This document shows positions 1 to 64,000 of a stretch of 64,000 bases of DNA, piece by piece. The position numbers were made by a program, and so were the translations under genes. This DNA is from Trypanosoma brucei. Its lineage: Eukaryota. The DNA lies in the NCBI GenBank assembly GCA_000002445.1, contig CM000208.1:3744001-3808000 (forward strand), read 5' to 3'. Each line of letters opens with the position of its first letter. Within the stretch, counting starts at the first letter, position 1. The notes under the pieces were generated by a model. It saw only the letters and a list, made by a program, of their open reading frames with translations. It was not told where the DNA came from and ran no database searches.

Positions 1-1089
1 GAATCTGTCGGGTCACTCATCCCCAACCCTGCCTGTACTCGACAGGATGTAAGACACGCGTGTATTATTGCGAATACAATGGAGTTGTGTCAATCTACCA
101 GCAAAGGTCTTGGTGACGAAGTTTGTACCCGAGGCGAGGTTCCGGCTCGGGTGATGGGCTTCGAACAAGTGTCGGAGACATTCTCCGCTTTGTACAGCAA
201 AGCCATAGTTTCCATTGTTAAGGGAATAGAAGCCAATATGACTCCCCTCATCATACAATATGGAAATGAGCGCCTCTCTAATAACATCGAAGATCACCTG
301 GATGTTCACGATGAGTCTCCTCATATACGGTCCATGACTGCCAGCCTACACGACATGATGGAAGTTTGCGCGGTACTGCTCCCACAAACAAACCTCCGGT
401 TTCTCCTCGACAAATTAGCCGCTACTGTGGTACCTTTGTATACCGAAATATTTTACCGATCAAAGTGCCTGTTGAGTGGCACCGCTGTAGGCCTCATGCG
501 GGTTGACTCGTCAGCGCTGGAGCGTACGTTCGTTCAGCTCCCCAACTATAATGATCCCGAGCGCTTCGAGCCGTCAAAGGTTTCCGGGTATTTGAAACTT
601 GTCCGGCGGGAGTTTGACCGCTTCAATCGCACGCTGAATGTATTACAGGTGGACCCCACCATGGACGCATTCGTTGATGTGTACTATGAAGCTATGTTAC
701 CTGAGGACAGATCCATTCAAAACTTCGTGCGCCTTGTGGAAATGAAAGGACGACGGCGGGAGGACATACCGGCATGGATTGCTGCCCTTTCCAAACGAGG
801 GGTTGTGGAGGTAACGAGACGTGACGGTCAGCGCGAGGTGGCCCGTGCTGCCACGATTAATACAAGTGAACAACCGAATTCCGGTAAAGGGTCGAAGATT
901 TTTGGTAATCTTACCAACGTCGTTGGCCGAAATGCGCAACGGAGCGCCTCCCCAAACCCGCCACGGACCAGCGCGGCTAAAAAGACACAACTGGAAAAGG
1001 GATTTGGTGAGCGTCTGGCGGAAGCGGCGTCTTCAATGAAGTTTCTTTCTAACTTTAAGAAGGACAGCAACGACAATAGTGCTAATTAG
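1..1089 (+). CDS. Hypothetical protein, 3' portion. The reading frame is open from base 1, so the true start is probably upstream of the window; the first in-window Met is at 79
   Basis: Frame 1 has no stop from position 1 to the TAG/TAA at 1087-1089. It is in the same orientation as every other gene here. No domain recognised. Confidence 0.5.
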   Translation, partial: ESVGSLIPNPACTRQDVRHACIIANTMELCQSTSKGLGDEVCTRGEVPARVMGFEQVSETFSALYSKAIVSIVKGIEANMTPLIIQYGNERLSNNIEDHLDVHDESPHIRSMTASLHDMMEVCAVLLPQTNLRFLLDKLAATVVPLYTEIFYRSKCLLSGTAVGLMRVDSSALERTFVQLPNYNDPERFEPSKVSGYLKLVRREFDRFNRTLNVLQVDPTMDAFVDVYYEAMLPEDRSIQNFVRLVEMKGRRREDIPAWIAALSKRGVVEVTRRDGQREVARAATINTSEQPNSGKGSKIFGNLTNVVGRNAQRSASPNPPRTSAAKKTQLEKGFGERLAEAASSMKFLSNFKKDSNDNSAN

Positions 1090-1722
1090 CTTGTCGACGC
1101 TACTTCTCCTCTATGTGCCGTTGTTTCAGTAATCTGTGCTAAGTTTGTGCAGTAATGGGCACATGTGTATCGTGTTTTCCCCTTTGCCGTAACTGGTGAC
1201 TCTGCTACTGCTAGTATGCGCCGAGTCCGTTGATCTGTTTGCTCTCTCGCCCGGTGTCTGTAGGGCCAATTTTTTTTTTTTGAAAACACAGTGACTGTGG
1301 GGGTTAGTGCTTCAATTCGCATGAATTAGCCGGTTCATCTGTTGTCTCTTGTGCTACGTTTTCTGCTCCAGTGTGTGTCCTTGTTTGGTCTTTTTACTTT
1401 CCCTATGCTTGCTGTTATATACATCGCAATCGACAAGGAGTGCAAACCACCTACTGACCCGTTGTTTTCACTTTTTAACCGTTTCTCGCCTTTTCTGCAG
1501 CGAAGTGCCACCTGATCTTACGGTGCGCGTGCACTGTCACCCGGTCAACGTGTTCCGGTGAAACGTGAGCTCAGTTCAATCGGTCGGGGAAGTCGACGTC
1601 GTAAAAGCTCTGGAAGGAAAGAAAATTAATCAATTCGGATTCGTTCCGATACCCTCTTCTCTTGTAGTTAACTAGTGAGTAGGTTGTATCGTCATCGCAT
1701 GGCTACCCTTCGGTTTCATTGA

Positions 1723-4700
1723 ATGCTGACTGCACTGCATGTAACACTTCCACGTGGACAAGCACGCCACGACCAGAGATGCCCCAACAGGTGCATTGTG
1801 GCGAATGAAAACACAGGTGAAGTTTCCCTCATCCCAGTCGTGCACCCGTCAGAGCGGGAACCCCTTTCCAGAGGCCCTGTGGACGACACCGACGACGAGG
1901 GGGATGAGGTGCAGTTTTGTTTCGGCCACATTTCCATCAGCCCCCACCACAGTAGCATTTTCGCTAAGCAGCTGGCTCCACTCCTCCAGGAATTGTGGCG
2001 CTGTTTCCTCTGTTACCGGTGGGGGTGTGCAAACTCGGCAGCGAAGGAAAAAGATATCCGTAAGAGCCACTCAGGATGCCCCCGTAGCAGTAACCCCGCG
2101 CGAGTTTCAGAAAAAGGAAGACCGTGGTGCAGGGTTTGTTCAAACGAGCTTTACTCTTTGACACGCTCTGTGTTCGTCTACGGAAGTCAGTCGACCACGG
2201 ATCGCCGAAGTCTGTTCATTCATCTAGCAAAGGCTACCGGACAAGCCTTAGTGCAGTACGTTGATTTTGCCTCCCCTTTCTGTTGTGGTGATCGCTGTAG
2301 TGTTTCATTCTCGTTAGTTGATTTGCACCATCGATGGGGTGTGCGGGATGTACTGAATATCGACGATGTAAGGCAGGGGTATAGCGGCCCTCACCGCACG
2401 AGGCAGAGCCAAACGCAAGGAAGGTTGTGGGTACCGCCGAAGCGCGAGGGACTTAGTAACGGAGAAAACGTTTCGCAGCGCATACTTTGCGCTATTAAGC
2501 AGGCTGAGGCTCCACGGTCATTGTGCACCTTTGCGGAAAGGGAGGACCATACGTTACGAAGCACACTTGTGCTTACTTTCTTTATTTCCAGGCACTCACA
2601 TGGCGCGGTTGAATTAACCGCGGATGGAGCTACACTCTGGGGACATAAGCACTGCCATCGGGAGAGGCGCAGAGAAGGTTCTGTGGAGGAAGCACGGATC
2701 AACATCATCCTTCTCCCAGACAGTGTAGCGGCAGCTCGCGGTAGGCGTGATGCTGAAGAATCTCGTTCACTGGCACGGGTCCTCCAAGCATGTGGAAGTT
2801 GGCGTAAAAAGGTGGAGGAGGGGGAAGATCCTGCAAGCGCTGGGGCGGTACATGGCCGGGAACCAGGTCGTGTTGGGTCGGTATCCGGTGATCGGTTTGG
2901 TGGTGAGGTACAGCCCCCGCACTCAGAGGTGACCTCGGTGTCGTTGTGTGCTTCGCCGCTACTAAGTCATCTTTTCTATACCACTGCACATTACATTTGT
3001 CACGTGGGAAGGGGTCTCTATTCTTCGGACCTCCACAACCCGGAGGCGAAGAGGGTGGGGGCGGGCAATTGTGCTGGGTGCATCGGCGGTGCCGAACGGC
3101 ACTCACCAGGGGTATCTCCCCATTGTAGTAGTTGTAACCCGTCATTATTTGGGTCATGTGGCTCCAGCATTGCCGTTGACTGCGTTGACGCAAGTCTTGG
3201 GAAAAGCATTGTTGTGTGCTGTGTCAATTCGGGACTGGATCACCGCCCCCAAGTGCGTCAAGCTCTTTTCTTCGTTCATCGTGTGACAGCCGGTGGAAAG
3301 TCTCAGGGCGCCACTCCCTGCGAAAGAAACAGCTTTGAGAATTCTGGATCAATCAGTGAAGTCAGACAATATTTCCAGAAAAAAAAGGTGGAACGGGAAA
3401 ACGTTTTTTCTTGTGAACACGGCATGCGGCAAAGTCCGGAAAGACGGTCCGCTCCGATCCCTCAGCCTAATGATACCACGAAACCTGTGTGCACAGAGTT
3501 AGGAGAGCGTCCTACCGATTTCGCCGCGTCCCCCGGTGATGCGGGCGCTCCCAGTGATAGGATCTGCAGCAAGAGCAAACATTGCTGTGAGAATCACGTG
3601 GAGCTGGGTTCCCCCAGTAGTGAGCCTCCGCAGACAACCCACACCGCAACGGGAATGCATCGTCTCCACAAGCGCACAGTCTTTGGAGGGTATGATGGGT
3701 ATCAAACATATAACTTTCCCCATGTAAACCATGACCAAAGTGATAAGGACTGTTCTTCACATGGATTCTTATTCGATGTAGACAAGAACATGAGTGCACA
3801 CTCGAGAGTTGTGGAAGAAGCTGCATCAAAGGGAAACCAGCTCTCAGGTCTGAGCCGAGGGTGTACTCGGTTCTGCACGCCGGGCGACGCACACAGTCCC
3901 CTTACACCACACGCGAGACATATGCCCGGTGAATCCTCGACGTATAATTGCAGTGCAGCTCGCGCCGCGTTGCTTGGGGAAGGACATACGGAAGAGGAGG
4001 AAGAAAAAAAACGTCCCTGCGGTAACGTTGCTCAACTGCCGCGCTCGCAAGTGAGTGCCAGCGAGGGGCTGAACATCTCCGGTGGGCTGGTGGGGTGGGC
4101 GAAGGGATCTCACGAACACTGCAAGGGACCCGCGAGTGCAATGAAAAGGACCGACGAGTTGGCACACGCATATTGGGACCTCATTGAAGCGGAGGTGGAA
4201 ACCCATGATTCGATAGATCATTACGTTAGACACCATGTGGTCGCACCACCACGCACCTCTTCTTCACCTGAACCGCAACGGGAAGTGCCCTTATGGAAGG
4301 AAGGACGCGTGGAAGAAGACAGGAAGTCGCTCGGTATGCCAGAGACGCTGCTGCTGCGAAAAAAAAATGTTGATAAGTCGACGACAACAGCCGCCACATC
4401 GACAGAACAGCGTGTTGAGAAAATGATCAATAAACTGGAGGTGCAACTTCTCCTTTTAGGGTACCGGCTCTTCCTTTCTGGATTATCAGAAGATGCAGAT
4501 CCCGTATATGTTGCGGAAAGCCGTGATCTGACACGTGACGAGGGAAGTGCCCACGCCAGCAACCACACGGGCGTCCACCTTCCAAAACACATTTTTGACA
4601 CGCTAGCATCCAACCTAGCGCAGCAACCGGGAACCCTTGGCAAATCTGAGAGCTATCGTGTGGCTGGAAAGACCACATTTGAACAAAGCCTTTGTTGGAA

Positions 4701-5244
4701 GTGTCTTGCACATCGACACACTCGAAAAGACGATGCGTATAGAAGGTTTCTGGATGTGCTTCAGGCATTGTGCGGGCGTATCACCCGTGAAGGGTGGCTT
4801 GACCGTACATCTCCATTCGCGGAGGAAGAGCAGGAGGAGCGGATGGGTACTGGAGAACTATCAAGGAACTTGCCCTTCTCTGTTTCGTCTATGGAGCAGC
4901 GTGAATCATCGTTATTACTGCAGGCTAGCAAGCTTACAACGGCGCTGCATCAACGGCGGACCCACAAGCAGCAAGTGATACATGATGATGCATGTATGCA
5001 AATAGCAGAGTTGCAGGAGGAACTGAGGAGAGAACGAGAGCAGCGCCGAAAGCTGCAGGAAGAGCTCGCAGAACTTCGTTTTCGGACAAGCAAATATAAG
5101 GCCAAGCTCTCTTTCATTGACAGTACATTGAAGCCAATGGTCACCAATGGAATCAAGGAACTGGAGGCAATGATCAGTGAGCGAAAGAGGATGCGGAGGT
5201 CTTCACGGGAGGGAGGGCGGAGTGGTGACGGGATAGAACCGTAA
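1723..5244 (+). CDS. Large hypothetical protein (1173 aa), with a Cys-containing N-terminal region and a C-terminal coiled-coil/charged tail (ELQEELRREREQRRKLQEELAELR)
   Basis: Uninterrupted 3.5-kb ORF on the + strand. Such a length is unlikely by chance at about 50% GC. The antisense ORFs overlapping it are short. Poly-T tract upstream at about 1270-1282. Confidence 0.5.
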   Translation: MLTALHVTLPRGQARHDQRCPNRCIVANENTGEVSLIPVVHPSEREPLSRGPVDDTDDEGDEVQFCFGHISISPHHSSIFAKQLAPLLQELWRCFLCYRWGCANSAAKEKDIRKSHSGCPRSSNPARVSEKGRPWCRVCSNELYSLTRSVFVYGSQSTTDRRSLFIHLAKATGQALVQYVDFASPFCCGDRCSVSFSLVDLHHRWGVRDVLNIDDVRQGYSGPHRTRQSQTQGRLWVPPKREGLSNGENVSQRILCAIKQAEAPRSLCTFAEREDHTLRSTLVLTFFISRHSHGAVELTADGATLWGHKHCHRERRREGSVEEARINIILLPDSVAAARGRRDAEESRSLARVLQACGSWRKKVEEGEDPASAGAVHGREPGRVGSVSGDRFGGEVQPPHSEVTSVSLCASPLLSHLFYTTAHYICHVGRGLYSSDLHNPEAKRVGAGNCAGCIGGAERHSPGVSPHCSSCNPSLFGSCGSSIAVDCVDASLGKSIVVCCVNSGLDHRPQVRQALFFVHRVTAGGKSQGATPCERNSFENSGSISEVRQYFQKKKVERENVFSCEHGMRQSPERRSAPIPQPNDTTKPVCTELGERPTDFAASPGDAGAPSDRICSKSKHCCENHVELGSPSSEPPQTTHTATGMHRLHKRTVFGGYDGYQTYNFPHVNHDQSDKDCSSHGFLFDVDKNMSAHSRVVEEAASKGNQLSGLSRGCTRFCTPGDAHSPLTPHARHMPGESSTYNCSAARAALLGEGHTEEEEEKKRPCGNVAQLPRSQVSASEGLNISGGLVGWAKGSHEHCKGPASAMKRTDELAHAYWDLIEAEVETHDSIDHYVRHHVVAPPRTSSSPEPQREVPLWKEGRVEEDRKSLGMPETLLLRKKNVDKSTTTAATSTEQRVEKMINKLEVQLLLLGYRLFLSGLSEDADPVYVAESRDLTRDEGSAHASNHTGVHLPKHIFDTLASNLAQQPGTLGKSESYRVAGKTTFEQSLCWKCLAHRHTRKDDAYRRFLDVLQALCGRITREGWLDRTSPFAEEEQEERMGTGELSRNLPFSVSSMEQRESSLLLQASKLTTALHQRRTHKQQVIHDDACMQIAELQEELRREREQRRKLQEELAELRFRTSKYKAKLSFIDSTLKPMVTNGIKELEAMISERKRMRRSSREGGRSGDGIEP

Positions 5245-5810
5245 AGCATCCACCTTTTTCCCTTGTAGTTTGTTTGTATATATTTTGTCGTGCGTGAGCC
5301 ACACTCTATCATGTATTTCGGGAATTTCCCCAACCTTCACCTTTGATGTTGTACTGTAGTTGGCTGATCAGGAATACCTTTGCTTACCCTTACTTGGATG
5401 AATAATGACCTGTTTTCTTTTCTGTCGTTGAAATGACGCCATGTTTTCATTCCCCCTTCCTACACTCCCGATATCAGTTTGTGGGGGTGGGAGTGTTGTT
5501 TATTTGTACTTGTTTGTTTGCTGGTTTCACAGCTCTTCTAAACCAGTATCACCCTTTAAAGGCGGCGCGTGAGCATCCCTCTGGTTTTGTACGTTGGCAA
5601 TGCAAAGGTGATTGGAAAAGAATGTCAGTACACCGTGGGCTCCGTTCCTTCTTCCGTACGCATGCAAAAGGTAAGTATGTGCATGTGCGTGTGGCTGTGT
5701 GCGCATGTGGGTTCTTCATTGACGCCTCTTCTCGGCCAAACCGTGGGGATACTTATCAGCGGCTACATACCATCAAATTACATCTTCTTCTAATGTACCC
5801 TCACGTTCAG

Positions 5811-5840
5811 CCCCAGCCGCTTTTTTTTTCTGATTTTCCA
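5811..5840 (+). promoter_or_regulatory. Polypyrimidine tract, candidate trans-splicing and polyadenylation signal between the 1723-5244 and 6068-7768 genes
   Basis: ccccagccgctttttttttctgattttcc lies about 230 nt upstream of the ATG at 6068, with AG dinucleotides downstream of it. Confidence 0.45.
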
Positions 5841-6067
5841 AGCTGTCTACAGCACGCCCATTGATACGCGGGTGTAGACACCAGGGTTAAAACGTTAGCG
5901 CGCGTGCGTACACGCAACTATATTTTTGGTGTGCACCTTCGCATTCATATATACGTATAAATATATATAAGTACGTGGCACGCCGCACCTCAGATTTAAC
6001 GATCTACGTCAGCAGGATACGTTTGAAACATCACATACCACCTGCGGAGGGACGGTAACTCGCAAGT

Positions 6068-7768
6068 GTGTGTGAGATGAATGGAAGGTATGCTCGGCAG
6101 TCGGGGTGTTTTCGTGGTAAACGTCCACGTGAAATCACAACGCAGAAGCTTTTCAACCGTGCCATCGAGCATTTTCAGTCGATTTATAATGACTCTGTGG
6201 AACGCCACGAACGCGAGACCTTCGCTTCCCGTGCAGTATTTGAAAAGCAATGTGGTGTGGACCGCGAGCACTTTAACAGGGCGCATGGAAGTTTGGCGAA
6301 ACATGGCAAGGGGAAAGACTTCGCACTCGTTTTAGAGCAGTTTGAAAACGAGGAAGCGAAATTGCAGAGGGAGCACGAAGAAGAACTTCAGCGGGTGTAT
6401 CCCCTTGCCTTTTTGGAGCTTGACACAGCCGCTGTCCTTTCCCTGACACTGATTCCTAGGCTAAAGAGCAAACTCGACTTACTGGAGAGGCAGCTCACTC
6501 AGCGGCGCAAATTCACCAATCAACATCAAGGCGATGCCGCGGCGAGAGGAAGTCACTCTCGAGATGTTGACCCTCCTGTGGACGCAAAGGAGTCGGACGA
6601 CAAAAACGGTGCGGATGGCGTCCCGTCTGAACTGAATGATGCGAAGACTGGAATCGAAGAGGATGATGTCGGAACCTTGTGTGTTGGAAGAGGCGCGTAC
6701 ATTACGGGTGATGAGCCCAGTGAAGTGGAAGAGTCAGATTCTAGCGCGTTGGTTCAGGTTTTAGATACTAGCGTTGAAGATGGGAAGGTAGGCACTGGTA
6801 CTGGAGGGGGGTTTCGTAATCATGTGCACCGATTGGTCTCAAGAGGATTGGGTAACATTTTGTCCATCCCAACAGACGTCATGCGAGCTGGCGCTGCCGA
6901 TTTTGCCCGTATTGGCTTACTCCTCAACACTGAGAGCCGCAGGCAACGGCGCGATGAAAGGAGGAAATTTCTTCGCAGCCACATGGAAGTTTGTGGTCCC
7001 GAGGGGAAGACCATCGGGAAATGGGAGCTGAAGCGCCTCCTCCAGGAAGGAAAAGAAGATAAATTGAAGCAGGAAGAAATTTTTGCAGCGCTGGAGGCGG
7101 CGAAAACTATGCCGGAATTTACCGGAAGTGATATGAATGCCAATATAGTTGAAAGCATGGAGAACGATGGGGCTCCACGTAAAACTGCTGGTGCTTCAAC
7201 TGCATCACGCGAAACAGGGGACACAACCGCGTCGGAAACGGTTGTAAAGCGCCATACCAAAATCGTCCTTCGGGGAAACGGTTCACGACGGGACGATGGT
7301 GTTCCATTTACCAGAAAGGACTTTGAATGGACTAGTCTGGGCCTTGACGACGAGAGTATAGGTGAGGGCTCTCGTATGGAGAAGTTGGCGGAGTCGTACA
7401 TGTGGCCGAAGCGAACTGAGGACCGTATTCCTCACATTTTGTGTGGTGAGGTCATACCCACGTATTTTCGTGTGAGGCAGTATCAATTAGACACTTCTTC
7501 ACCCACCACCGCGACCGTGCAAATGAGTGCCACCGGAGAGGATGGCTGTCCCTCTACTCTGTTGGATGATCTCGCAGAGGCGACCCAACTTGATCCAGTG
7601 CGAGAAGGGATGTCTAATGGAGAGAAAGGAGTAGTTACAAAAAAGTCCCCGTTAGTGTTTCGAATTCCGTTTCGCGCGAAAAGTGTTTGGCTGAAGGTAG
7701 ACACCTTGGGAGACTTTATTGCCAGCCAGGTGAAGTTCTTCGGGGCCGTAACTTCTCGTGAAATATAG
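6068..7768 (+). CDS. Hypothetical protein (566 aa), acidic with coiled-coil segments
   Basis: 1.7-kb ORF co-oriented with its neighbours. Polypyrimidine tract at 5811-5840 upstream. An alternative Met lies at 6081 in another frame, so the start is uncertain. Confidence 0.5.
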   Translation: MCEMNGRYARQSGCFRGKRPREITTQKLFNRAIEHFQSIYNDSVERHERETFASRAVFEKQCGVDREHFNRAHGSLAKHGKGKDFALVLEQFENEEAKLQREHEEELQRVYPLAFLELDTAAVLSLTLIPRLKSKLDLLERQLTQRRKFTNQHQGDAAARGSHSRDVDPPVDAKESDDKNGADGVPSELNDAKTGIEEDDVGTLCVGRGAYITGDEPSEVEESDSSALVQVLDTSVEDGKVGTGTGGGFRNHVHRLVSRGLGNILSIPTDVMRAGAADFARIGLLLNTESRRQRRDERRKFLRSHMEVCGPEGKTIGKWELKRLLQEGKEDKLKQEEIFAALEAAKTMPEFTGSDMNANIVESMENDGAPRKTAGASTASRETGDTTASETVVKRHTKIVLRGNGSRRDDGVPFTRKDFEWTSLGLDDESIGEGSRMEKLAESYMWPKRTEDRIPHILCGEVIPTYFRVRQYQLDTSSPTTATVQMSATGEDGCPSTLLDDLAEATQLDPVREGMSNGEKGVVTKKSPLVFRIPFRAKSVWLKVDTLGDFIASQVKFFGAVTSREI

Positions 7769-8379
7769 ATTTTTGATCCCCATAGGTATTTGTTATACTT
7801 TCTACTCCCTCCTCCCTTTCCAGTGCATTCCTTGCTTGTTCCTGGACTCATTTCGTCTTTGAGCCTTTGTCTCATATCGTGTAATACATTTTGAAGTAAC
7901 TTCCACCGCGTGAAAGAGGTGAGGAGGATATGGGGCGCAGCAAACAGGAGGGGAAAGGGGGGAATGACAGCAGTAAAAGTGTCTTGATATACAAATTTGC
8001 ATAGATGCCCCTCCCATTGTGTGGAGCGGTGCGGCATACACGCACAAGTAGTCACGGATCATCCTGATTACTGGAGTTCTTGCACCACAGGCACTTAATG
8101 TGATCTCTCCCCTCTACTTCCTCCCTGCGCAACTCCCACTGTAAGCATCTTCTAGGAAAGAACAAAAAGTAGATAGGGGCACTTTTCTGACTTTCTTTGG
8201 AAATCTTGTTTTAGCTGTGGTAGTTCCCCTGTGGTCCTTGTGTCGTCTGTCTACTACCGGTAATATTTTTACGATTTTAGGTCTATTTTTGGCTCTCCAT
8301 TGCGGGTTGTGGGGGCTTAAAGCGAGGTCAACAAACCTTTAGATAAGTAGACAAGGGAGCGATAATTACCACAATAGAC

Positions 8380-8772
8380 ATGGCGGGCACCACCGCTATA
8401 GTAAAGGACTCGGCAATGTCTCGAGAATTGCAGCAAGACTGCATTGACTGTGCCGCGCATGCACTACACGTCATGGGGCTGAATGAGCAGACCGCGATGG
8501 CACAGTTCATCACGCGCGAACTCAATAGCAAATACGGATCACGTTTCCACTGTGTTGTAGGACGCTCCTTCGGTTCATATGTTGGTCATGACAGCCAGTA
8601 CTTCATCTACTTCCTGATCGGTGATTGTGCGTTTCTGATCTGGCGCACCGTAGATACCTTCGAAGAGCGTGTGTTTTATGCAGCGGTGGACGACATAGCC
8701 GTCGGAAACAAATATTATAGTTGCGAAAAAAACACCTGTGTTGATGAGAAGCTGGGACAAACGTCAATGTAA
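8380..8772 (+). CDS. Dynein light chain LC8 (DYNLL family) with an unusual C-terminal extension of about 40 aa
   Basis: The translation aligns along the whole LC8 fold. [24 protein letters not shown] matches [63 protein letters not shown] matches [41 protein letters not shown]. The ORF then continues for about 42 more residues to the stop at 8772. Confidence 0.85.
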   Translation: [130 protein letters not shown]

Positions 8773-9040
8773 AAAACTTCCAAGTACAGCAACCACCAGC
8801 GTAACACCCCTACAAATGAAATCGGTCGGCTGTGCAATGTCATTTGTTTGTTCTCTTGCCCTTGCATTCACGGAGCTACTTATATGATGCACTAGATCCC
8901 TGCTTGGCACTTGCTATTCAACTCCTCCCCTAAAAAAGACACCTGGTCGTGAACGTGTCAACATAATCCCCATCATCACAATGAATTCACTTGTTTGACA
9001 TATTCAAGTCCAAAGGAAGTGGGTGAAATAGACGGAGGGT

Positions 9041-9658
9041 TTGAATTCTTCTATCAATCAAACGACTATGTATGGTGTTGAGTGTTTTCGGCCACTTGGC
9101 CTCGCCGCCTTTATGTTGGCAGTCCTTTCGGTCGTGCGGGTCGCAACATCAGAAGATGACCCAAACAAACTGACGCCGCAGGAGCGCATAGATAGATACC
9201 GCAAACGAGTTGCGCGGTCGTTCCTCCTTAAGATGGCTGAAGAACCCGGTGCCATGACGCTCCCCTCAGGCGTCGTTGTTCACGTGCTCAACCGCGGCGG
9301 TGGTGGACGGTCGGCTGCTGTTGATGATGAATGCACCGTTCACTACACAGGAACACTGAAGGATGGAACTGTGTTTGACAGCTCACGAGATCGCGGACAG
9401 CCCTTCAAACTTAAGCTGGGCCAAGTGATTGTTGGTTGGCAGGAGGTCCTCCAACTGATGCGACCCGGCGACCGCTGGAAAGTTTTCATCCCACCTGAAC
9501 ACGGCTACGGTGCGAGAGGTGCAGGCCCAAAGATCCCACCCCACTCCGCACTGGTGTTTGACATGGAGTTGATTTCCATTGAAGGCGGCGGCAACGGTCG
9601 CACTGAAAAGGAGGTGGAGGAAGTTCTCAAGGGTTACGCGGGGAAGGGAGACTTGTAA
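9041..9658 (+). CDS. MIP: Secreted FKBP-type peptidyl-prolyl cis-trans isomerase, macrophage infectivity potentiator (MIP)-like
   Basis: N-terminal hydrophobic signal-like segment (LGLAAFMLAVLSVVRVATS) followed by a canonical FKBP domain: VHYTGTLKDGTVFDSSRDRGQPFKLKLGQVIVGWQEVLQLMRPGDRWKVFIPPEHGYGARGAGPKIPPHSALVFDMELISI. Confidence 0.85.
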   Translation: MNSSINQTTMYGVECFRPLGLAAFMLAVLSVVRVATSEDDPNKLTPQERIDRYRKRVARSFLLKMAEEPGAMTLPSGVVVHVLNRGGGGRSAAVDDECTVHYTGTLKDGTVFDSSRDRGQPFKLKLGQVIVGWQEVLQLMRPGDRWKVFIPPEHGYGARGAGPKIPPHSALVFDMELISIEGGGNGRTEKEVEEVLKGYAGKGDL

Positions 9659-10170
9659 TTGGTTGATTATTGAGAGGAAGGGGGAAGGTAAAAGAATTTG
9701 CCGTGTATGATACTGTGCGAGGGTGCATAAACGCGCTTGCTGGTAGTGTTCACCGGGGGATCAGAGTTGTTAGGGAGTTAATGTGTGTTAATAGTGTTTG
9801 TTCCCGTTGGAAGAATTTTCACATATGTATGGGGGAAAGGGAGCAAAATCAAGGCGGCACCGCCCGGGAGGCATCATCTCTACTGCTGTTTTTTGCATAT
9901 CTATTGTGTTTGCCACCCTCCTACTCCTGTAAAGTAGGGGGTTGTATTCTACCGATGTTAAAGCAGAGACAACGACAGAAAATGGCAAGGGCAATAACAA
10001 CCAAAACAACCGTGATCATCCAAGTTGCAGGTACCAATAATGGAGACGATACCAAGTGCCTATCTTATCTCTTGTCACCAAATGAAAAAGTTTCTAAGGA
10101 GAGAAAAAAGCGCGTCATACTCTTTACGAATCATTCCATCACTTTTTTGTTTGTGCGCTTACTTTCAGCA

Positions 10171-10201
10171 TCCTTCCCCTCTCACTGCTTTTTTTTTTTT
10201 T
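10171..10201 (+). promoter_or_regulatory. Polypyrimidine tract, candidate splice-acceptor signal for the FKBP-like gene
   Basis: tccttcccctctcactgc(t)13 lies 32 nt upstream of the ATG at 10233. AG dinucleotides lie between the tract and the ATG. Confidence 0.5.
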
Positions 10202-10232
10202 GGACGGGTTGTTTGTAAGGGTGTAGGTTGCA

Positions 10233-11234
10233 ATGAACAATGGCGATAATTCCTCCGTAGGAAGCATCAGCGCTCCACCGCGGCAGAGACACAAGTTTGG
10301 CACCCGCACAGCTGAAGGTATCGCAGCACCCGTAGCGGCGGGGGGGATAATAACACGTGGAGGGAATTTTCAGAAGCCAACTCCCTCAAGTGACGACTCC
10401 GCGGCCTCAACAGAAGATTTATCTCTGCTCTTGTGGTGTAGCGTCGGGGTTTTCTTGTTGCTGTACGTGATCAGTGGGCGGTTTCACAACCTCTATATAA
10501 CTCCGGAGGATAATGATAAGGCGGAACAAAATTTCCTCCAATATTTGTCTGAGCGTTGGTCTCGCGAAGGTGATGCAATCATCACAAAGGCGTCAAATGA
10601 TGCCAGTTTTACGCAGCACGGTGATGGACGTATTTATTTCCGCGTAATGAATCAAACCTTTCCTATTAAGGAGTCCACGCCGCCACGCGTTGTGTCAAAA
10701 GTATCTCTTCCGGAAGTAAGCAGTGACAACCGGTGGCGCGGTGATTTGAAAAATGCCACAAGTGAGGCAGCCATGGAGTGGCGTAACCTGACTCAGACGA
10801 TGCAATGCGCTGGAATCGATGGGCCACTCATTTTTCACCTTGTCGCGTTTCTTTCGAGTGGCGTGCGCTTTGTGAGTACATATGTTCCACCAGGGAAGCC
10901 TGAGATACGGTCAGTGGGAGCCCACATTCCATGTCTGAATGCCATTCTGCCATTGATGTGCAAAGGTGACAAATGGGAAATTATCTGCCCTCCTGAGATG
11001 GCATTCGGATCCCACGGATTTCAGGAGGTGCCCCCATCTGCGACAACAATCTGGCAGGTTTTCATGTTGGATGTGACTAAAAGCGGGCCACGCACGCGGG
11101 CACACGTGCAAAAGCTCCTCGCGGCAGCGACACGACGTCATTCCGGCGAGGCGCCGATTACTCGAAGGGAATTGTACGAAAGGGCAATGCGAGCCCGTGG
11201 GAAACTGTTGGGTAACGGTGAAGGCACACTGTAA
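10233..11234 (+). CDS. FKBP-like protein with a predicted transmembrane segment and a divergent, probably non-catalytic FKBP domain. It is a tandem paralog of the upstream MIP gene
   Basis: Its C-terminal region aligns to the neighbouring FKBP domain: GDKWEIICPPEMAFGSHGF matches GDRWKVFIPPEHGYGARGA, and PPSATTIWQVFMLDV matches PPHSALVFDMELISI. There is a hydrophobic stretch LSLLLWCSVGVFLLLYVISG near residue 70. Poly-T tract at 10171-10201 immediately upstream. Confidence 0.6.
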   Translation: MNNGDNSSVGSISAPPRQRHKFGTRTAEGIAAPVAAGGIITRGGNFQKPTPSSDDSAASTEDLSLLLWCSVGVFLLLYVISGRFHNLYITPEDNDKAEQNFLQYLSERWSREGDAIITKASNDASFTQHGDGRIYFRVMNQTFPIKESTPPRVVSKVSLPEVSSDNRWRGDLKNATSEAAMEWRNLTQTMQCAGIDGPLIFHLVAFLSSGVRFVSTYVPPGKPEIRSVGAHIPCLNAILPLMCKGDKWEIICPPEMAFGSHGFQEVPPSATTIWQVFMLDVTKSGPRTRAHVQKLLAAATRRHSGEAPITRRELYERAMRARGKLLGNGEGTL

Positions 11235-11571
11235 GGGATGACATTATGATGTGTGCAAATACGCATCGCGGGGAGGGGCGCCACCTTGTGGTGGCGTGTA
11301 GTGAAGAGAAAAGAAATACAAATGGGAGGAGAGAAACGAAATAGTCCATGCAATATATAAGAAAAGAATATTTACGGGGGTGGATACCTTGTTGTGAAGC
11401 CCCATGTGCATTGATGCCCGCGTGTCTGTTGTACAGCACCGCTATTGGCTCGGCTGTAGTGGTCACCATTGTTTGGCTCTGTTTTTACTTCCCATCAACA
11501 CCCCTGTGGCAACTACAGAAAGGGGAGGGAGTAGGGCGTTTTAGTGAATTCATAGTTCTCTTTTTTAATAC

Positions 11572-11615
<44 letters not shown>
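11572..11615. repeat. Compound microsatellite (TA)12(TG)10
   Basis: Direct reading. Followed at 11662-11680 by (GGT)6. Confidence 0.95.
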
Positions 11616-11970
11616 AGTTGTTGGTTTTCTTCCCGCTTCCACAATGACACGAGTATATTTTGGTGGTGGTGGTGGTGGTGTTTTTAACCCCCTGTGGGGG
11701 AGCTCTGAAAAGAAGTTAAAGAACCTCTTTCCGACGAGTGAAAGGAAAAAGGAAACGAGGGTCAACAGTACTCCTTTGATCTGGGAGTGAAGGGAAATTC
11801 ACCGACCTTGAGCTGTTTTTTGTTTTACTATTTTGTTTATTTGTTTCCATTCAGTTGTTTTCGTTATCATTATTGCTGTCACATCGTTGTTCATAACCAA
11901 TGTTTCAATGTCTTACTTCCTCATCCGATCCCAAAGTTGGTTTAGGAATGCTCCGAACAAAAAAAAAACA

Positions 11971-11973
<3 letters not shown>

Positions 11974-12014
<41 letters not shown>
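11974..12014. repeat. (TG)20 microsatellite
   Basis: Direct reading. Preceded by A10. Confidence 0.95.
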
Positions 12015-12017
<3 letters not shown>

Positions 12018-12724
12018 GACAAGACCATAGTTACCACCTTTTTTTTTTTGCGCCTTCACTGCGCGTAATATCCATTGTGTGTTGGTTTATTAGTTGATTC
12101 ACTAATGCAGATCATTATTTGGTGTTAGTGTCCTTTCTATCGAATATTTTACTCACTTTCCATTCCGTTGAATGGTGGTGATATTTCAGAACGACAGAGC
12201 AAAAATGTCTGTGTTTCCTCGCTTATTTGTGCCATTCCGCAACACGCTACTCTCCTCTCTTCTCTCTTCTCTCTTTCCTTATGTGAATATGTAAAAACAT
12301 AAATTTTACCCGTAGTTGGCACTCCGTACCCCGTAAATATAGCATTTGACTGTGGTTAGGAAATCCAAATAACGTATAGCACATATACTTATATTGTTGT
12401 TCATATATTTATTTATTTATCTGTTTATTCACATCCCCGCCGCGAGTAATAGTTTTTCTGTGCCTGTGTTTTATAGAGGAAGGAAAAAACAAGTCAATCC
12501 ATCGACGAACGACAGCAAAAACTAAAACATTTAAAAGAAAAAAGAGCAAAGTGGAGGGGGAAAGTAGCAACAAAAGGAACAGTGTTAAAGAGAGGTATAT
12601 ATTTATTCACTATTTCACCTATACGTTGAAGGAAGAAGAAAGAGAGAAAATCGAACCAAAAACGAGGTGAACGAAAGGGTAGCCGACTCTCTACGAAAAA
12701 ATAAAAATAAAAAATAAAATAAAT

Positions 12725-12751
12725 CAACAGCAACAACAACAACAACAACAA
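12725..12751. repeat. (CAA)9 microsatellite in the 5' flank of the FYVE gene
   Basis: Direct reading. Confidence 0.9.
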
Positions 12752-12864
12752 TAAACACACCAGTAGACAAAAGAAAAAAAAAAGATAAAACTAGATAGGC
12801 ACTGGAAAGGGGTGAGGTCATCAGGAGTGGGCAGTTCGCAGCCTTCCCGGACCTCCTCCGAGAA

Positions 12865-14979
12865 ATGGACCCCTCGAGAGCGTTGCAGGAGGGTTCTGAG
12901 GTCTCTGCACTGAACTCAACGGATAATTTTCAGTTTCCCGCGCAGGCCCTTACGGAATGTACGGAATGCAACGGGGATGTGGCGGCTTCAAGCTTTGCAA
13001 GGCTCTCGACGGATGGTGAAGGCGGTAGAGCAAGTGAAAAGGAAGGTGACTCACCGGATCAGATGGATAATGACAACAGTGAAGGGGGCGAATTTGATAT
13101 TTTTGAAGGCGTGGCCCCCGGCGTCTCGAAATGCTCCACTCCACAAACCGAGGGCACGTACGCGGACCGACAACCCCCTCAGCTCTCCAACGCATTGGAG
13201 CGGGAAACTTCGCAGGAAATAAACCGCATTGAAAATAAAGTAGATGCTGTACGCATTGACAGTAGCACAGTTAACACCTCAGACGACTTTATAAGTACCG
13301 TATTCGACGACGTTGACAGGTCCCCATCCCCATTCATTGTGTTGGACCATGTGGAGGACGGAGGCTGTCTTACGTATCAGGGGACCGTGGACTCGGCCAT
13401 GCTTCCGCTAAAAGAGGAGCGGGCGCGAATACTGCAGCGACTCGGGATGTTGCGTGCCACTGAGCAAAGCCGGAGGCAGCAGCTTTGTAGAAAGTATGAG
13501 GGAGAGGTAAACATGCGAATGGTGTCGCTAGCGGTAACCGCAGCTGAACAGATAGATGCGCCGTATGGAAATAGTACGTATCTGACCTCCTCAAGTGTAG
13601 TTTCCACTAACCTTGATACCCAACACAATGAAGCGGAAGAACGAGAACAAGAACAAGACCAAGACCAAGTTCTCCCCCAGGACAGTAGAAGGGGAGAAAC
13701 TACTGTAACTCGGGGAGTAATGGCGGGCTGTTCGACAACAGTATCAAAGGAAGTAACAGGTAGCGTCCGGGAGGGAGCCTCCCTCGTGTGCGATCAAGTT
13801 GATAATGTAGAGAGTGACGAGGATGAACCTCATTTCACCGAAAGACTAACAATGTTGGACTGCATGACACAGGAGTGCTACAAGGGACTAGTCCAAGAGG
13901 GTGAGTTTTTTTCTGGTGAAGCAGAAAGTATGGTTAGCGAAAACAGTGCGGATACCGACTCCAGTGGAGACGGGGTACACAGCCGCGCTGATAACATGAC
14001 GGTGTGTGACAGTGTCGATTGTAATAAGCTACACACGGCGCCGTCAGAAGGTTTTTACATACCAGTACCCATGGACAGAACAGGACAAGTGGAATACGTC
14101 TTCAATGGAGATGACGCGCAGAGACGGTTGAAGTTTCGTAGAGAGGAATATGAGTTGCAGAGGGCTTTGGGTCGAGTAGAGGGGAAGATAGACGCCCTAA
14201 CAGCGTGTCGCCTCAGCAAAGGCATTCACTACTGGCAGAGCGACGATTCAACTGACAGCTGCCCGCGCTGTGGCAAAGTTTTCTCATTCACTGTGCGGCG
14301 GCATCACTGCCGGCGTTGTGGGGTGTTGCTGTGTAACGACTGCTGTTCACAGGTTGGGCGAGATATGTATGTGCAGGTGCGCACTAGTGCAGTCACAAGT
14401 TCGGACGTGGGGCCTTCCCATGGTTCGTCTTCATCCCAGCGCACTACGGGAAATGCCACGGACGACGCATGGCTATTCGGTACATGTGAGCCTACTGGTT
14501 CTGGGGACACACGGGAAAAAAGACCTGGAAGCACTCCCAACTCACTTCAACCTAACCAAACCATTAGTGACACCTGGCAATACCAGGGGAGTAGCAGTAA
14601 CAACAACAGTCTGCCCAATTGTATATGCCTGCCAAACAACGGACGACGGGATTATCGTGGGCGGGGTGGCCTGAAGGTGCGGTATGTCCCGTGGGTCCGC
14701 ATTTGCAATGCCTGTTATCTTGTCTGCCTTCGCGCCCGACTTGGAGGGAATTATAAACCCATTCTTGAGGACAATCGCCGCCGCTTCCATGTCCTTAAAG
14801 AGGAGGAACAGTCCCTTTTGTGTATCAATAGTACATGGGAAATGCGATGGGCACAACTAAATGTACTGAAACATGTCGTCATTGAGCGAACAGTGCATAT
14901 GGCCCACGACCAGGTGCAGCAAGCGGTTGGGGTATTGTCCGATTGGCTTCAAGAGTGGCGGTTATGCCTCAAACCGTAA
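12865..14979 (+). CDS. FYVE zinc-finger domain protein (704 aa)
   Basis: All three FYVE signatures are present. WxxD appears as HYWQSDDS, R(R/K)HHCRxCG as RRHHCRRCG, and the terminal RVC-type motif as VRICNACY. The rest of the protein is acidic and low-complexity. Confidence 0.8.
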   Translation: MDPSRALQEGSEVSALNSTDNFQFPAQALTECTECNGDVAASSFARLSTDGEGGRASEKEGDSPDQMDNDNSEGGEFDIFEGVAPGVSKCSTPQTEGTYADRQPPQLSNALERETSQEINRIENKVDAVRIDSSTVNTSDDFISTVFDDVDRSPSPFIVLDHVEDGGCLTYQGTVDSAMLPLKEERARILQRLGMLRATEQSRRQQLCRKYEGEVNMRMVSLAVTAAEQIDAPYGNSTYLTSSSVVSTNLDTQHNEAEEREQEQDQDQVLPQDSRRGETTVTRGVMAGCSTTVSKEVTGSVREGASLVCDQVDNVESDEDEPHFTERLTMLDCMTQECYKGLVQEGEFFSGEAESMVSENSADTDSSGDGVHSRADNMTVCDSVDCNKLHTAPSEGFYIPVPMDRTGQVEYVFNGDDAQRRLKFRREEYELQRALGRVEGKIDALTACRLSKGIHYWQSDDSTDSCPRCGKVFSFTVRRHHCRRCGVLLCNDCCSQVGRDMYVQVRTSAVTSSDVGPSHGSSSSQRTTGNATDDAWLFGTCEPTGSGDTREKRPGSTPNSLQPNQTISDTWQYQGSSSNNNSLPNCICLPNNGRRDYRGRGGLKVRYVPWVRICNACYLVCLRARLGGNYKPILEDNRRRFHVLKEEEQSLLCINSTWEMRWAQLNVLKHVVIERTVHMAHDQVQQAVGVLSDWLQEWRLCLKP

Positions 14980-15743
14980 CAAAAAAAAAAGAAAAAAAGA
15001 AGAAAAAGAGGGTCATTCCTTCGTGTCGTTTCTTTGGTTGTTTTATTCATTGATGGTTTCCCGCCCTCATTTCCTTCCCCCCCTTCCCCTTCTACTTTCT
15101 TTTTTACCCTTTTTTTCTTGTTTTTTTTAGTTTTATCGTTCCGGTCTCCTTTCTTTTTTTCTGTTGTTGTTTGACAGATGTTCCAATTATTATTATTATT
15201 ATTCTCGATTGCTATTATGTTTCTCCCATCCGAGTTTTCCTCCTCTATGTATTATCAAGTGAATAAAGGGAAGATGAAAAAAATAAGTGTGTATGCCTAC
15301 GTTTGTACCTCACTACTCGCACAAATTATATATAAACATGTTTGAGTATATTCGAATAAATAAAATAAATGTACACCTTCACGCTCCTTATGGACATCTG
15401 TCTTTAGCTTTTCATTCCACCGTTTTCACCTCGCTTGCTCAGTTCTATTCTGTTTTGTGTTGTGTTGTGTTGTTGTTGTTTTTTTTTTTCCTTTACGTAT
15501 TTTCATTGTTTTATTTGTTTTGTTTTCATCTTTTGTTCCTTTATCACCACTATTTTTGTCATTTTTCTGGCCCACACCTCACAGCCTAGAAGAAGGGGTA
15601 TGTGAAGTAAAAATGTAGCGGTTCCTTTTTGTGTTTTACTTCTGCTTTTTTTTTTGTTTCATGGGTGCGTTAGAGGAGAACGTAGTGTGCGAAAAGAAAA
15701 AAAAGAAAAAAGTGTGTGCATAAGAAGGAAAAGAGAAAAGGAA

Positions 15744-15745
<2 letters not shown>

Positions 15746-15777
<32 letters not shown>
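15746..15777. repeat. (AT)16 microsatellite
   Basis: Direct reading. Lies within the 3-kb low-complexity intergenic interval. Confidence 0.95.
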
Positions 15778-15780
<3 letters not shown>

Positions 15781-16401
15781 AGTTTGAGTGGTTTGTTGAT
15801 TGGGGGGGGGTTGGGAAGGAAGGTGGGATGGAAGAAAAGAGAAGTTGAGAAGCTGAAAAGATGGTAAAACACCAAAATGGCGCTTCGGAGGCCCTCACTG
15901 TCGAGTGGTTGTTTTTTTTTTGTCTTTTGTTTGGGGGGGCGGGAGGGTTTTCCTCTCCCCTTTTCTTGTCTCTCTTGCATAAACGTGGAGACACGGATTT
16001 TTTTTTTAAAAAAAGAGAGAAAACGGAAAAGAAATGTGGGTGCACTCAATATAGAAAAGGAAGTGAGAGTACATATGAAGCCAACTTTTGTACGTATGCT
16101 TACGGAGACATAAGGAATGTATATAATTTCATTACCTTGCGTCGTCTTTGTTGCCATACGCTATCTTTACGTGTGTGTTTGTGTGTGTGTGGGGGGGGGG
16201 GAAATGTGAGGAGTTTTTCTTTATTTTCTTTCTATTTCTTTTTATTTTTCTTTCTTTGCTTCATAGGGTTTTTTTTTCTTGCGGTTCGAGCACAATCTGT
16301 GGTTTTACCTCTGTTGTTGCTCCCATCCCTTTGTACCCCCTTCTTGCATTTCTTCTGTTTTTTTTTGTGTGTGTGTTTGAGTGTGAATGTGTTTGTTAGT
16401 G

Positions 16402-16403
<2 letters not shown>

Positions 16404-16439
<36 letters not shown>

Positions 16440-16458
16440 TTATTATTATTATTATTTT
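16404..16458. repeat. Compound microsatellite (TA)16(TTA)7
   Basis: Direct reading. Confidence 0.95.
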
Positions 16459-17258
16459 CTTCTCCCCTCCCCCCTTTTCCACTTTTGTCTATCCCTAATC
16501 TTTATTATTACTATTATTGTTGTTGTTGTTACTGTTATTGTTAATGTTACAGGTGTGGCTTTTCCCCACTGCTCTTTTGTTTTGTCTTCAGTTGGGGCAG
16601 ATGGTCGATTTTCAGTCATTAGTTTTGCTTCTATCGTTTCTTCTTCAATGATCAAGAAGATCTTTTTTTCTTAACAAAAAGAAAAGGAAAAAAAGAAAAG
16701 AAAACAAGAAACTACAGATCTTGTCCACTCGAATTGTGTGACAAGGGCCAATCTGTATTTTTTTTTTTTCATGTGAGTGACTCACTCGTTTGACCGTTTT
16801 CTTGTGTTGTTCAATTTTGTCGTTTTGTTCAGGGGTTATCAAATTATCTCCATCGTGCATTCACTTGAATCACACGGATAGCTTCTGAAACAATATAAAG
16901 CCGAAACGAAATTTTCTCTTCCCTCCATTTTGCTTTTTCCTCGCAGCCAATCACGCAATTTATTTACTTTTTTGCACTGCGCTTTCTTTCTTTCTTTTTT
17001 TCTTACTTTTTGCTCCCTCCCTTTTTTCTTCTCCTCTTGTAGTGGTCGCGCTTCATTGTTGTTGTTTTTTTTTTTGTGTGTGTGTGTGTTTTTTCTCATT
17101 TTCGCTTTCAGTAAGTTCATTTTCCTCCCCCCCCTTCCCTCCTTCAGTAACACACCACTACACACTCACCCATTCATGATTACCATTCTTAATTATTGTG
17201 GTTGCCATCATTGCTGTTGTTGGTGAGTTTTATTCCTTTTCATGTGCGTGGAGGAGCC

Positions 17259-17280
17259 GTGTGTGTGTGTGTGTGTGTGT
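17259..17280. repeat. (TG)11 microsatellite
   Basis: Direct reading. Another (TG)n-like run lies at about 17389-17401. Confidence 0.9.
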
Positions 17281-18036
17281 AGCAGTTTCAAATGAGTCAC
17301 AAAATAAAATACTTTTTTTTAAAAAAAAGTAAAGGTACCAAATGAAAGTGCCGTTTATGAGGGGGAGGGGAAACAAGAAGGAAGAAGAGGTGTGTGTGTG
17401 TGGGGGGGGAGAAAGTTTGTTATTATTTAATTCTACCATTTCTTTTTGGTGCTTTTCCTTATGTTCCCTGTTTTGTTTTATCACTGACCCATCTTGCGTT
17501 TCATCAACAACACACTTTACGTGTACGAACAAACCCCCACCATACACCCCAAAAAACAAAAGGGGAACCAATCCAGATGTATACATGTTGAAGGAAGAAC
17601 ACCATACACTCATACACATATATAAAATATATAAATGAATATAAGTATATTATTTTTTTTTAATTTTTCTTTGAAATATGTTTTGTCTACCCAAGTACTC
17701 GTTACAAAAATGTAGACTCCCTTTCACTGTTCTCCTCAACATTTTTTTTCGACAGTTGTTATCAATATTCGGCTTCATTTGTATCTTCTCTTTCTGTGCA
17801 CTTGTACATACGCATCTCCGTTTACATCTTACTTTCCTTCTCCTTTCCTTCGCTTCAGGAAAAAGGCTGTGGAACAAGTGAAGTAAAGAGGAGGAGGAGG
17901 AGGAGAAAACCTTCAACGGAATACGAACTTTATTCTGTTTTGTTTTTCATTTATTCCGTTTCCTTTTTTTTTTCTTTAAACGAAAAGTAACAGGAGGGAG
18001 GGAAGGAGGGGAAACGCATCGTGAGTACCAAACCAA

Positions 18037-20151
18037 ATGAGCTCTACATTTATTATATCCGCTTCTTATGACAAAGAAATACGCTTTTGGGACGGATCAA
18101 CGGGCCGAACAGTCCGCAGTTTTCCCTTTCAGGGATCACAGGTCAATGCGATGTTGACGATTCCAAACACCACACACCTCGCCGTTGGAGGATTTGGTGC
18201 CGTTCGCGTGTATGATATTGGAGTTGAAGCTGGATCAGCTGGGGGCAATAGTGGAACACAACCACCCCCGGTTTTCTCCGTTTATGAAAATCAATACGCA
18301 ATGAACGTAACGAGCCTGGGGACGTTCCCACTCTACCCGCAGCGTGACGAGGAAATGCACTTAAACTCTGCGGAAGCTTCCATGAGTAGCTTGTTTTGCA
18401 CTTCTGCAGACCTTGCTGCAACCGCCACATTAGACCCCACACCGACCACGGGCTCTGCTGGAGTGTTGACTGTTCTTTTCGCCACTTCGGAGGACGGGCA
18501 CATTCGGTTTTTTAACGCAAACTCACCCACAACACTAAACCTTCTGCTCGATATTAGCGCGGGTGCGGCCATCACGTGCAGTGCCGTCTCCCCGGATCGT
18601 CACACCTTGTTCACCGGTTCCCAGATCGGTCGCGTCTCGGTGTGGCACATACCAAGTATCATTGCGGCAGCTGCGCAACACGGAGACAGCACTAGCAGAG
18701 GTGGTCTCTTTGCTAGTAAGCCAATGCAAGAGATTGCCTTCAATGGGGATTACACAGCCATTAGAAGTATAGCCGTGGAACCGCTGGCGCGTTGGGCTGT
18801 GGCAGCAACAAGTGCTGGGAAGCTTCATTTTATGTGTTTTGGAAGGTGCGCGCAGAACCTTACCGGCACACATGCCTCCGAGGCACACGCAGCTGGAAGG
18901 TTGGCGAATGAAGAGGTGCCTGGAGAAGAGGAAGAAACAAGCCCGCAAGTGCAGCGACCGGTAGCGGAGGGGACGGTCGCCGACAGCGCTCCCGCAATCG
19001 CCACGAATGACTCTAGTTCACGTTCCATTAATTCCGCAAACACCCTGCGCCCTAGTTGCGGGCCCTTGTCTGTGCTTAAAACACATGGAAACGAAGGAAG
19101 TGGGGGTGACGTGGCTGCTAACGCTAGTGAGTCACCCCTTGCTAACGATGGTGTGACATTTTCTGATGCAGTCGACGCCTCAGACACGGGAAATTCAACC
19201 CCGGGAATGGACGTGACCAAGAAGTTCAGCGCACCGGGCCTCTTGACCTCATCATCGGTCAATTCCTCATCCATTCAGCAACAATTTTTTTTGAAGGTTT
19301 TTCACTCGTTTCAGGCGCACCACAAATATATCCTTAAGGTGGCCATCTCACCCAATATAGATATCTTGGTGACATGTTGTGGGGACTACACCGTTGGGAG
19401 ATTCGTAATCCCTCCAATACTTCAGTGCTGTGACGTGACGACCAAGCACGCTTCTGGGTGTGAAAGTGACTCCCACAGCGCAGGAGTATCCTCGCTGACA
19501 AGTGCGGTGAGATTGTCTGGCCTCACCGAGAAAAACACGGCGGCAGGTTCTGATCCCACAAACCAGGTGGCTGCAGCGGGGGATAACAATGGGGCCGGAG
19601 CTGGTGGTGCAACCGCAGCAAGTTCGTCCTCACTTCTTCAACCTAAGGCAGATGAGGGTGCCGTCCTCACTCCTACAGCGGCACCGTCAACGTCGTTTAC
19701 ACATGATGGATCAACTGGAAGCGTAGAAGATGGTGTAAAGCCGGTGGCTGCGGTAGCTAATGACCCTACCGTGAATGAATCTCAACCCTTGGCAACGATG
19801 GAAACGGTGAAAAAAATGACAAGTCCTGCTGACGCCCCAACAGAGAGGCATGATGCGTTCCACTTGGCCACGTCAAACTTTCCACAGCTGGTTGCAGAGG
19901 GAAGTACACAAGTTAACATTGGCGATGGGGTTGAGTTCAAGGAACTAAAACCCCTGACAGGACACACGCGGTGGGTCTGGGACTGTGCCTTCAGTGATTG
20001 CGGGAGGTTTCTCTTCACAGCTAGCAGCGACCAAACGTTACGTATGTGGACCTCTCTCCTCAGTGACAGACCACATTCCACCAGCTTCGTTGGTCATATG
20101 AAACCAGTGGTGTGCTGCATGCTCTATGTGGAAAGGAAGAAAAACCAATAG
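18037..20151 (+). CDS. LST8: LST8 (TOR complex WD40 subunit) homolog containing two large low-complexity insertions
   Basis: The N-terminus ISASYDKEIRFWDGSTGRTVRSFPFQGSQVNAMLTIPNTTHLAVGGFGAVRVYDI aligns with LST8 [57 protein letters not shown]. The C-terminus GHTRWVWDCAFSDCGRFLFTASSDQTLRMW...GHMKPVVCCML aligns with [28 protein letters not shown]...GHQKAVVCLAF. The internal blades LFATSEDGHIRFF and HHKYILKVAISPNIDILVTCCGDYTVGRF also align. Confidence 0.75.
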   Translation: MSSTFIISASYDKEIRFWDGSTGRTVRSFPFQGSQVNAMLTIPNTTHLAVGGFGAVRVYDIGVEAGSAGGNSGTQPPPVFSVYENQYAMNVTSLGTFPLYPQRDEEMHLNSAEASMSSLFCTSADLAATATLDPTPTTGSAGVLTVLFATSEDGHIRFFNANSPTTLNLLLDISAGAAITCSAVSPDRHTLFTGSQIGRVSVWHIPSIIAAAAQHGDSTSRGGLFASKPMQEIAFNGDYTAIRSIAVEPLARWAVAATSAGKLHFMCFGRCAQNLTGTHASEAHAAGRLANEEVPGEEEETSPQVQRPVAEGTVADSAPAIATNDSSSRSINSANTLRPSCGPLSVLKTHGNEGSGGDVAANASESPLANDGVTFSDAVDASDTGNSTPGMDVTKKFSAPGLLTSSSVNSSSIQQQFFLKVFHSFQAHHKYILKVAISPNIDILVTCCGDYTVGRFVIPPILQCCDVTTKHASGCESDSHSAGVSSLTSAVRLSGLTEKNTAAGSDPTNQVAAAGDNNGAGAGGATAASSSSLLQPKADEGAVLTPTAAPSTSFTHDGSTGSVEDGVKPVAAVANDPTVNESQPLATMETVKKMTSPADAPTERHDAFHLATSNFPQLVAEGSTQVNIGDGVEFKELKPLTGHTRWVWDCAFSDCGRFLFTASSDQTLRMWTSLLSDRPHSTSFVGHMKPVVCCMLYVERKKNQ

Positions 20152-21054
20152 GCAGGGGGTTGTGTCCTCCACTGTGTCTTATAACACTTGGGGCAATGTG
20201 GATCGACTGTGGTTTGTAGCGGTGTTGAGCTTTAACTAAGTCGTGGACGCGCCGCGTGCTGGCGGAAGCAGCGGGGGTACAGGCAAATGTTGTGGGTGGT
20301 TGTGGGGAGAGGCGGGGAGGAGAGGTGATGCAACACATTAGGAGGGAAAGAAAGAGGGAAAGAGACAATGGCAAGTGAATGTATGCGAAGGGATTAGCGA
20401 GTTTTGGTAAATAAGCTCGATTTGCACTGGGGGACTTCGATGTTTCACGCTTATGCCCGCTGACTAGTGGTAGAGTGCTCGACTGAAAGCTATCCTAGCT
20501 GTTTTTGTTTTTTTATTTACCCGTATCGCTGTAAGGTGTTGCCGACATTGCTAAAAGCAATGCATGGGGTGGTCAGTATAACGGCTGTCAACACCCTTGT
20601 AGCCTCCGCCTCCCCTCTTTTACCATTCCTTGCTTACTATATTTGACCTGTTGTCAAGACGCTACAGCCTATATCGTCGCGCAGTGGTCTCTGTTTCGTT
20701 GTTTTTTTTTTTGGTTGAGTCGATTCGTTTCCCATCCGGGGGACGCTGAGTAAAACTTTTTTTTTGCTTATTTGCGTAGGCGACCGTGAAATGGATGTAT
20801 CTCCGGCCCTGTTTGCAACAAATGAGCATGTGGAACCGTGCACGCATGAGTACACTTGTACGTATTTGCGGTTTCACTTCTTATGAATCTTTTGCACTTC
20901 CCTACTTGCTTGCTTAATTTTTCTACCGCATTTGTTTGCTGGCATTCTTCCGGCCCGGTCGCAACCAACGGTGGGCCATAATAATTTTCGCCCAAGCAAT
21001 AACAGCCGGGTGAGATCCGCAGATATATACACGCACACAAAACGACCTTAGTAG

Positions 21055-22821
21055 ATGTTTGTTACCTCGCAACTAACACATATGCGGAGGCTCTCGGTAT
21101 CGTTCCTACCGTTTCACCTGATCGTCACTACTCAGCGTCGCCAATTTGGTGGAAACTCGAAGGATGGGCACAAGGGGGAGGACAAACCGATAGAACGCGT
21201 AGGAGGAGTGCCACCCACAGGTCCCCATCCGTTTAACATCACTAGTGGAGCAGAAGGACAAATCTCCAACCAGCAGCGCAAGGCCCACGATGCCATAACT
21301 CAACTTTTCCGCGACGACGCGCAGCGAAAGGCACTATATCAGAAGCCTGGTAGGACCATTGGGGCCCAAACTACAACTGCCGCCATCTCGACGCCGCCGA
21401 ATGAAGATGAATTTGAGGGTCTGCAGCCCATTTCAGGTGATGCGGAGCCGTCGTCCATCACTGCAGTGGAGGCTGTGGAGCAAGAGTTGTTAGACGATGC
21501 TTTTTTGTATTTTCCACCCGCACAGCAGTCCGCGAGTGGCAGTGTCGCTACCACTGCTACTAACGAACTGTACGTACCGGGACAGCAAATCATTCCTCCC
21601 GGATTAACGCGCTACCGAGTGGATGTGCAATACCAGGGAAATGATTTTGATGGATGGTGGAAGAGCACGACACGCCAGCTTTTCAGACGTGAGGTCGGTT
21701 TAGATGGCTCAATCACGCGGGTGCCGGTGGCGGAGCCAGGAACCATCGGAAACGCTGCTGGGGTCTCTCGAGGGGAGACGATGGGTAGCAGATATCATGC
21801 GCGAACAGTGTTGGAGGAAGCACTTGCCGTGGCGCTCGATGTGAATACGGTCCGTGTTGTGGCCGGTGTCATACCTGAGGTTGGGGTGTCTGTGCGACGT
21901 CTCTGCTGTCACGTCGATGTACCCAGTCACATTGAGCTGCAGCCACGAACAGTGATTCAGCGGGCCACTATGTGGATGGAAAAACGCCAACAACCCCTAG
22001 CCATTTTGAGTTATCGTCGATGCAAGAACCAAGACTTTCACGCACGCCACAGTGGCTTGAGGCGTGTCTATGTTTACCGCATTCTGAATCGTGTCGCACC
22101 GCCCTTATTCGACGCTGGGCTCCAGTGGCATGTAGATCGCCACCTCGATGTGGACCGGATGAAGCGATTTGCTAAAACCCTTGAGGGCACAAAGGACTTC
22201 GGTTACTTTGCTGACCCCAAGATGGCAAATGCGCTGCGGCGGGCAGCCATGAGCCCTGGTGGTTTTTCTACAGGGGCAGTAACGGAAGAAAACTTCCAAC
22301 CAAAAGCTACAGGGGAATCGCACCGAGTGACGCGCGGCAAAGCGCCGAAGGTGACGATGGAAAAAGGCCCCAGTAACCTTGATCGAGCCGCAGCGCTTCC
22401 AACTTTTAACGAGTACGGCCAGCGAGTTGTGCAGCCAGGTGCTCATGGAAAAGAATATTACCGTGTTGCAACCAATCTACCGACGGTACGGACAGTCGAC
22501 AGGCTTGATGTGGTGCGGCAGGATGATGAGGTGCTTATTTGGTTTGTAGGCCGCTCTTTCCTCCGTCATCAAATTCGAAATATGGTAAGTGTGCTGAAGG
22601 CAGCTGGACACGGTCTGTGGAATGATCTGGAACTCCAGCAGGCCCTGCAAAGCGGCTTTGAGCCGTCACGGCATCGGTTCAAGCGGGAGCGCTTCCCAAC
22701 AGCACCGGCGTATGGCTTGACATTGTGGGATGTGGAGTACCCGGATCAGCACCGAGACGATTACGTGCAATTTGTCGATTCTGGACCATATGAACAAGTG
22801 AACATCGCCCGTGACATATAA
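21055..22821 (+). CDS. TruA-family tRNA pseudouridine synthase (PUS1-like) with a roughly 180-aa N-terminal extension
   Basis: Four TruA motifs are present. RYRVDVQYQGNDFDGWWKST corresponds to [27 protein letters not shown] corresponds to RRYRYII. FVGRSFLRHQIRNMVSVLKAAG corresponds to AFVHHMVRNIVGSLMEVG. YGLTLWDVEYPD corresponds to EGLYLVAVDYPD. Confidence 0.75.
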   Translation: MFVTSQLTHMRRLSVSFLPFHLIVTTQRRQFGGNSKDGHKGEDKPIERVGGVPPTGPHPFNITSGAEGQISNQQRKAHDAITQLFRDDAQRKALYQKPGRTIGAQTTTAAISTPPNEDEFEGLQPISGDAEPSSITAVEAVEQELLDDAFLYFPPAQQSASGSVATTATNELYVPGQQIIPPGLTRYRVDVQYQGNDFDGWWKSTTRQLFRREVGLDGSITRVPVAEPGTIGNAAGVSRGETMGSRYHARTVLEEALAVALDVNTVRVVAGVIPEVGVSVRRLCCHVDVPSHIELQPRTVIQRATMWMEKRQQPLAILSYRRCKNQDFHARHSGLRRVYVYRILNRVAPPLFDAGLQWHVDRHLDVDRMKRFAKTLEGTKDFGYFADPKMANALRRAAMSPGGFSTGAVTEENFQPKATGESHRVTRGKAPKVTMEKGPSNLDRAAALPTFNEYGQRVVQPGAHGKEYYRVATNLPTVRTVDRLDVVRQDDEVLIWFVGRSFLRHQIRNMVSVLKAAGHGLWNDLELQQALQSGFEPSRHRFKRERFPTAPAYGLTLWDVEYPDQHRDDYVQFVDSGPYEQVNIARDI

Positions 22822-23700
22822 TGAGCGTAGCCGCGGATGGCAAAAACCTATGGTAAGTAACAAATTGCATGGGAGGAAGGGCCAAAAGTACATCGCGTGC
22901 CTTTCGCTGTGACATTGCTCGTGGAATGAGAAGTGAGAGGACTCTCTCAGCTAACGAGGCTCATCAATACCGCGCGGTATGTGGGACTATGAATGTTTCA
23001 TTCTACGTCGCTTTTTATCGATCCACTAATATGGACGCTGTTTCAATTCCTGCCGGTGGTCCGCATACTTTCTCTTAAGTTAACGCTGTGAGTGAGGCGA
23101 TCGCTTTTCTCCCATACACACATAAGGTTTCTGCCTTATTCGGCTTTGACTGAGCTGGATGGAGTCTGATCTCAAATACGATTAATTGCTCTTTTTTTTT
23201 TATTCTCTGACTTTTTTGGGGGTTGATTAGTGCATAAAAGCGCGGAGGAAAGGAGAGAATTAGTTGACAAGGCAGGGTACTAGTAACTAGGGAAAAAGTC
23301 AAGAAATAACAAAGAAGGGGAAAGAATTATTTTAATCTGTATTTCACATTTAGGGGACGTGGCTGCACCTGCGTACGTTCTCGTGACTCGATCACCTGCA
23401 GGGATTCACTCCCTTTTATTTTATCCTGTCCTTTGAAATTTGCTGGTACCCGTTGCCCTTGGCACGGTATAGAAACGATAAGGGTATTGGTTTAAGGTAG
23501 GCCACGTGAGGAATAACAAAGACGTTCAAAAGAACATTTTGAGGGATCAGAGACTATTGCGTTTCCCTCACGAACATATAAAATAAGTGTACCGAGCAAC
23601 GGAGGTGCCATCAAGTTTACGCCCCCCCCCCCTTCCGCTTGCACTTTTAGGTGTCCGGGACGGTAAAAACAGAAAGGGAGGACGAGAGCGGTGTTAGCAC

Positions 23701-23745
23701 ACTCCTCCACTCTTTTTTTTTCTCTGTTGCGCTGTCGCTGGTTTC
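23701..23745 (+). promoter_or_regulatory. Polypyrimidine tract, candidate splice-acceptor region for the 23769 gene
   Basis: actcctccactctttttttttctctgttgcgctgtcgctggtttcc. Its position argues against the ORF-track start at 23691. Confidence 0.45.
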
Positions 23746-23768
23746 CACCGCCCATCACTTCTCCTGGG

Positions 23769-26108
23769 ATGATTCGTTACACTCAATACCTTATCACGAG
23801 GCATACACCGGCCTTGTTGAAGAAAGCTGTGGCTCCAAATGTTAACGTTTCTGCCACGTTGCAAAAATCATTTCGCACGTACCGAATCGCCGCCGTGTTG
23901 CGTAAACCTCTTCCTCCTAAGGTCAACCTCATCATGATTGACAACACCGTTAAAGGGAAGAGTGTGGATCTGCTATCTATCGTAAAATTAGTGACTGGGT
24001 ATGGAAAGAAGGTTATGGACAAACATAACGACATGGGACGTTTACACCCCCTCATTTTGATTGTGAAAACAACTCTGGATAGGGACAATGCCAGCGTTGA
24101 CCAATTTGTGCTGAATATGGTCCTGACGAAGCGTAAGTACCTTAAGGACATGATTACGATTGTTCTCGACGCCAAAACCACAGCAGCTGCTGCACATGCA
24201 CTTCGTACTGACAGGGGAATCACGTTAGTACTGAAAAAAAACGACCCGGCAACAACTGAGAAGGATCAGGTTAATGAGGCTGATGAGAAAGCGGAGAGAG
24301 GCACCACTATAGAGCAGGCGGAAAAGAAGAAACGGGGTAAAACGAAGAAAAGGAAAGGTGTGCTTCTTCAAGCGCCAGCTGCGGTGCCGAGTGTGACAGA
24401 AAGCAGTTCGCTTATTAGCCGACGAAAGAAGTTAACAAAAGGCAAGCTCAAAAAGCGCGCTCATTCGCCAGGGAAAGTATCCAAGGTTGAAGCTGAATCG
24501 AGGAAGAAAAACGAAACCATGATAGTACAAACAAAAGCAGACCGGCGGGCTCTGATATGGGGGAAGGGAAGCGCGACCGATTCGCCAGAGACCGCTGCAG
24601 GTGTAGGCAACGCAGAAGGGAAAAAGAATCCTCCTGCTCCGAAGATGGCTTCTGCACTTGCACACATTGATGCGCAAGAGGCTTTGGGCAAACCATTCTG
24701 TCCTACGGTTGGTGGTGTTTTTCAACCGTCGCAGCAAGTTGAACGGGAGCTTTTCTCCGGTTATGTGAATGTTGTGTGTCTGGCTGATATGCTGAACCTC
24801 CCTGTCTACAAGGGTGGCGAAATGTTCACACTTTACTACCGTTTGACGGGCGCAGGAGCCTACCGCACTCCTCTGATAACAATCAGTAAAATATTGGAGG
24901 AAGCCTGTCAAAAGCATGGTGGAGGACCGTCTCCACACTCAAGCGCGGTTCCTACGAGTCAGGTGCCCCTGTTGCTACTTCTTGGTGCACCGTTCCTTTT
25001 TGGAGAAGATGCTCGTCTCCTCTGTGAGGAATACCAGAAATCTTTACGTAGTCAGATTCCCGCCATATCAGAAATTACGATAATCGTGGCACCAGCTTGC
25101 TACACAGAGAAGAATATTCTCTTTGCCCTTAATACCGCGCAAGAGGGGCGCAAAAGCAGTTGCGAGGCTTCAAGGAACGAACCACACCAAAAGCAGCATA
25201 GACATGACGAGCCCCCTAGTGCCTTGGCCAACCTGTCGTCTGGTGAGGGGACGAATTCGTCCTTATCTGAGAATGTTTTACGAGACATCGTATCAACAGC
25301 CGTGGAAGAGGTCACACAACGCCATGAAAAGTCTACACGGGATCTCTCAGGAGCGGTGAAGCAGCTTATAGAGTGCTTGCCACGAGACCGTCTTGTAAAT
25401 TTAATAGATAATCTTGAGGAGGAGAGACTTGCGCTTCTTGAAACTACCAAGGGGCTAGGTGAAATTCGGCAGCGGGTGCGCGGCACGCAGGAAACTTTGG
25501 ACACGATGCACAAAGAAGTTGTTGGCATGGCGAGCAAGGCAAATGCTCCAAACGTCTCAGGTAACATCGGTTCAGCAGCTGACGTCATCGAACTCTGCAA
25601 GGCTGTTGAAACACTGAAGGGCCGAATAGCAGACTGTGCTAATCCCGTGCCAATAAAGCAACAGCTAAGCTTTGAGATACGTGAAACATTAGGAGACTTG
25701 AAGAGGAATCTTCAGGACACATTCAACCAATCGCTCCAAGTGGGTTTCAAGAATATACAGGACCAGCAGCAGAGTCAGTTAACAGTCGCTCTTAGGGAAT
25801 ATGCCTCGGAGAGCGCAAGGGAGCGCGCCCTCACAGAGCAGACTCTTCGTGACCTCCCAAAAAACCTTCAGAGTGCAATGGAGAAGGCGCTCTCCACGCT
25901 GACGGATCGTAATGATAGAAAAACTGCGGAAGTGTTCGTTGAACAGCAGAAGTTAGTAGACACCAAAGTCTCCGCCATGTGCGATGCACTAGGCAGAACA
26001 GTTGAAAAGGGTCACGACCGCTTGCGAGATACTCTCACAGACTTGCTGCAGAGAAATCCCAACGCCAGCAGTGGGACCTCCCCTACAACCGACACACAGC
26101 ATAACTGA
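23769..26108 (+). CDS. Hypothetical protein with a basic NLS-like patch (KKKRGKTKKRKG) and a long C-terminal coiled-coil region. The ORF track starts at 23691, but the first 26 codons translate the polypyrimidine tract
   Basis: 2.4-kb ORF. I prefer the Met at 23769 because 23701-23745 is a C/T-rich tract typical of a trans-splice acceptor region. Confidence 0.5.
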   Translation: MIRYTQYLITRHTPALLKKAVAPNVNVSATLQKSFRTYRIAAVLRKPLPPKVNLIMIDNTVKGKSVDLLSIVKLVTGYGKKVMDKHNDMGRLHPLILIVKTTLDRDNASVDQFVLNMVLTKRKYLKDMITIVLDAKTTAAAAHALRTDRGITLVLKKNDPATTEKDQVNEADEKAERGTTIEQAEKKKRGKTKKRKGVLLQAPAAVPSVTESSSLISRRKKLTKGKLKKRAHSPGKVSKVEAESRKKNETMIVQTKADRRALIWGKGSATDSPETAAGVGNAEGKKNPPAPKMASALAHIDAQEALGKPFCPTVGGVFQPSQQVERELFSGYVNVVCLADMLNLPVYKGGEMFTLYYRLTGAGAYRTPLITISKILEEACQKHGGGPSPHSSAVPTSQVPLLLLLGAPFLFGEDARLLCEEYQKSLRSQIPAISEITIIVAPACYTEKNILFALNTAQEGRKSSCEASRNEPHQKQHRHDEPPSALANLSSGEGTNSSLSENVLRDIVSTAVEEVTQRHEKSTRDLSGAVKQLIECLPRDRLVNLIDNLEEERLALLETTKGLGEIRQRVRGTQETLDTMHKEVVGMASKANAPNVSGNIGSAADVIELCKAVETLKGRIADCANPVPIKQQLSFEIRETLGDLKRNLQDTFNQSLQVGFKNIQDQQQSQLTVALREYASESARERALTEQTLRDLPKNLQSAMEKALSTLTDRNDRKTAEVFVEQQKLVDTKVSAMCDALGRTVEKGHDRLRDTLTDLLQRNPNASSGTSPTTDTQHN

Positions 26109-27469
26109 ATAGACATACAGCATAGAGTTTAAACGGAAACAAATAATAACATATAATAAAAGTGCGAGTACATAGCGAGGGCATGCTCGAAGGAATACAT
26201 GGACTCAGCTGGACACGTTTTCATATATGGAAGCTGTTCATGGCAGTTAGGTGCATGAATCTTACTTCCCTGCATCTGCTATGTATCCATGTGCGTGTGG
26301 GTACGCGTCTTGAAGGCTTGAGTGTTTATGGCGCTCCATAGGTCGGGCTGAACTTTTGTGGACCGAGCAACTCCCTTGCACAACATGTGTTCATCAAGAG
26401 AAAGCCGTCATCCTGTGTGTGTCCCGTGCACTCCCATGGAGTACGCAATTGCTTCGGAGAAATGAATGAACGTCCTCGAGATGGGGCCAATACGACCTGT
26501 TTTTCGTTTACCACGGGTTTCACGTTGGTCTCGTCTGTGCAGCTCGCTCGTTGGTTTGGGGGATTGAGTGGTTCGCGCATCCCGCTCTTGTTCTATTTTG
26601 AGTTTTCCTCCTTTTTTTTTCTGTTCTGCCCTGCTTTCTTCACCTAAGGGAGGAAAAGGGGAGAAGGGACGACGATAGACTTTACTCATAATTGGAGAAA
26701 CTTCTCCGTTTATTTCCTATCTGATTTTTCCAACGTGACATATTTCTTATTTTTGTAAAGTTCATTCCTTTCCCTGTGGGGTGGGGAGGGCAAAGGATAG
26801 AGAGGTTCAAATGAATGGAATCATATGGACTGGTTGGAAGTTAGAGCTACTAAAGTTTCTGGACGGGTTTGTAGTTATTTGCGCTCTGTTTCGTCGGCCG
26901 TCTTCTTTTACAAGTCTCTGATGTTCCGTCCGCGCCAGCATAGCTCGTAATTAGGCGCTGATTGCTCGTGGTGACCTAATTTCCCCTTGTCTTGTCCCTC
27001 ACATATACACAAATGTCAAGAAATGTTTCCTCTTATGCGCCGTGAGGTTCACTTCAGTACGTCTCCCTTGTGACTTACTTGTTCTTATTTTCGTATTAGT
27101 ATAGGGTGGTTTCTCTTTCCTTATCCCTCTGACCCTTTCCCGCTATTCACTACGTGGCGGGGGAATCAAAGCGTATTGTTAGCGGAGGGAACGTTTCTGT
27201 GGGGTTATAATCCCGGAGCCCAAGCTGGCCCTGGAAGTGCAACGCGTGGAGGTGGATAAAGATGGGGAGGAAACGTTAGGGGAAAAATTGGTCAAAGTAG
27301 TGCACACGTTGCCTGCTAAAATGTCTGGCAGCGTGTTGAGGACTCATTCTCCCTTCTATATCTACTCTATCCTCTCATTTCACCCCTTTCCAACGTCCCT
27401 TCGCTAGTATTTCTGTCACCATCCTCACGTAAGGAGAGGAAAGAGCTTTTCCACCATTAGCCCCCACTA

Positions 27470-29563
27470 GTGAAGACGGCCACTCAAACTCTGAGTTTAT
27501 CGGTGACAATGTTCTCACAGCTACGAGTTCACCTCGTCGTCCACAAGGGCAGCGGTGGAGGCAAAGGCGGCAAAATGATGAGGCGTGTAGAAAAGGCGTT
27601 ACGAAGAAATTTCAGTGCCATCACCATTCGGGAGCTAACAGGCAGTGAGGCTCTGGCGGAACATATGGATCCTACCGGGCATGCAGTTGGAAGCGGAACA
27701 GAAGTGATGCAAGACACAAACCCAACTGCAGGCAGGGATCGCACAACCGATGGAGTCGTAGCAAATGAAGGCGTTGAAGGTGAGTTGATTCCTTGTTTGG
27801 CCCTGTGTGTGGATATCATCACCACAGAGGGTGCATTACGTGTAAGGGAGGTCGTAGAGGAACTCGCGTGTCGGGTGGTGAGCGGCATTCTCCGAAATGC
27901 ACTTGGGTCGGGCAATGGGACAAATATGGCGATAGATCCAGTGACAAATGAAGTGAAGAGTGTTTGGACGAAAGTTTTTAATGTGTTTGCCGTCATTGGT
28001 GGAGATGGCTCGTTAGGTGAGGCCGTTAATGGGCTCTGCTTCGGAACTCTCAAAGCCTATCGTAGTGGATTTTGTACTGCACTCGACACTGCAGCTTGCA
28101 GTCGTCCAGATTCCATGCACTACTACCGTGGGATGCTTGAGGACCGGGCAATACTGCGTCACTTTCTACCACCCGTAATGTATGTACCCGCAGGAACAGG
28201 CTCGGACTTCGCTAGAACCAGGTTGTGCTGTCTCAATGCCGAAGAGTTCGTAACCGTTCTAAGAGACATGCACGAATACCTTGCATTTACCAGTGATGGG
28301 GAAGGGTCGCAGCGTACTATAAAATACAGCACTTGTTTGCCCATTGGTAGCCCCTCGAGCGCCTCAACAAGCGGATCCATTGATTGCTCTGTGGGCCCAG
28401 ATTGCGCTAGCGGCGGCAGCACCGAAGCCTGCGGTAAGGGTCCCAAATCGCTGTCGCGTAGATTTGCGGTGTACGACGTGGACGTCTCTCGAATCACATT
28501 CCCTCGGAGTGGGCGCACGCGCTTTTTTATCAATGAGTGCTCGTGTGGTATGTCATGTGACGTGATCTCACGTTGCGAAAAATACAAACAGTCATGTACA
28601 GCTTCATTCGTTGCGGGCCCGGTACTGTTTGCAGCAGCATCTGTGGCTTCTGTTATGCGGATGAAGCCCAGATCCTTCCGGGTTTTCCCCCTTCCTGATT
28701 TCCCCACGCCGCCGCCCTCTATGGGTCACCAGCACAAAGTGCCTGTCGTTGGTGTGCTGCATCCGCGTCATCTCTCCATGGGGGTAGCGGTCTCCGGGAT
28801 GTGCGAGGAAATGTCGTGGTTACAACGCTGTGAAGAAGTTGGTGCTTTATCCCCCAGTACGGAACCGTTACGTGTAGACGCCAACTATTACATTTACAAA
28901 TATGATAGGGAAGGGGGATACCCGTCGACGCCTGATTTATCCGGCGGCGCTGTTGGAGCGCAGTCAACCGACATAGGTAGTGAAAAAGAAACCGTTATCA
29001 ATCCATTCTACACTGATTGGAGGTGCGAAAGTGCGTCTAACACGAAGGAACTTCTTTCCATCTTAGATAGAAACGGTGTGTATGATCGGTGGACATGTTT
29101 CTCCTCTTCCACACTCGTATTTGGTAACGGGCGCTGGTTCGGTGGTGGGCTGCAAGTCGCCCCACACGCCAATCCAACGGACGGCCTGTTGAGTGTGACG
29201 AATTGGGTAGCAAGTCCCTGCCAGTTCGTCATGGGTGCACCGTCTTTGTACAATGGCAACCATAAACGTTGGCGCAGCACGACAATTTGGAACACAAGTA
29301 GGTGCATCATGGATGTTGATACTATCTCCACACAAGAGCCGAAATTTCCCGATTCCTCTCCGCCGAACCCCGTGGGTACTGATGTTAAGTGTAATGGGGA
29401 GCAGGTTGAGGGCACGGAAGAGATACTAAACGGCGGTGGGGGGGCGCCAGACAAAATAATGATGTGGTGTGAAGCCGATGGTGAGTTGTGCGAACCCATC
29501 CCTGCCATCGTGGAGGTGACCACCACTGTTTCGATGATATTACCACTACGGACAGTGTTTTAA
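27470..29563 (+). CDS. Lipid kinase of the DAGK-catalytic-domain family (sphingosine kinase / ceramide kinase / diacylglycerol kinase-like)
   Basis: Motifs VHLVVHKGSGGGKG (N-terminal Gly-rich motif), FAVIGGDGSLGEAVNGL (GGDG), PAGTGSDFART and GGGLQVAPHANPTDGLL (C-terminal DGLL-type motif). Confidence 0.7.
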   Translation: MKTATQTLSLSVTMFSQLRVHLVVHKGSGGGKGGKMMRRVEKALRRNFSAITIRELTGSEALAEHMDPTGHAVGSGTEVMQDTNPTAGRDRTTDGVVANEGVEGELIPCLALCVDIITTEGALRVREVVEELACRVVSGILRNALGSGNGTNMAIDPVTNEVKSVWTKVFNVFAVIGGDGSLGEAVNGLCFGTLKAYRSGFCTALDTAACSRPDSMHYYRGMLEDRAILRHFLPPVMYVPAGTGSDFARTRLCCLNAEEFVTVLRDMHEYLAFTSDGEGSQRTIKYSTCLPIGSPSSASTSGSIDCSVGPDCASGGSTEACGKGPKSLSRRFAVYDVDVSRITFPRSGRTRFFINECSCGMSCDVISRCEKYKQSCTASFVAGPVLFAAASVASVMRMKPRSFRVFPLPDFPTPPPSMGHQHKVPVVGVLHPRHLSMGVAVSGMCEEMSWLQRCEEVGALSPSTEPLRVDANYYIYKYDREGGYPSTPDLSGGAVGAQSTDIGSEKETVINPFYTDWRCESASNTKELLSILDRNGVYDRWTCFSSSTLVFGNGRWFGGGLQVAPHANPTDGLLSVTNWVASPCQFVMGAPSLYNGNHKRWRSTTIWNTSRCIMDVDTISTQEPKFPDSSPPNPVGTDVKCNGEQVEGTEEILNGGGGAPDKIMMWCEADGELCEPIPAIVEVTTTVSMILPLRTVF

Positions 29564-30065
29564 ACAGTAAGAGACGTGGGCGGGGACGGCCCACGTTGAA
29601 ATCTTGGAAGAGGGTGAACTTGCTTTCCGCATCTCTTTAGTTATTTCATTGTCTAGCAGTGTTTTCTCTGCTCAATGTTTTTGTCTTTTTTTTTATTTTG
29701 GAGGGTAAGATGGGGGGAAAGGGATGCAAAAAAAAACAACAAAAAAAAGTGGATCACACAGGAGGGAGCATGCTGAGCGAGCGGTGCCCCATGGGAATTA
29801 CAGATAGCTAGGATGCCTTTTTCTTGTGCATGTGTTTTAAAACCCGGAGGCCACCACTTTCCCCTCTGTATATCCATCAAATCGTTGGTTTGCTTGTCGT
29901 GTTCACCGCTGACACTTCACGGTATCTGCTTGCGTATCTTCTCTCTTAATAACTAGCATCGTGTTTTAACCTTATATTCACTCTGGGTTATAGGTGGTGT
30001 TTTTGGAGGGCTCCAATAATTAAAAACAGTCAAAGAGGAATGTAACAGCGCTTGGAAGGCGACGC

Positions 30066-30178
30066 AAGCTCCTCATGTTTTTCTTCTTCCCCAAACTTTT
30101 CTGTGCCACTCTTCTTTCCGCTTGTTCCTATTACTCTTTTTTTCTTATTTCGCTGTCACCTGTTTTCCTTCTCCTGTG
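30066..30178 (+). promoter_or_regulatory. Extended polypyrimidine region upstream of the 2402-aa gene
   Basis: More than 100 nt that are over 85% C+T, lying 275-390 nt upstream of the ATG at 30453. Confidence 0.45.
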
Positions 30179-30452
30179 CGTGGGCACCCAGAGAGTACGT
30201 TCCGTCGAACGGTTCATCTCGATAATCTGGTAGGACCTCCGCTCGGAACGTGAGGTCGCTGGGCACAATTTAGGCCCCTTTTTAGATTTAGTACCGAGAA
30301 AGAGAGTGGACGGTACGCAGTGTAAATTTAGATTCTCACATATTTAGGAGCTGCTACGCACGAGCCCAAATCCACTACAAGAGATTTGAGCAGGGAGAGG
30401 GAAGGAACATTGGAAAGCTGAAGTCGCTACATATAAGGGAGCAAGGAATAAG

Positions 30453-33400
30453 GTGGCGGTAATGCTTTTCCTGGAACCTGAAGTTGATTATTTCAGGATG
30501 CAGCTGCATCATCTGGCGATTCCTACCAGCATATGCATACCCAGCGTCCCAAAAACCTCCCGCAATCCCGAAACAAGAGCAAATGGTGATCAAGAATGTG
30601 AAACTGGGGGCGAAAACGCCAAGGTGGACGGCACAGTCCCGTTTATCACACAGGAAGAACAAAACAAAGTTATACAACGTGCTCTCCGAGTGGCGCTCTA
30701 CCAGCGTTTTCCGTACGAAAGCTATGACACGCTAGAGAATGTGTATATTTTAGCTGTCACACATTTGGCTTTGCCGCTAATTGGTGACACGGGTTTGAGT
30801 TACGAGGACCTGGCAACTCTTGAAATTTGCGAGCATTCCCTTCCACCAGAGTTGAGGCATCGGACGTTCCCTTCACATCTTAACGCATTGATCGCACAAA
30901 GGAATCCCCCCGACAGTGGAAGTGTTATACAAGACAGAATGTTAGATCATAGCGCGACACAGGGCTCCTCGGAAGAGGGCACAGGGAAACAGCGCTTTAA
31001 CGACAGCTATTTTATTCTTATTCCTGATCTCACAGACGAGCAGGCGATGGTTTATTGTAAAGGAAGGCAGTATGCGGGCTCAATGCTGGGCAGTGGCAAG
31101 GCATCCGTTGGACCTGCGTCCGACGCTGCCCGTTTTTCCCGCAGCACCCTATGGGATGATGCACGGCATTCTCGTGCGAACGCCTTGGAAGGGCCCAGTG
31201 AAGATCTACTTTCCTTTCATGTGGTGGAGGGAGATATGATTCACTACGTGGAGACATCTCAGGGAGGTTTGAGCGAGCCAGCGCCACGTTCCTTGAGATT
31301 TGCCGCTTTCAAGGTGGCACTGAGTCAGTTTTCGTTTGAAGAACAGCAGTACTATACAAAGAAACGAGAGGAGGTACGCTCTCATGGTAGCACAACGACG
31401 CTCTGGGGATCGACACTACACTCCTCAGAGGCAAACGAAGTCCACATCAACAAAACAGTGCGGACCATTTTAGCTTCGGAAGTACCGGGGAGATGGCGTG
31501 CTGAAGAAGAGGAGGCAATGAAGAAGTTTTTTACCAAGTGTAACTCTGTTCTCAGGGCTTACTCAACCCCTTCCAGCCAGATGGATGATGCATCAAAGGG
31601 AGACGGCGGGGTGCTAGCCCCGAAACAGCCGGGGGCATCTGTCTCAGATGAACATAAAACAAGAAATGTGGCGGAATCTTTGGGGCAGACCGAAAGACTC
31701 TCTCATCTGTATGGGGTCCGCAGATTAGTTTATTCTTTCGCCGCGTGTGACTGTTACCATCTTGTTGCAGAGGATAACAACCCGCTTTACTACGCCAAGT
31801 CCAGCCGTGCTACATACAAGCCTCATACGGTAAATGTTACGCTGATCTCCGACCTAACTGTTTCGCCTCGGTTAACGCCCGCCTTCTCGGCATCGCCCCA
31901 ACGGTGCTTAGGAGCTCGAATCGGCACAACAAAGACTGTGGAAGGGCTCGTAGTATCGAACCAGCCTTCCCGTGCACAATCACCGGACATCAAACCATGC
32001 ACAGTGGGAGAGAAGTTTTCTGTAGGTTCCAAACGTCACAGCCAGTCCCCAGGAGTGTCTCCTCCGACGAGTGGCGCTCATGGAAGCGACTCGCATGCGC
32101 CGCTCCAGCGCTTACCGTCCAATACGGAGGGTTACCTCCGCCTTACAACTTCACTTGTGTGTAACAATGTCTCCGGTAACCTCAAACACAGGAAAGAGAA
32201 TCTACTGGAGAAGGGGCTTTCCTTCGGTCGGTTGAATCCGTGCCATGAGCAGGCCACGGAGGGCAATGTGAAATGTAGTAACGAGAAGGCTGTGTGTGCC
32301 GGCGATGTCGTCAACCTTTTTCGTTTACTAGCTACCTCATCCATTGCACAGCACCAACTCCGCCATAATGTTATACGTCCAGTTATTTCTGCTGCAGTTT
32401 TGGACAGTAGCGGCAATGCCGGAACCCGCGGAGCGCTGCACCGACATTATCAGCGGATAAAATGTCGTGCCTTATTGGATCACACATGGTACTCAATCCC
32501 TATCCAACCGGTTCCTTCGACGCAGGATGAGGTTCAGTGGATACCTATTGTGTTTGGGAGTGCAGAATGTATTAGTGATGTGGGTTATCGCACTGCAGTG
32601 CACATTGGCTTCTTTCCAAATGCGGAAGTCACTGATGACAGTGTGCGCGGCAACCCGTTGAGACCAAAAGGAACCGCATTCGCAACAGATGTGTCAAAGC
32701 AGTCTGCATCCCCGGGAACTGCCACGAGAAGTGCCATGATGCCGTTGGACACCAATCACGCGACGCTGCAAACAAGCTCTTCTGACGGAAGTAAGGGGTT
32801 ATGTTTCTCCGCACAACTGAAAACTGCAGTATCATCAAGCAACGAGGAAGTACCAGCTGGCGTGTCAGCAAGAAGGGGTGGTGTTGCCATGTCCTTCAAC
32901 ACAGGCAACGAGGAAGTACCAGCTGGCGTGTCAGCAAGAAGGGGTGGTGTTGCCATGTCCTTCAACAAAGGCAACGAGGAAGTGCCAGCTGGCGTGTCAG
33001 CAAGAAGAGGTGGTGTTGCCATGTCCTTCAACAAAGGCAACGAGGAAGTACCAGCTGGCGTGTCAGCAAGAAGGGGTGGTGTTGCCATGTCCTTCAACAA
33101 AGGCAACGAGGAAGTACCAGCTGGCGTGTCAGCAAGAAGGGGTGGTGTTGCCATGTCCTTCAACACAGGCAACGAGGAAGTACCAGCTGGCGTGTCAGCA
33201 AGAAGGGGTGGTGTTGCCATGTCCTTCAACACAGGCAACGAGGAAGTACCAGCTGGCGTGTCAGCAAGAAGGGGTGGTGTTGCCATGTCCTTCAACACAG
33301 GCAACGAGGAAGTACCAGCTGGCGTGTCAGCAAGAAGGGGTGGTGTTGCCATGTCCTTCAACACAGGCAACGAGGAAGTACCAGCTGGCGTGTCAGCAAG

Positions 33401-36400
33401 AAGGGGTGGTGTTGCCATGTCCTTCAACACAGGCAACGAGGAAGTACCAGCTGGCGTGTCAGCAAGAAGGGGTGGTGTTGCCATGTCCTTCAACACAGGC
33501 AACGAGGAAGTACCAGCTGGCGTGTCAGCAAGAAGGGGTGGTGTTGCCATGTCCTTCAACACAGGCAACGAGGAAGTACCAGCTGGCGTGTCAGCAAGAA
33601 GAGGTGGTGTTGCCATGTCCTTTGACACCGGCAATCTGACGGGGGTCGGAAGTGGGAATGTTGCTTGCTCTTCAGAACGAGAGATTGTCTTAAGGAGGAG
33701 TGCCATGGAAGGCGGTAGTGGTTGGGAGCAGCGTTGTTCGTCGGCGCTTTTCTCGCCAAGACCATATCGACCGACTTCTTTAAGAGTTTGGGAGCCGGGC
33801 GCTGACGATCAATCTAACTCCAATCGTTTTGAGCAAGGCACACGTGTGACATGTGCCGGGCCCCCGGCTGGCTTCTCTGCCACGTCAACTCCCTGGTGGC
33901 GATTGCCATCTCAAGGACCCAGGCGCGGGGATGGCGTTAACGCGGGGAGAGGTGAGTGTAGTACTGGTGGATTCTGTAACGATTGGCAACAATGTGACAC
34001 TTGTGGGGGCCGGTTTCCTCAGGGTAGTACTTCTAACCCGAGGTTTTGTGAGCACCTACAGTCACGACCAACAAGCGTGCTTAATACTTATGGAAAATTT
34101 TCCAGAAGTCACAGCCCCCATCCCTCCTACAACGCGATGCAACAGCGACAGACACAACATTACTCTACGATGGGCCGTGATGGACGTTTGCGGCCGCCAC
34201 ACACAGACCGCTGGGACAGCAATGATGTCAATGGTGACGTCTCGCCCAGGACCGCCACCGATCCGCTGAGAGGAACATTTTGGAAGTCGCCGACGCTCAA
34301 CCCTTCCAACCATCGAAACGGGGCAGATCCACTTCTTTCACCGTTATCGAGTCCGTCGTGCAGTGGCGTACTCACACCAAATGCAGGTCGGAGGCCGACG
34401 ATAGGTGAGTTCGCTGCAACCAACACCAGGTCCAGCGCATTCAATTGTCTAGCATCGTTCAAACATCACGGCGCCGCAACGGAAACTGGTAACCGCACGG
34501 CTAGTGGTCTCGAAAATAACTACCATGGACCTTCCTTTTGTAAGAACAGGGCAGGTGTGCCGACTAAACGGTCCGTCGTCCCCACCTTTGGCAGAATGGA
34601 TACTTTGTACGATAACAGTGCATCCGGCATACCCATTTATAACGAGTACGGCTACCCGCAAGGCGATTCTCGGGTGCGACCGAGGGGTATGCAGGTAATG
34701 GATATGATGTACGACCGCCAGTGGCAGCGGACGCAACCCCCGGCTCGCCTGCCGGTTGGTGCAGGACCCACTAATCGAGGTTCGCTAAGTACTTCATGGA
34801 CTAATACAACAAAAAATGGTGTTTGCGGCATGAGAAGGGCATGTTTGCCCGGAAAGCCACCACTCGCATCCACAAGACCAAACGGAGCTTCGAACACACT
34901 GAACAACGGCATTGCCCCCACGGCAGTTCGGCGCTTAACACTCCGCGAGCGAATACAACTCCAGCGGAGGCTTCAGCAACGAGAAGCAAACATAAGTGCC
35001 TTTGAGACGAATATAAAGGAAAACTATTGTGTGGGAAATGATGTAAAACGGTTTCGGACGGACGTTGGTGACCTTAGTTCCGCGAATAAAACAACTGCCA
35101 GCAATGGGGGGGAGAGAACGACAACGGAAACGAACTCGGCATGTGGTGCACGTACGGCTGCAGCATTGGCAGCAGTGACATTTGGGGGCGACCCTCCATC
35201 AAAAGGTTCCCTTCACTCCATTGGAAAGGATATTATGCGCTTGAAATCCCTTACGTCCCCATTCGCGGAGGCAGACGGGGTTAATGTGTCCTTTTGCCTA
35301 AGGGATTTAACCAATGCTTTTCTACGTATGCCTCAAAGTGAAATAAAGGAGTATGACCTCTCTAAAGCTGCGTGGTTGGAGGATGGGGTCTCGTGTTTCG
35401 TGTCCGCCAAGCCTACAAAATTTAATGGTGAGTTTGAAAACTATGTTAGGCACTTCAACTTTCACCAGCATCCGTTTTATTTGAGGGAAAGGGCCTTTTT
35501 ATTTGTTCTGCGAGTCCCCACTCAGCCGCAACTCCGTCTCATTATCGCCGTTCACAACATGCATGATTTTCTCTCAGTACTACGACAGCGGCCACTGCGA
35601 CCGCTAGAATCTTGGAGAGGACCGCATTCAATGGAAGAAGAAATGGGTGGTCTCAGTGGAAGGGAAAATGCCTCGCAACTTCCAGCTGATGAATGTAATT
35701 CAGGTCGGACCCGCACTTTCCTGCAGCGGCTGTGTAAATTCATGAAGAATTGTATTTCGGGGGGAAATGGCGGCGGCACCCAGCAAATGGGGTGGGCACC
35801 CATAACGTGGGGTCAGCGACTGGCTCTTCTGCGGATACAAGCGTCGGCGGCAGTACACGGCCAGGCATGGAGCGAATGCACAACTCCGTTACTCACAGAC
35901 CCGGTTGTACTCTACTCACGCATGTCATTTCTGTCGAACCGCACCGCCTCGTTCGCAGTGCTGCGCTGTCAGCTGGACACCCTCAAAGCGTTTGCCTCCA
36001 CTTGGATAAAGAGTAAAAGAACAACGGCGGACGAAAACCAGGTGCGGATGATACAAAACCGTATCAGTAAGGTAGAAAGTATACAATTGGGATGTGATGC
36101 CCCTACTGCTGGAATTGGTGAGCCCAAAACTTCTTCAAGCGGGGTACAGGCAGCTGGTCGTGTTCAGCAGCGGTTGAGATCTCTACCCCTCCGTAAAAGA
36201 ATGGGGGCTCCTTTCGCGTGGAAAAAGGCTGATACAACTTCGAATTCCGTGGAAAAAAAAGGAGAGACGCAGAGGCAGCCTCAGTTGAAATCAACGATTT
36301 CTTCGTATTCTTCATCAGCAAGTTTGTGCCGCTCTAAACCAGAAGTGGGAGGTGCTAATTCCTCAACGCCACCTGGTGGCGTTCCAGCCTCTGATGCCGC

Positions 36401-37661
36401 AGGAGCTGCAACTCCACTTGCGGACGCTGACGGCACTCTGATTCGGATTGCAGAGAGACTCACGTCATCCACCGATATAGTGAGCGGAAACAATCATTTC
36501 CCCCCAATGCGAACCATTTTGAAGCTAGTAACATTGTGGGAGCAAAATGCTCAGCGACAGAGGGCATTTAATGACTGTCCTGCAGAGCCCGCGCCTTACT
36601 CCTACGGAGGATCAGATACGGTGCTGGCTAGCAACCTCGGAGCCCGCGCAGAGTTGCGGGACCACCAGGACGATTATGATATTAGCGTCTCCCACATTCA
36701 GCAACTGCTGCAGTGGCAGTGGGAATACCACCAGAACAGCTATGAGGCATTGTCTTTACCTGTATTCCGTGGAGCGCTTGTGGCAAGCAGGGGCTGCCGC
36801 TATGGGAGCGATGCATGCAGTAGTGTGGATCCCAAGGTAATGGGTGTGAATCCCCTTTCCCGGTCACTGTTGCTCGCTCTGGTTAAGTGGGGGTGGCTAG
36901 TACCGATAGACTACAAAGCGTTGCACAAACGGGCCGTGCGTCACACTGCCGTCGGCGACAACATGCTATCACGCGTTCAATTTGGCTTCGGCGTGAGGCG
37001 TCGCACACTATTTGTGGGGGTGCTGGGGTTCACATGTTACCGCGGATGGGCCCTGAGTCTTCTTATTTTGTATGCTGCGTATCGCTGCTTCAAGTTGGCT
37101 GCAGTTGGTCTACTCAGTACCGGCGCACCGTGGCCCGCGCCTTTGCACTCGGGAACTTCTATCGTGTACAGTCGCTCGGAGGCAGCAGTGGAGGCTATGC
37201 TCGAAGAGCGGCAACACTTTCTCTCGCAGTTGCTTGCCACTCGCGTACTGCAAACTCAGCACTACGTTCACAACTTTGCAAGTCGTCTGGACATGCTTCT
37301 GCGGGGATACTCACCGATCCTTTCACTTATCATTGGTATCGAACTACTGTTTGTGTGGATTTTTTTTGCGTGTTGGAGCGGCGCCGCACGCGTTTCCGCT
37401 ACCTTCGGGGTCAATATAGACCTCCTCCATCAATATATGTCGGAGCTCATCTCTCCCTTACCGCTGTACGACAACGTCATGTGGTGCCTTACCTACATGA
37501 AGCCAAATGTGGCAGGCGTGGAGACCTTTTCTCTCGTTGCCCCTCTGTTTGTCGTCCTTTGTTTGATGACCCAGTCACCACTGCGATGGGTGCTGTACAA
37601 AACATGGGAAATGTTTTTGCATGATGACGCGCTCGTCCGACGTCCGGTGCTCTCTTTCTGA
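30453..37661 (+). CDS. Very large hypothetical protein (2402 aa) with about 14 tandem 19-aa repeats (GNEEVPAGVSARRGGVAMSFNT) and a C-terminal multi-pass hydrophobic region
   Basis: 7.2-kb uninterrupted ORF with an internal 57-bp tandem array at 32841-33633. C-terminal predicted TM helices include ILSLIIGIELLFVWIFFACW and FSLVAPLFVVLCLMTQ. Long polypyrimidine tract upstream at 30066-30178. Confidence 0.65.
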   Translation: MAVMLFLEPEVDYFRMQLHHLAIPTSICIPSVPKTSRNPETRANGDQECETGGENAKVDGTVPFITQEEQNKVIQRALRVALYQRFPYESYDTLENVYILAVTHLALPLIGDTGLSYEDLATLEICEHSLPPELRHRTFPSHLNALIAQRNPPDSGSVIQDRMLDHSATQGSSEEGTGKQRFNDSYFILIPDLTDEQAMVYCKGRQYAGSMLGSGKASVGPASDAARFSRSTLWDDARHSRANALEGPSEDLLSFHVVEGDMIHYVETSQGGLSEPAPRSLRFAAFKVALSQFSFEEQQYYTKKREEVRSHGSTTTLWGSTLHSSEANEVHINKTVRTILASEVPGRWRAEEEEAMKKFFTKCNSVLRAYSTPSSQMDDASKGDGGVLAPKQPGASVSDEHKTRNVAESLGQTERLSHLYGVRRLVYSFAACDCYHLVAEDNNPLYYAKSSRATYKPHTVNVTLISDLTVSPRLTPAFSASPQRCLGARIGTTKTVEGLVVSNQPSRAQSPDIKPCTVGEKFSVGSKRHSQSPGVSPPTSGAHGSDSHAPLQRLPSNTEGYLRLTTSLVCNNVSGNLKHRKENLLEKGLSFGRLNPCHEQATEGNVKCSNEKAVCAGDVVNLFRLLATSSIAQHQLRHNVIRPVISAAVLDSSGNAGTRGALHRHYQRIKCRALLDHTWYSIPIQPVPSTQDEVQWIPIVFGSAECISDVGYRTAVHIGFFPNAEVTDDSVRGNPLRPKGTAFATDVSKQSASPGTATRSAMMPLDTNHATLQTSSSDGSKGLCFSAQLKTAVSSSNEEVPAGVSARRGGVAMSFNTGNEEVPAGVSARRGGVAMSFNKGNEEVPAGVSARRGGVAMSFNKGNEEVPAGVSARRGGVAMSFNKGNEEVPAGVSARRGGVAMSFNTGNEEVPAGVSARRGGVAMSFNTGNEEVPAGVSARRGGVAMSFNTGNEEVPAGVSARRGGVAMSFNTGNEEVPAGVSARRGGVAMSFNTGNEEVPAGVSARRGGVAMSFNTGNEEVPAGVSARRGGVAMSFNTGNEEVPAGVSARRGGVAMSFDTGNLTGVGSGNVACSSEREIVLRRSAMEGGSGWEQRCSSALFSPRPYRPTSLRVWEPGADDQSNSNRFEQGTRVTCAGPPAGFSATSTPWWRLPSQGPRRGDGVNAGRGECSTGGFCNDWQQCDTCGGRFPQGSTSNPRFCEHLQSRPTSVLNTYGKFSRSHSPHPSYNAMQQRQTQHYSTMGRDGRLRPPHTDRWDSNDVNGDVSPRTATDPLRGTFWKSPTLNPSNHRNGADPLLSPLSSPSCSGVLTPNAGRRPTIGEFAATNTRSSAFNCLASFKHHGAATETGNRTASGLENNYHGPSFCKNRAGVPTKRSVVPTFGRMDTLYDNSASGIPIYNEYGYPQGDSRVRPRGMQVMDMMYDRQWQRTQPPARLPVGAGPTNRGSLSTSWTNTTKNGVCGMRRACLPGKPPLASTRPNGASNTLNNGIAPTAVRRLTLRERIQLQRRLQQREANISAFETNIKENYCVGNDVKRFRTDVGDLSSANKTTASNGGERTTTETNSACGARTAAALAAVTFGGDPPSKGSLHSIGKDIMRLKSLTSPFAEADGVNVSFCLRDLTNAFLRMPQSEIKEYDLSKAAWLEDGVSCFVSAKPTKFNGEFENYVRHFNFHQHPFYLRERAFLFVLRVPTQPQLRLIIAVHNMHDFLSVLRQRPLRPLESWRGPHSMEEEMGGLSGRENASQLPADECNSGRTRTFLQRLCKFMKNCISGGNGGGTQQMGWAPITWGQRLALLRIQASAAVHGQAWSECTTPLLTDPVVLYSRMSFLSNRTASFAVLRCQLDTLKAFASTWIKSKRTTADENQVRMIQNRISKVESIQLGCDAPTAGIGEPKTSSSGVQAAGRVQQRLRSLPLRKRMGAPFAWKKADTTSNSVEKKGETQRQPQLKSTISSYSSSASLCRSKPEVGGANSSTPPGGVPASDAAGAATPLADADGTLIRIAERLTSSTDIVSGNNHFPPMRTILKLVTLWEQNAQRQRAFNDCPAEPAPYSYGGSDTVLASNLGARAELRDHQDDYDISVSHIQQLLQWQWEYHQNSYEALSLPVFRGALVASRGCRYGSDACSSVDPKVMGVNPLSRSLLLALVKWGWLVPIDYKALHKRAVRHTAVGDNMLSRVQFGFGVRRRTLFVGVLGFTCYRGWALSLLILYAAYRCFKLAAVGLLSTGAPWPAPLHSGTSIVYSRSEAAVEAMLEERQHFLSQLLATRVLQTQHYVHNFASRLDMLLRGYSPILSLIIGIELLFVWIFFACWSGAARVSATFGVNIDLLHQYMSELISPLPLYDNVMWCLTYMKPNVAGVETFSLVAPLFVVLCLMTQSPLRWVLYKTWEMFLHDDALVRRPVLSF
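32841..33633 (+). repeat. 57-bp coding tandem repeat, about 14 copies, inside the 30453-37661 gene
   Basis: Exact periodicity of 57 bp. Copies 2-4 carry an aca-to-aaa (T-to-K) variant. The last copy is degenerate (FDTGNLTG). The array is open in all three sense frames and on the antisense strand. Confidence 0.95.
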
Positions 37662-38106
37662 ATTGCGCGGACAATCTGGTGGGAGGGCTGGTGGAGATCA
37701 GTCCCGTGAAATGTGGACGCTTTGTTGGGTAGGCCGCTAGCTCTTGGCTTTCCATTTTCGAGTCACAGAGGCGTGAGAGAAAATTTTTTCTTTTTGTTGT
37801 CTACTGAACTTTTGCTTGACGATGAGAAATTCATCTTTGCACCTTCGGCTTTACCGCCGTCGCCGAAGGCTATGTCACCGGGTGTGAAGGAAAGAGGAAA
37901 CCTGGTAGTTTTCTGTAACGTTTGTTTGCCTCTTCTATTTTCTGCTGTTGGTTCGTTAGGTGTTTTGCCACTGTTACCCGACCAACCGACCGGGGATTCT
38001 CCTTCACTAATTCCTTTAACCTCCGTATGTCCGTGGTGTATTTTTGGAAATGTAAAGTGAAAAGTATAGTGACTTTCCCAGGAAAAATAATATAGTCCAT
38101 CCACTC

Positions 38107-38826
38107 TTGTACCTCCTAATGCAATTTGATGGACGTAGTGGTGGAGAAGGTGATGCAGAAGGGGTCCAAGGTGCTGGGGCAGCTGCAGTTAACACCCCTA
38201 GCATCGTCAGTGATGACGAGCTGATGGCTTTAGAGAAGCGGGAGTCACTTATTGTACTTCAGGATGCGGTGTGGTCTGTCAGCTCCGCTAAGCATGGAAA
38301 CGGTGTCATGTGTCTTTTAGATGGATCGCACAACACGTTCTGGCAATCCGACGGTGTCGTCCCACATGTCATTTCCATTGATTTTGCGCTCCTCAAGCCT
38401 GTGGCAGCCGTCGCTTTGTATCTTGACTGTGCGGAGGACAATAGCTACACCCCGCGGAGGATGCGAGTGCAAGCTGGTACACACAATGGTGACATGGCCG
38501 ACGTTGCAACCGTGACAGTAGACGATCCGCGGGGTTGGGTACTCATTAGAATGCAGACTGAAGCCGAGACACCTTCCTCATGGAATACCCCTGCAGCACA
38601 TAGTGACGATGCTAAGGCGGATATCGAAAACGATATGCCCCTTGATAACGCTGATTTCGAAGAATTTATTCAAGATGGTGTGTGGTGCACGCGAGTACGC
38701 GTTATTGTGGAGGAAAACCGACAAGAGGGCCGCGATTGTCATGTTCGCGGACTCCGTGTTTTAGGACACATAAAACAAAGTCTTTTTACGACGGCCTCCT
38801 TCACACAGAACCTTCATCTTCGCTGA
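38107..38826 (+). CDS. APC10: Anaphase-promoting complex subunit 10 (APC10/DOC1 domain protein)
   Basis: The DOC domain aligns with APC10. [40 protein letters not shown] matches [64 protein letters not shown] matches [34 protein letters not shown] matches GRDTHMRQIKIY. Confidence 0.8.
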   Translation: [239 protein letters not shown]

Positions 38827-39511
38827 AATGCACGTACAGTTACGTGATGTCTATGATTTTTCAAATAGCCAACATGCTGCACGGAGAGCTCCATCAGTAG
38901 ATTTCACGGCATTCGTACAGAAGTACAGAGGAGGCTTACTCGTCACTCACCACACGAATTCTTTTGAAGCAAACAATGCATCTCACACATACAAACGCTC
39001 GTTGACGAATAAGTCAACGCAAGAGTGATAGAACCACATTTCAATCTTTTAAGGTTATCACCGTGTCCGCGGTATGAGAGTCGGGAGTGGGAAAGGTACC
39101 TTAAAGACCAGGGTGGGGAAAATGTAGGGAAATTTCGTGGCCGTGTTCTTTTTTTTCGTGTAAAAGTTAATCTCCTCTCTTCTCGTATTATTTTCAACGT
39201 TTACCTCGACAAACACTTGTGCACATATATATGTATATACGATACCACTACAAAATACACCTCTCCCTAACAAAGAGATGCATAACTGCTATCACCGCCA
39301 CAACATTAGACCGTGTACAATGAAGTACGGAACATAAATGGCAGAGAAAAAATATTTTACAGTATTTTCCCTTAACTATTTTACAACGCATCAACTATGA
39401 AGTTACTAGTGTAGCCCGGCATCGCCACACCGGCATCAACATAAAAACAAAAACCTGCAAGAACCAGACCACATCACACTACAACATACACAAATCAAGC
39501 CGTCCCATAAT

Positions 39512-42500
39512 ATGGCTGACTCAATTGATTACGAAAACGATTTCGAAGAAATAGTACTCTGCGATGTAACTCCAGCAGAAACACAATCAACAACAAACTC
39601 TGAGCAGTCACCGGGGCCTGAAAAAAAAGAAAACGAAGAAACACCATGTACACCAACAAAAATAAAAAAAGAATCAAACTCAACAACAATCTCAAACAAG
39701 AGCGGCACGACTCCAACAAAAGAATATATAAACAACAACACAAAACAATCAACGAATGCATCCCCTTTCTTGGAATCACAGACATCGGCTAGACTTACAT
39801 CTAATCACGAAGAGCTTTCGTCAGAAGCTAAACAACAGTTCCCTGTGGAGTCACCGAAGGAAGCAACTCCGCGTGTAGCCTCTCGTGCGTCTACGAAATC
39901 GTCGTCACCTCATGAGGATCCTTCACGTGCATCATCGAAGAAATCATCGGATGGTTCAATGCAACAAGATCTTCCGTGGTTGCAATCACAGACATCGGCT
40001 AGACCTACATCCAATCACGAAGAGCTTTCGTCAGAAGCTAAACAACAGTTCCCTGTGGAGTCACCGAAGGAAGCAACTCCGCGTGTAGCCTCTCGTGCGT
40101 CTACGAAATCGTCGTCACCTCATGAGGATCCTTCACGTGCATCATCGAAGAAATCATCGGATGGTTCAATGCAACAAGATCTTCCGTGGTTGCAATCACA
40201 GACATCGGCTAGACCTACATCCAATCACGAAGAGCTTTCGTCAGAAGCTAAACAACAGTTCCCTGTGGAGTCACCGAAGGAAGCAACTCCGCATGTAGCC
40301 TCTCGTGCGTCTACGAAATCGTCGTCACCTCATGAGGATCCTTCACGTGCATCATCGAAGAAATCATCGGATGGTTCAATGCAACAAGATCTTCCGTGGT
40401 TGCAATCACAGACATCGGCTAGACCTACATCCAATCACGAAGAGCTTTCGTCAGAAGCTAAACAACAGTTCCCTGTGGAGTCACCGAAGGAAGCAACTCC
40501 GCATGTAGCCTCTCGTGCGTCTACGAAATCGTCGTCACCTCATGAGGATCCTTCACGTGCATCATCGAAGAAATCATCGGATGGTTCAATGCAACAAGAT
40601 CTTCCGTGGTTGCAATCACAGACATCGGCTAGACCTACATCCAATCACGAAGAGCTTTCGTCAGAAGCTAAACAACAGTTCCCTGTGGAGTCACCGAAGG
40701 AAGCAACTCCGCATGTAGCCTCTCGTGCGTCTACGAAATCGTCGTCACCTCATGAGGATCCTTCACGTGCATCATCGAAGAAATCATCGGATGGTTCAAT
40801 GCAACAAGATCTTCCGTGGTTGCAATCACAGACATCGGCTAGACCTACATCCAATCACGAAGAGCTTTCGTCAGAAGCTAAACAACAGTTCCCTGTGGAG
40901 TCACCGAAGGAAGCAACTCCGCGTGTAGCCTCTCGTGCGTCTACGAAATCGTCGTCACCTCATGAGGATCCTTCACGTGCATCATCGAAGAAATCATCGG
41001 ATGGTTCAATGCAACAAGATCTTCCGTGGTTGCAATCACAGACATCGGCTAGACCTACATCTAATCACGAAGAGCTTTCGTCAGAAGCTAAACAACAGTT
41101 CCCTGTGGAGTCACCGAAGGAAGCAACTCCGCGTGTAGCCTCTCGTGCGTCTACGAAATCGTCGTCACCTCATGAGGATCCTTCACGTGCATCATCGAAG
41201 AAATCATCGGATGGTTCAATGCAACAAGATCTTCCGTGGTTGCAATCACAGACATCGGCTAGACCTACATCCAATCACGAAGAGCTTTCGTCAGAAGCTA
41301 AACAACAGTTCCCTGTGGAGTCACCGAAGGAAGCAACTCCGCATGTAGCCTCTCGTGCGTCTACGAAATCGTCGTCACCTCATGAGGGTCCTTCACGTGC
41401 ATCATCGAAGAAATCATCGGATGGTTCAATGCAACAAGATCTTCCGTGGTTGCAATCACAGACATCGGCTAGACCTACATCCAATCACGAAGAGCTTTCG
41501 TCAGAAGCTAAACAACAGTTCCCTGTGGAGTCACCGAAGGAAGCAACTCCGCATGTAGCCTCTCGTGCGTCTACGAAATCGTCGTCACCTCATGAGGATC
41601 CTTCACGTGCATCATCGAAGAAATCATCGGATGGTTCAATGCAACAAGATCTTCCGTGGTTGCAATCACAGACATCGGCTAGACCTACATCCAATCACGA
41701 AGAGCTTTCGTCAGAAGCTAAACAACAGTTCCCTGTGGAGTCACCGAAGGAAGCAACTCCGCATGTAGCCTCTCGTGCGTCTACGAAATCGTCGTCACCT
41801 CATGAGGATCCTTCACGTGCATCATCGAAGAAATCATCGGATGGTTCAATGCAACAAGATCTTCCGTGGTTGCAATCACAGACATCGGCTAGACCTACAT
41901 CCAATCACGAAGAGCTTTCGTCAGAAGCTAAACAACAGTTCCCTGTGGAGTCACCGAAGGAAGCAACTCCGCGTGTAGCCTCTCGTGCGTCTACGAAATC
42001 GTCGTCACCTCATGAGGATCCTTCACGTGCATCATCGAAGAAATCATCCGATGGTTCAATGCAACAAGATCTTCCGTGGTTGCAATCACAGACATCGGCT
42101 AGACCTACATCTAATCACGAAGAGCTTTCGTCAGAAGCTAAACAACAGTTCCCTGTGGAGTCACCGAAGGAAGCAACTCCGCATGTAGCCTCTCGTGCGT
42201 CTACGAAATCGTCGTCACCTCATGAGGATCCTTCACGTGCATCATCGAAGAAATCATCCGATGGTTCAATGCAACAAGATCTTCCGTGGTTGCAATCACA
42301 GACATCGGCTAGACCTACATCCAATCACGAAGAGCTTTCGTCAGAAGCTAAACAACAGTTCCCTGTGGAGTCACCGAAGGAAGCAACTCCGCATGTAGCC
42401 TCTCGTGCGTCTACGAAATCGTCGTCACCTCATGAGGATCCTTCACGTGCATCATCGAAGAAATCATCGGATGGTTCAATGCAACAAGATCTTCCGTGGT

Positions 42501-45500
42501 TGCAATCACAGACATCGGCTAGACCTACATCCAATCACGAAGAGCTTTCGTCAGAAGCTAAACAACAGTTCCCTGTGGAGTCACCGAAGGAAGCAACTCC
42601 GCATGTAGCCTCTCGTGCGTCTACGAAATCGTCGTCACCTCATGAGGATCCTTCACGTGCATCATCGAAGAAATCATCGGATGGTTCAATGCAACAAGAT
42701 CTTCCGTGGTTGCAATCACAGACATCGGCTAGACCTACATCCAATCACGAAGAGCTTTCGTCAGAAGCTAAACAACAGTTCCCTGTGGAGTCACCGAAGG
42801 AAGCAACTCCGCGTGTAGCCTCTCGTGCGTCTACGAAATCGTCGTCACCTCATGAGGATCCTTCACGTGCATCATCGAAGAAATCATCGGATGGTTCAAT
42901 GCAACAAGATCTTCCGTGGTTGCAATCACAGACATCGGCTAGACCTACATCCAATCACGAAGAGCTTTCGTCAGAAGCTAAACAACAGTTCCCTGTGGAG
43001 TCACCGAAGGAAGCAACTCCGCATGTAGCCTCTCGTGCGTCTACGAAATCGTCGTCACCTCATGAGGATCCTTCACGTGCATCATCGAAGAAATCATCGG
43101 ATGGTTCAATGCAACAAGATCTTCCGTGGTTGCAATCACAGACATCGGCTAGACCTACATCCAATCACGAAGAGCTTTCGTCAGAAGCTAAACAACAGTT
43201 CCCTGTGGAGTCACCGAAGGAAGCAACTCCGCATGTAGCCTCTCGTGCGTCTACGAAATCGTCGTCACCTCATGAGGATCCTTCACGTGCATCATCGAAG
43301 AAATCATCGGATGGTTCAATGCAACAAGATCTTCCGTGGTTGCAATCACAGACATCGGCTAGACCTACATCTAATCACGAAGAGCTTTCGTCAGAAGCTA
43401 AACAACAGTTCCCTGTGGAGTCACCGAAGGAAGCAACTCCGCGTGTAGCCTCTCGTGCGTCTACGAAATCGTCGTCACCTCATGAGGATCCTTCACGTGC
43501 ATCATCGAAGAAATCATCGGATGGTTCAATGCAACAAGATCTTCCGTGGTTGCAATCACAGACATCGGCTAGACCTACATCCAATCACGAAGAGCTTTCG
43601 TCAGAAGCTAAACAACAGTTCCCTGTGGAGTCACCGAAGGAAGCAACTCCGCGTGTAGCCTCTCGTGCGTCTACGAAATCGTCGTCACCTCATGAGGATC
43701 CTTCACGTGCATCATCGAAGAAATCATCGGATGGTTCAATGCAACAAGATCTTCCGTGGTTGCAATCACAGACATCGGCTAGACCTACATCTAATCACGA
43801 AGAGCTTTCGTCAGAAGCTAAACAACAGTTCCCTGTGGAGTCACCGAAGGAAGCAACTCCGCATGTAGCCTCTCGTGCGTCTACGAAATCGTCGTCACCT
43901 CATGAGGATCCTTCACGTGCATCATCGAAGAAATCATCGGATGGTTCAATGCAACAAGATCTTCCGTGGTTGCAATCACAGACATCGGCTAGACCTACAT
44001 CTAATCACGAAGAGCTTTCGTCAGAAGCTAAACAACAGTTCCCTGTGGAGTCACCGAAGGAAGCAACTCCGCGTGTAGCCTCTCGTGCGTCTACGAAATC
44101 GTCGTCACCTCATGAGGATCCTTCACGTGCATCATCGAAGAAATCATCGGATGGTTCAATGCAACAAGATCTTCCGTGGTTGCAATCACAGACATCGGCT
44201 AGACCTACATCTAATCACGAAGAGCTTTCGTCAGAAGCTAAACAACAGTTCCCTGTGGAGTCACCGAAGGAAGCAACTCCGCATGTAGCCTCTCGTGCGT
44301 CTACGAAATCGTCGTCACCTCATGAGGATCCTTCACGTGCATCATCGAAGAAATCATCGGATGGTTCAATGCAACAAGATCTTCCGTGGTTGCAATCACA
44401 GACATCGGCTAGACCTACATCCAATCACGAAGAGCTTTCGTCAGAAGCTAAACAACAGTTCCCTGTGGAGTCACCGAAGGAAGCAACTCCGCGTGTAGCC
44501 TCTCGTGCGTCTACGAAATCGTCGTCACCTCATGAGGATCCTTCACGTGCATCATCGAAGAAATCATCCGATGGTTCAATGCAACAAGATCTTCCGTGGT
44601 TGCAATCACAGACATCGGCTAGACCTACATCTAATCACGAAGAGCTTTCGTCAGAAGCTAAACAACAGTTCCCTGTGGAGTCACCGAAGGAAGCAACTCC
44701 GCATGTAGCCTCTCGTGCGTCTACGAAATCGTCGTCACCTCATGAGGATCCTTCACGTGCATCATCGAAGAAATCATCGGATGGTTCAATGCAACAAGAT
44801 CTTCCGTGGTTGCAATCACAGACATCGGCTAGACCTACATCCAATCACGAAGAGCTTTCGTCAGAAGCTAAACAACAGTTCCCTGTGGAGTCACCGAAGG
44901 AAGCAACTCCGCGTGTAGCCTCTCGTGCGTCTACGAAATCGTCGTCACCTCATGAGGATCCTTCACGTGCATCATCGAAGAAATCATCGGATGGTTCAAT
45001 GCAACAAGATCTTCCGTGGTTGCAATCACAGACATCGGCTAGACCTACATCTAATCACGAATTGCTTTCGTCAGAAGCTAAACAACAGTTCCCTGTGGAG
45101 TCACCGAAGGAAGCAACTCCGCATGTAGCCTCTCGTGCGTCTACGAAATCGTCGTCACCTCATGAGGATCCTTCTCGTGTTGTTTGTGATGTGACCTCGC
45201 AGGAACTCTTGGAGCATGTTGTCTTGAATGATATTGATGAATCTCCTCTTCATATTTCCTGTGCTGCCGGATTTCGCTCGTTCGATTTCGGATCTTCTGT
45301 ATCTGGGAGTAAGGTAAGTCCTGCGACTTTGAGGGATTATGCTGCACGGTGTCATATGGTACGAATAGAAAACAATCTGAGCAAGGAGGATATTCGTCTA
45401 GTTTCTCATTCAACCGCCAATGATAGGGAATCTAAAATGTTAAGCACCGGTGATAGCAGTGGTGTCCTACATTCATCGAAAGTTATGCTGGTCGAAGTGC

Positions 45501-48500
45501 TGGCATCGGAAAATCCTCCTCTGCTGTCCGAAATGTCTTTAAGTAATGTAGAATGTGTAAGCGCAGAAATAAATACAGATCCTTCATCCGCTTCCACTAC
45601 CCACACGAAAGAACCGAAACAAGAACCTTCACGACCCTTAAAAAAGCAAGCGGAATCGCCAGATGAAATATCTCAAGAGCCAACTAAGGAATCTGAAAAG
45701 CAGGAGGAATCACGCCCATCATCTGCAACACGAGATGAATCATCTCAAATTTCAACTAAGGAATCAGAAAAGCAGAAGGAATCACGCGTATATTCGGAAT
45801 CGCCAGATGAAATATCTCAAGAGCCAACTAAGGAATCAGAGAAGCAGGAGGAATCACGCGTATATTCGGAATCGCCAGATGAAATATCTCAAGAGCCAAC
45901 TAAGGAATCAGAGAAGCAGGAGGAATCACGCGTATATTCGGAATCGCCAGATGAAATATCTCAAGAGCCAACTAAGGAATCTGAAAAGCAGGAGGAATCA
46001 CGCCCATCATCTGCAACACGAGATGAATCATCTCAAATTTCAACTAAGGAATCTGAAAAGCAGGAGGAATCACGCCCATCATCTGCAACACGAGATGAAT
46101 CATCTCAAATTTCAACTAAGGAATCTGAAAAGCAGGAGGAATCACGCCCATCATCTGCAACACGAGATGAATCATCTCAAATTTCAACTAAGGAATCTGA
46201 AAAGCAGGAGGAATCACGCGTATATTCGGAATCGCCAGATGAAATATCTCAAGAGCCAACTAAGGAATCTGAAAAGCAGGAGGAATCACGCCCATCATCT
46301 GCAACACGAGATGAATCATCTCAAATTTCTAAGGAATCTGAAAAGCAGGAGGAATCACGCGTATATTCGGAATCGCCAGATGAAATATCTCAAGAGCCAA
46401 CTAAGGAATCTGAAAAGCAGGAGGAATCACGCGTATATTCGGAATCGCCAGATGAAATATCTCAAATGTCAACTAAGGAATCAGAGAAGCAGGAGGAATC
46501 ACGCGTATATTCGGAATCGCCAGATGAAATATCTCAAATGTCAACTAAGGAATCAGAGAAGCAGGAGGAATCACGCGTATATTCGGAATCGCCAGATGAA
46601 ATATCTCAAGAGCCAACTAAGGAATCAGAGAAGCAGGAGGAATCACGCGTATATTCGGAATCGCCAGATGAAATATCTCAAGAGCCAACTAAGGAATCTG
46701 AAAAGCAGGAGGAATCACGCGTATATTCGGAATCGCCAGATGAAATATCTCAAGAGCCAACTAAGGAATCAGAGAAGCAGGAGGAATCACGCGTATATTC
46801 GGAATCGCCAGATGAAATATCTCAAGAGCCAACTAAGGAATCTGAAAAGCAGGAGGAATCACGCGTATATTCGGAATCGCCAGATGAAATATCTCAAGAG
46901 CCAACTAAGGAATCTGAAAAGCAGGAGGAATCACGCCCATCATCTGCAACACGAGATGAATCATCTCAAGAGCCAACTAAGGAATCAGAGAAGCAGGAGG
47001 AATCACGCCCATCATCTGCAACACGAGATGAATCATCTCAAATTTCAACTAAGGAATCTGAAAAGCAGGAGGAATCACGCGTATATTCGGAATCGCCAGA
47101 TGAATCATCTCAAATTTCAACTAAGGAATCTGAAAAGCAGGAGGAATCACGCCCATCATCTGCAACACGAGATGAATCATCTCAAATGTCAACTAAGGAA
47201 TCTGAAAAGCAGGAGGAATCACGCCCATCATCTCAAATGTCAAGTAAGGAATCTGAAAAGCAGAAGGAAAAGGCGGTTTCATCCTCGATGTCTAGTGCCT
47301 CTTCACTGTCTTCGGAACCTAGGAATAGATATTCAGGCAAGCTGTCTTCGAGTCGTAAATCCATTTCTTCGGTGGGGCGGAGGAACGGAGAGCATTTTTC
47401 TTCGTCAAGGGATGGAAGCGGTGAAGGCACGTCGAGTAGTAATGAGTCTTTGACATCTTTAGAAGGTGAAGAAGGCTCTGAGGAAGATTCGTCGACGTCT
47501 TTCTCCACCCGTTCTAGTGGCTCTGGCGGTAGTAGAAAAAGAAAGATTGGTAGTGGAAAGGTTGTTGAATCTGTTTATCGCTCAACTAGTGGTGTGTCAA
47601 CAGCACTAACAATAGGGACCAAAGATGGACTTAAGGTACGGAAGCAGAACAAGGGTGAAGAATGTGCGGATGAAATGAGCAACAAAGCGATGACGAAGGA
47701 TTCTTGTGCCGGATGTTTTCCCCATCCTTTGTTACCCAAAGTCACAGGAACGAATAAGGAGTACGGGAATGGCGAGGCCGGTAGCGGTCCTTGCGTATGG
47801 AAAACCGCTAATGCTAGTCTGTACCGTGGTCCATTGAGGGCAGGAAACAAATCGCTCGGTAGCAGACACTACTCGCCGCGAACGGTGTATCTGGGGAAGC
47901 CTGAGGCCAGGGCGAGAGCCGGGGCATTTGGTCTCTCCGCCGCAGGGAGGTTGCGTAAGGCTTACAAGTCGCCCTCAGCACCCTCAGGTGAAGAGCAGAA
48001 CCGCAGCGGAGGGACTTCCCCCACATCATTAAGGAGAAATATCGCAAGGGTAAAAAGTGAGCTTATGAGAGTTCGTCAAAACATAAAGGCACTTATTCGA
48101 AAAAGAACCCCTAGGCGCGCGCTTAAGAGGTCTGAACAAAACTTGAAGTACGTGGATGTGGAGTCTCTACGGCGAGAGCACGAGCACCTGCTGCAGCTTG
48201 TTCAAATTTGGGAAACAGGAGAAATAAATATCGACCTGCTTGTGGATAGTGCCAATAGGGAGCTGCGACGCGCAAAAGAAAAGCTTGCCGAGGCCAAAGA
48301 GCGGAGGCGTAGGGTTGCATCCGAAAGGCGGCACGCATCACTGGTGATTTCACGGATGGTGAAGGAACGAACAGCGGATGATGATGATAAAAGCAATCGG
48401 CAGCGAAAGGAGGGCATGTATGCTCGCCTTACACTTCAAGGTAAGGTGGATGAACTACTTGAAAAAATCAGCACAGCGCGCGGCACCTCGTCAAAACTTA

Positions 48501-49870
48501 GTGATAAGATTAAGTCACTTGAGAGTCACATGAGGCAGGAAAAATTAACGGATATGAAACCTGAGGAATATCGTGAGTTGCAAAAGATGGTTGAAGGTAA
48601 TCGAAAACTTATTCATAGACTCAATACTGCCATCATAATTGCTGGGGGTTCTCAGGTACCCTTGACAGTTACGGCTGAAATGAACAATGACGAAGACTTG
48701 AGTGGTGTCAAGTTCCCGGGAAAGGCGAAGCTTGATGCTGAGGCGGAGAAACTAGCGAGTAGGGTAAGTCGAATGGACGCGCGAATCGCGGAACTTGTAG
48801 AAAAGGTTAGCGTGTTGTTCCCCAACGATCCAAAGATTCGGAGACGTAGTATAAGCAACATGGAGGGGGTAGGTGGGCGGATGGTGAGCTACGAGCATTC
48901 GTCAAGCCCTGATGGCAGTCGGCATTTTGCGGCAGGTCAGTCCCCGTCGAAGGCATTCCTTGGGGCACCAGGTGCTTCTATCCGAAGGTCGAGGCTGCCG
49001 ATGCTAAGCGATGCCACAGGATCCTCGAACCCCCTCAACACGTGGCATTCATCCGATTCGTGGAGCCCTGGGAGGGATGCCACCGGACGGCAGGGGTCTC
49101 CCAAGAAAGGGAAAGGATTGGGGGGAGCGGATCGGACCCTACTGCCATCTGTAAGGAAGGTGCCACCAACGTTCATTACATCCTACAAGAATGAGAGCAC
49201 GACGTCAACCGTTGAAGAAAGCACGCATAGTCGAACCGCGGTGAAGAACATTCCACAGGACAATGGAGCAAAATCAGGCTCGAAGGATGCAGCGAAGGAG
49301 CGCAAGCCCGAAAAAGAAACAGAAAGGGAGGTCAAATCAGCCGTTGGTAACGGTGGATCGGAAATCCATAATTGCGAAGCTCCCGGCTCCGTCGCCAGCA
49401 GTTCAGGTGAAGCGGACGAAAGCCGTACCCTAAGTACCGGTAGTATGGATAAGAGCTCCAACAGCAACATTCATACCACACCAAACCAAAAGGGTCACAA
49501 GCCTGCGAAACAGGAAGCGGATGAACCTTCGGAACGGTACACGACACCGCTTTCCGAGCAGTCGACCGGGCGGTCACAACAGTACACCAGCCCCTCATCG
49601 CAACTGTCGTCGGCGACATCTCCATCCTCAGTGGAGCAAGCAAGACCGTCGGCGCGATCGTCATCAGCTTTGTCAGGAGCCTCCGAGCGGTCGTCTGCCT
49701 CTTCTCCACTATCCACTTCAATCCGCAAGGAGGACGGTCGCATGTCCAACCAGGAAGAGGAACGGGCTCCTGACAAATCGCCATCGGCAGGTGATGACGT
49801 CTCGACAATACCAGACGAGGTGGTTGAGGGGGAAGACTCCGGAAGGGAAACACCCGTCTGGTTACGATAA
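39512..49870 (+). CDS. Giant repetitive protein (3452 aa). It carries about 26 near-identical 70-aa repeats, then about 22 24-aa acidic repeats, then a coiled-coil and Ser-rich C-terminal region. It looks like a repetitive antigen or cytoskeleton-associated protein
   Basis: 10.4-kb ORF. It contains a 210-bp tandem array at 39769-45174 and a 72-bp tandem array at 45653-47270. The C-terminal segment around 48000-48800 is heptad-like (KALIRKRTPRRALKRSEQNLKYVDVESLRREHEHLLQL...). Confidence 0.75.
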   Translation: MADSIDYENDFEEIVLCDVTPAETQSTTNSEQSPGPEKKENEETPCTPTKIKKESNSTTISNKSGTTPTKEYINNNTKQSTNASPFLESQTSARLTSNHEELSSEAKQQFPVESPKEATPRVASRASTKSSSPHEDPSRASSKKSSDGSMQQDLPWLQSQTSARPTSNHEELSSEAKQQFPVESPKEATPRVASRASTKSSSPHEDPSRASSKKSSDGSMQQDLPWLQSQTSARPTSNHEELSSEAKQQFPVESPKEATPHVASRASTKSSSPHEDPSRASSKKSSDGSMQQDLPWLQSQTSARPTSNHEELSSEAKQQFPVESPKEATPHVASRASTKSSSPHEDPSRASSKKSSDGSMQQDLPWLQSQTSARPTSNHEELSSEAKQQFPVESPKEATPHVASRASTKSSSPHEDPSRASSKKSSDGSMQQDLPWLQSQTSARPTSNHEELSSEAKQQFPVESPKEATPRVASRASTKSSSPHEDPSRASSKKSSDGSMQQDLPWLQSQTSARPTSNHEELSSEAKQQFPVESPKEATPRVASRASTKSSSPHEDPSRASSKKSSDGSMQQDLPWLQSQTSARPTSNHEELSSEAKQQFPVESPKEATPHVASRASTKSSSPHEGPSRASSKKSSDGSMQQDLPWLQSQTSARPTSNHEELSSEAKQQFPVESPKEATPHVASRASTKSSSPHEDPSRASSKKSSDGSMQQDLPWLQSQTSARPTSNHEELSSEAKQQFPVESPKEATPHVASRASTKSSSPHEDPSRASSKKSSDGSMQQDLPWLQSQTSARPTSNHEELSSEAKQQFPVESPKEATPRVASRASTKSSSPHEDPSRASSKKSSDGSMQQDLPWLQSQTSARPTSNHEELSSEAKQQFPVESPKEATPHVASRASTKSSSPHEDPSRASSKKSSDGSMQQDLPWLQSQTSARPTSNHEELSSEAKQQFPVESPKEATPHVASRASTKSSSPHEDPSRASSKKSSDGSMQQDLPWLQSQTSARPTSNHEELSSEAKQQFPVESPKEATPHVASRASTKSSSPHEDPSRASSKKSSDGSMQQDLPWLQSQTSARPTSNHEELSSEAKQQFPVESPKEATPRVASRASTKSSSPHEDPSRASSKKSSDGSMQQDLPWLQSQTSARPTSNHEELSSEAKQQFPVESPKEATPHVASRASTKSSSPHEDPSRASSKKSSDGSMQQDLPWLQSQTSARPTSNHEELSSEAKQQFPVESPKEATPHVASRASTKSSSPHEDPSRASSKKSSDGSMQQDLPWLQSQTSARPTSNHEELSSEAKQQFPVESPKEATPRVASRASTKSSSPHEDPSRASSKKSSDGSMQQDLPWLQSQTSARPTSNHEELSSEAKQQFPVESPKEATPRVASRASTKSSSPHEDPSRASSKKSSDGSMQQDLPWLQSQTSARPTSNHEELSSEAKQQFPVESPKEATPHVASRASTKSSSPHEDPSRASSKKSSDGSMQQDLPWLQSQTSARPTSNHEELSSEAKQQFPVESPKEATPRVASRASTKSSSPHEDPSRASSKKSSDGSMQQDLPWLQSQTSARPTSNHEELSSEAKQQFPVESPKEATPHVASRASTKSSSPHEDPSRASSKKSSDGSMQQDLPWLQSQTSARPTSNHEELSSEAKQQFPVESPKEATPRVASRASTKSSSPHEDPSRASSKKSSDGSMQQDLPWLQSQTSARPTSNHEELSSEAKQQFPVESPKEATPHVASRASTKSSSPHEDPSRASSKKSSDGSMQQDLPWLQSQTSARPTSNHEELSSEAKQQFPVESPKEATPRVASRASTKSSSPHEDPSRASSKKSSDGSMQQDLPWLQSQTSARPTSNHELLSSEAKQQFPVESPKEATPHVASRASTKSSSPHEDPSRVVCDVTSQELLEHVVLNDIDESPLHISCAAGFRSFDFGSSVSGSKVSPATLRDYAARCHMVRIENNLSKEDIRLVSHSTANDRESKMLSTGDSSGVLHSSKVMLVEVLASENPPLLSEMSLSNVECVSAEINTDPSSASTTHTKEPKQEPSRPLKKQAESPDEISQEPTKESEKQEESRPSSATRDESSQISTKESEKQKESRVYSESPDEISQEPTKESEKQEESRVYSESPDEISQEPTKESEKQEESRVYSESPDEISQEPTKESEKQEESRPSSATRDESSQISTKESEKQEESRPSSATRDESSQISTKESEKQEESRPSSATRDESSQISTKESEKQEESRVYSESPDEISQEPTKESEKQEESRPSSATRDESSQISKESEKQEESRVYSESPDEISQEPTKESEKQEESRVYSESPDEISQMSTKESEKQEESRVYSESPDEISQMSTKESEKQEESRVYSESPDEISQEPTKESEKQEESRVYSESPDEISQEPTKESEKQEESRVYSESPDEISQEPTKESEKQEESRVYSESPDEISQEPTKESEKQEESRVYSESPDEISQEPTKESEKQEESRPSSATRDESSQEPTKESEKQEESRPSSATRDESSQISTKESEKQEESRVYSESPDESSQISTKESEKQEESRPSSATRDESSQMSTKESEKQEESRPSSQMSSKESEKQKEKAVSSSMSSASSLSSEPRNRYSGKLSSSRKSISSVGRRNGEHFSSSRDGSGEGTSSSNESLTSLEGEEGSEEDSSTSFSTRSSGSGGSRKRKIGSGKVVESVYRSTSGVSTALTIGTKDGLKVRKQNKGEECADEMSNKAMTKDSCAGCFPHPLLPKVTGTNKEYGNGEAGSGPCVWKTANASLYRGPLRAGNKSLGSRHYSPRTVYLGKPEARARAGAFGLSAAGRLRKAYKSPSAPSGEEQNRSGGTSPTSLRRNIARVKSELMRVRQNIKALIRKRTPRRALKRSEQNLKYVDVESLRREHEHLLQLVQIWETGEINIDLLVDSANRELRRAKEKLAEAKERRRRVASERRHASLVISRMVKERTADDDDKSNRQRKEGMYARLTLQGKVDELLEKISTARGTSSKLSDKIKSLESHMRQEKLTDMKPEEYRELQKMVEGNRKLIHRLNTAIIIAGGSQVPLTVTAEMNNDEDLSGVKFPGKAKLDAEAEKLASRVSRMDARIAELVEKVSVLFPNDPKIRRRSISNMEGVGGRMVSYEHSSSPDGSRHFAAGQSPSKAFLGAPGASIRRSRLPMLSDATGSSNPLNTWHSSDSWSPGRDATGRQGSPKKGKGLGGADRTLLPSVRKVPPTFITSYKNESTTSTVEESTHSRTAVKNIPQDNGAKSGSKDAAKERKPEKETEREVKSAVGNGGSEIHNCEAPGSVASSSGEADESRTLSTGSMDKSSNSNIHTTPNQKGHKPAKQEADEPSERYTTPLSEQSTGRSQQYTSPSSQLSSATSPSSVEQARPSARSSSALSGASERSSASSPLSTSIRKEDGRMSNQEEERAPDKSPSAGDDVSTIPDEVVEGEDSGRETPVWLR
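39769..45174 (+). repeat. 210-bp coding tandem repeat, about 25.7 copies, more than 98% identical between copies
   Basis: Period of 210 bp seen directly. ORF-track entries recur every 210 bp from 39885 to 45128. Only about five variable sites exist, mainly the cgt/cat (R/H) toggle and synonymous tcc/tct and tcg/tcc changes. Confidence 0.95.
45653..47270 (+). repeat. 72-bp coding tandem repeat, about 22 copies, of two interleaved unit types
   Basis: The string atcacgcg recurs at 45781 and 45853, giving a 72-bp period. The two 24-aa unit types are ESRVYSESPDEISQEPTKESEKQE and ESRPSSATRDESSQISTKESEKQE. Chimeric units occur, and one 69-bp unit has a 3-bp deletion at about 46321-46335. Confidence 0.95.
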
Positions 49871-50820
49871 TAACATATGGGTGGCCGGTCTAATGAGGGG
49901 GGGGGAAGACGGGCTTGGGGTTGCCATGTCATGTCAAAATAGAAAATGCGAGTGCCCCATGTGGCAACTCAGGAGGACGTGACTCGTCACACGTTTCGTG
50001 TCAGAGGTAGCTTCAGTTCGTTTCGCTCCCATAACCCTCTTTCACCTCCATTGTGCGTGTGTGTGGATGTCACTCTCTTTCTTTTAGTGTGCATTACTAC
50101 CTCCTGTAGCAGGTTGGTGGAACTAGTGGGGTAGAGGGGAATACCGGACCTTTGTTGTGCATATGCTGCGGATCTTGTATCCGCTTTTGAGCTGTACTTG
50201 TTTTGTAAGTTCAATTTCACTCTCCAACGGCGCCTCTCTTCTACCTTTCACCTTTCTGTGCCATTCAAGGTGCTTCAACAAGGGAAGAGCGTGCGATGTT
50301 GATTGCTGCACCCGCGGAACCCGTAGGGTGAAAAAGAGAGAGAGCGACCTGTCCATGGCGGCTTAAGGTACAGTCACACCAGACTTTCAGCAGTGTTCAG
50401 CGCATCTCAAAAGCGGTGCTAAGTTACTGTCGAGTGGGGTTGTGCCTCTTCCCTTATAGCGGTTGATGCTTGGCATACCAGTTTCGTGTAGGCGTGTTTT
50501 CTGGCCGAGGTTAATTGGGTAAAACTGGAGGGTCATGCACTGCGAGGGAGGGAAAATGAAGTAAAGGTAAGAGTATATACAGTTACCTGACCTGGTGTGA
50601 GATGCCTATATAACGCAGACACTATGTCATGAGCAAGGGTCTACAGAACCTTAGTTAACGGTGAAATCGCTGCTGTTTGCGATGCGGTGATTCTACCGTC
50701 GTTTTTTTGGTGTTACATTTTGGGGGAGAGGAAGAGGAAGAAAGAAATCGCGTTTCGCCCAACGTATGAAGGCAACCTTGTTTAAGTATTTCATTGTTCT
50801 TCAAGGTTACCTAAAGTATC

Positions 50821-50848
50821 CTTCCCATTTTTTTTTTTTCACATCCCT
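50821..50848 (+). promoter_or_regulatory. Polypyrimidine tract in the intergenic region upstream of the mitochondrial carrier gene
   Basis: cttcccatttttttttttttcacatccctt followed by AG. It lies about 360 nt upstream of the ATG at 51207. Confidence 0.4.
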
Positions 50849-51206
50849 TAGGCAACAAGATAAAGCAAAAAAAAAGGGGGGTCGGTGTTGTTACGTGGAC
50901 ATTCATAGTTTGGAACATAAGGTGTGGAAGCGGCTGAGGGTCCTTTCCGCACCCAGTCGGTGCTATTTGTCCCGCTTGAGGCTTCTGCCGCCATCGCTAT
51001 CCGAAAGCAGTGCCCCATTGCTGGGGACGATACTTAACAAAAGAATTTTTTAAAAGAAAAAAAAGGCTCCCGCACGAGGAAGCCAATAGAGCATCTGTCC
51101 GAGAAGCGCGGATATTAGGAAGAAAGATAAGGAGAAAATTCTGCAGGGACATAACAAGTACACACACCCATAATATTATTATTCGTAATATTCTGATATT
51201 TTCTTC

Positions 51207-52178
51207 ATGTCTTCGGCGGCGGAAAAAAAACATGCACCGCTCGTGGATGTGGTGGCAGGAGGACTGGGTTCGGCAGCCGCTAAATCCTTGCTTGCCCCGT
51301 TTCAACGTATCGTCATACTTCAGCAGCTGGGAGAACATAGGAATCTCAATACATTTCAACTCGTCAGTCACATCAAAAGAAATGAAGGGTGGAGGGGCTT
51401 TTGGAGGGGGAATTTAACATCGATGATTATTCGGGTGCCGTACTCTGGTATGCAGTTTGTCACATATAGCAGGTTGAAGTTCCTTTTCCAAGACCTCTCT
51501 GAAAGATATGTGCGGCCACCCAAAGGGGATGACGGAGACATTCGGAACGCGAGCAGGCACGTGGAGACCGCCGAGTTGTTTCTAATGAAGTGTGGTGCGG
51601 GGGGTATATCTGCTACTATCGCGGGAGTTGCCGTGTACCCAGGCGAGGTGGTTCGCCTGCGCCTTATGTCAGGAGAGAAGCAATTCAAAAGTATCATGGG
51701 TACGATACGCATCATTCACGCCGAGACGAACTCCATGAAGAACTTTTACCGTGGGCTCGGGGCATCCCTGCTGCAGCGAGTGCCGGACATTCTTATCAAC
51801 TTTGCTACTTACGAAACGATCAAGTATAAGCTGATGGAGAAAGATTTCCTTAAAGATCATCCATCTTATAAGAATGCTATATCCACAACCATTGGCGGGG
51901 CGACAGCTGCCGTGGCGTCTATTGCAGTCTGTTTCCCCCTCGACGTGGCAAAGCGGCGGATTGGCATGTCTGGTCAAGGAAAGAGTGGAATTGTGCACCG
52001 GGGCGTTCGCGAATGTTTGTGGCATGTATACCGCTACGAGGGCATCCGAGGGTTATACGGTGGGGCGAGCGTAGAGATAATGCGCTGTGTCCCGCAGGTG
52101 GTGCTCATGTGGTTCTTCATAGAGGCAACGCAGAAGTTTCTCACAAATTACGGGTTCGGTAGCGACGCGCAGCCGTGA
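51207..52178 (+). CDS. Mitochondrial carrier family (SLC25-type) protein
   Basis: Tripartite structure with carrier signatures PGEVVRLRLM and PLDVAKRRIG (Px[DE]xx[KR]x[KR]) and a weaker first copy PFQRIVILQQ. Six hydrophobic segments. Length 323 aa. Confidence 0.8.
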   Translation: MSSAAEKKHAPLVDVVAGGLGSAAAKSLLAPFQRIVILQQLGEHRNLNTFQLVSHIKRNEGWRGFWRGNLTSMIIRVPYSGMQFVTYSRLKFLFQDLSERYVRPPKGDDGDIRNASRHVETAELFLMKCGAGGISATIAGVAVYPGEVVRLRLMSGEKQFKSIMGTIRIIHAETNSMKNFYRGLGASLLQRVPDILINFATYETIKYKLMEKDFLKDHPSYKNAISTTIGGATAAVASIAVCFPLDVAKRRIGMSGQGKSGIVHRGVRECLWHVYRYEGIRGLYGGASVEIMRCVPQVVLMWFFIEATQKFLTNYGFGSDAQP

Positions 52179-53524
52179 AATAGCTGAGGGGGGAAGTGGT
52201 CGATATTTAGTTTTTGGGAACCGAACGACAAATTTTAAGTTGGACTGCAGCTCTGTACTGTCGTACGGCACGAGAATTGTCAACATCATCCACCCTCATG
52301 TGTAGTAGGTGAATAGAGCGCAATGCGAAGTCAGCTTCCCCACTAAGGTGTTTGGACTTTTGAAGCATAGGCGGAGCGACAGCATCTGCGGATAATTTTT
52401 GGTTCAGTCTGCTTCGCTTTTGTGGAAGCAGCAACTTTTACGTCCCTTTAATCCACAAATGCACTCTGCGTACTCCGCGCGTTTGTGCTTTTGGGTTTGG
52501 ATCGTAGCGGCATTGCTGTTTCCTAGCGTTTCCTTACAAACGTCCTTCTGGAAAGCTCAACAGCCTTTCCAACTGGGTGTAAGGATTTTCCTCCTTTCCT
52601 GTAAACATAAAGACTCTATGGGAGTCAACCGCCTAATTTTATTTTGTTATGCTTTCATCTTCTTTTTTTTTTGTTTTTGACATAGACTTGTTTATTTTCT
52701 TCATTCCCCTTTTTCTTTTCCGTTGCTCCCCATCACAGCAAAGAAAAAAAATAAAAGGGCTGCAGGGCAGCAACATTTGGTCGCTGCGTCCCAGACAGGA
52801 CAAAGTTAATTAACAACTCAGTCTTCGTGAGGCTGGGGTGGCCACTTGGTTTCTCGTCCAGGCGAGTATAAGGCTGGTCGCAGGCAATTAGTCGAGTGGA
52901 ATCACCACGTTGTTCAATTTACCGGAAATTTTAAGGGAATATATTACGTTTGTATAGTTAAACGTTTATGCGATAAATATATGTATTGGTTTTTTTTATA
53001 TTGATTTATGGTGCTGTTTACCATATTTGGCTTTTTGTTTTTCCAGCTCCTTCCTTCTTTTGCCATGTGATTGGGTTAAAACTAGTGGGGCGGTGGGGTG
53101 TGCGCCTTCAGCGTGATTGGTGCTGATATGAAAAAGGAGAAAATGTAACTTCTGTCGATCAGGGGAAGAAAGAAAGGAGGGCAAACAAGTTTGAAGTGTG
53201 AGTGGTACATTTTTGCTCGTGTGGGTTCCGTGCGGGTTGCGTCCCCGCTGACGCTAACGTTGCGTGTCACTACTCGCTCTTCACACCTTCAATTTGTTTA
53301 CTTAACATTATGTTTGGCTGCGTGTGTGGATTTCGTCGAAAGAGAGAAGAAACAAAGCAAAAGGGAGAAAGGGCGGTCACAATCAGAAAGAAAAAAAAGG
53401 AGAAATTTGATAACTAAGTACTCGGTGCCTGAACCAACTGAAGGGGGAAGGTAGAGAAGGAAAAACCGAGAGAAGTGCTTCAACAAAAAAAAACGGAGGA
53501 GCAGAGAGCACGACGACACTTGTT

Positions 53525-54778
53525 TTGCAGGCCCATATAGCGCAAAAGTCCACGACAAATATGGAGGAGCGGACGCTGCAGTACCTGGATGGGATTATTA
53601 TTACCCTCAGGCAGGCGGGAAGCTATGGGACGGCGGAAATATTGGAGCGGGCGAGAGAAGAATTAGCTGGCGCTCAGTGGTGTGAAATGACAGACAGCCT
53701 GCTGCAGGCCGTGCACGATCCCATCGTTCTCAAATCAGCTTACGAACTGCATGAAAATGTGCTGAGAACAGTACGCATGGAAATGTCGCCTGTAGCGTAC
53801 GTAAAGTTACTGCATACAGTCTGTTTTAGTCCAAATGTTTCATTGCAAATGGCGCTAGAACTCGTTGATAACGCAGTAACTTCATTATCAATAAACCCCT
53901 CTGAACAGGGGGGGAATGCGGCCCGCTGTATCCGTGCGCTTTTGCTCCTCGATAGGCAGAACGGCTGTGATCATATCATTCCGCTGGAGGCGGCTGCGCA
54001 AGAAGCACACAACATTCTTGATTCTGTGGAAAATTTTATTCACTCGAAGCAGATGCATGAAGTGGACCCTGTCCTCACGGCGCTTCACTGTCAAGCCAGG
54101 GGAAAGGATTACAAGATGCGGCGGCAGTATACACAATACTACAAGAACGCTTTCGAAACCGTAAAGAGTGCGGAGCGCGCTGAGATGGCCATTCTTGAGA
54201 GTGATATGATGACACTTGCCTATGATACAGCCATAGCAGCGCTTCTGTCGGAGGAAATACACAACTTTGGGAAGTTTCTCAATTATCAGTGTTTTACCGA
54301 ACGGTTAGCCGCGAGCGCTGAGCACCTCTGGATCCTCGAGTGGCTTCGTATCTGCAACGACGGGAAGGTTGAGGAATTCGAGCAGTATGCTGAGACGCAC
54401 CGCAGCCACATTGAGTCGAACCCCGTACTGACTCGTGCACTCGCATCTGTCGTGCACAAAGTGCGACTGATGGCGCTTCTGCATCTTGTCTTCTACACAC
54501 CATTCAATGAACGAACCTTCGCCTTTGACCTGATTGCACGGCGGTGCGCAGTGCCCCTAAAGCGTGTGGAACCACTTCTTCTTGCGGCGCTGGCCCAGGG
54601 AATTATCATCGGCAAGATCGACGGCCTTTCGGAGGAAGTGCATATTACGTGGGTGGAGCCGCGAGTTTTGAGCCTGCAGGAGGTAAAGGAGCTGGCTGAG
54701 CACGTGTCGCACTGGAAAAAAAAGGTTATGGCACTCTCTCAATCAGTGATGGAGATTACGCAGCAAACTCCCAACTAG
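53525..54778 (+). CDS. 26S proteasome regulatory (lid) subunit Rpn9/PSMD13-like PCI-domain protein
   Basis: The C-terminal PCI/winged-helix region aligns with PSMD13. IGKIDGLSEEVHITWVEPRVLSLQEVKELAEHVSHWKKKVMALSQSVME matches [50 protein letters not shown]. The upstream part is helical and repeat-like. An alternative start Met lies at about 53561. Confidence 0.7.
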   Translation: MQAHIAQKSTTNMEERTLQYLDGIIITLRQAGSYGTAEILERAREELAGAQWCEMTDSLLQAVHDPIVLKSAYELHENVLRTVRMEMSPVAYVKLLHTVCFSPNVSLQMALELVDNAVTSLSINPSEQGGNAARCIRALLLLDRQNGCDHIIPLEAAAQEAHNILDSVENFIHSKQMHEVDPVLTALHCQARGKDYKMRRQYTQYYKNAFETVKSAERAEMAILESDMMTLAYDTAIAALLSEEIHNFGKFLNYQCFTERLAASAEHLWILEWLRICNDGKVEEFEQYAETHRSHIESNPVLTRALASVVHKVRLMALLHLVFYTPFNERTFAFDLIARRCAVPLKRVEPLLLAALAQGIIIGKIDGLSEEVHITWVEPRVLSLQEVKELAEHVSHWKKKVMALSQSVMEITQQTPN

Positions 54779-55759
54779 CGTTTCCTTTCCCTTTTTTCTC
54801 TGTTGTGTTTGAGGGGAGAAGGAGTAATCCGGAGAACAAGCAAAGACGAAATAGTCATGGGTGAAAATAGAGAAGGATGAGCGAATGCAAAAACGGGAGG
54901 GGAAAGAAAGGGCGGTGTACGAGCCCTTCATGTCTGCACATATCTCAAGAAAGGGGGGAAACTGACGGGGGTTGCGAAGAAAGATATGGTTCTGAAGGGT
55001 TTTTGTTAGTGCCGCTGTTAGTTGCAACCTCGCGGAGGCGGGGAAACGTGGCAGCTCTCATATAATATAACTCCGACGGTCACCCGTCGTTTCCTCTTGC
55101 TCCTTTCCTACCTTCACTGTCGCTGTTACGCCCTCACTATTTCTGTTGCCTCTACGTCTGCCCCGTTTTTGCCTGTTTACTTAAAGAGAAGGTGGGGGAT
55201 TGTTTGCCGCAGTGTGTGTGTGGGGAGGGGCACTTCTATGACACCACACCCTATCCGTACTTTCTTTTCCTTCCGTGTTCCACTGGCGGAGACCCGTGAT
55301 GTCTCTGGGAGCGCATTAAGGGGTGACGAGTTTGGAATATCTCGCATTACTGCGCGGTGACGACTCAAATGTTCTGGTTTAAGGCAGAACGAAGCCTGTG
55401 GCTGCACTGAGTGTAGACCGTCCTACTGTCTTTTGTTTTACTTCCGTCTTTCTCCCACTCATTTCACCTTTTTAATTCGTGTGCTTGTGTGTATCTGGTT
55501 GCCAGTAGTAGGCATACAGAACAGTGCAATAGCGAGGAAAGTGCTGTAACGAAGTGCAGGGCTGCTTTGTTCTTTGTCACAGGAGCCCCGCAGCCCTTCG
55601 CACCTAACCGTATAAATACGTTAGTAACCACATAACAAGTACAAAACTAGATAGACGTTGGGGTGGGAGTAAACGGAGAGAAAAGGGAAGAAACATAGAT
55701 CACTTCACCATTCCACCTCACTCATTCACAATTTCAGCTGCGGTTTCTCACCCAAACCT

Positions 55760-58700
55760 ATGACAAGTGCTGCCGCACTCCGACCCCCTGTGACACTGCT
55801 GTGGGATGCCAGGGTCAGTTGCTCCACACAGGAGAAGGGGAAGCAAGACGGTAGTTCGCCGGTGTTGGATTCGGAGCCCCATATTATCTCGCTGGGTGAG
55901 CTAGATGTGCTCAGCTGCAGCGATGAGGAATTAGAACTTCACCTTAATGGCATCAGGGATCTTGTACAAAGCAGACCGGACTCATGGCTGAAAAAGAAAG
56001 GTGGAAAGGGATTCTCAAAAAGGCAATTGGCCCTCATACAGGATGAGTTAGTGCACTACCAGGGGGTGCTGAAGCAAGCAAATGAAATACTTAGTTGGCT
56101 ACTCTGTCGGCTTAACGACCGCATAAGTGTGCTGCGCCGTGATGAGTCCATGTTGCGCGAGTATTACGAGAGCCTCGAACGTGGAACGGGAATTGATGAG
56201 GATTACAACATGCACAAGAAAGACAAATTTCACCGGAGATTGCGGGAGTCAAAGCGGAGGGCGCCCATCAAACGATATTCGAAGGAGCTAGAATTTTTGA
56301 CTTCGCGCCACACGCAGTTAGTGCAGCTGTTGACCACAGTCGAGTCAGAAGAACGCGCTTACAATGTGCGCGGGGCGGACGAGGACACCAGCCGGCGAAG
56401 TAAATTGTTGAGCCCCGAAGATACGAAAATTGAGGAAATATATAGGGACGCCGCCGCCGCTGGTGGGGGTAAAGCAGTTACACTAATGCGCATGCGTGCA
56501 CTGCAACCACTGATCAGAAAAGAACAGGAACTTCGCTTTGTGCCACCGCTCTTAGCGTCAGATGTCCACTCACGTTTACGGAAGGAAATTATACTACCCT
56601 TCTCCGTCCGCGTACTGGCGCTAAAAATTGAAAAGGGTAATATCATTGGTGACAAATTTGTCCAGTGGTATATTAACACAGTGGTGGATCCCCTGACAAT
56701 GGCCCAATTAGTAGAGCTTGTGCCGCGCGAGCACCTCGTGACAACTACAGTCCGGCTCGCGAAGGTCTGCGATGCGTACCCGCAGTCGCGGCGTGCCCAA
56801 CCCCTTCCGGATATATCACACGTCGTTTTGGAGTCCGTTTCTGAAGGTCGTATTGATGCCTTTGCGTCGCTCGTTCTTTCCACCTCAGCGACGTGCACGC
56901 GCGCTCTTCGGGACAAGGATGAAGAAGCCATTATTCTTTTCTCTGCTGTAATAACCGCGCAGGTGGAAGTTATACGGCGTATTATATCAGTTGGGTTCTA
57001 CAACACTAATGCCCTCAATGTCTGGCTATTCTTAAATCCCAACAACAAGTGTAACTACTATAAGACGTACGTACACGAAACAACGAACAATGTAAAGAAA
57101 TATCTAAGCTCGCTGTCACGCAGCAGTCGTGATCACCTAAGTACGGAGGGCGCAGAAGAAGATGTTATCGAAATGGCACAAATCACCCTGACACAAAAAT
57201 GGGAGGAGTGGGACAGCTCGCTTCTCACCGGCGGGTTGGGCGCCAGTCTGCGACACTTCTTAAATAACCGCCTCCTATGGAAAAGGAATACATCAACCCC
57301 AAAACCTCGCAGCAGTGCAAGTAGAGGAGGGAGGGACAGTGCAGCAGAGGGGTGGGAAAAGGGGCACGGGATGGACGTCAGTCTCAGCGTCAGTTTTACT
57401 CCCTCCCTTCTGAACAAACTTACTTCCGGGGACCCAACGTTCTCGTCACTGCTTTCGAGAAGGAAATTTGATCGCCTGCCGATGTCCGCCCCAAAGTGCG
57501 CCGTTCTCCCTGCTACCAGCACACCGATGTTACGTCGTGTAGATCCGTGGGGTTACACACCTCTTGAGACAACTGGAGCACATCTGCTGCTTGTTGGGGA
57601 CACGTCTACAGTCAATGCGCACGTGGTGCGGCTCCCAGCACGGCGGATGACCAAGTGGAATGAGCACGTCCCTAACGAGCCACAGGATGTGCGGATGCAA
57701 CGAGATCAAATGCAAACTTTAATAGACTCACATGGCACTCGGTTTTACTATGAAGTGCACATCTCGTTATTCTTCTTGATTAACGATGTGCCCCTGAGCC
57801 CTTCACCGTTTGAGTACACAGCCGCAGCCTCGGAAAATGCGACAAGTGAAGGTCTACCTTCTCAACAGCGGTGTACGGCTTACGTTGGTTGGTGTTCTGA
57901 GGAGTGCGTGGCGGCTGCTGACGGTTACTCCTCAAACCAGCCGCTTGGCAGTGACACCTCTTCTATAGGTATCTCGTTCGACGTCGTACACAGACATAGG
58001 TTGGACGAGCTCACAGAGGAAGTTATTCTGCGACCCATGAAACACGCAGTGGGGTGCACCAACACCATCGAGGTAGCTAATGATGGTGGAGAAATGCAAT
58101 CGGTTTCATTGATTCGGATGTACTTTCAAAGCTGGAACCGGACTCCCGATGGCGCGGATGAGAATGGTTCTGTATCGGATGATGCCATCTCCTTCGGAGA
58201 GAGCAGAACATCGTGGGTGTATTCCGGATTAGGAACCTTCAGTTCCGAAGGCTTTTCCTTGGAAAAACCCCGACAGCCAAGTGAGACCGTCGTCCCTTTT
58301 GTGAAATTAGTCGGAGAAGGAAATGAAGAGAGCGCGACCGAAGAGGACGATTCTGACGACATACCTCGTGTAATTCGCAATGTCTTTAGGTTGGCAGGTG
58401 TACCGGTATACAAGTCGCAATCAATTGTTATTGGGTGCCACGTTGACATGACAACACGATCAGCATCCTACACTGTTAATGGGGTAAGTCTTGGGACAGT
58501 TTTCACAGCACTTCCTTCAGCAACAGGACTCCGACCAGCGGTGAGCTTGCAGGTTTCCGAGGAAATGAAGTCGATCCTCCAAGGTGTGAATCAGAGTGAT
58601 TCCACGGTCGTCCGTTTCGTTTTTGACAGACACTTACTACTTTCGCACCACATGGAGTTGTTGGAACCTGGCGCAGTAGAAATCGAGTCGACCACCCGCA

Positions 58701-61700
58701 GCAGCTCGTTGCAGGATATTAAACCCCTGGGGGGCTCAGAAGAGGTTGAATTAATCCCGGGAATGGGCATTACCAAAGATGCGCTATTATTCGACGGAGA
58801 TATGATGCAGTGCGCGATGGTAAGACTTCTAACGGGAGCAGAAAGGGGTTCGTGCAGTGACGCCTTTGACGACGAAGAACTGATGAAAGGTGGTAGGGAA
58901 AGCATATCGCTTGGGACAGCGCTGAGAGTGAGGACTTCGTCGATACGGGCACTACTCAACAACCCGACGCCCAATGAAGACCTCCTGTTCTTTCCTCCAG
59001 TACTGTTAAGGCGCCGCAGTGACGAATCAGAAAAAGTAGCGAGTGGTATAACAATCATCCCTGAAGATGCGATGTTAGCCCCACTGTGTGCCGCGCTTGC
59101 CATGCGACAACGCATCGCCGCCTATCAGATCGTCATCCACCCGTTGTTGGACTTTGAAACGAGTAATCACATAATGTTGCAACAACGGCGCATGGCAGTA
59201 CTTGCATGTTCAACACTGGGATACGAAGAGGTGTTGTATGTTCTTCTCCAACGAATGGCAATACATGAGGTGGTCGCCCTGTTTTCAATCAAAGCACCGG
59301 CGGCTCCGCAAGATTCGCAGCCGAAGTTAAATAGACGCTTTGCCATAATACCCGCTAATAGCGCCAACAAAATAACGTCCGCAAGCACATTACAATACTT
59401 CCATTATACACCACTTCACTGCGCACTTCTCGAGGGACATACCAACTGCGCACATCTGTTGCTTTTTTACCTCAACCGCGCGCTTGGCAAAGAGTACTTG
59501 CGGCATGCCCTTAACGTCTTTTCTCGCGGTGGTGAAACGGCACTGGTGATTTCCTCTCGCGTCGGCTACACCGACATCGCAAAGCGGCTGCTTGCATTGG
59601 GTGCCTCGCCATTCTTGTTCGATCGCGTCACGAGATCAAATTGTCTAGAGCTCGCCTGCGCGGGCGGTAGTGAAGAGATTGCGTTAGCGCTTTTGGACAC
59701 CCCAGACTTCCACTCACCCGTTGCGGTCAATCAAGCCGGCTCAGCCCCTCCACTTTGCTGGTGTGCACTGAAAAACATCAGTGCCCTGGTGCGTCCGCTG
59801 CTTGAAAACGGTGCTGACCCCAATGTTACACTAGATGGACCAACACCTCTTTTTTTGGCTGTAATGTTCGAGAGTCAGGAAGTGGCATTGGAGCTTCTTC
59901 GGTATTGTGAATCAACAGCGAACAAAACCGCGCCAAGTGCGAATGCTTACCGGGCTGCGTTGCGAAAGCGCTTTGGTGCACCCACTGCACGGCGCCCAGG
60001 CGGGGAGGAGCTGGGTGATGAAGGTCCTCTGGCAATGCTGGATGTGGATGCGATGGACCCCCGAACCCAATGCACCGCTTTGCACTTGGCTTGCGAGAAT
60101 GGACAGTTGGCGGTGGTGCGTGCCCTCATTGCAGGGGGTGCGCAGTTGAATGTACAGAACAAAGCAAGCTTCGCAACTCCGTTACACTTAGCGGTCGAGA
60201 GTGGTCACGAAAAGGTTGCACTCGATATAGTTGAGTACGCGAAGAACAAGCTGCGACGGGGTCATGAGGTATTGGATATTAACGCCATTGACAAATCGGG
60301 GGATACGGTTCTACACGCCGCAGCGCGGAAGGGAATGCTCTCTGTCATCGAGTATATTATGTCTCAGTTCAGTGAGGAGGAGGTGGCTCGAATCCACAAA
60401 AACCATGATTTCTCGAAGCGCCCCAGTCCTGCAAATGTCCTGGCAGTCAACCGCCAGGGACACACACCACTTCTCGCGGCCATCCACGCGCATCAGGAAG
60501 AGGCCGCACAACTTATTGCATCGCTTGTGCCCGATTACTTGGCAAACCCCGGAGGTGCTATTGTGAGTGGGACGTGTGTGGCGATCTCAGAAAGTGACGT
60601 AGAGGGACTCGATAACGTGACACTATTTCTTCTTTCCTCACCCAATTATGTTGCAACGGAAGACTTTCGAAAAAGATTCTTTGATCATTACAATGCGAAA
60701 CGTGCGGAGATGGATTTAAGTGAAGACTATCCCAATTCGGAGGAAGTCCGAAGGCCACGTGTGGCTCTCCATGTCAATAAACGTCACAGCAAGAGGCGTG
60801 GTCGCCGTGTTCGTGTTGTGCCCTCCTTCAGGAAGCAGAGAATGTCTTTCCGGCTCAGCATATCCAGCATGTATGGCGTAGGAAGGAGTCGTGGCTCAAC
60901 AAGCGCCGTCGCAAGGGACGTCAGGACCGAAGACTCGCGTTCCAGGTGGGTTGTGGCAAATGAGCATTTAGCCCGTTCGAAGATGACCCGAATAGCACCA
61001 AGACGGTGCAGTATGTTTGTGAGAATGTTGCTTGCAAAGGGATATCGGAACCCCACCACGCGGAAGACTATACAGTTTCTGAAGCAAGGGTTTGCCATTG
61101 ACGAACTGTATGCCATGCTAGATGTAATCTCGTTTGAGACCCTACGGAAAGCACAGAGTCACTGGTCAATGCAATACACAGACTCCATTATCAGCTTTCT
61201 TCACATGTTTGGGGGCGTGCACGTCGCTCCGATCGATGCAGTTCTTTTTATCAGAAAACTGTTCTACTCTCATGAGTTGACGGAGAACGTGGACAAGGAG
61301 CAGGTTGAAGAGTCAAAGCAAAAGCTCATGAACATGCGGCCCCTGTGCCGCGACCTTGTAAACATGGTTCGAACCCGTGGAACTCTTACAGATTGCGTGG
61401 AGGACATGCGTCAAATGGTTTTGCAGTCTGGTCTTAGTGGTGACAAACTCACAGAGGAACTTACGTCACCATTTGGTTACACTGTGCTTCAGTTAGCCGC
61501 AACATTGTCATTGGCCAACGTCTGTACTTACCTCATTAATGAATGCCACATGAGTCCACTATTTGTTCCCGCTGGCCACTCAGACGAAAGCACATCCAAT
61601 GCTACAACAACCCGGGCACGGAGTGACGACGAAGACAGCGAGCAGAAATGGCTTCTGTCACCCTTTCGACTTGCTGTACGCACCCTTAACATAGAGGTGA

Positions 61701-64000
61701 TAACCGCCTTTCTTGCTTGTGATTACAACTCTTTTAGCATACATGACATGCTGGACCATAAAGAACTACCGATTGCCGACCCATTTCAGAGAACGGCGAT
61801 CCAGGAACTTCTGTCCAAGCCAACGGATACACTCTCCGATGAAGCAATTGGGTCCATCGTTACCGTTTTGAGGCTCCTTCTGAGGCATGGGGTGTCCGTG
61901 CAGGGTAATTTTGACGCCCTAGGGAATGATGCGTGGATGATGGCTGTTTGTTCGTCCCCAGGGAAGGGTATCGCCTTGCAAGTCTTTCTGGAGGAGCATG
62001 TGGAACTGGGCGAAGAGGATATTGCAAGTGAAACTGGTGAAAGTTTCACTCAACCGGCATTCAGCGACGGGAACAGGGACGAGGAGGAGGAAGAGGAGGA
62101 TGAGGAAAGGGAACAGCACCCACAGACTGAGTGTAGCAGTGAAGCAGACGGAGGGAGATCTGAAGATTTTCTGACCGAACCGTCAGCTTCGATGGTATCA
62201 GAAACTGCGACCATGAACAGTTCTCTAAGTTTAGTCTTGACTATGCGTCGCAAACCCGGTGAAGCTCTTGCGTCCTTCGGGTACGTACGGCGACGTGTTG
62301 GTAGGCGTCGTGGTCAAAGGTCGAGTGAATACTACGCCTCGCTCATTTTTGCATGTGCGGAAAATAACCCACAGCTCCTTGCTAAGTTCATAACTGAATA
62401 TCCGCATGTCCTTTCAACGGATGTCATTAATTCTAAGACGGGGGAAACGCTTTTGATGTACCTGCTACGCCGAGCATCGGATCTGTATGTTTTGGAATGT
62501 GGGTTGCGTAATCTGTTCCTATGGGAGGGTAAGACCGATGCTCCTACACCCTCACCAGATTCTGCCGGGGCGTTACTCTACGACACCCCTCAGACGCACC
62601 CCACCGTTGAATCAGGCAGCACGCCTTACCGCGACCCCCTTACAATCCCGGGCGTTCGGATTCTTCTTGGAGTTGTGGATCAGCTCCTGCGAACATTCAG
62701 TTTCAACAATCTGCATTACGAGTGCAATGGGCAAACCGCCCTAACACTAGCCGCGCGGCTCAGTTGTAATCCGGCTGTTCGACACATTGTAATACAGGGG
62801 TGCCAACAAGCGGGGAGTGACACAACAACGGTTGTGCTTAGTTCGCCGTCGAAAAGCTCGACCAAGGTCTTAGGGTGGGGGACGCTAAGCGGAGGCGACA
62901 GGAGCCCCGCACGAATGAGTAGCCCTTGCAATGAGGGACTCCAGAACGAATTGCGCATATTTAATTGTTGGATGTCGCTCTGCAATTGTTTGTATTACAC
63001 CGAAGAAGATATGGAGGCTTTGTTTGCAGTTCTACGTCACCTGCCGAGTAGCATAAGGGTGTCATTCCTGGGAATGGTGTACCCTAACTTGCACCCGATG
63101 GTTGCCCTGCGTGTAGCAGTTCTGTACACTAATGCTATGAAACGTATTCTTATCAAGCCTATGGTTTCAAGTACTTTTTGGTGCAGCGTATTCTATGCCC
63201 AGTTTGTTGGACGACTGGAAGAGGAAGTATTGAGGAATGGCAAGTGGAACACACTTCTCAGTATACTACTACCGTGTGCCTCCGCGATTCCCATATACCT
63301 CTTGAAATCAATGCCATCATTTCCAGAGACGTCCCCCGATGACCTTTTGCCCGGCACTTCACTGGCGAGCGTCACGCCCACGGAACAAAGTACCGAGAGA
63401 ATAGCAAGAGGGAGTGTGTTGCAGCAGCCGTCAAACTGGAGAACGATAATCAACGGGACAGAGCAGTACATCAAACAAATTGCTACAGCAGCTGTATGTG
63501 CTGTGGCACCGGTGCATCTTACCTCTGGTACACAAAGCTATAAGAACCTTCCTGCAGTTCGGCAAAGTTTTCTTTCGGAGATGGCCTCACACTTTCACGA
63601 AGTGCTCGAACTGGCAGTGCGCTTTGACAACTGTGCTCTACTTAGTGCACTTATAAATATGCTTCCAGCTGATCTTTGCCACTGTCTAAAGTTCGAGTGG
63701 CGTTGTTTGATGGAAAAGAACCACCTTCCAGTGATTGCGGTGACTGCAGGGAGCGTTAACGTGCTAAAGTACCTTGAACGCATTCCAGAAGCGGGGCGGT
63801 ATGTGACCTATGACCGTTATGACCGCATCGACACGGATACTGGCATGCCTGATGACTATGCTGCAAATGAACACAATGCACAGCAGGATGCAACTCAGCC
63901 TCGTCGGCGCTCGATCAGTCTACCTTCCATCGCGTTCCTAGGGAGTAACGAAAGGCCCCAAAACACCTTAAGCCCCCACAAGGGCTTAGATAAGGCAGGC
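55760..64000 (+). CDS. Very large ankyrin-repeat protein with a SPRY/B30.2-like region. It is partial: the ORF runs off the 3' end of the window and more than 2740 codons are visible
   Basis: ATG at 55760. The frame ends exactly at base 64000 and no complete + strand ORF is listed in the track. Only short antisense ORFs overlap it. Multiple ANK repeats are visible, for example TPLHCALLEGHTNCAHLLL, TALHLACENGQLAVVRALIAGGAQLNVQNKASFATPLHLAVESGHEKVAL and GDTVLHAAARKGMLSVIEYI. Confidence 0.65.
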   Translation, partial: MTSAAALRPPVTLLWDARVSCSTQEKGKQDGSSPVLDSEPHIISLGELDVLSCSDEELELHLNGIRDLVQSRPDSWLKKKGGKGFSKRQLALIQDELVHYQGVLKQANEILSWLLCRLNDRISVLRRDESMLREYYESLERGTGIDEDYNMHKKDKFHRRLRESKRRAPIKRYSKELEFLTSRHTQLVQLLTTVESEERAYNVRGADEDTSRRSKLLSPEDTKIEEIYRDAAAAGGGKAVTLMRMRALQPLIRKEQELRFVPPLLASDVHSRLRKEIILPFSVRVLALKIEKGNIIGDKFVQWYINTVVDPLTMAQLVELVPREHLVTTTVRLAKVCDAYPQSRRAQPLPDISHVVLESVSEGRIDAFASLVLSTSATCTRALRDKDEEAIILFSAVITAQVEVIRRIISVGFYNTNALNVWLFLNPNNKCNYYKTYVHETTNNVKKYLSSLSRSSRDHLSTEGAEEDVIEMAQITLTQKWEEWDSSLLTGGLGASLRHFLNNRLLWKRNTSTPKPRSSASRGGRDSAAEGWEKGHGMDVSLSVSFTPSLLNKLTSGDPTFSSLLSRRKFDRLPMSAPKCAVLPATSTPMLRRVDPWGYTPLETTGAHLLLVGDTSTVNAHVVRLPARRMTKWNEHVPNEPQDVRMQRDQMQTLIDSHGTRFYYEVHISLFFLINDVPLSPSPFEYTAAASENATSEGLPSQQRCTAYVGWCSEECVAAADGYSSNQPLGSDTSSIGISFDVVHRHRLDELTEEVILRPMKHAVGCTNTIEVANDGGEMQSVSLIRMYFQSWNRTPDGADENGSVSDDAISFGESRTSWVYSGLGTFSSEGFSLEKPRQPSETVVPFVKLVGEGNEESATEEDDSDDIPRVIRNVFRLAGVPVYKSQSIVIGCHVDMTTRSASYTVNGVSLGTVFTALPSATGLRPAVSLQVSEEMKSILQGVNQSDSTVVRFVFDRHLLLSHHMELLEPGAVEIESTTRSSSLQDIKPLGGSEEVELIPGMGITKDALLFDGDMMQCAMVRLLTGAERGSCSDAFDDEELMKGGRESISLGTALRVRTSSIRALLNNPTPNEDLLFFPPVLLRRRSDESEKVASGITIIPEDAMLAPLCAALAMRQRIAAYQIVIHPLLDFETSNHIMLQQRRMAVLACSTLGYEEVLYVLLQRMAIHEVVALFSIKAPAAPQDSQPKLNRRFAIIPANSANKITSASTLQYFHYTPLHCALLEGHTNCAHLLLFYLNRALGKEYLRHALNVFSRGGETALVISSRVGYTDIAKRLLALGASPFLFDRVTRSNCLELACAGGSEEIALALLDTPDFHSPVAVNQAGSAPPLCWCALKNISALVRPLLENGADPNVTLDGPTPLFLAVMFESQEVALELLRYCESTANKTAPSANAYRAALRKRFGAPTARRPGGEELGDEGPLAMLDVDAMDPRTQCTALHLACENGQLAVVRALIAGGAQLNVQNKASFATPLHLAVESGHEKVALDIVEYAKNKLRRGHEVLDINAIDKSGDTVLHAAARKGMLSVIEYIMSQFSEEEVARIHKNHDFSKRPSPANVLAVNRQGHTPLLAAIHAHQEEAAQLIASLVPDYLANPGGAIVSGTCVAISESDVEGLDNVTLFLLSSPNYVATEDFRKRFFDHYNAKRAEMDLSEDYPNSEEVRRPRVALHVNKRHSKRRGRRVRVVPSFRKQRMSFRLSISSMYGVGRSRGSTSAVARDVRTEDSRSRWVVANEHLARSKMTRIAPRRCSMFVRMLLAKGYRNPTTRKTIQFLKQGFAIDELYAMLDVISFETLRKAQSHWSMQYTDSIISFLHMFGGVHVAPIDAVLFIRKLFYSHELTENVDKEQVEESKQKLMNMRPLCRDLVNMVRTRGTLTDCVEDMRQMVLQSGLSGDKLTEELTSPFGYTVLQLAATLSLANVCTYLINECHMSPLFVPAGHSDESTSNATTTRARSDDEDSEQKWLLSPFRLAVRTLNIEVITAFLACDYNSFSIHDMLDHKELPIADPFQRTAIQELLSKPTDTLSDEAIGSIVTVLRLLLRHGVSVQGNFDALGNDAWMMAVCSSPGKGIALQVFLEEHVELGEEDIASETGESFTQPAFSDGNRDEEEEEEDEEREQHPQTECSSEADGGRSEDFLTEPSASMVSETATMNSSLSLVLTMRRKPGEALASFGYVRRRVGRRRGQRSSEYYASLIFACAENNPQLLAKFITEYPHVLSTDVINSKTGETLLMYLLRRASDLYVLECGLRNLFLWEGKTDAPTPSPDSAGALLYDTPQTHPTVESGSTPYRDPLTIPGVRILLGVVDQLLRTFSFNNLHYECNGQTALTLAARLSCNPAVRHIVIQGCQQAGSDTTTVVLSSPSKSSTKVLGWGTLSGGDRSPARMSSPCNEGLQNELRIFNCWMSLCNCLYYTEEDMEALFAVLRHLPSSIRVSFLGMVYPNLHPMVALRVAVLYTNAMKRILIKPMVSSTFWCSVFYAQFVGRLEEEVLRNGKWNTLLSILLPCASAIPIYLLKSMPSFPETSPDDLLPGTSLASVTPTEQSTERIARGSVLQQPSNWRTIINGTEQYIKQIATAAVCAVAPVHLTSGTQSYKNLPAVRQSFLSEMASHFHEVLELAVRFDNCALLSALINMLPADLCHCLKFEWRCLMEKNHLPVIAVTAGSVNVLKYLERIPEAGRYVTYDRYDRIDTDTGMPDDYAANEHNAQQDATQPRRRSISLPSIAFLGSNERPQNTLSPHKGLDKAG

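What the first reader, a model, noticed from the sequence alone, without database searches (positions are those of the whole stretch)
45653..47270. Second, unrelated 72-bp (24-aa) acidic repeat array in the same gene, with two unit types and recombinant chimeras
Two unit families alternate non-randomly: ESRVYSESPDEISQEPTKESEKQE and ESRPSSATRDESSQISTKESEKQE. Chimeric units occur, for example RPSSATRDESSQEPT, RVYSESPDESSQIST and ..SQMST.. variants. One unit carries an in-frame 3-bp deletion (SSQISKESE). This is direct evidence of unequal crossing-over or gene conversion between units. Two distinct arrays in one protein (70-aa units, then 24-aa units, then a coiled-coil tail) is an unusual architecture.
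Basis: seen in the sequence. Interest (0 to 1): 0.6.

Follow-up and report, generated by a model that had tools for sequence, protein, structure and literature searches.

The report
Recombining acidic repeats in trypanosome protein
This is a real 72-base repeat array inside a known giant Trypanosoma brucei gene (Tb927.10.15700) that encodes a floppy, acidic linker; its repeat units are visibly shuffled by recombination and vary in number between strains, which is ordinary for repeat proteins of these parasites.

Summary
Window 45651-47269 holds 21.9 head-to-tail copies of a 72-bp (24-aa) unit, in frame within ORF 39512-49870. There are two main unit types, several chimeric units, one 69-bp unit and a shortened last unit.

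The ORF is T. brucei TREU927 Tb927.10.15700. Its length (3452 aa) and mass (377.2 kDa) match a published table, and gene order is conserved. The literature lists it as a hypothetical repetitive protein at the flagellum tip.

Units differ in only four small blocks, and these occur in nearly all combinations. Linkage between variable sites decays inside the 72-bp unit (r2 0.93 to 0.07), and 71 of 136 site pairs show all four combinations. That pattern requires exchange between units.

Two other T. brucei-group assemblies carry 45.7 and at least 54 units in different mosaics, although the adjacent 2.6-kb tail is 99.6% identical. One has a 15-unit internal duplication.

Positional orthologues in T. 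cruzi lack arrays. T. vivax has unrelated arrays of its own.

The array is strongly acidic and predicted to be disordered. The claimed non-random alternation is not significant, and a two-array architecture is not unusual in parasite proteins. The array is a coding minisatellite and of low novelty.

The parts
39512..49870 (+). ORF of 3452 aa = T. brucei TREU927 Tb927.10.15700 (hypothetical, repetitive, reported at the flagellum tip)
   Evidence: ORF. Length 3452 aa and mass 377,230 Da match the entry for Tb927.10.15700 in the supplement of PMC8141408 (3452 aa, 377,240 Da). The neighbouring genes fit: APC10 upstream, and Mito_carr plus the PSD13/PCI gene (Tb927.10.15720) downstream.
39530..39550 (+). 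Conserved N-terminal acidic motif YENDFEE (YEDDFE in orthologues)
   Evidence: Read directly from the translation and the orthologue sequences. Alignment consensus.
39770..45179 (+). First array: 210-bp (70-aa) units, 25.8 copies, 99% identical
   Evidence: The L001 assembly has about 12.8 copies (gene product length).
45180..45650 (+). Non-repetitive spacer between the two arrays (about 157 aa)
   Evidence: Translation. No Pfam family. Also present in L001.
45651..47269 (+). The finding: 72-bp (24-aa) acidic Ser/Thr-rich array, with a partial first unit, 20 full units, one 69-bp unit and a 54-bp last unit
   Evidence: AlphaFold2 of six units shows no secondary structure, mean pLDDT 55.
46283..46351 (+). 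69-bp unit with an in-frame 3-bp deletion (ISTK becomes ISK)
46424..46567 (+). Two V-head units that carry the MS block (ATGTCA) between V-type flanking markers, the pattern expected from a short conversion patch
   Evidence: haplotype strings.
46928..46999 (+). Chimeric unit: P-head (PSSATRDESS) with EP tail
47072..47215 (+). Two chimeric units: V-head with S/IS tail (47072-47143) and P-head with MS tail (47144-47215)
47216..47269 (+). Degenerate terminal unit, 18 bp shorter than in L001 and L002, identical in T. equiperdum OVI
47975..48829 (+). Region conserved across trypanosomatids, predicted as long alpha-helices (coiled-coil-like)
   Evidence: HMMER matches cover tail residues 236-520. 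AlphaFold2 mean pLDDT 71.6, with helices of up to 103 residues. No PDB fold match.
49841..49867 (+). Conserved C-terminal motif GRETPVWLR (GRxTPxWL in orthologues)

Best explanation
The feature is a coding minisatellite inside Tb927.10.15700 of Trypanosoma brucei. It encodes about 540 residues of strongly acidic, Ser/Thr-rich, intrinsically disordered linker. The linker lies between a first 70-aa array and a conserved helical C-terminal region.

Shown: the array evolves by exchange between its own units. Out-of-register recombination changes copy number and duplicates multi-unit blocks. Short-tract gene conversion shuffles four small variable blocks among units, and this produces the chimeric units.

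Shown: an invariant core (ES.. S...DE.SQ...K.SEKQE) is kept in all 117 units of three assemblies, while unit order and number are free to vary.

Inferred: the array acts as a flexible, negatively charged spacer or bristle of loosely constrained length in a protein reported at the flagellum tip. It is not a set of ordered binding modules.
For: Identity and context:
- The organism and gene are identified.
- Gene order APC10 - gene - Mito_carr - PSD13 is conserved in T. vivax and T. cruzi.

Recombination between units:
- Units differ only in blocks A (9 linked SNPs), B, C and D. All combinations of A and C occur.
- 71 of 136 site pairs show four gametes.
- Mean r2 falls from 0.93 (<= 8 bp) to 0.07 (> 45 bp) in the window. 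The same decay is seen in L001 and L002.
- The array has 21.9 copies in the window, 45.7 in L001 and at least 54 in L002.
- Only 2 of 47 DNA unit variants are shared with the window.
- The adjoining 2601-bp tail is 99.6% identical with no indels.
- In L001 a 10-unit block is 97.6% identical to another block 15 units away, against a mean of 88%.

Protein properties:
- pI 4.4, net charge -82, 7% hydrophobic residues, on the disordered side of the charge-hydropathy boundary.
- AlphaFold2 gives no secondary structure, pLDDT 55.
- No Pfam family matches.

Lineage-specific arrays: the T. cruzi orthologue (857 aa) has no tandem repeats, and T. vivax has unrelated 102-bp and 78-bp arrays.

Literature:
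- 'Hypothetical, Tip' in the AC1 proximity proteome (PMC8141408).
- '350 kDa repetitive protein' (bioRxiv 10.1101/2020.03.02.973057).
Against: - Copy numbers come from assemblies, and tandem arrays are often mis-sized. L002 has an N gap at the array's 5' edge. T. equiperdum OVI breaks inside the array. The nearby gene p197 went from 3.5 to about 35 repeats on re-measurement.
- The spacer function is inferred from composition and one single-sequence structure prediction. No experiment on this array exists in the literature I could search.
- The source of the tip localisation is left blank in the published table.
- Unequal crossover and gene conversion cannot be told apart from static sequences.
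Confidence: 0.75

Rival explanations
1. Assembly artefact. The chimeric units and the copy number arise from mis-piled Sanger reads, or from merging two haplotypes in the TREU927 reference, and not from biology.
For: - Arrays in this genome are known to be mis-assembled. The nearby gene p197 was assembled with 3.5 repeats against about 26-35 measured.
- L002 has a gap at the array, and the OVI contig ends inside it.
- The IS block and the V-I-MS unit are seen only in the window.
Against: - The same classes of chimera (V-head with S, P-head with EP, P-head with MS) recur many times in two independent assemblies.
- The odd 54-bp terminal unit is base-for-base identical in T. equiperdum OVI.
- The array keeps the reading frame throughout, including the 69-bp unit.
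- There are no N and no frame breaks.
Confidence: 0.07
2. The mixed units arose by independent point mutations in diverging units, with no exchange between units.
For: Some variants are single-base changes. ATT to ATG turns IS into MS. Rare variants such as D for E, or G for R, appear in L001 and L002.
Against: - The head types differ at 9 linked sites, and EP differs from IS at 4 sites.
- These multi-site blocks are found intact in all combinations. Four-gamete pairs rise from 3% at <= 8 bp to 100% at > 30 bp.
- Recurrent mutation cannot recreate whole blocks.
Confidence: 0.03
3. The V and P units are distinct functional modules, for example different docking or phosphorylation sites, and their ordered alternation is selected.
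For: - The V unit has an SP site and one S/T-x-x-D/E site. The P unit has two S/T-x-x-D/E sites.
- Both head types persist in all three assemblies.
Against: - Unit order is statistically indistinguishable from random in all three arrays.
- Order and number are not conserved between strains.
- A third head type (ASSATR) dominates elsewhere and is absent from the window.
- Orthologues in T. cruzi, T. grayi and T. rangeli lack the array altogether.
Confidence: 0.08
4. The array is maintained mainly as an immunodominant B-cell epitope or decoy, as proposed for many tandem-repeat proteins of trypanosomatids.
For: - High-copy, hydrophilic tandem repeats are typical of serodiagnostic tandem-repeat antigens in these parasites (my own knowledge of the Goto et al. 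tandem-repeat antigen work; background in papers listed).
- The arrays are present in the salivarian species T. brucei and T. vivax and absent in T. cruzi.
Against: - The protein has no signal peptide-like N-terminus.
- It was recovered as an intracellular flagellar-tip proximity hit.
- Antigenicity was not tested and would probably be a by-product.
Confidence: 0.07

Closest known systems
Coding minisatellites with interspersed variant repeats (human MVR-type minisatellites; Plasmodium CSP major/minor repeats; other parasite repeat antigens)
   Same: Head-to-tail units of tens of bases. A few variant unit types are interspersed. Copy number and interspersion pattern differ between alleles. Mosaic units arise from unequal exchange or conversion. 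The reading frame is preserved.
   Different: Here the exchange is resolved to sub-unit blocks within 72 bp. No mutation rate, polarity or meiotic versus mitotic origin can be inferred from three assemblies.
p197 (Tb927.10.15750), repeat-containing filament of the T. brucei tripartite attachment complex, five gene numbers downstream on the same chromosome
   Same: A giant T. brucei protein with a lineage-specific array of about 26-35 near-identical units. The T. cruzi orthologue has no repeats. Repeat number was under-estimated in assemblies (bioRxiv 10.1101/2023.03.06.531305).
   Different: p197 units are 175-182 aa and predicted alpha-helical, and they set a physical distance. The 24-aa units here are predicted to be unstructured and are heterogeneous (90% identity). 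No distance-setting role is known.
Trypanosomatid tandem-repeat (TR) antigens (e.g. GM6, MARP, FRA, TcD-type proteins)
   Same: Large intracellular or cytoskeletal/flagellar proteins with high-scoring tandem arrays of hydrophilic units.
   Different: No serological data exist for this protein. No sequence similarity of the unit to anything was found.
T. vivax positional orthologue KAH8611558.1
   Same: Same locus (APC10 - gene - Mito_carr - PSD13), the same helical core, and an array inserted between the N-terminal motif and the helical core. Its units also come in two variants (R/Y).
   Different: Its units are 102 bp and 78 bp and show no similarity to the T. brucei units beyond composition. 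The arrays therefore seem to have arisen independently.

Membership tests
Tb927.10.15700 (T. brucei TREU927 gene) | Protein length and mass as in the reference annotation | tested here: met
   3452 aa and 377,230 Da computed, against 3452 aa and 377,240 Da in the supplement of PMC8141408.
Tb927.10.15700 (T. brucei TREU927 gene) | Chromosomal position two genes upstream of Tb927.10.15720 (PCI/proteasome subunit) and next to APC10 | tested here: met
   Pfam on the neighbouring genes. Tb927.10.15720 is described as a PCI/proteasome homologue. APC10 = Tbg972.10.19130. Loci on T. b. gambiense chromosome record FN554973.1.
Coding minisatellite evolving by unequal recombination / gene conversion | Tandem head-to-tail units of 10-100 bp that keep the reading frame | tested here: met
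   Period 72, 21.9 copies, 0% indels. A continuous ORF.
Coding minisatellite evolving by unequal recombination / gene conversion | Copy-number and interspersion-pattern polymorphism between alleles or strains, with conserved flanks | tested here: met
   21.9, 45.7 and at least 54 units, only 2 shared unit variants, tail 99.6% identical. Caveat: these are assembly-based sizes.
Coding minisatellite evolving by unequal recombination / gene conversion | Recombinant (mosaic) units: four-gamete violations and linkage decay among units | tested here: met
   71 of 136 pairs have four gametes. r2 falls from 0.93 to 0.07 across the unit.
Coding minisatellite evolving by unequal recombination / gene conversion | Multi-unit out-of-register duplications | tested here: met
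   L001: a 10-unit block 97.6% identical at a lag of 15 units, against a mean of 88%. None of 4 or more units in the window array itself.
p197-like structural repeat spacer | Repeat units form a continuous alpha-helix | tested here: not met
   AlphaFold2 of six units: no helix, mean pLDDT 55.
p197-like structural repeat spacer | The two termini are anchored to two different structures, so that repeat number sets a distance | not testable with these tools
   This needs N- and C-terminal tagging and imaging.
Trypanosomatid tandem-repeat B-cell antigens | High-scoring tandem repeat in a protein-coding gene | tested here: met
   TRF scores 2133 (72-bp array) and 10617 (210-bp array). The threshold used in that literature is recalled from memory and was not checked.
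Trypanosomatid tandem-repeat B-cell antigens | Recognised by sera of infected hosts | not testable with these tools
   No serology was found in the searchable literature.
Bacterial serine-rich repeat adhesins (PMC8141408 says four of its flagellum-tip proximity proteins are annotated this way, without naming them) | Signal peptide, SRR domains and cell-wall anchor detectable by family models | tested here: not met
   No Pfam family at E <= 0.1 on the whole protein or on the array. The N-terminus MADSIDYENDFEE is acidic, not signal-like. The resemblance is compositional only.

The most novel reading that the evidence does not exclude
Salivarian trypanosomes may have independently inserted long disordered arrays at the same site of this flagellar-tip protein. 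T. brucei has 70-aa and 24-aa arrays, T. vivax has an unrelated 34-aa array, and T. cruzi, T. grayi and T. rangeli have none.

Within T. brucei the two arrays change in opposite directions: 25.8 x 70 aa plus about 22 x 24 aa in the window, against about 12.8 x 70 aa plus 45.7 x 24 aa in L001. This hints that the total length or charge of the disordered region is the selected quantity. That would make it a tunable spacer or bristle at the flagellum tip, analogous to the way p197 repeat number sets a distance in the tripartite attachment complex.
Probability: 0.12. Interest if true: 0.5.

Novelty: new member of a known kind. Interest (0 to 1): 0.22.

Why it matters
It matters modestly.

- The array is a clean worked example of recombination between units, resolved to blocks of a few bases inside a 72-bp coding repeat.
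- It is a potentially very informative strain-typing marker for the T. brucei group. Two of 47 unit variants are shared between the window and the other assemblies, while the flank is 99.6% identical.
- It flags Tb927.10.15700 as a gene whose reference length should not be trusted without long reads. That affects proteomics, because spectral counts and 'enrichment' are inflated by repeats, as one preprint already suspected.
- If the total length of the disordered region proves to be under selection, the gene would join p197 as a case where repeat number is a structural parameter of trypanosome cell architecture.

Tried and rejected
- Word-indexed protein searches with the 866-aa tail and with the array returned nothing. 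These results are uninformative, because the tool missed even the T. b. gambiense orthologue that exists at L002. Low-complexity words probably swamped it.
- Exact look-up of the full protein and of the L002 product found neither in the collection.
- A literature search for four peptide strings from the units gave 0 papers. Searches for orthologue gene IDs and for assembly accession GCA_003543875 also gave 0 papers. I recall L001 as a T. equiperdum/T. brucei-group long-read assembly, but that strain identity is unverified.
- The TrypTag supplements held as text do not contain the gene ID.
- I asked whether the gene is p197, a nearby gene with about 26 repeats. It is not: p197 is Tb927.10.15750 and has 175-182-aa helical units.
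- A Foldseek search of the helical core against the PDB gave no match with E < 1.
- I tested for a relationship between the 24-aa unit and the 70-aa unit or the T. vivax units. None exceeds composition.
- TRF reported a weak 36-bp sub-period (53-57% matches). I judged it too weak to count as an ancestral half-unit.
- The overlapping 596-aa ORF at 45663-47453 in another frame is a by-product of stop-free repeats.
- Two ORFs of identical length (704 aa) at 12865 and 18037 looked like a duplication. They are unrelated: one is a FYVE protein and the other a WD40 protein.

Full report
**What is there**

Tandem Repeats Finder reports a 72-bp period at window 45651-47224: 21.9 copies, 90% matches, no indels, score 2133. 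It lies downstream of a much more homogeneous 210-bp array at 39770-45179 (25.8 copies, 99%). Both arrays sit in one frame of a single ORF, 39512-49870 (+), 3452 aa.

I split the array on the invariant anchor GAATCACGC. This gives:
- a partial first unit (45653-45706);
- 20 full units;
- one 69-bp unit (46283-46351, ISTK becomes ISK);
- a degenerate 54-bp last unit (47216-47269).

**Anatomy of the variation**

The 20 full units differ at only 18 columns, and 17 of these fall in four blocks. The remaining column, 70, is a single G/A difference that gives E or K as the last residue of the first full unit.
- Block A, columns 10-26: nine perfectly linked differences, VYSESP versus PSSATR.
- Block B, columns 34-35: I versus S.
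- Block C, columns 43-46: EP, IS or MS.
- Block D, columns 60 and 63: synonymous, TCAGAG versus TCTGAA.

Every combination of A with C occurs. Of 136 pairs of common variable sites, 71 show all four gametes. Mean r2 falls from 0.93 for sites <= 8 bp apart to 0.07 for sites > 45 bp apart. The recombining blocks differ at 2-9 nucleotides each, so recurrent mutation cannot explain the pattern. Exchange between units is required.

The two units at 46424-46567 carry the MS block between V-type markers on both sides. That is what a conversion patch shorter than about 25 bp would give.

The order of V and non-V units is not distinguishable from random: 9 runs against 11.65 expected, P = 0.17. The claim that the two families 'alternate non-randomly' is therefore not supported.

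**Organism and gene**

All long ORFs lie on one strand and have no introns. The neighbouring genes are eukaryotic: APC10, a mitochondrial carrier, a PSD13/PCI proteasome subunit and a DAG-kinase-like protein.

The mitochondrial carrier is identical to T. brucei proteins EAN78929.1 and CBH16816.1. It maps to T. b. gambiense record FN554973.1 and to a second T. brucei-group assembly, GCA_003543875.1.

- APC10 is Tbg972.10.19130 (PMC3606461).
- The PCI gene is Tb927.10.15720 (PMC4320536).
- This places the finding's gene at Tb927.10.15700.
- A supplementary table of PMC8141408 lists that ID with 3452 residues and 377,240 Da. The window ORF is 3452 aa and 377,230 Da.

The window is therefore the TREU927 reference and the gene is Tb927.10.15700.

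Published mentions are few:
- 'Hypothetical, Tip' in the AC1-APEX2 flagellum-tip proximity proteome. The source column for the localisation is blank.

No paper in the searchable library contains the unit peptides.

**Comparison between strains**

L001 (GCA_003543875.1) has a complete array of 45.7 units. L002 (T. b. gambiense) has at least 54 units and an N gap at the array's 5' edge.

- Among 47 distinct DNA unit variants in the three arrays, only two (both V-EPT) are shared with the window.
- The IS block is private to the window.
- A third head type, ASSATR, is absent from the window but is the commonest head type in L002 and second to VYSESP (16 versus 14 units) in L001.
- The 2601-bp tail next to the array is 99.6% identical with no indels.
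- In L001 a 10-unit block is 97.6% identical to the block 15 units downstream, against a mean of 88%. This is direct evidence of a 1080-bp out-of-register duplication.
- The first array varies in the opposite direction: 25.8 copies in the window against about 12.8 in L001, whose gene product is 3104 aa.
- A T. equiperdum OVI contig starts inside the array. It carries a terminal 54-bp unit identical to the window's. That odd unit is therefore not a TREU927 assembly error.

**Comparison between species**

An exhaustive HMMER search of the 866-aa tail finds relatives only in trypanosomatids:
- T. vivax, 1523 aa;
- T. grayi, 933 aa;
- T. cruzi, 857 aa;
- T. rangeli, 730 aa;
- L. mexicana, 1311 aa, a weaker match.

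The T. vivax and T. cruzi genes lie between APC10 and the mitochondrial carrier, so they are positional orthologues.

Three features are conserved:
- an N-terminal YEDDFE motif;
- a helical core (AlphaFold2 pLDDT 71.6, helices up to 103 residues; no PDB fold match);
- a C-terminal GRxTPxWL motif.

T. cruzi has no tandem repeat in the gene. T. vivax has its own 102-bp x 16 and 78-bp x 5.4 arrays. Neither the T. vivax units nor the 70-aa unit resemble the 24-aa unit beyond composition. The arrays are lineage-specific insertions into a tolerant region.

**What the array encodes**

The array has 30% D+E, 14% K+R, 30% S+T and 7% hydrophobic residues. Its pI is 4.4 and its net charge about -82. It lies well on the disordered side of the charge-hydropathy boundary. 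AlphaFold2 gives no secondary structure, mean pLDDT 55. No Pfam family matches.

Across 117 units from the three assemblies, E2... positions S2, S6, E11, S13, Q14, K18, S20, E21, K22 and Q23 are invariant, and positions 1, 3, 10, 19 and 24 are nearly so.

**Interpretation**

The best-supported reading is a coding minisatellite that encodes a disordered polyanionic linker. Unequal recombination and short-tract conversion both homogenise and shuffle it. Its length and unit order are only loosely constrained.

- Shown: the recombination.
- Inferred: the spacer function.
- Unlikely: assembly artefact as an explanation for the chimeras, given the independent assemblies.
- Still uncertain: the copy number in the reference, as the history of p197 shows.

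A two-array architecture is not unusual in parasite repeat proteins (the T. vivax orthologue).

**Verdict**

The recombination interpretation is supported. The claims of non-random alternation and unusual architecture are not. The array is a new, undescribed example of a well-known kind of feature in an already annotated gene. Interest is low to moderate.

Noticed in passing
window 39770-45179: The first array (210 bp x 25.8, 99% identical) varies mainly at one codon (ATPRVAS versus ATPHVAS). It has only about 12.8 copies in assembly L001, the opposite direction of change to the 72-bp array.
   Followed up: partly
window 32839-33634 (inside ORF 30453-37661): The upstream 2402-aa gene carries its own 66-bp x 12.1 array at 98% identity. 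There are overlapping spurious ORFs on both strands at 32756-33706.
   Followed up: no
L011 8367-9997 and 12152-12572 (T. vivax orthologue): T. vivax has independent 102-bp x 16 and 78-bp x 5.4 arrays. The first also comes in two unit variants (SEVRTS and SEVYTS). The second runs to the end of the called gene, which lacks the conserved C-terminal TPxWL motif, so the gene model or the assembly may be truncated.
   Followed up: partly
L002 about 2087-2162 (T. b. gambiense FN554973.1): An N-run gap sits directly at the 5' edge of the 72-bp array. The 210-bp array and the spacer are missing from the called 2166-aa product, so the gambiense gene model is incomplete.
   Followed up: partly
L014 1-120 (T. 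equiperdum OVI, CZPT02001200.1): The contig begins inside the 72-bp array, and the annotated 877-aa protein starts at an internal Met of the last unit. This shows that short-read assemblies break at this array.
   Followed up: yes
window 16001-18000: A markedly AT-rich stretch (GC 0.357, AT skew -0.25) lies between the FYVE-domain gene (12865-14979) and the WD40 gene (18037-20151). It is probably a long intergenic or UTR region.
   Followed up: no
window 55700-64000 and beyond: A very large SPRY/ankyrin gene (about 3458 aa in the other assemblies) begins downstream of the PSD13 gene and runs off the window. p197 (Tb927.10.15750), another T. brucei-specific repeat giant, should lie just beyond it.
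   Followed up: no
window 39530-39550 and 49841-49867: Short terminal motifs (N-terminal YEDDFE-like, C-terminal GRxTPxWL) are conserved from Leishmania to T. brucei in this otherwise fast-evolving protein. They may be the real interaction or anchoring sites.
   Followed up: partly
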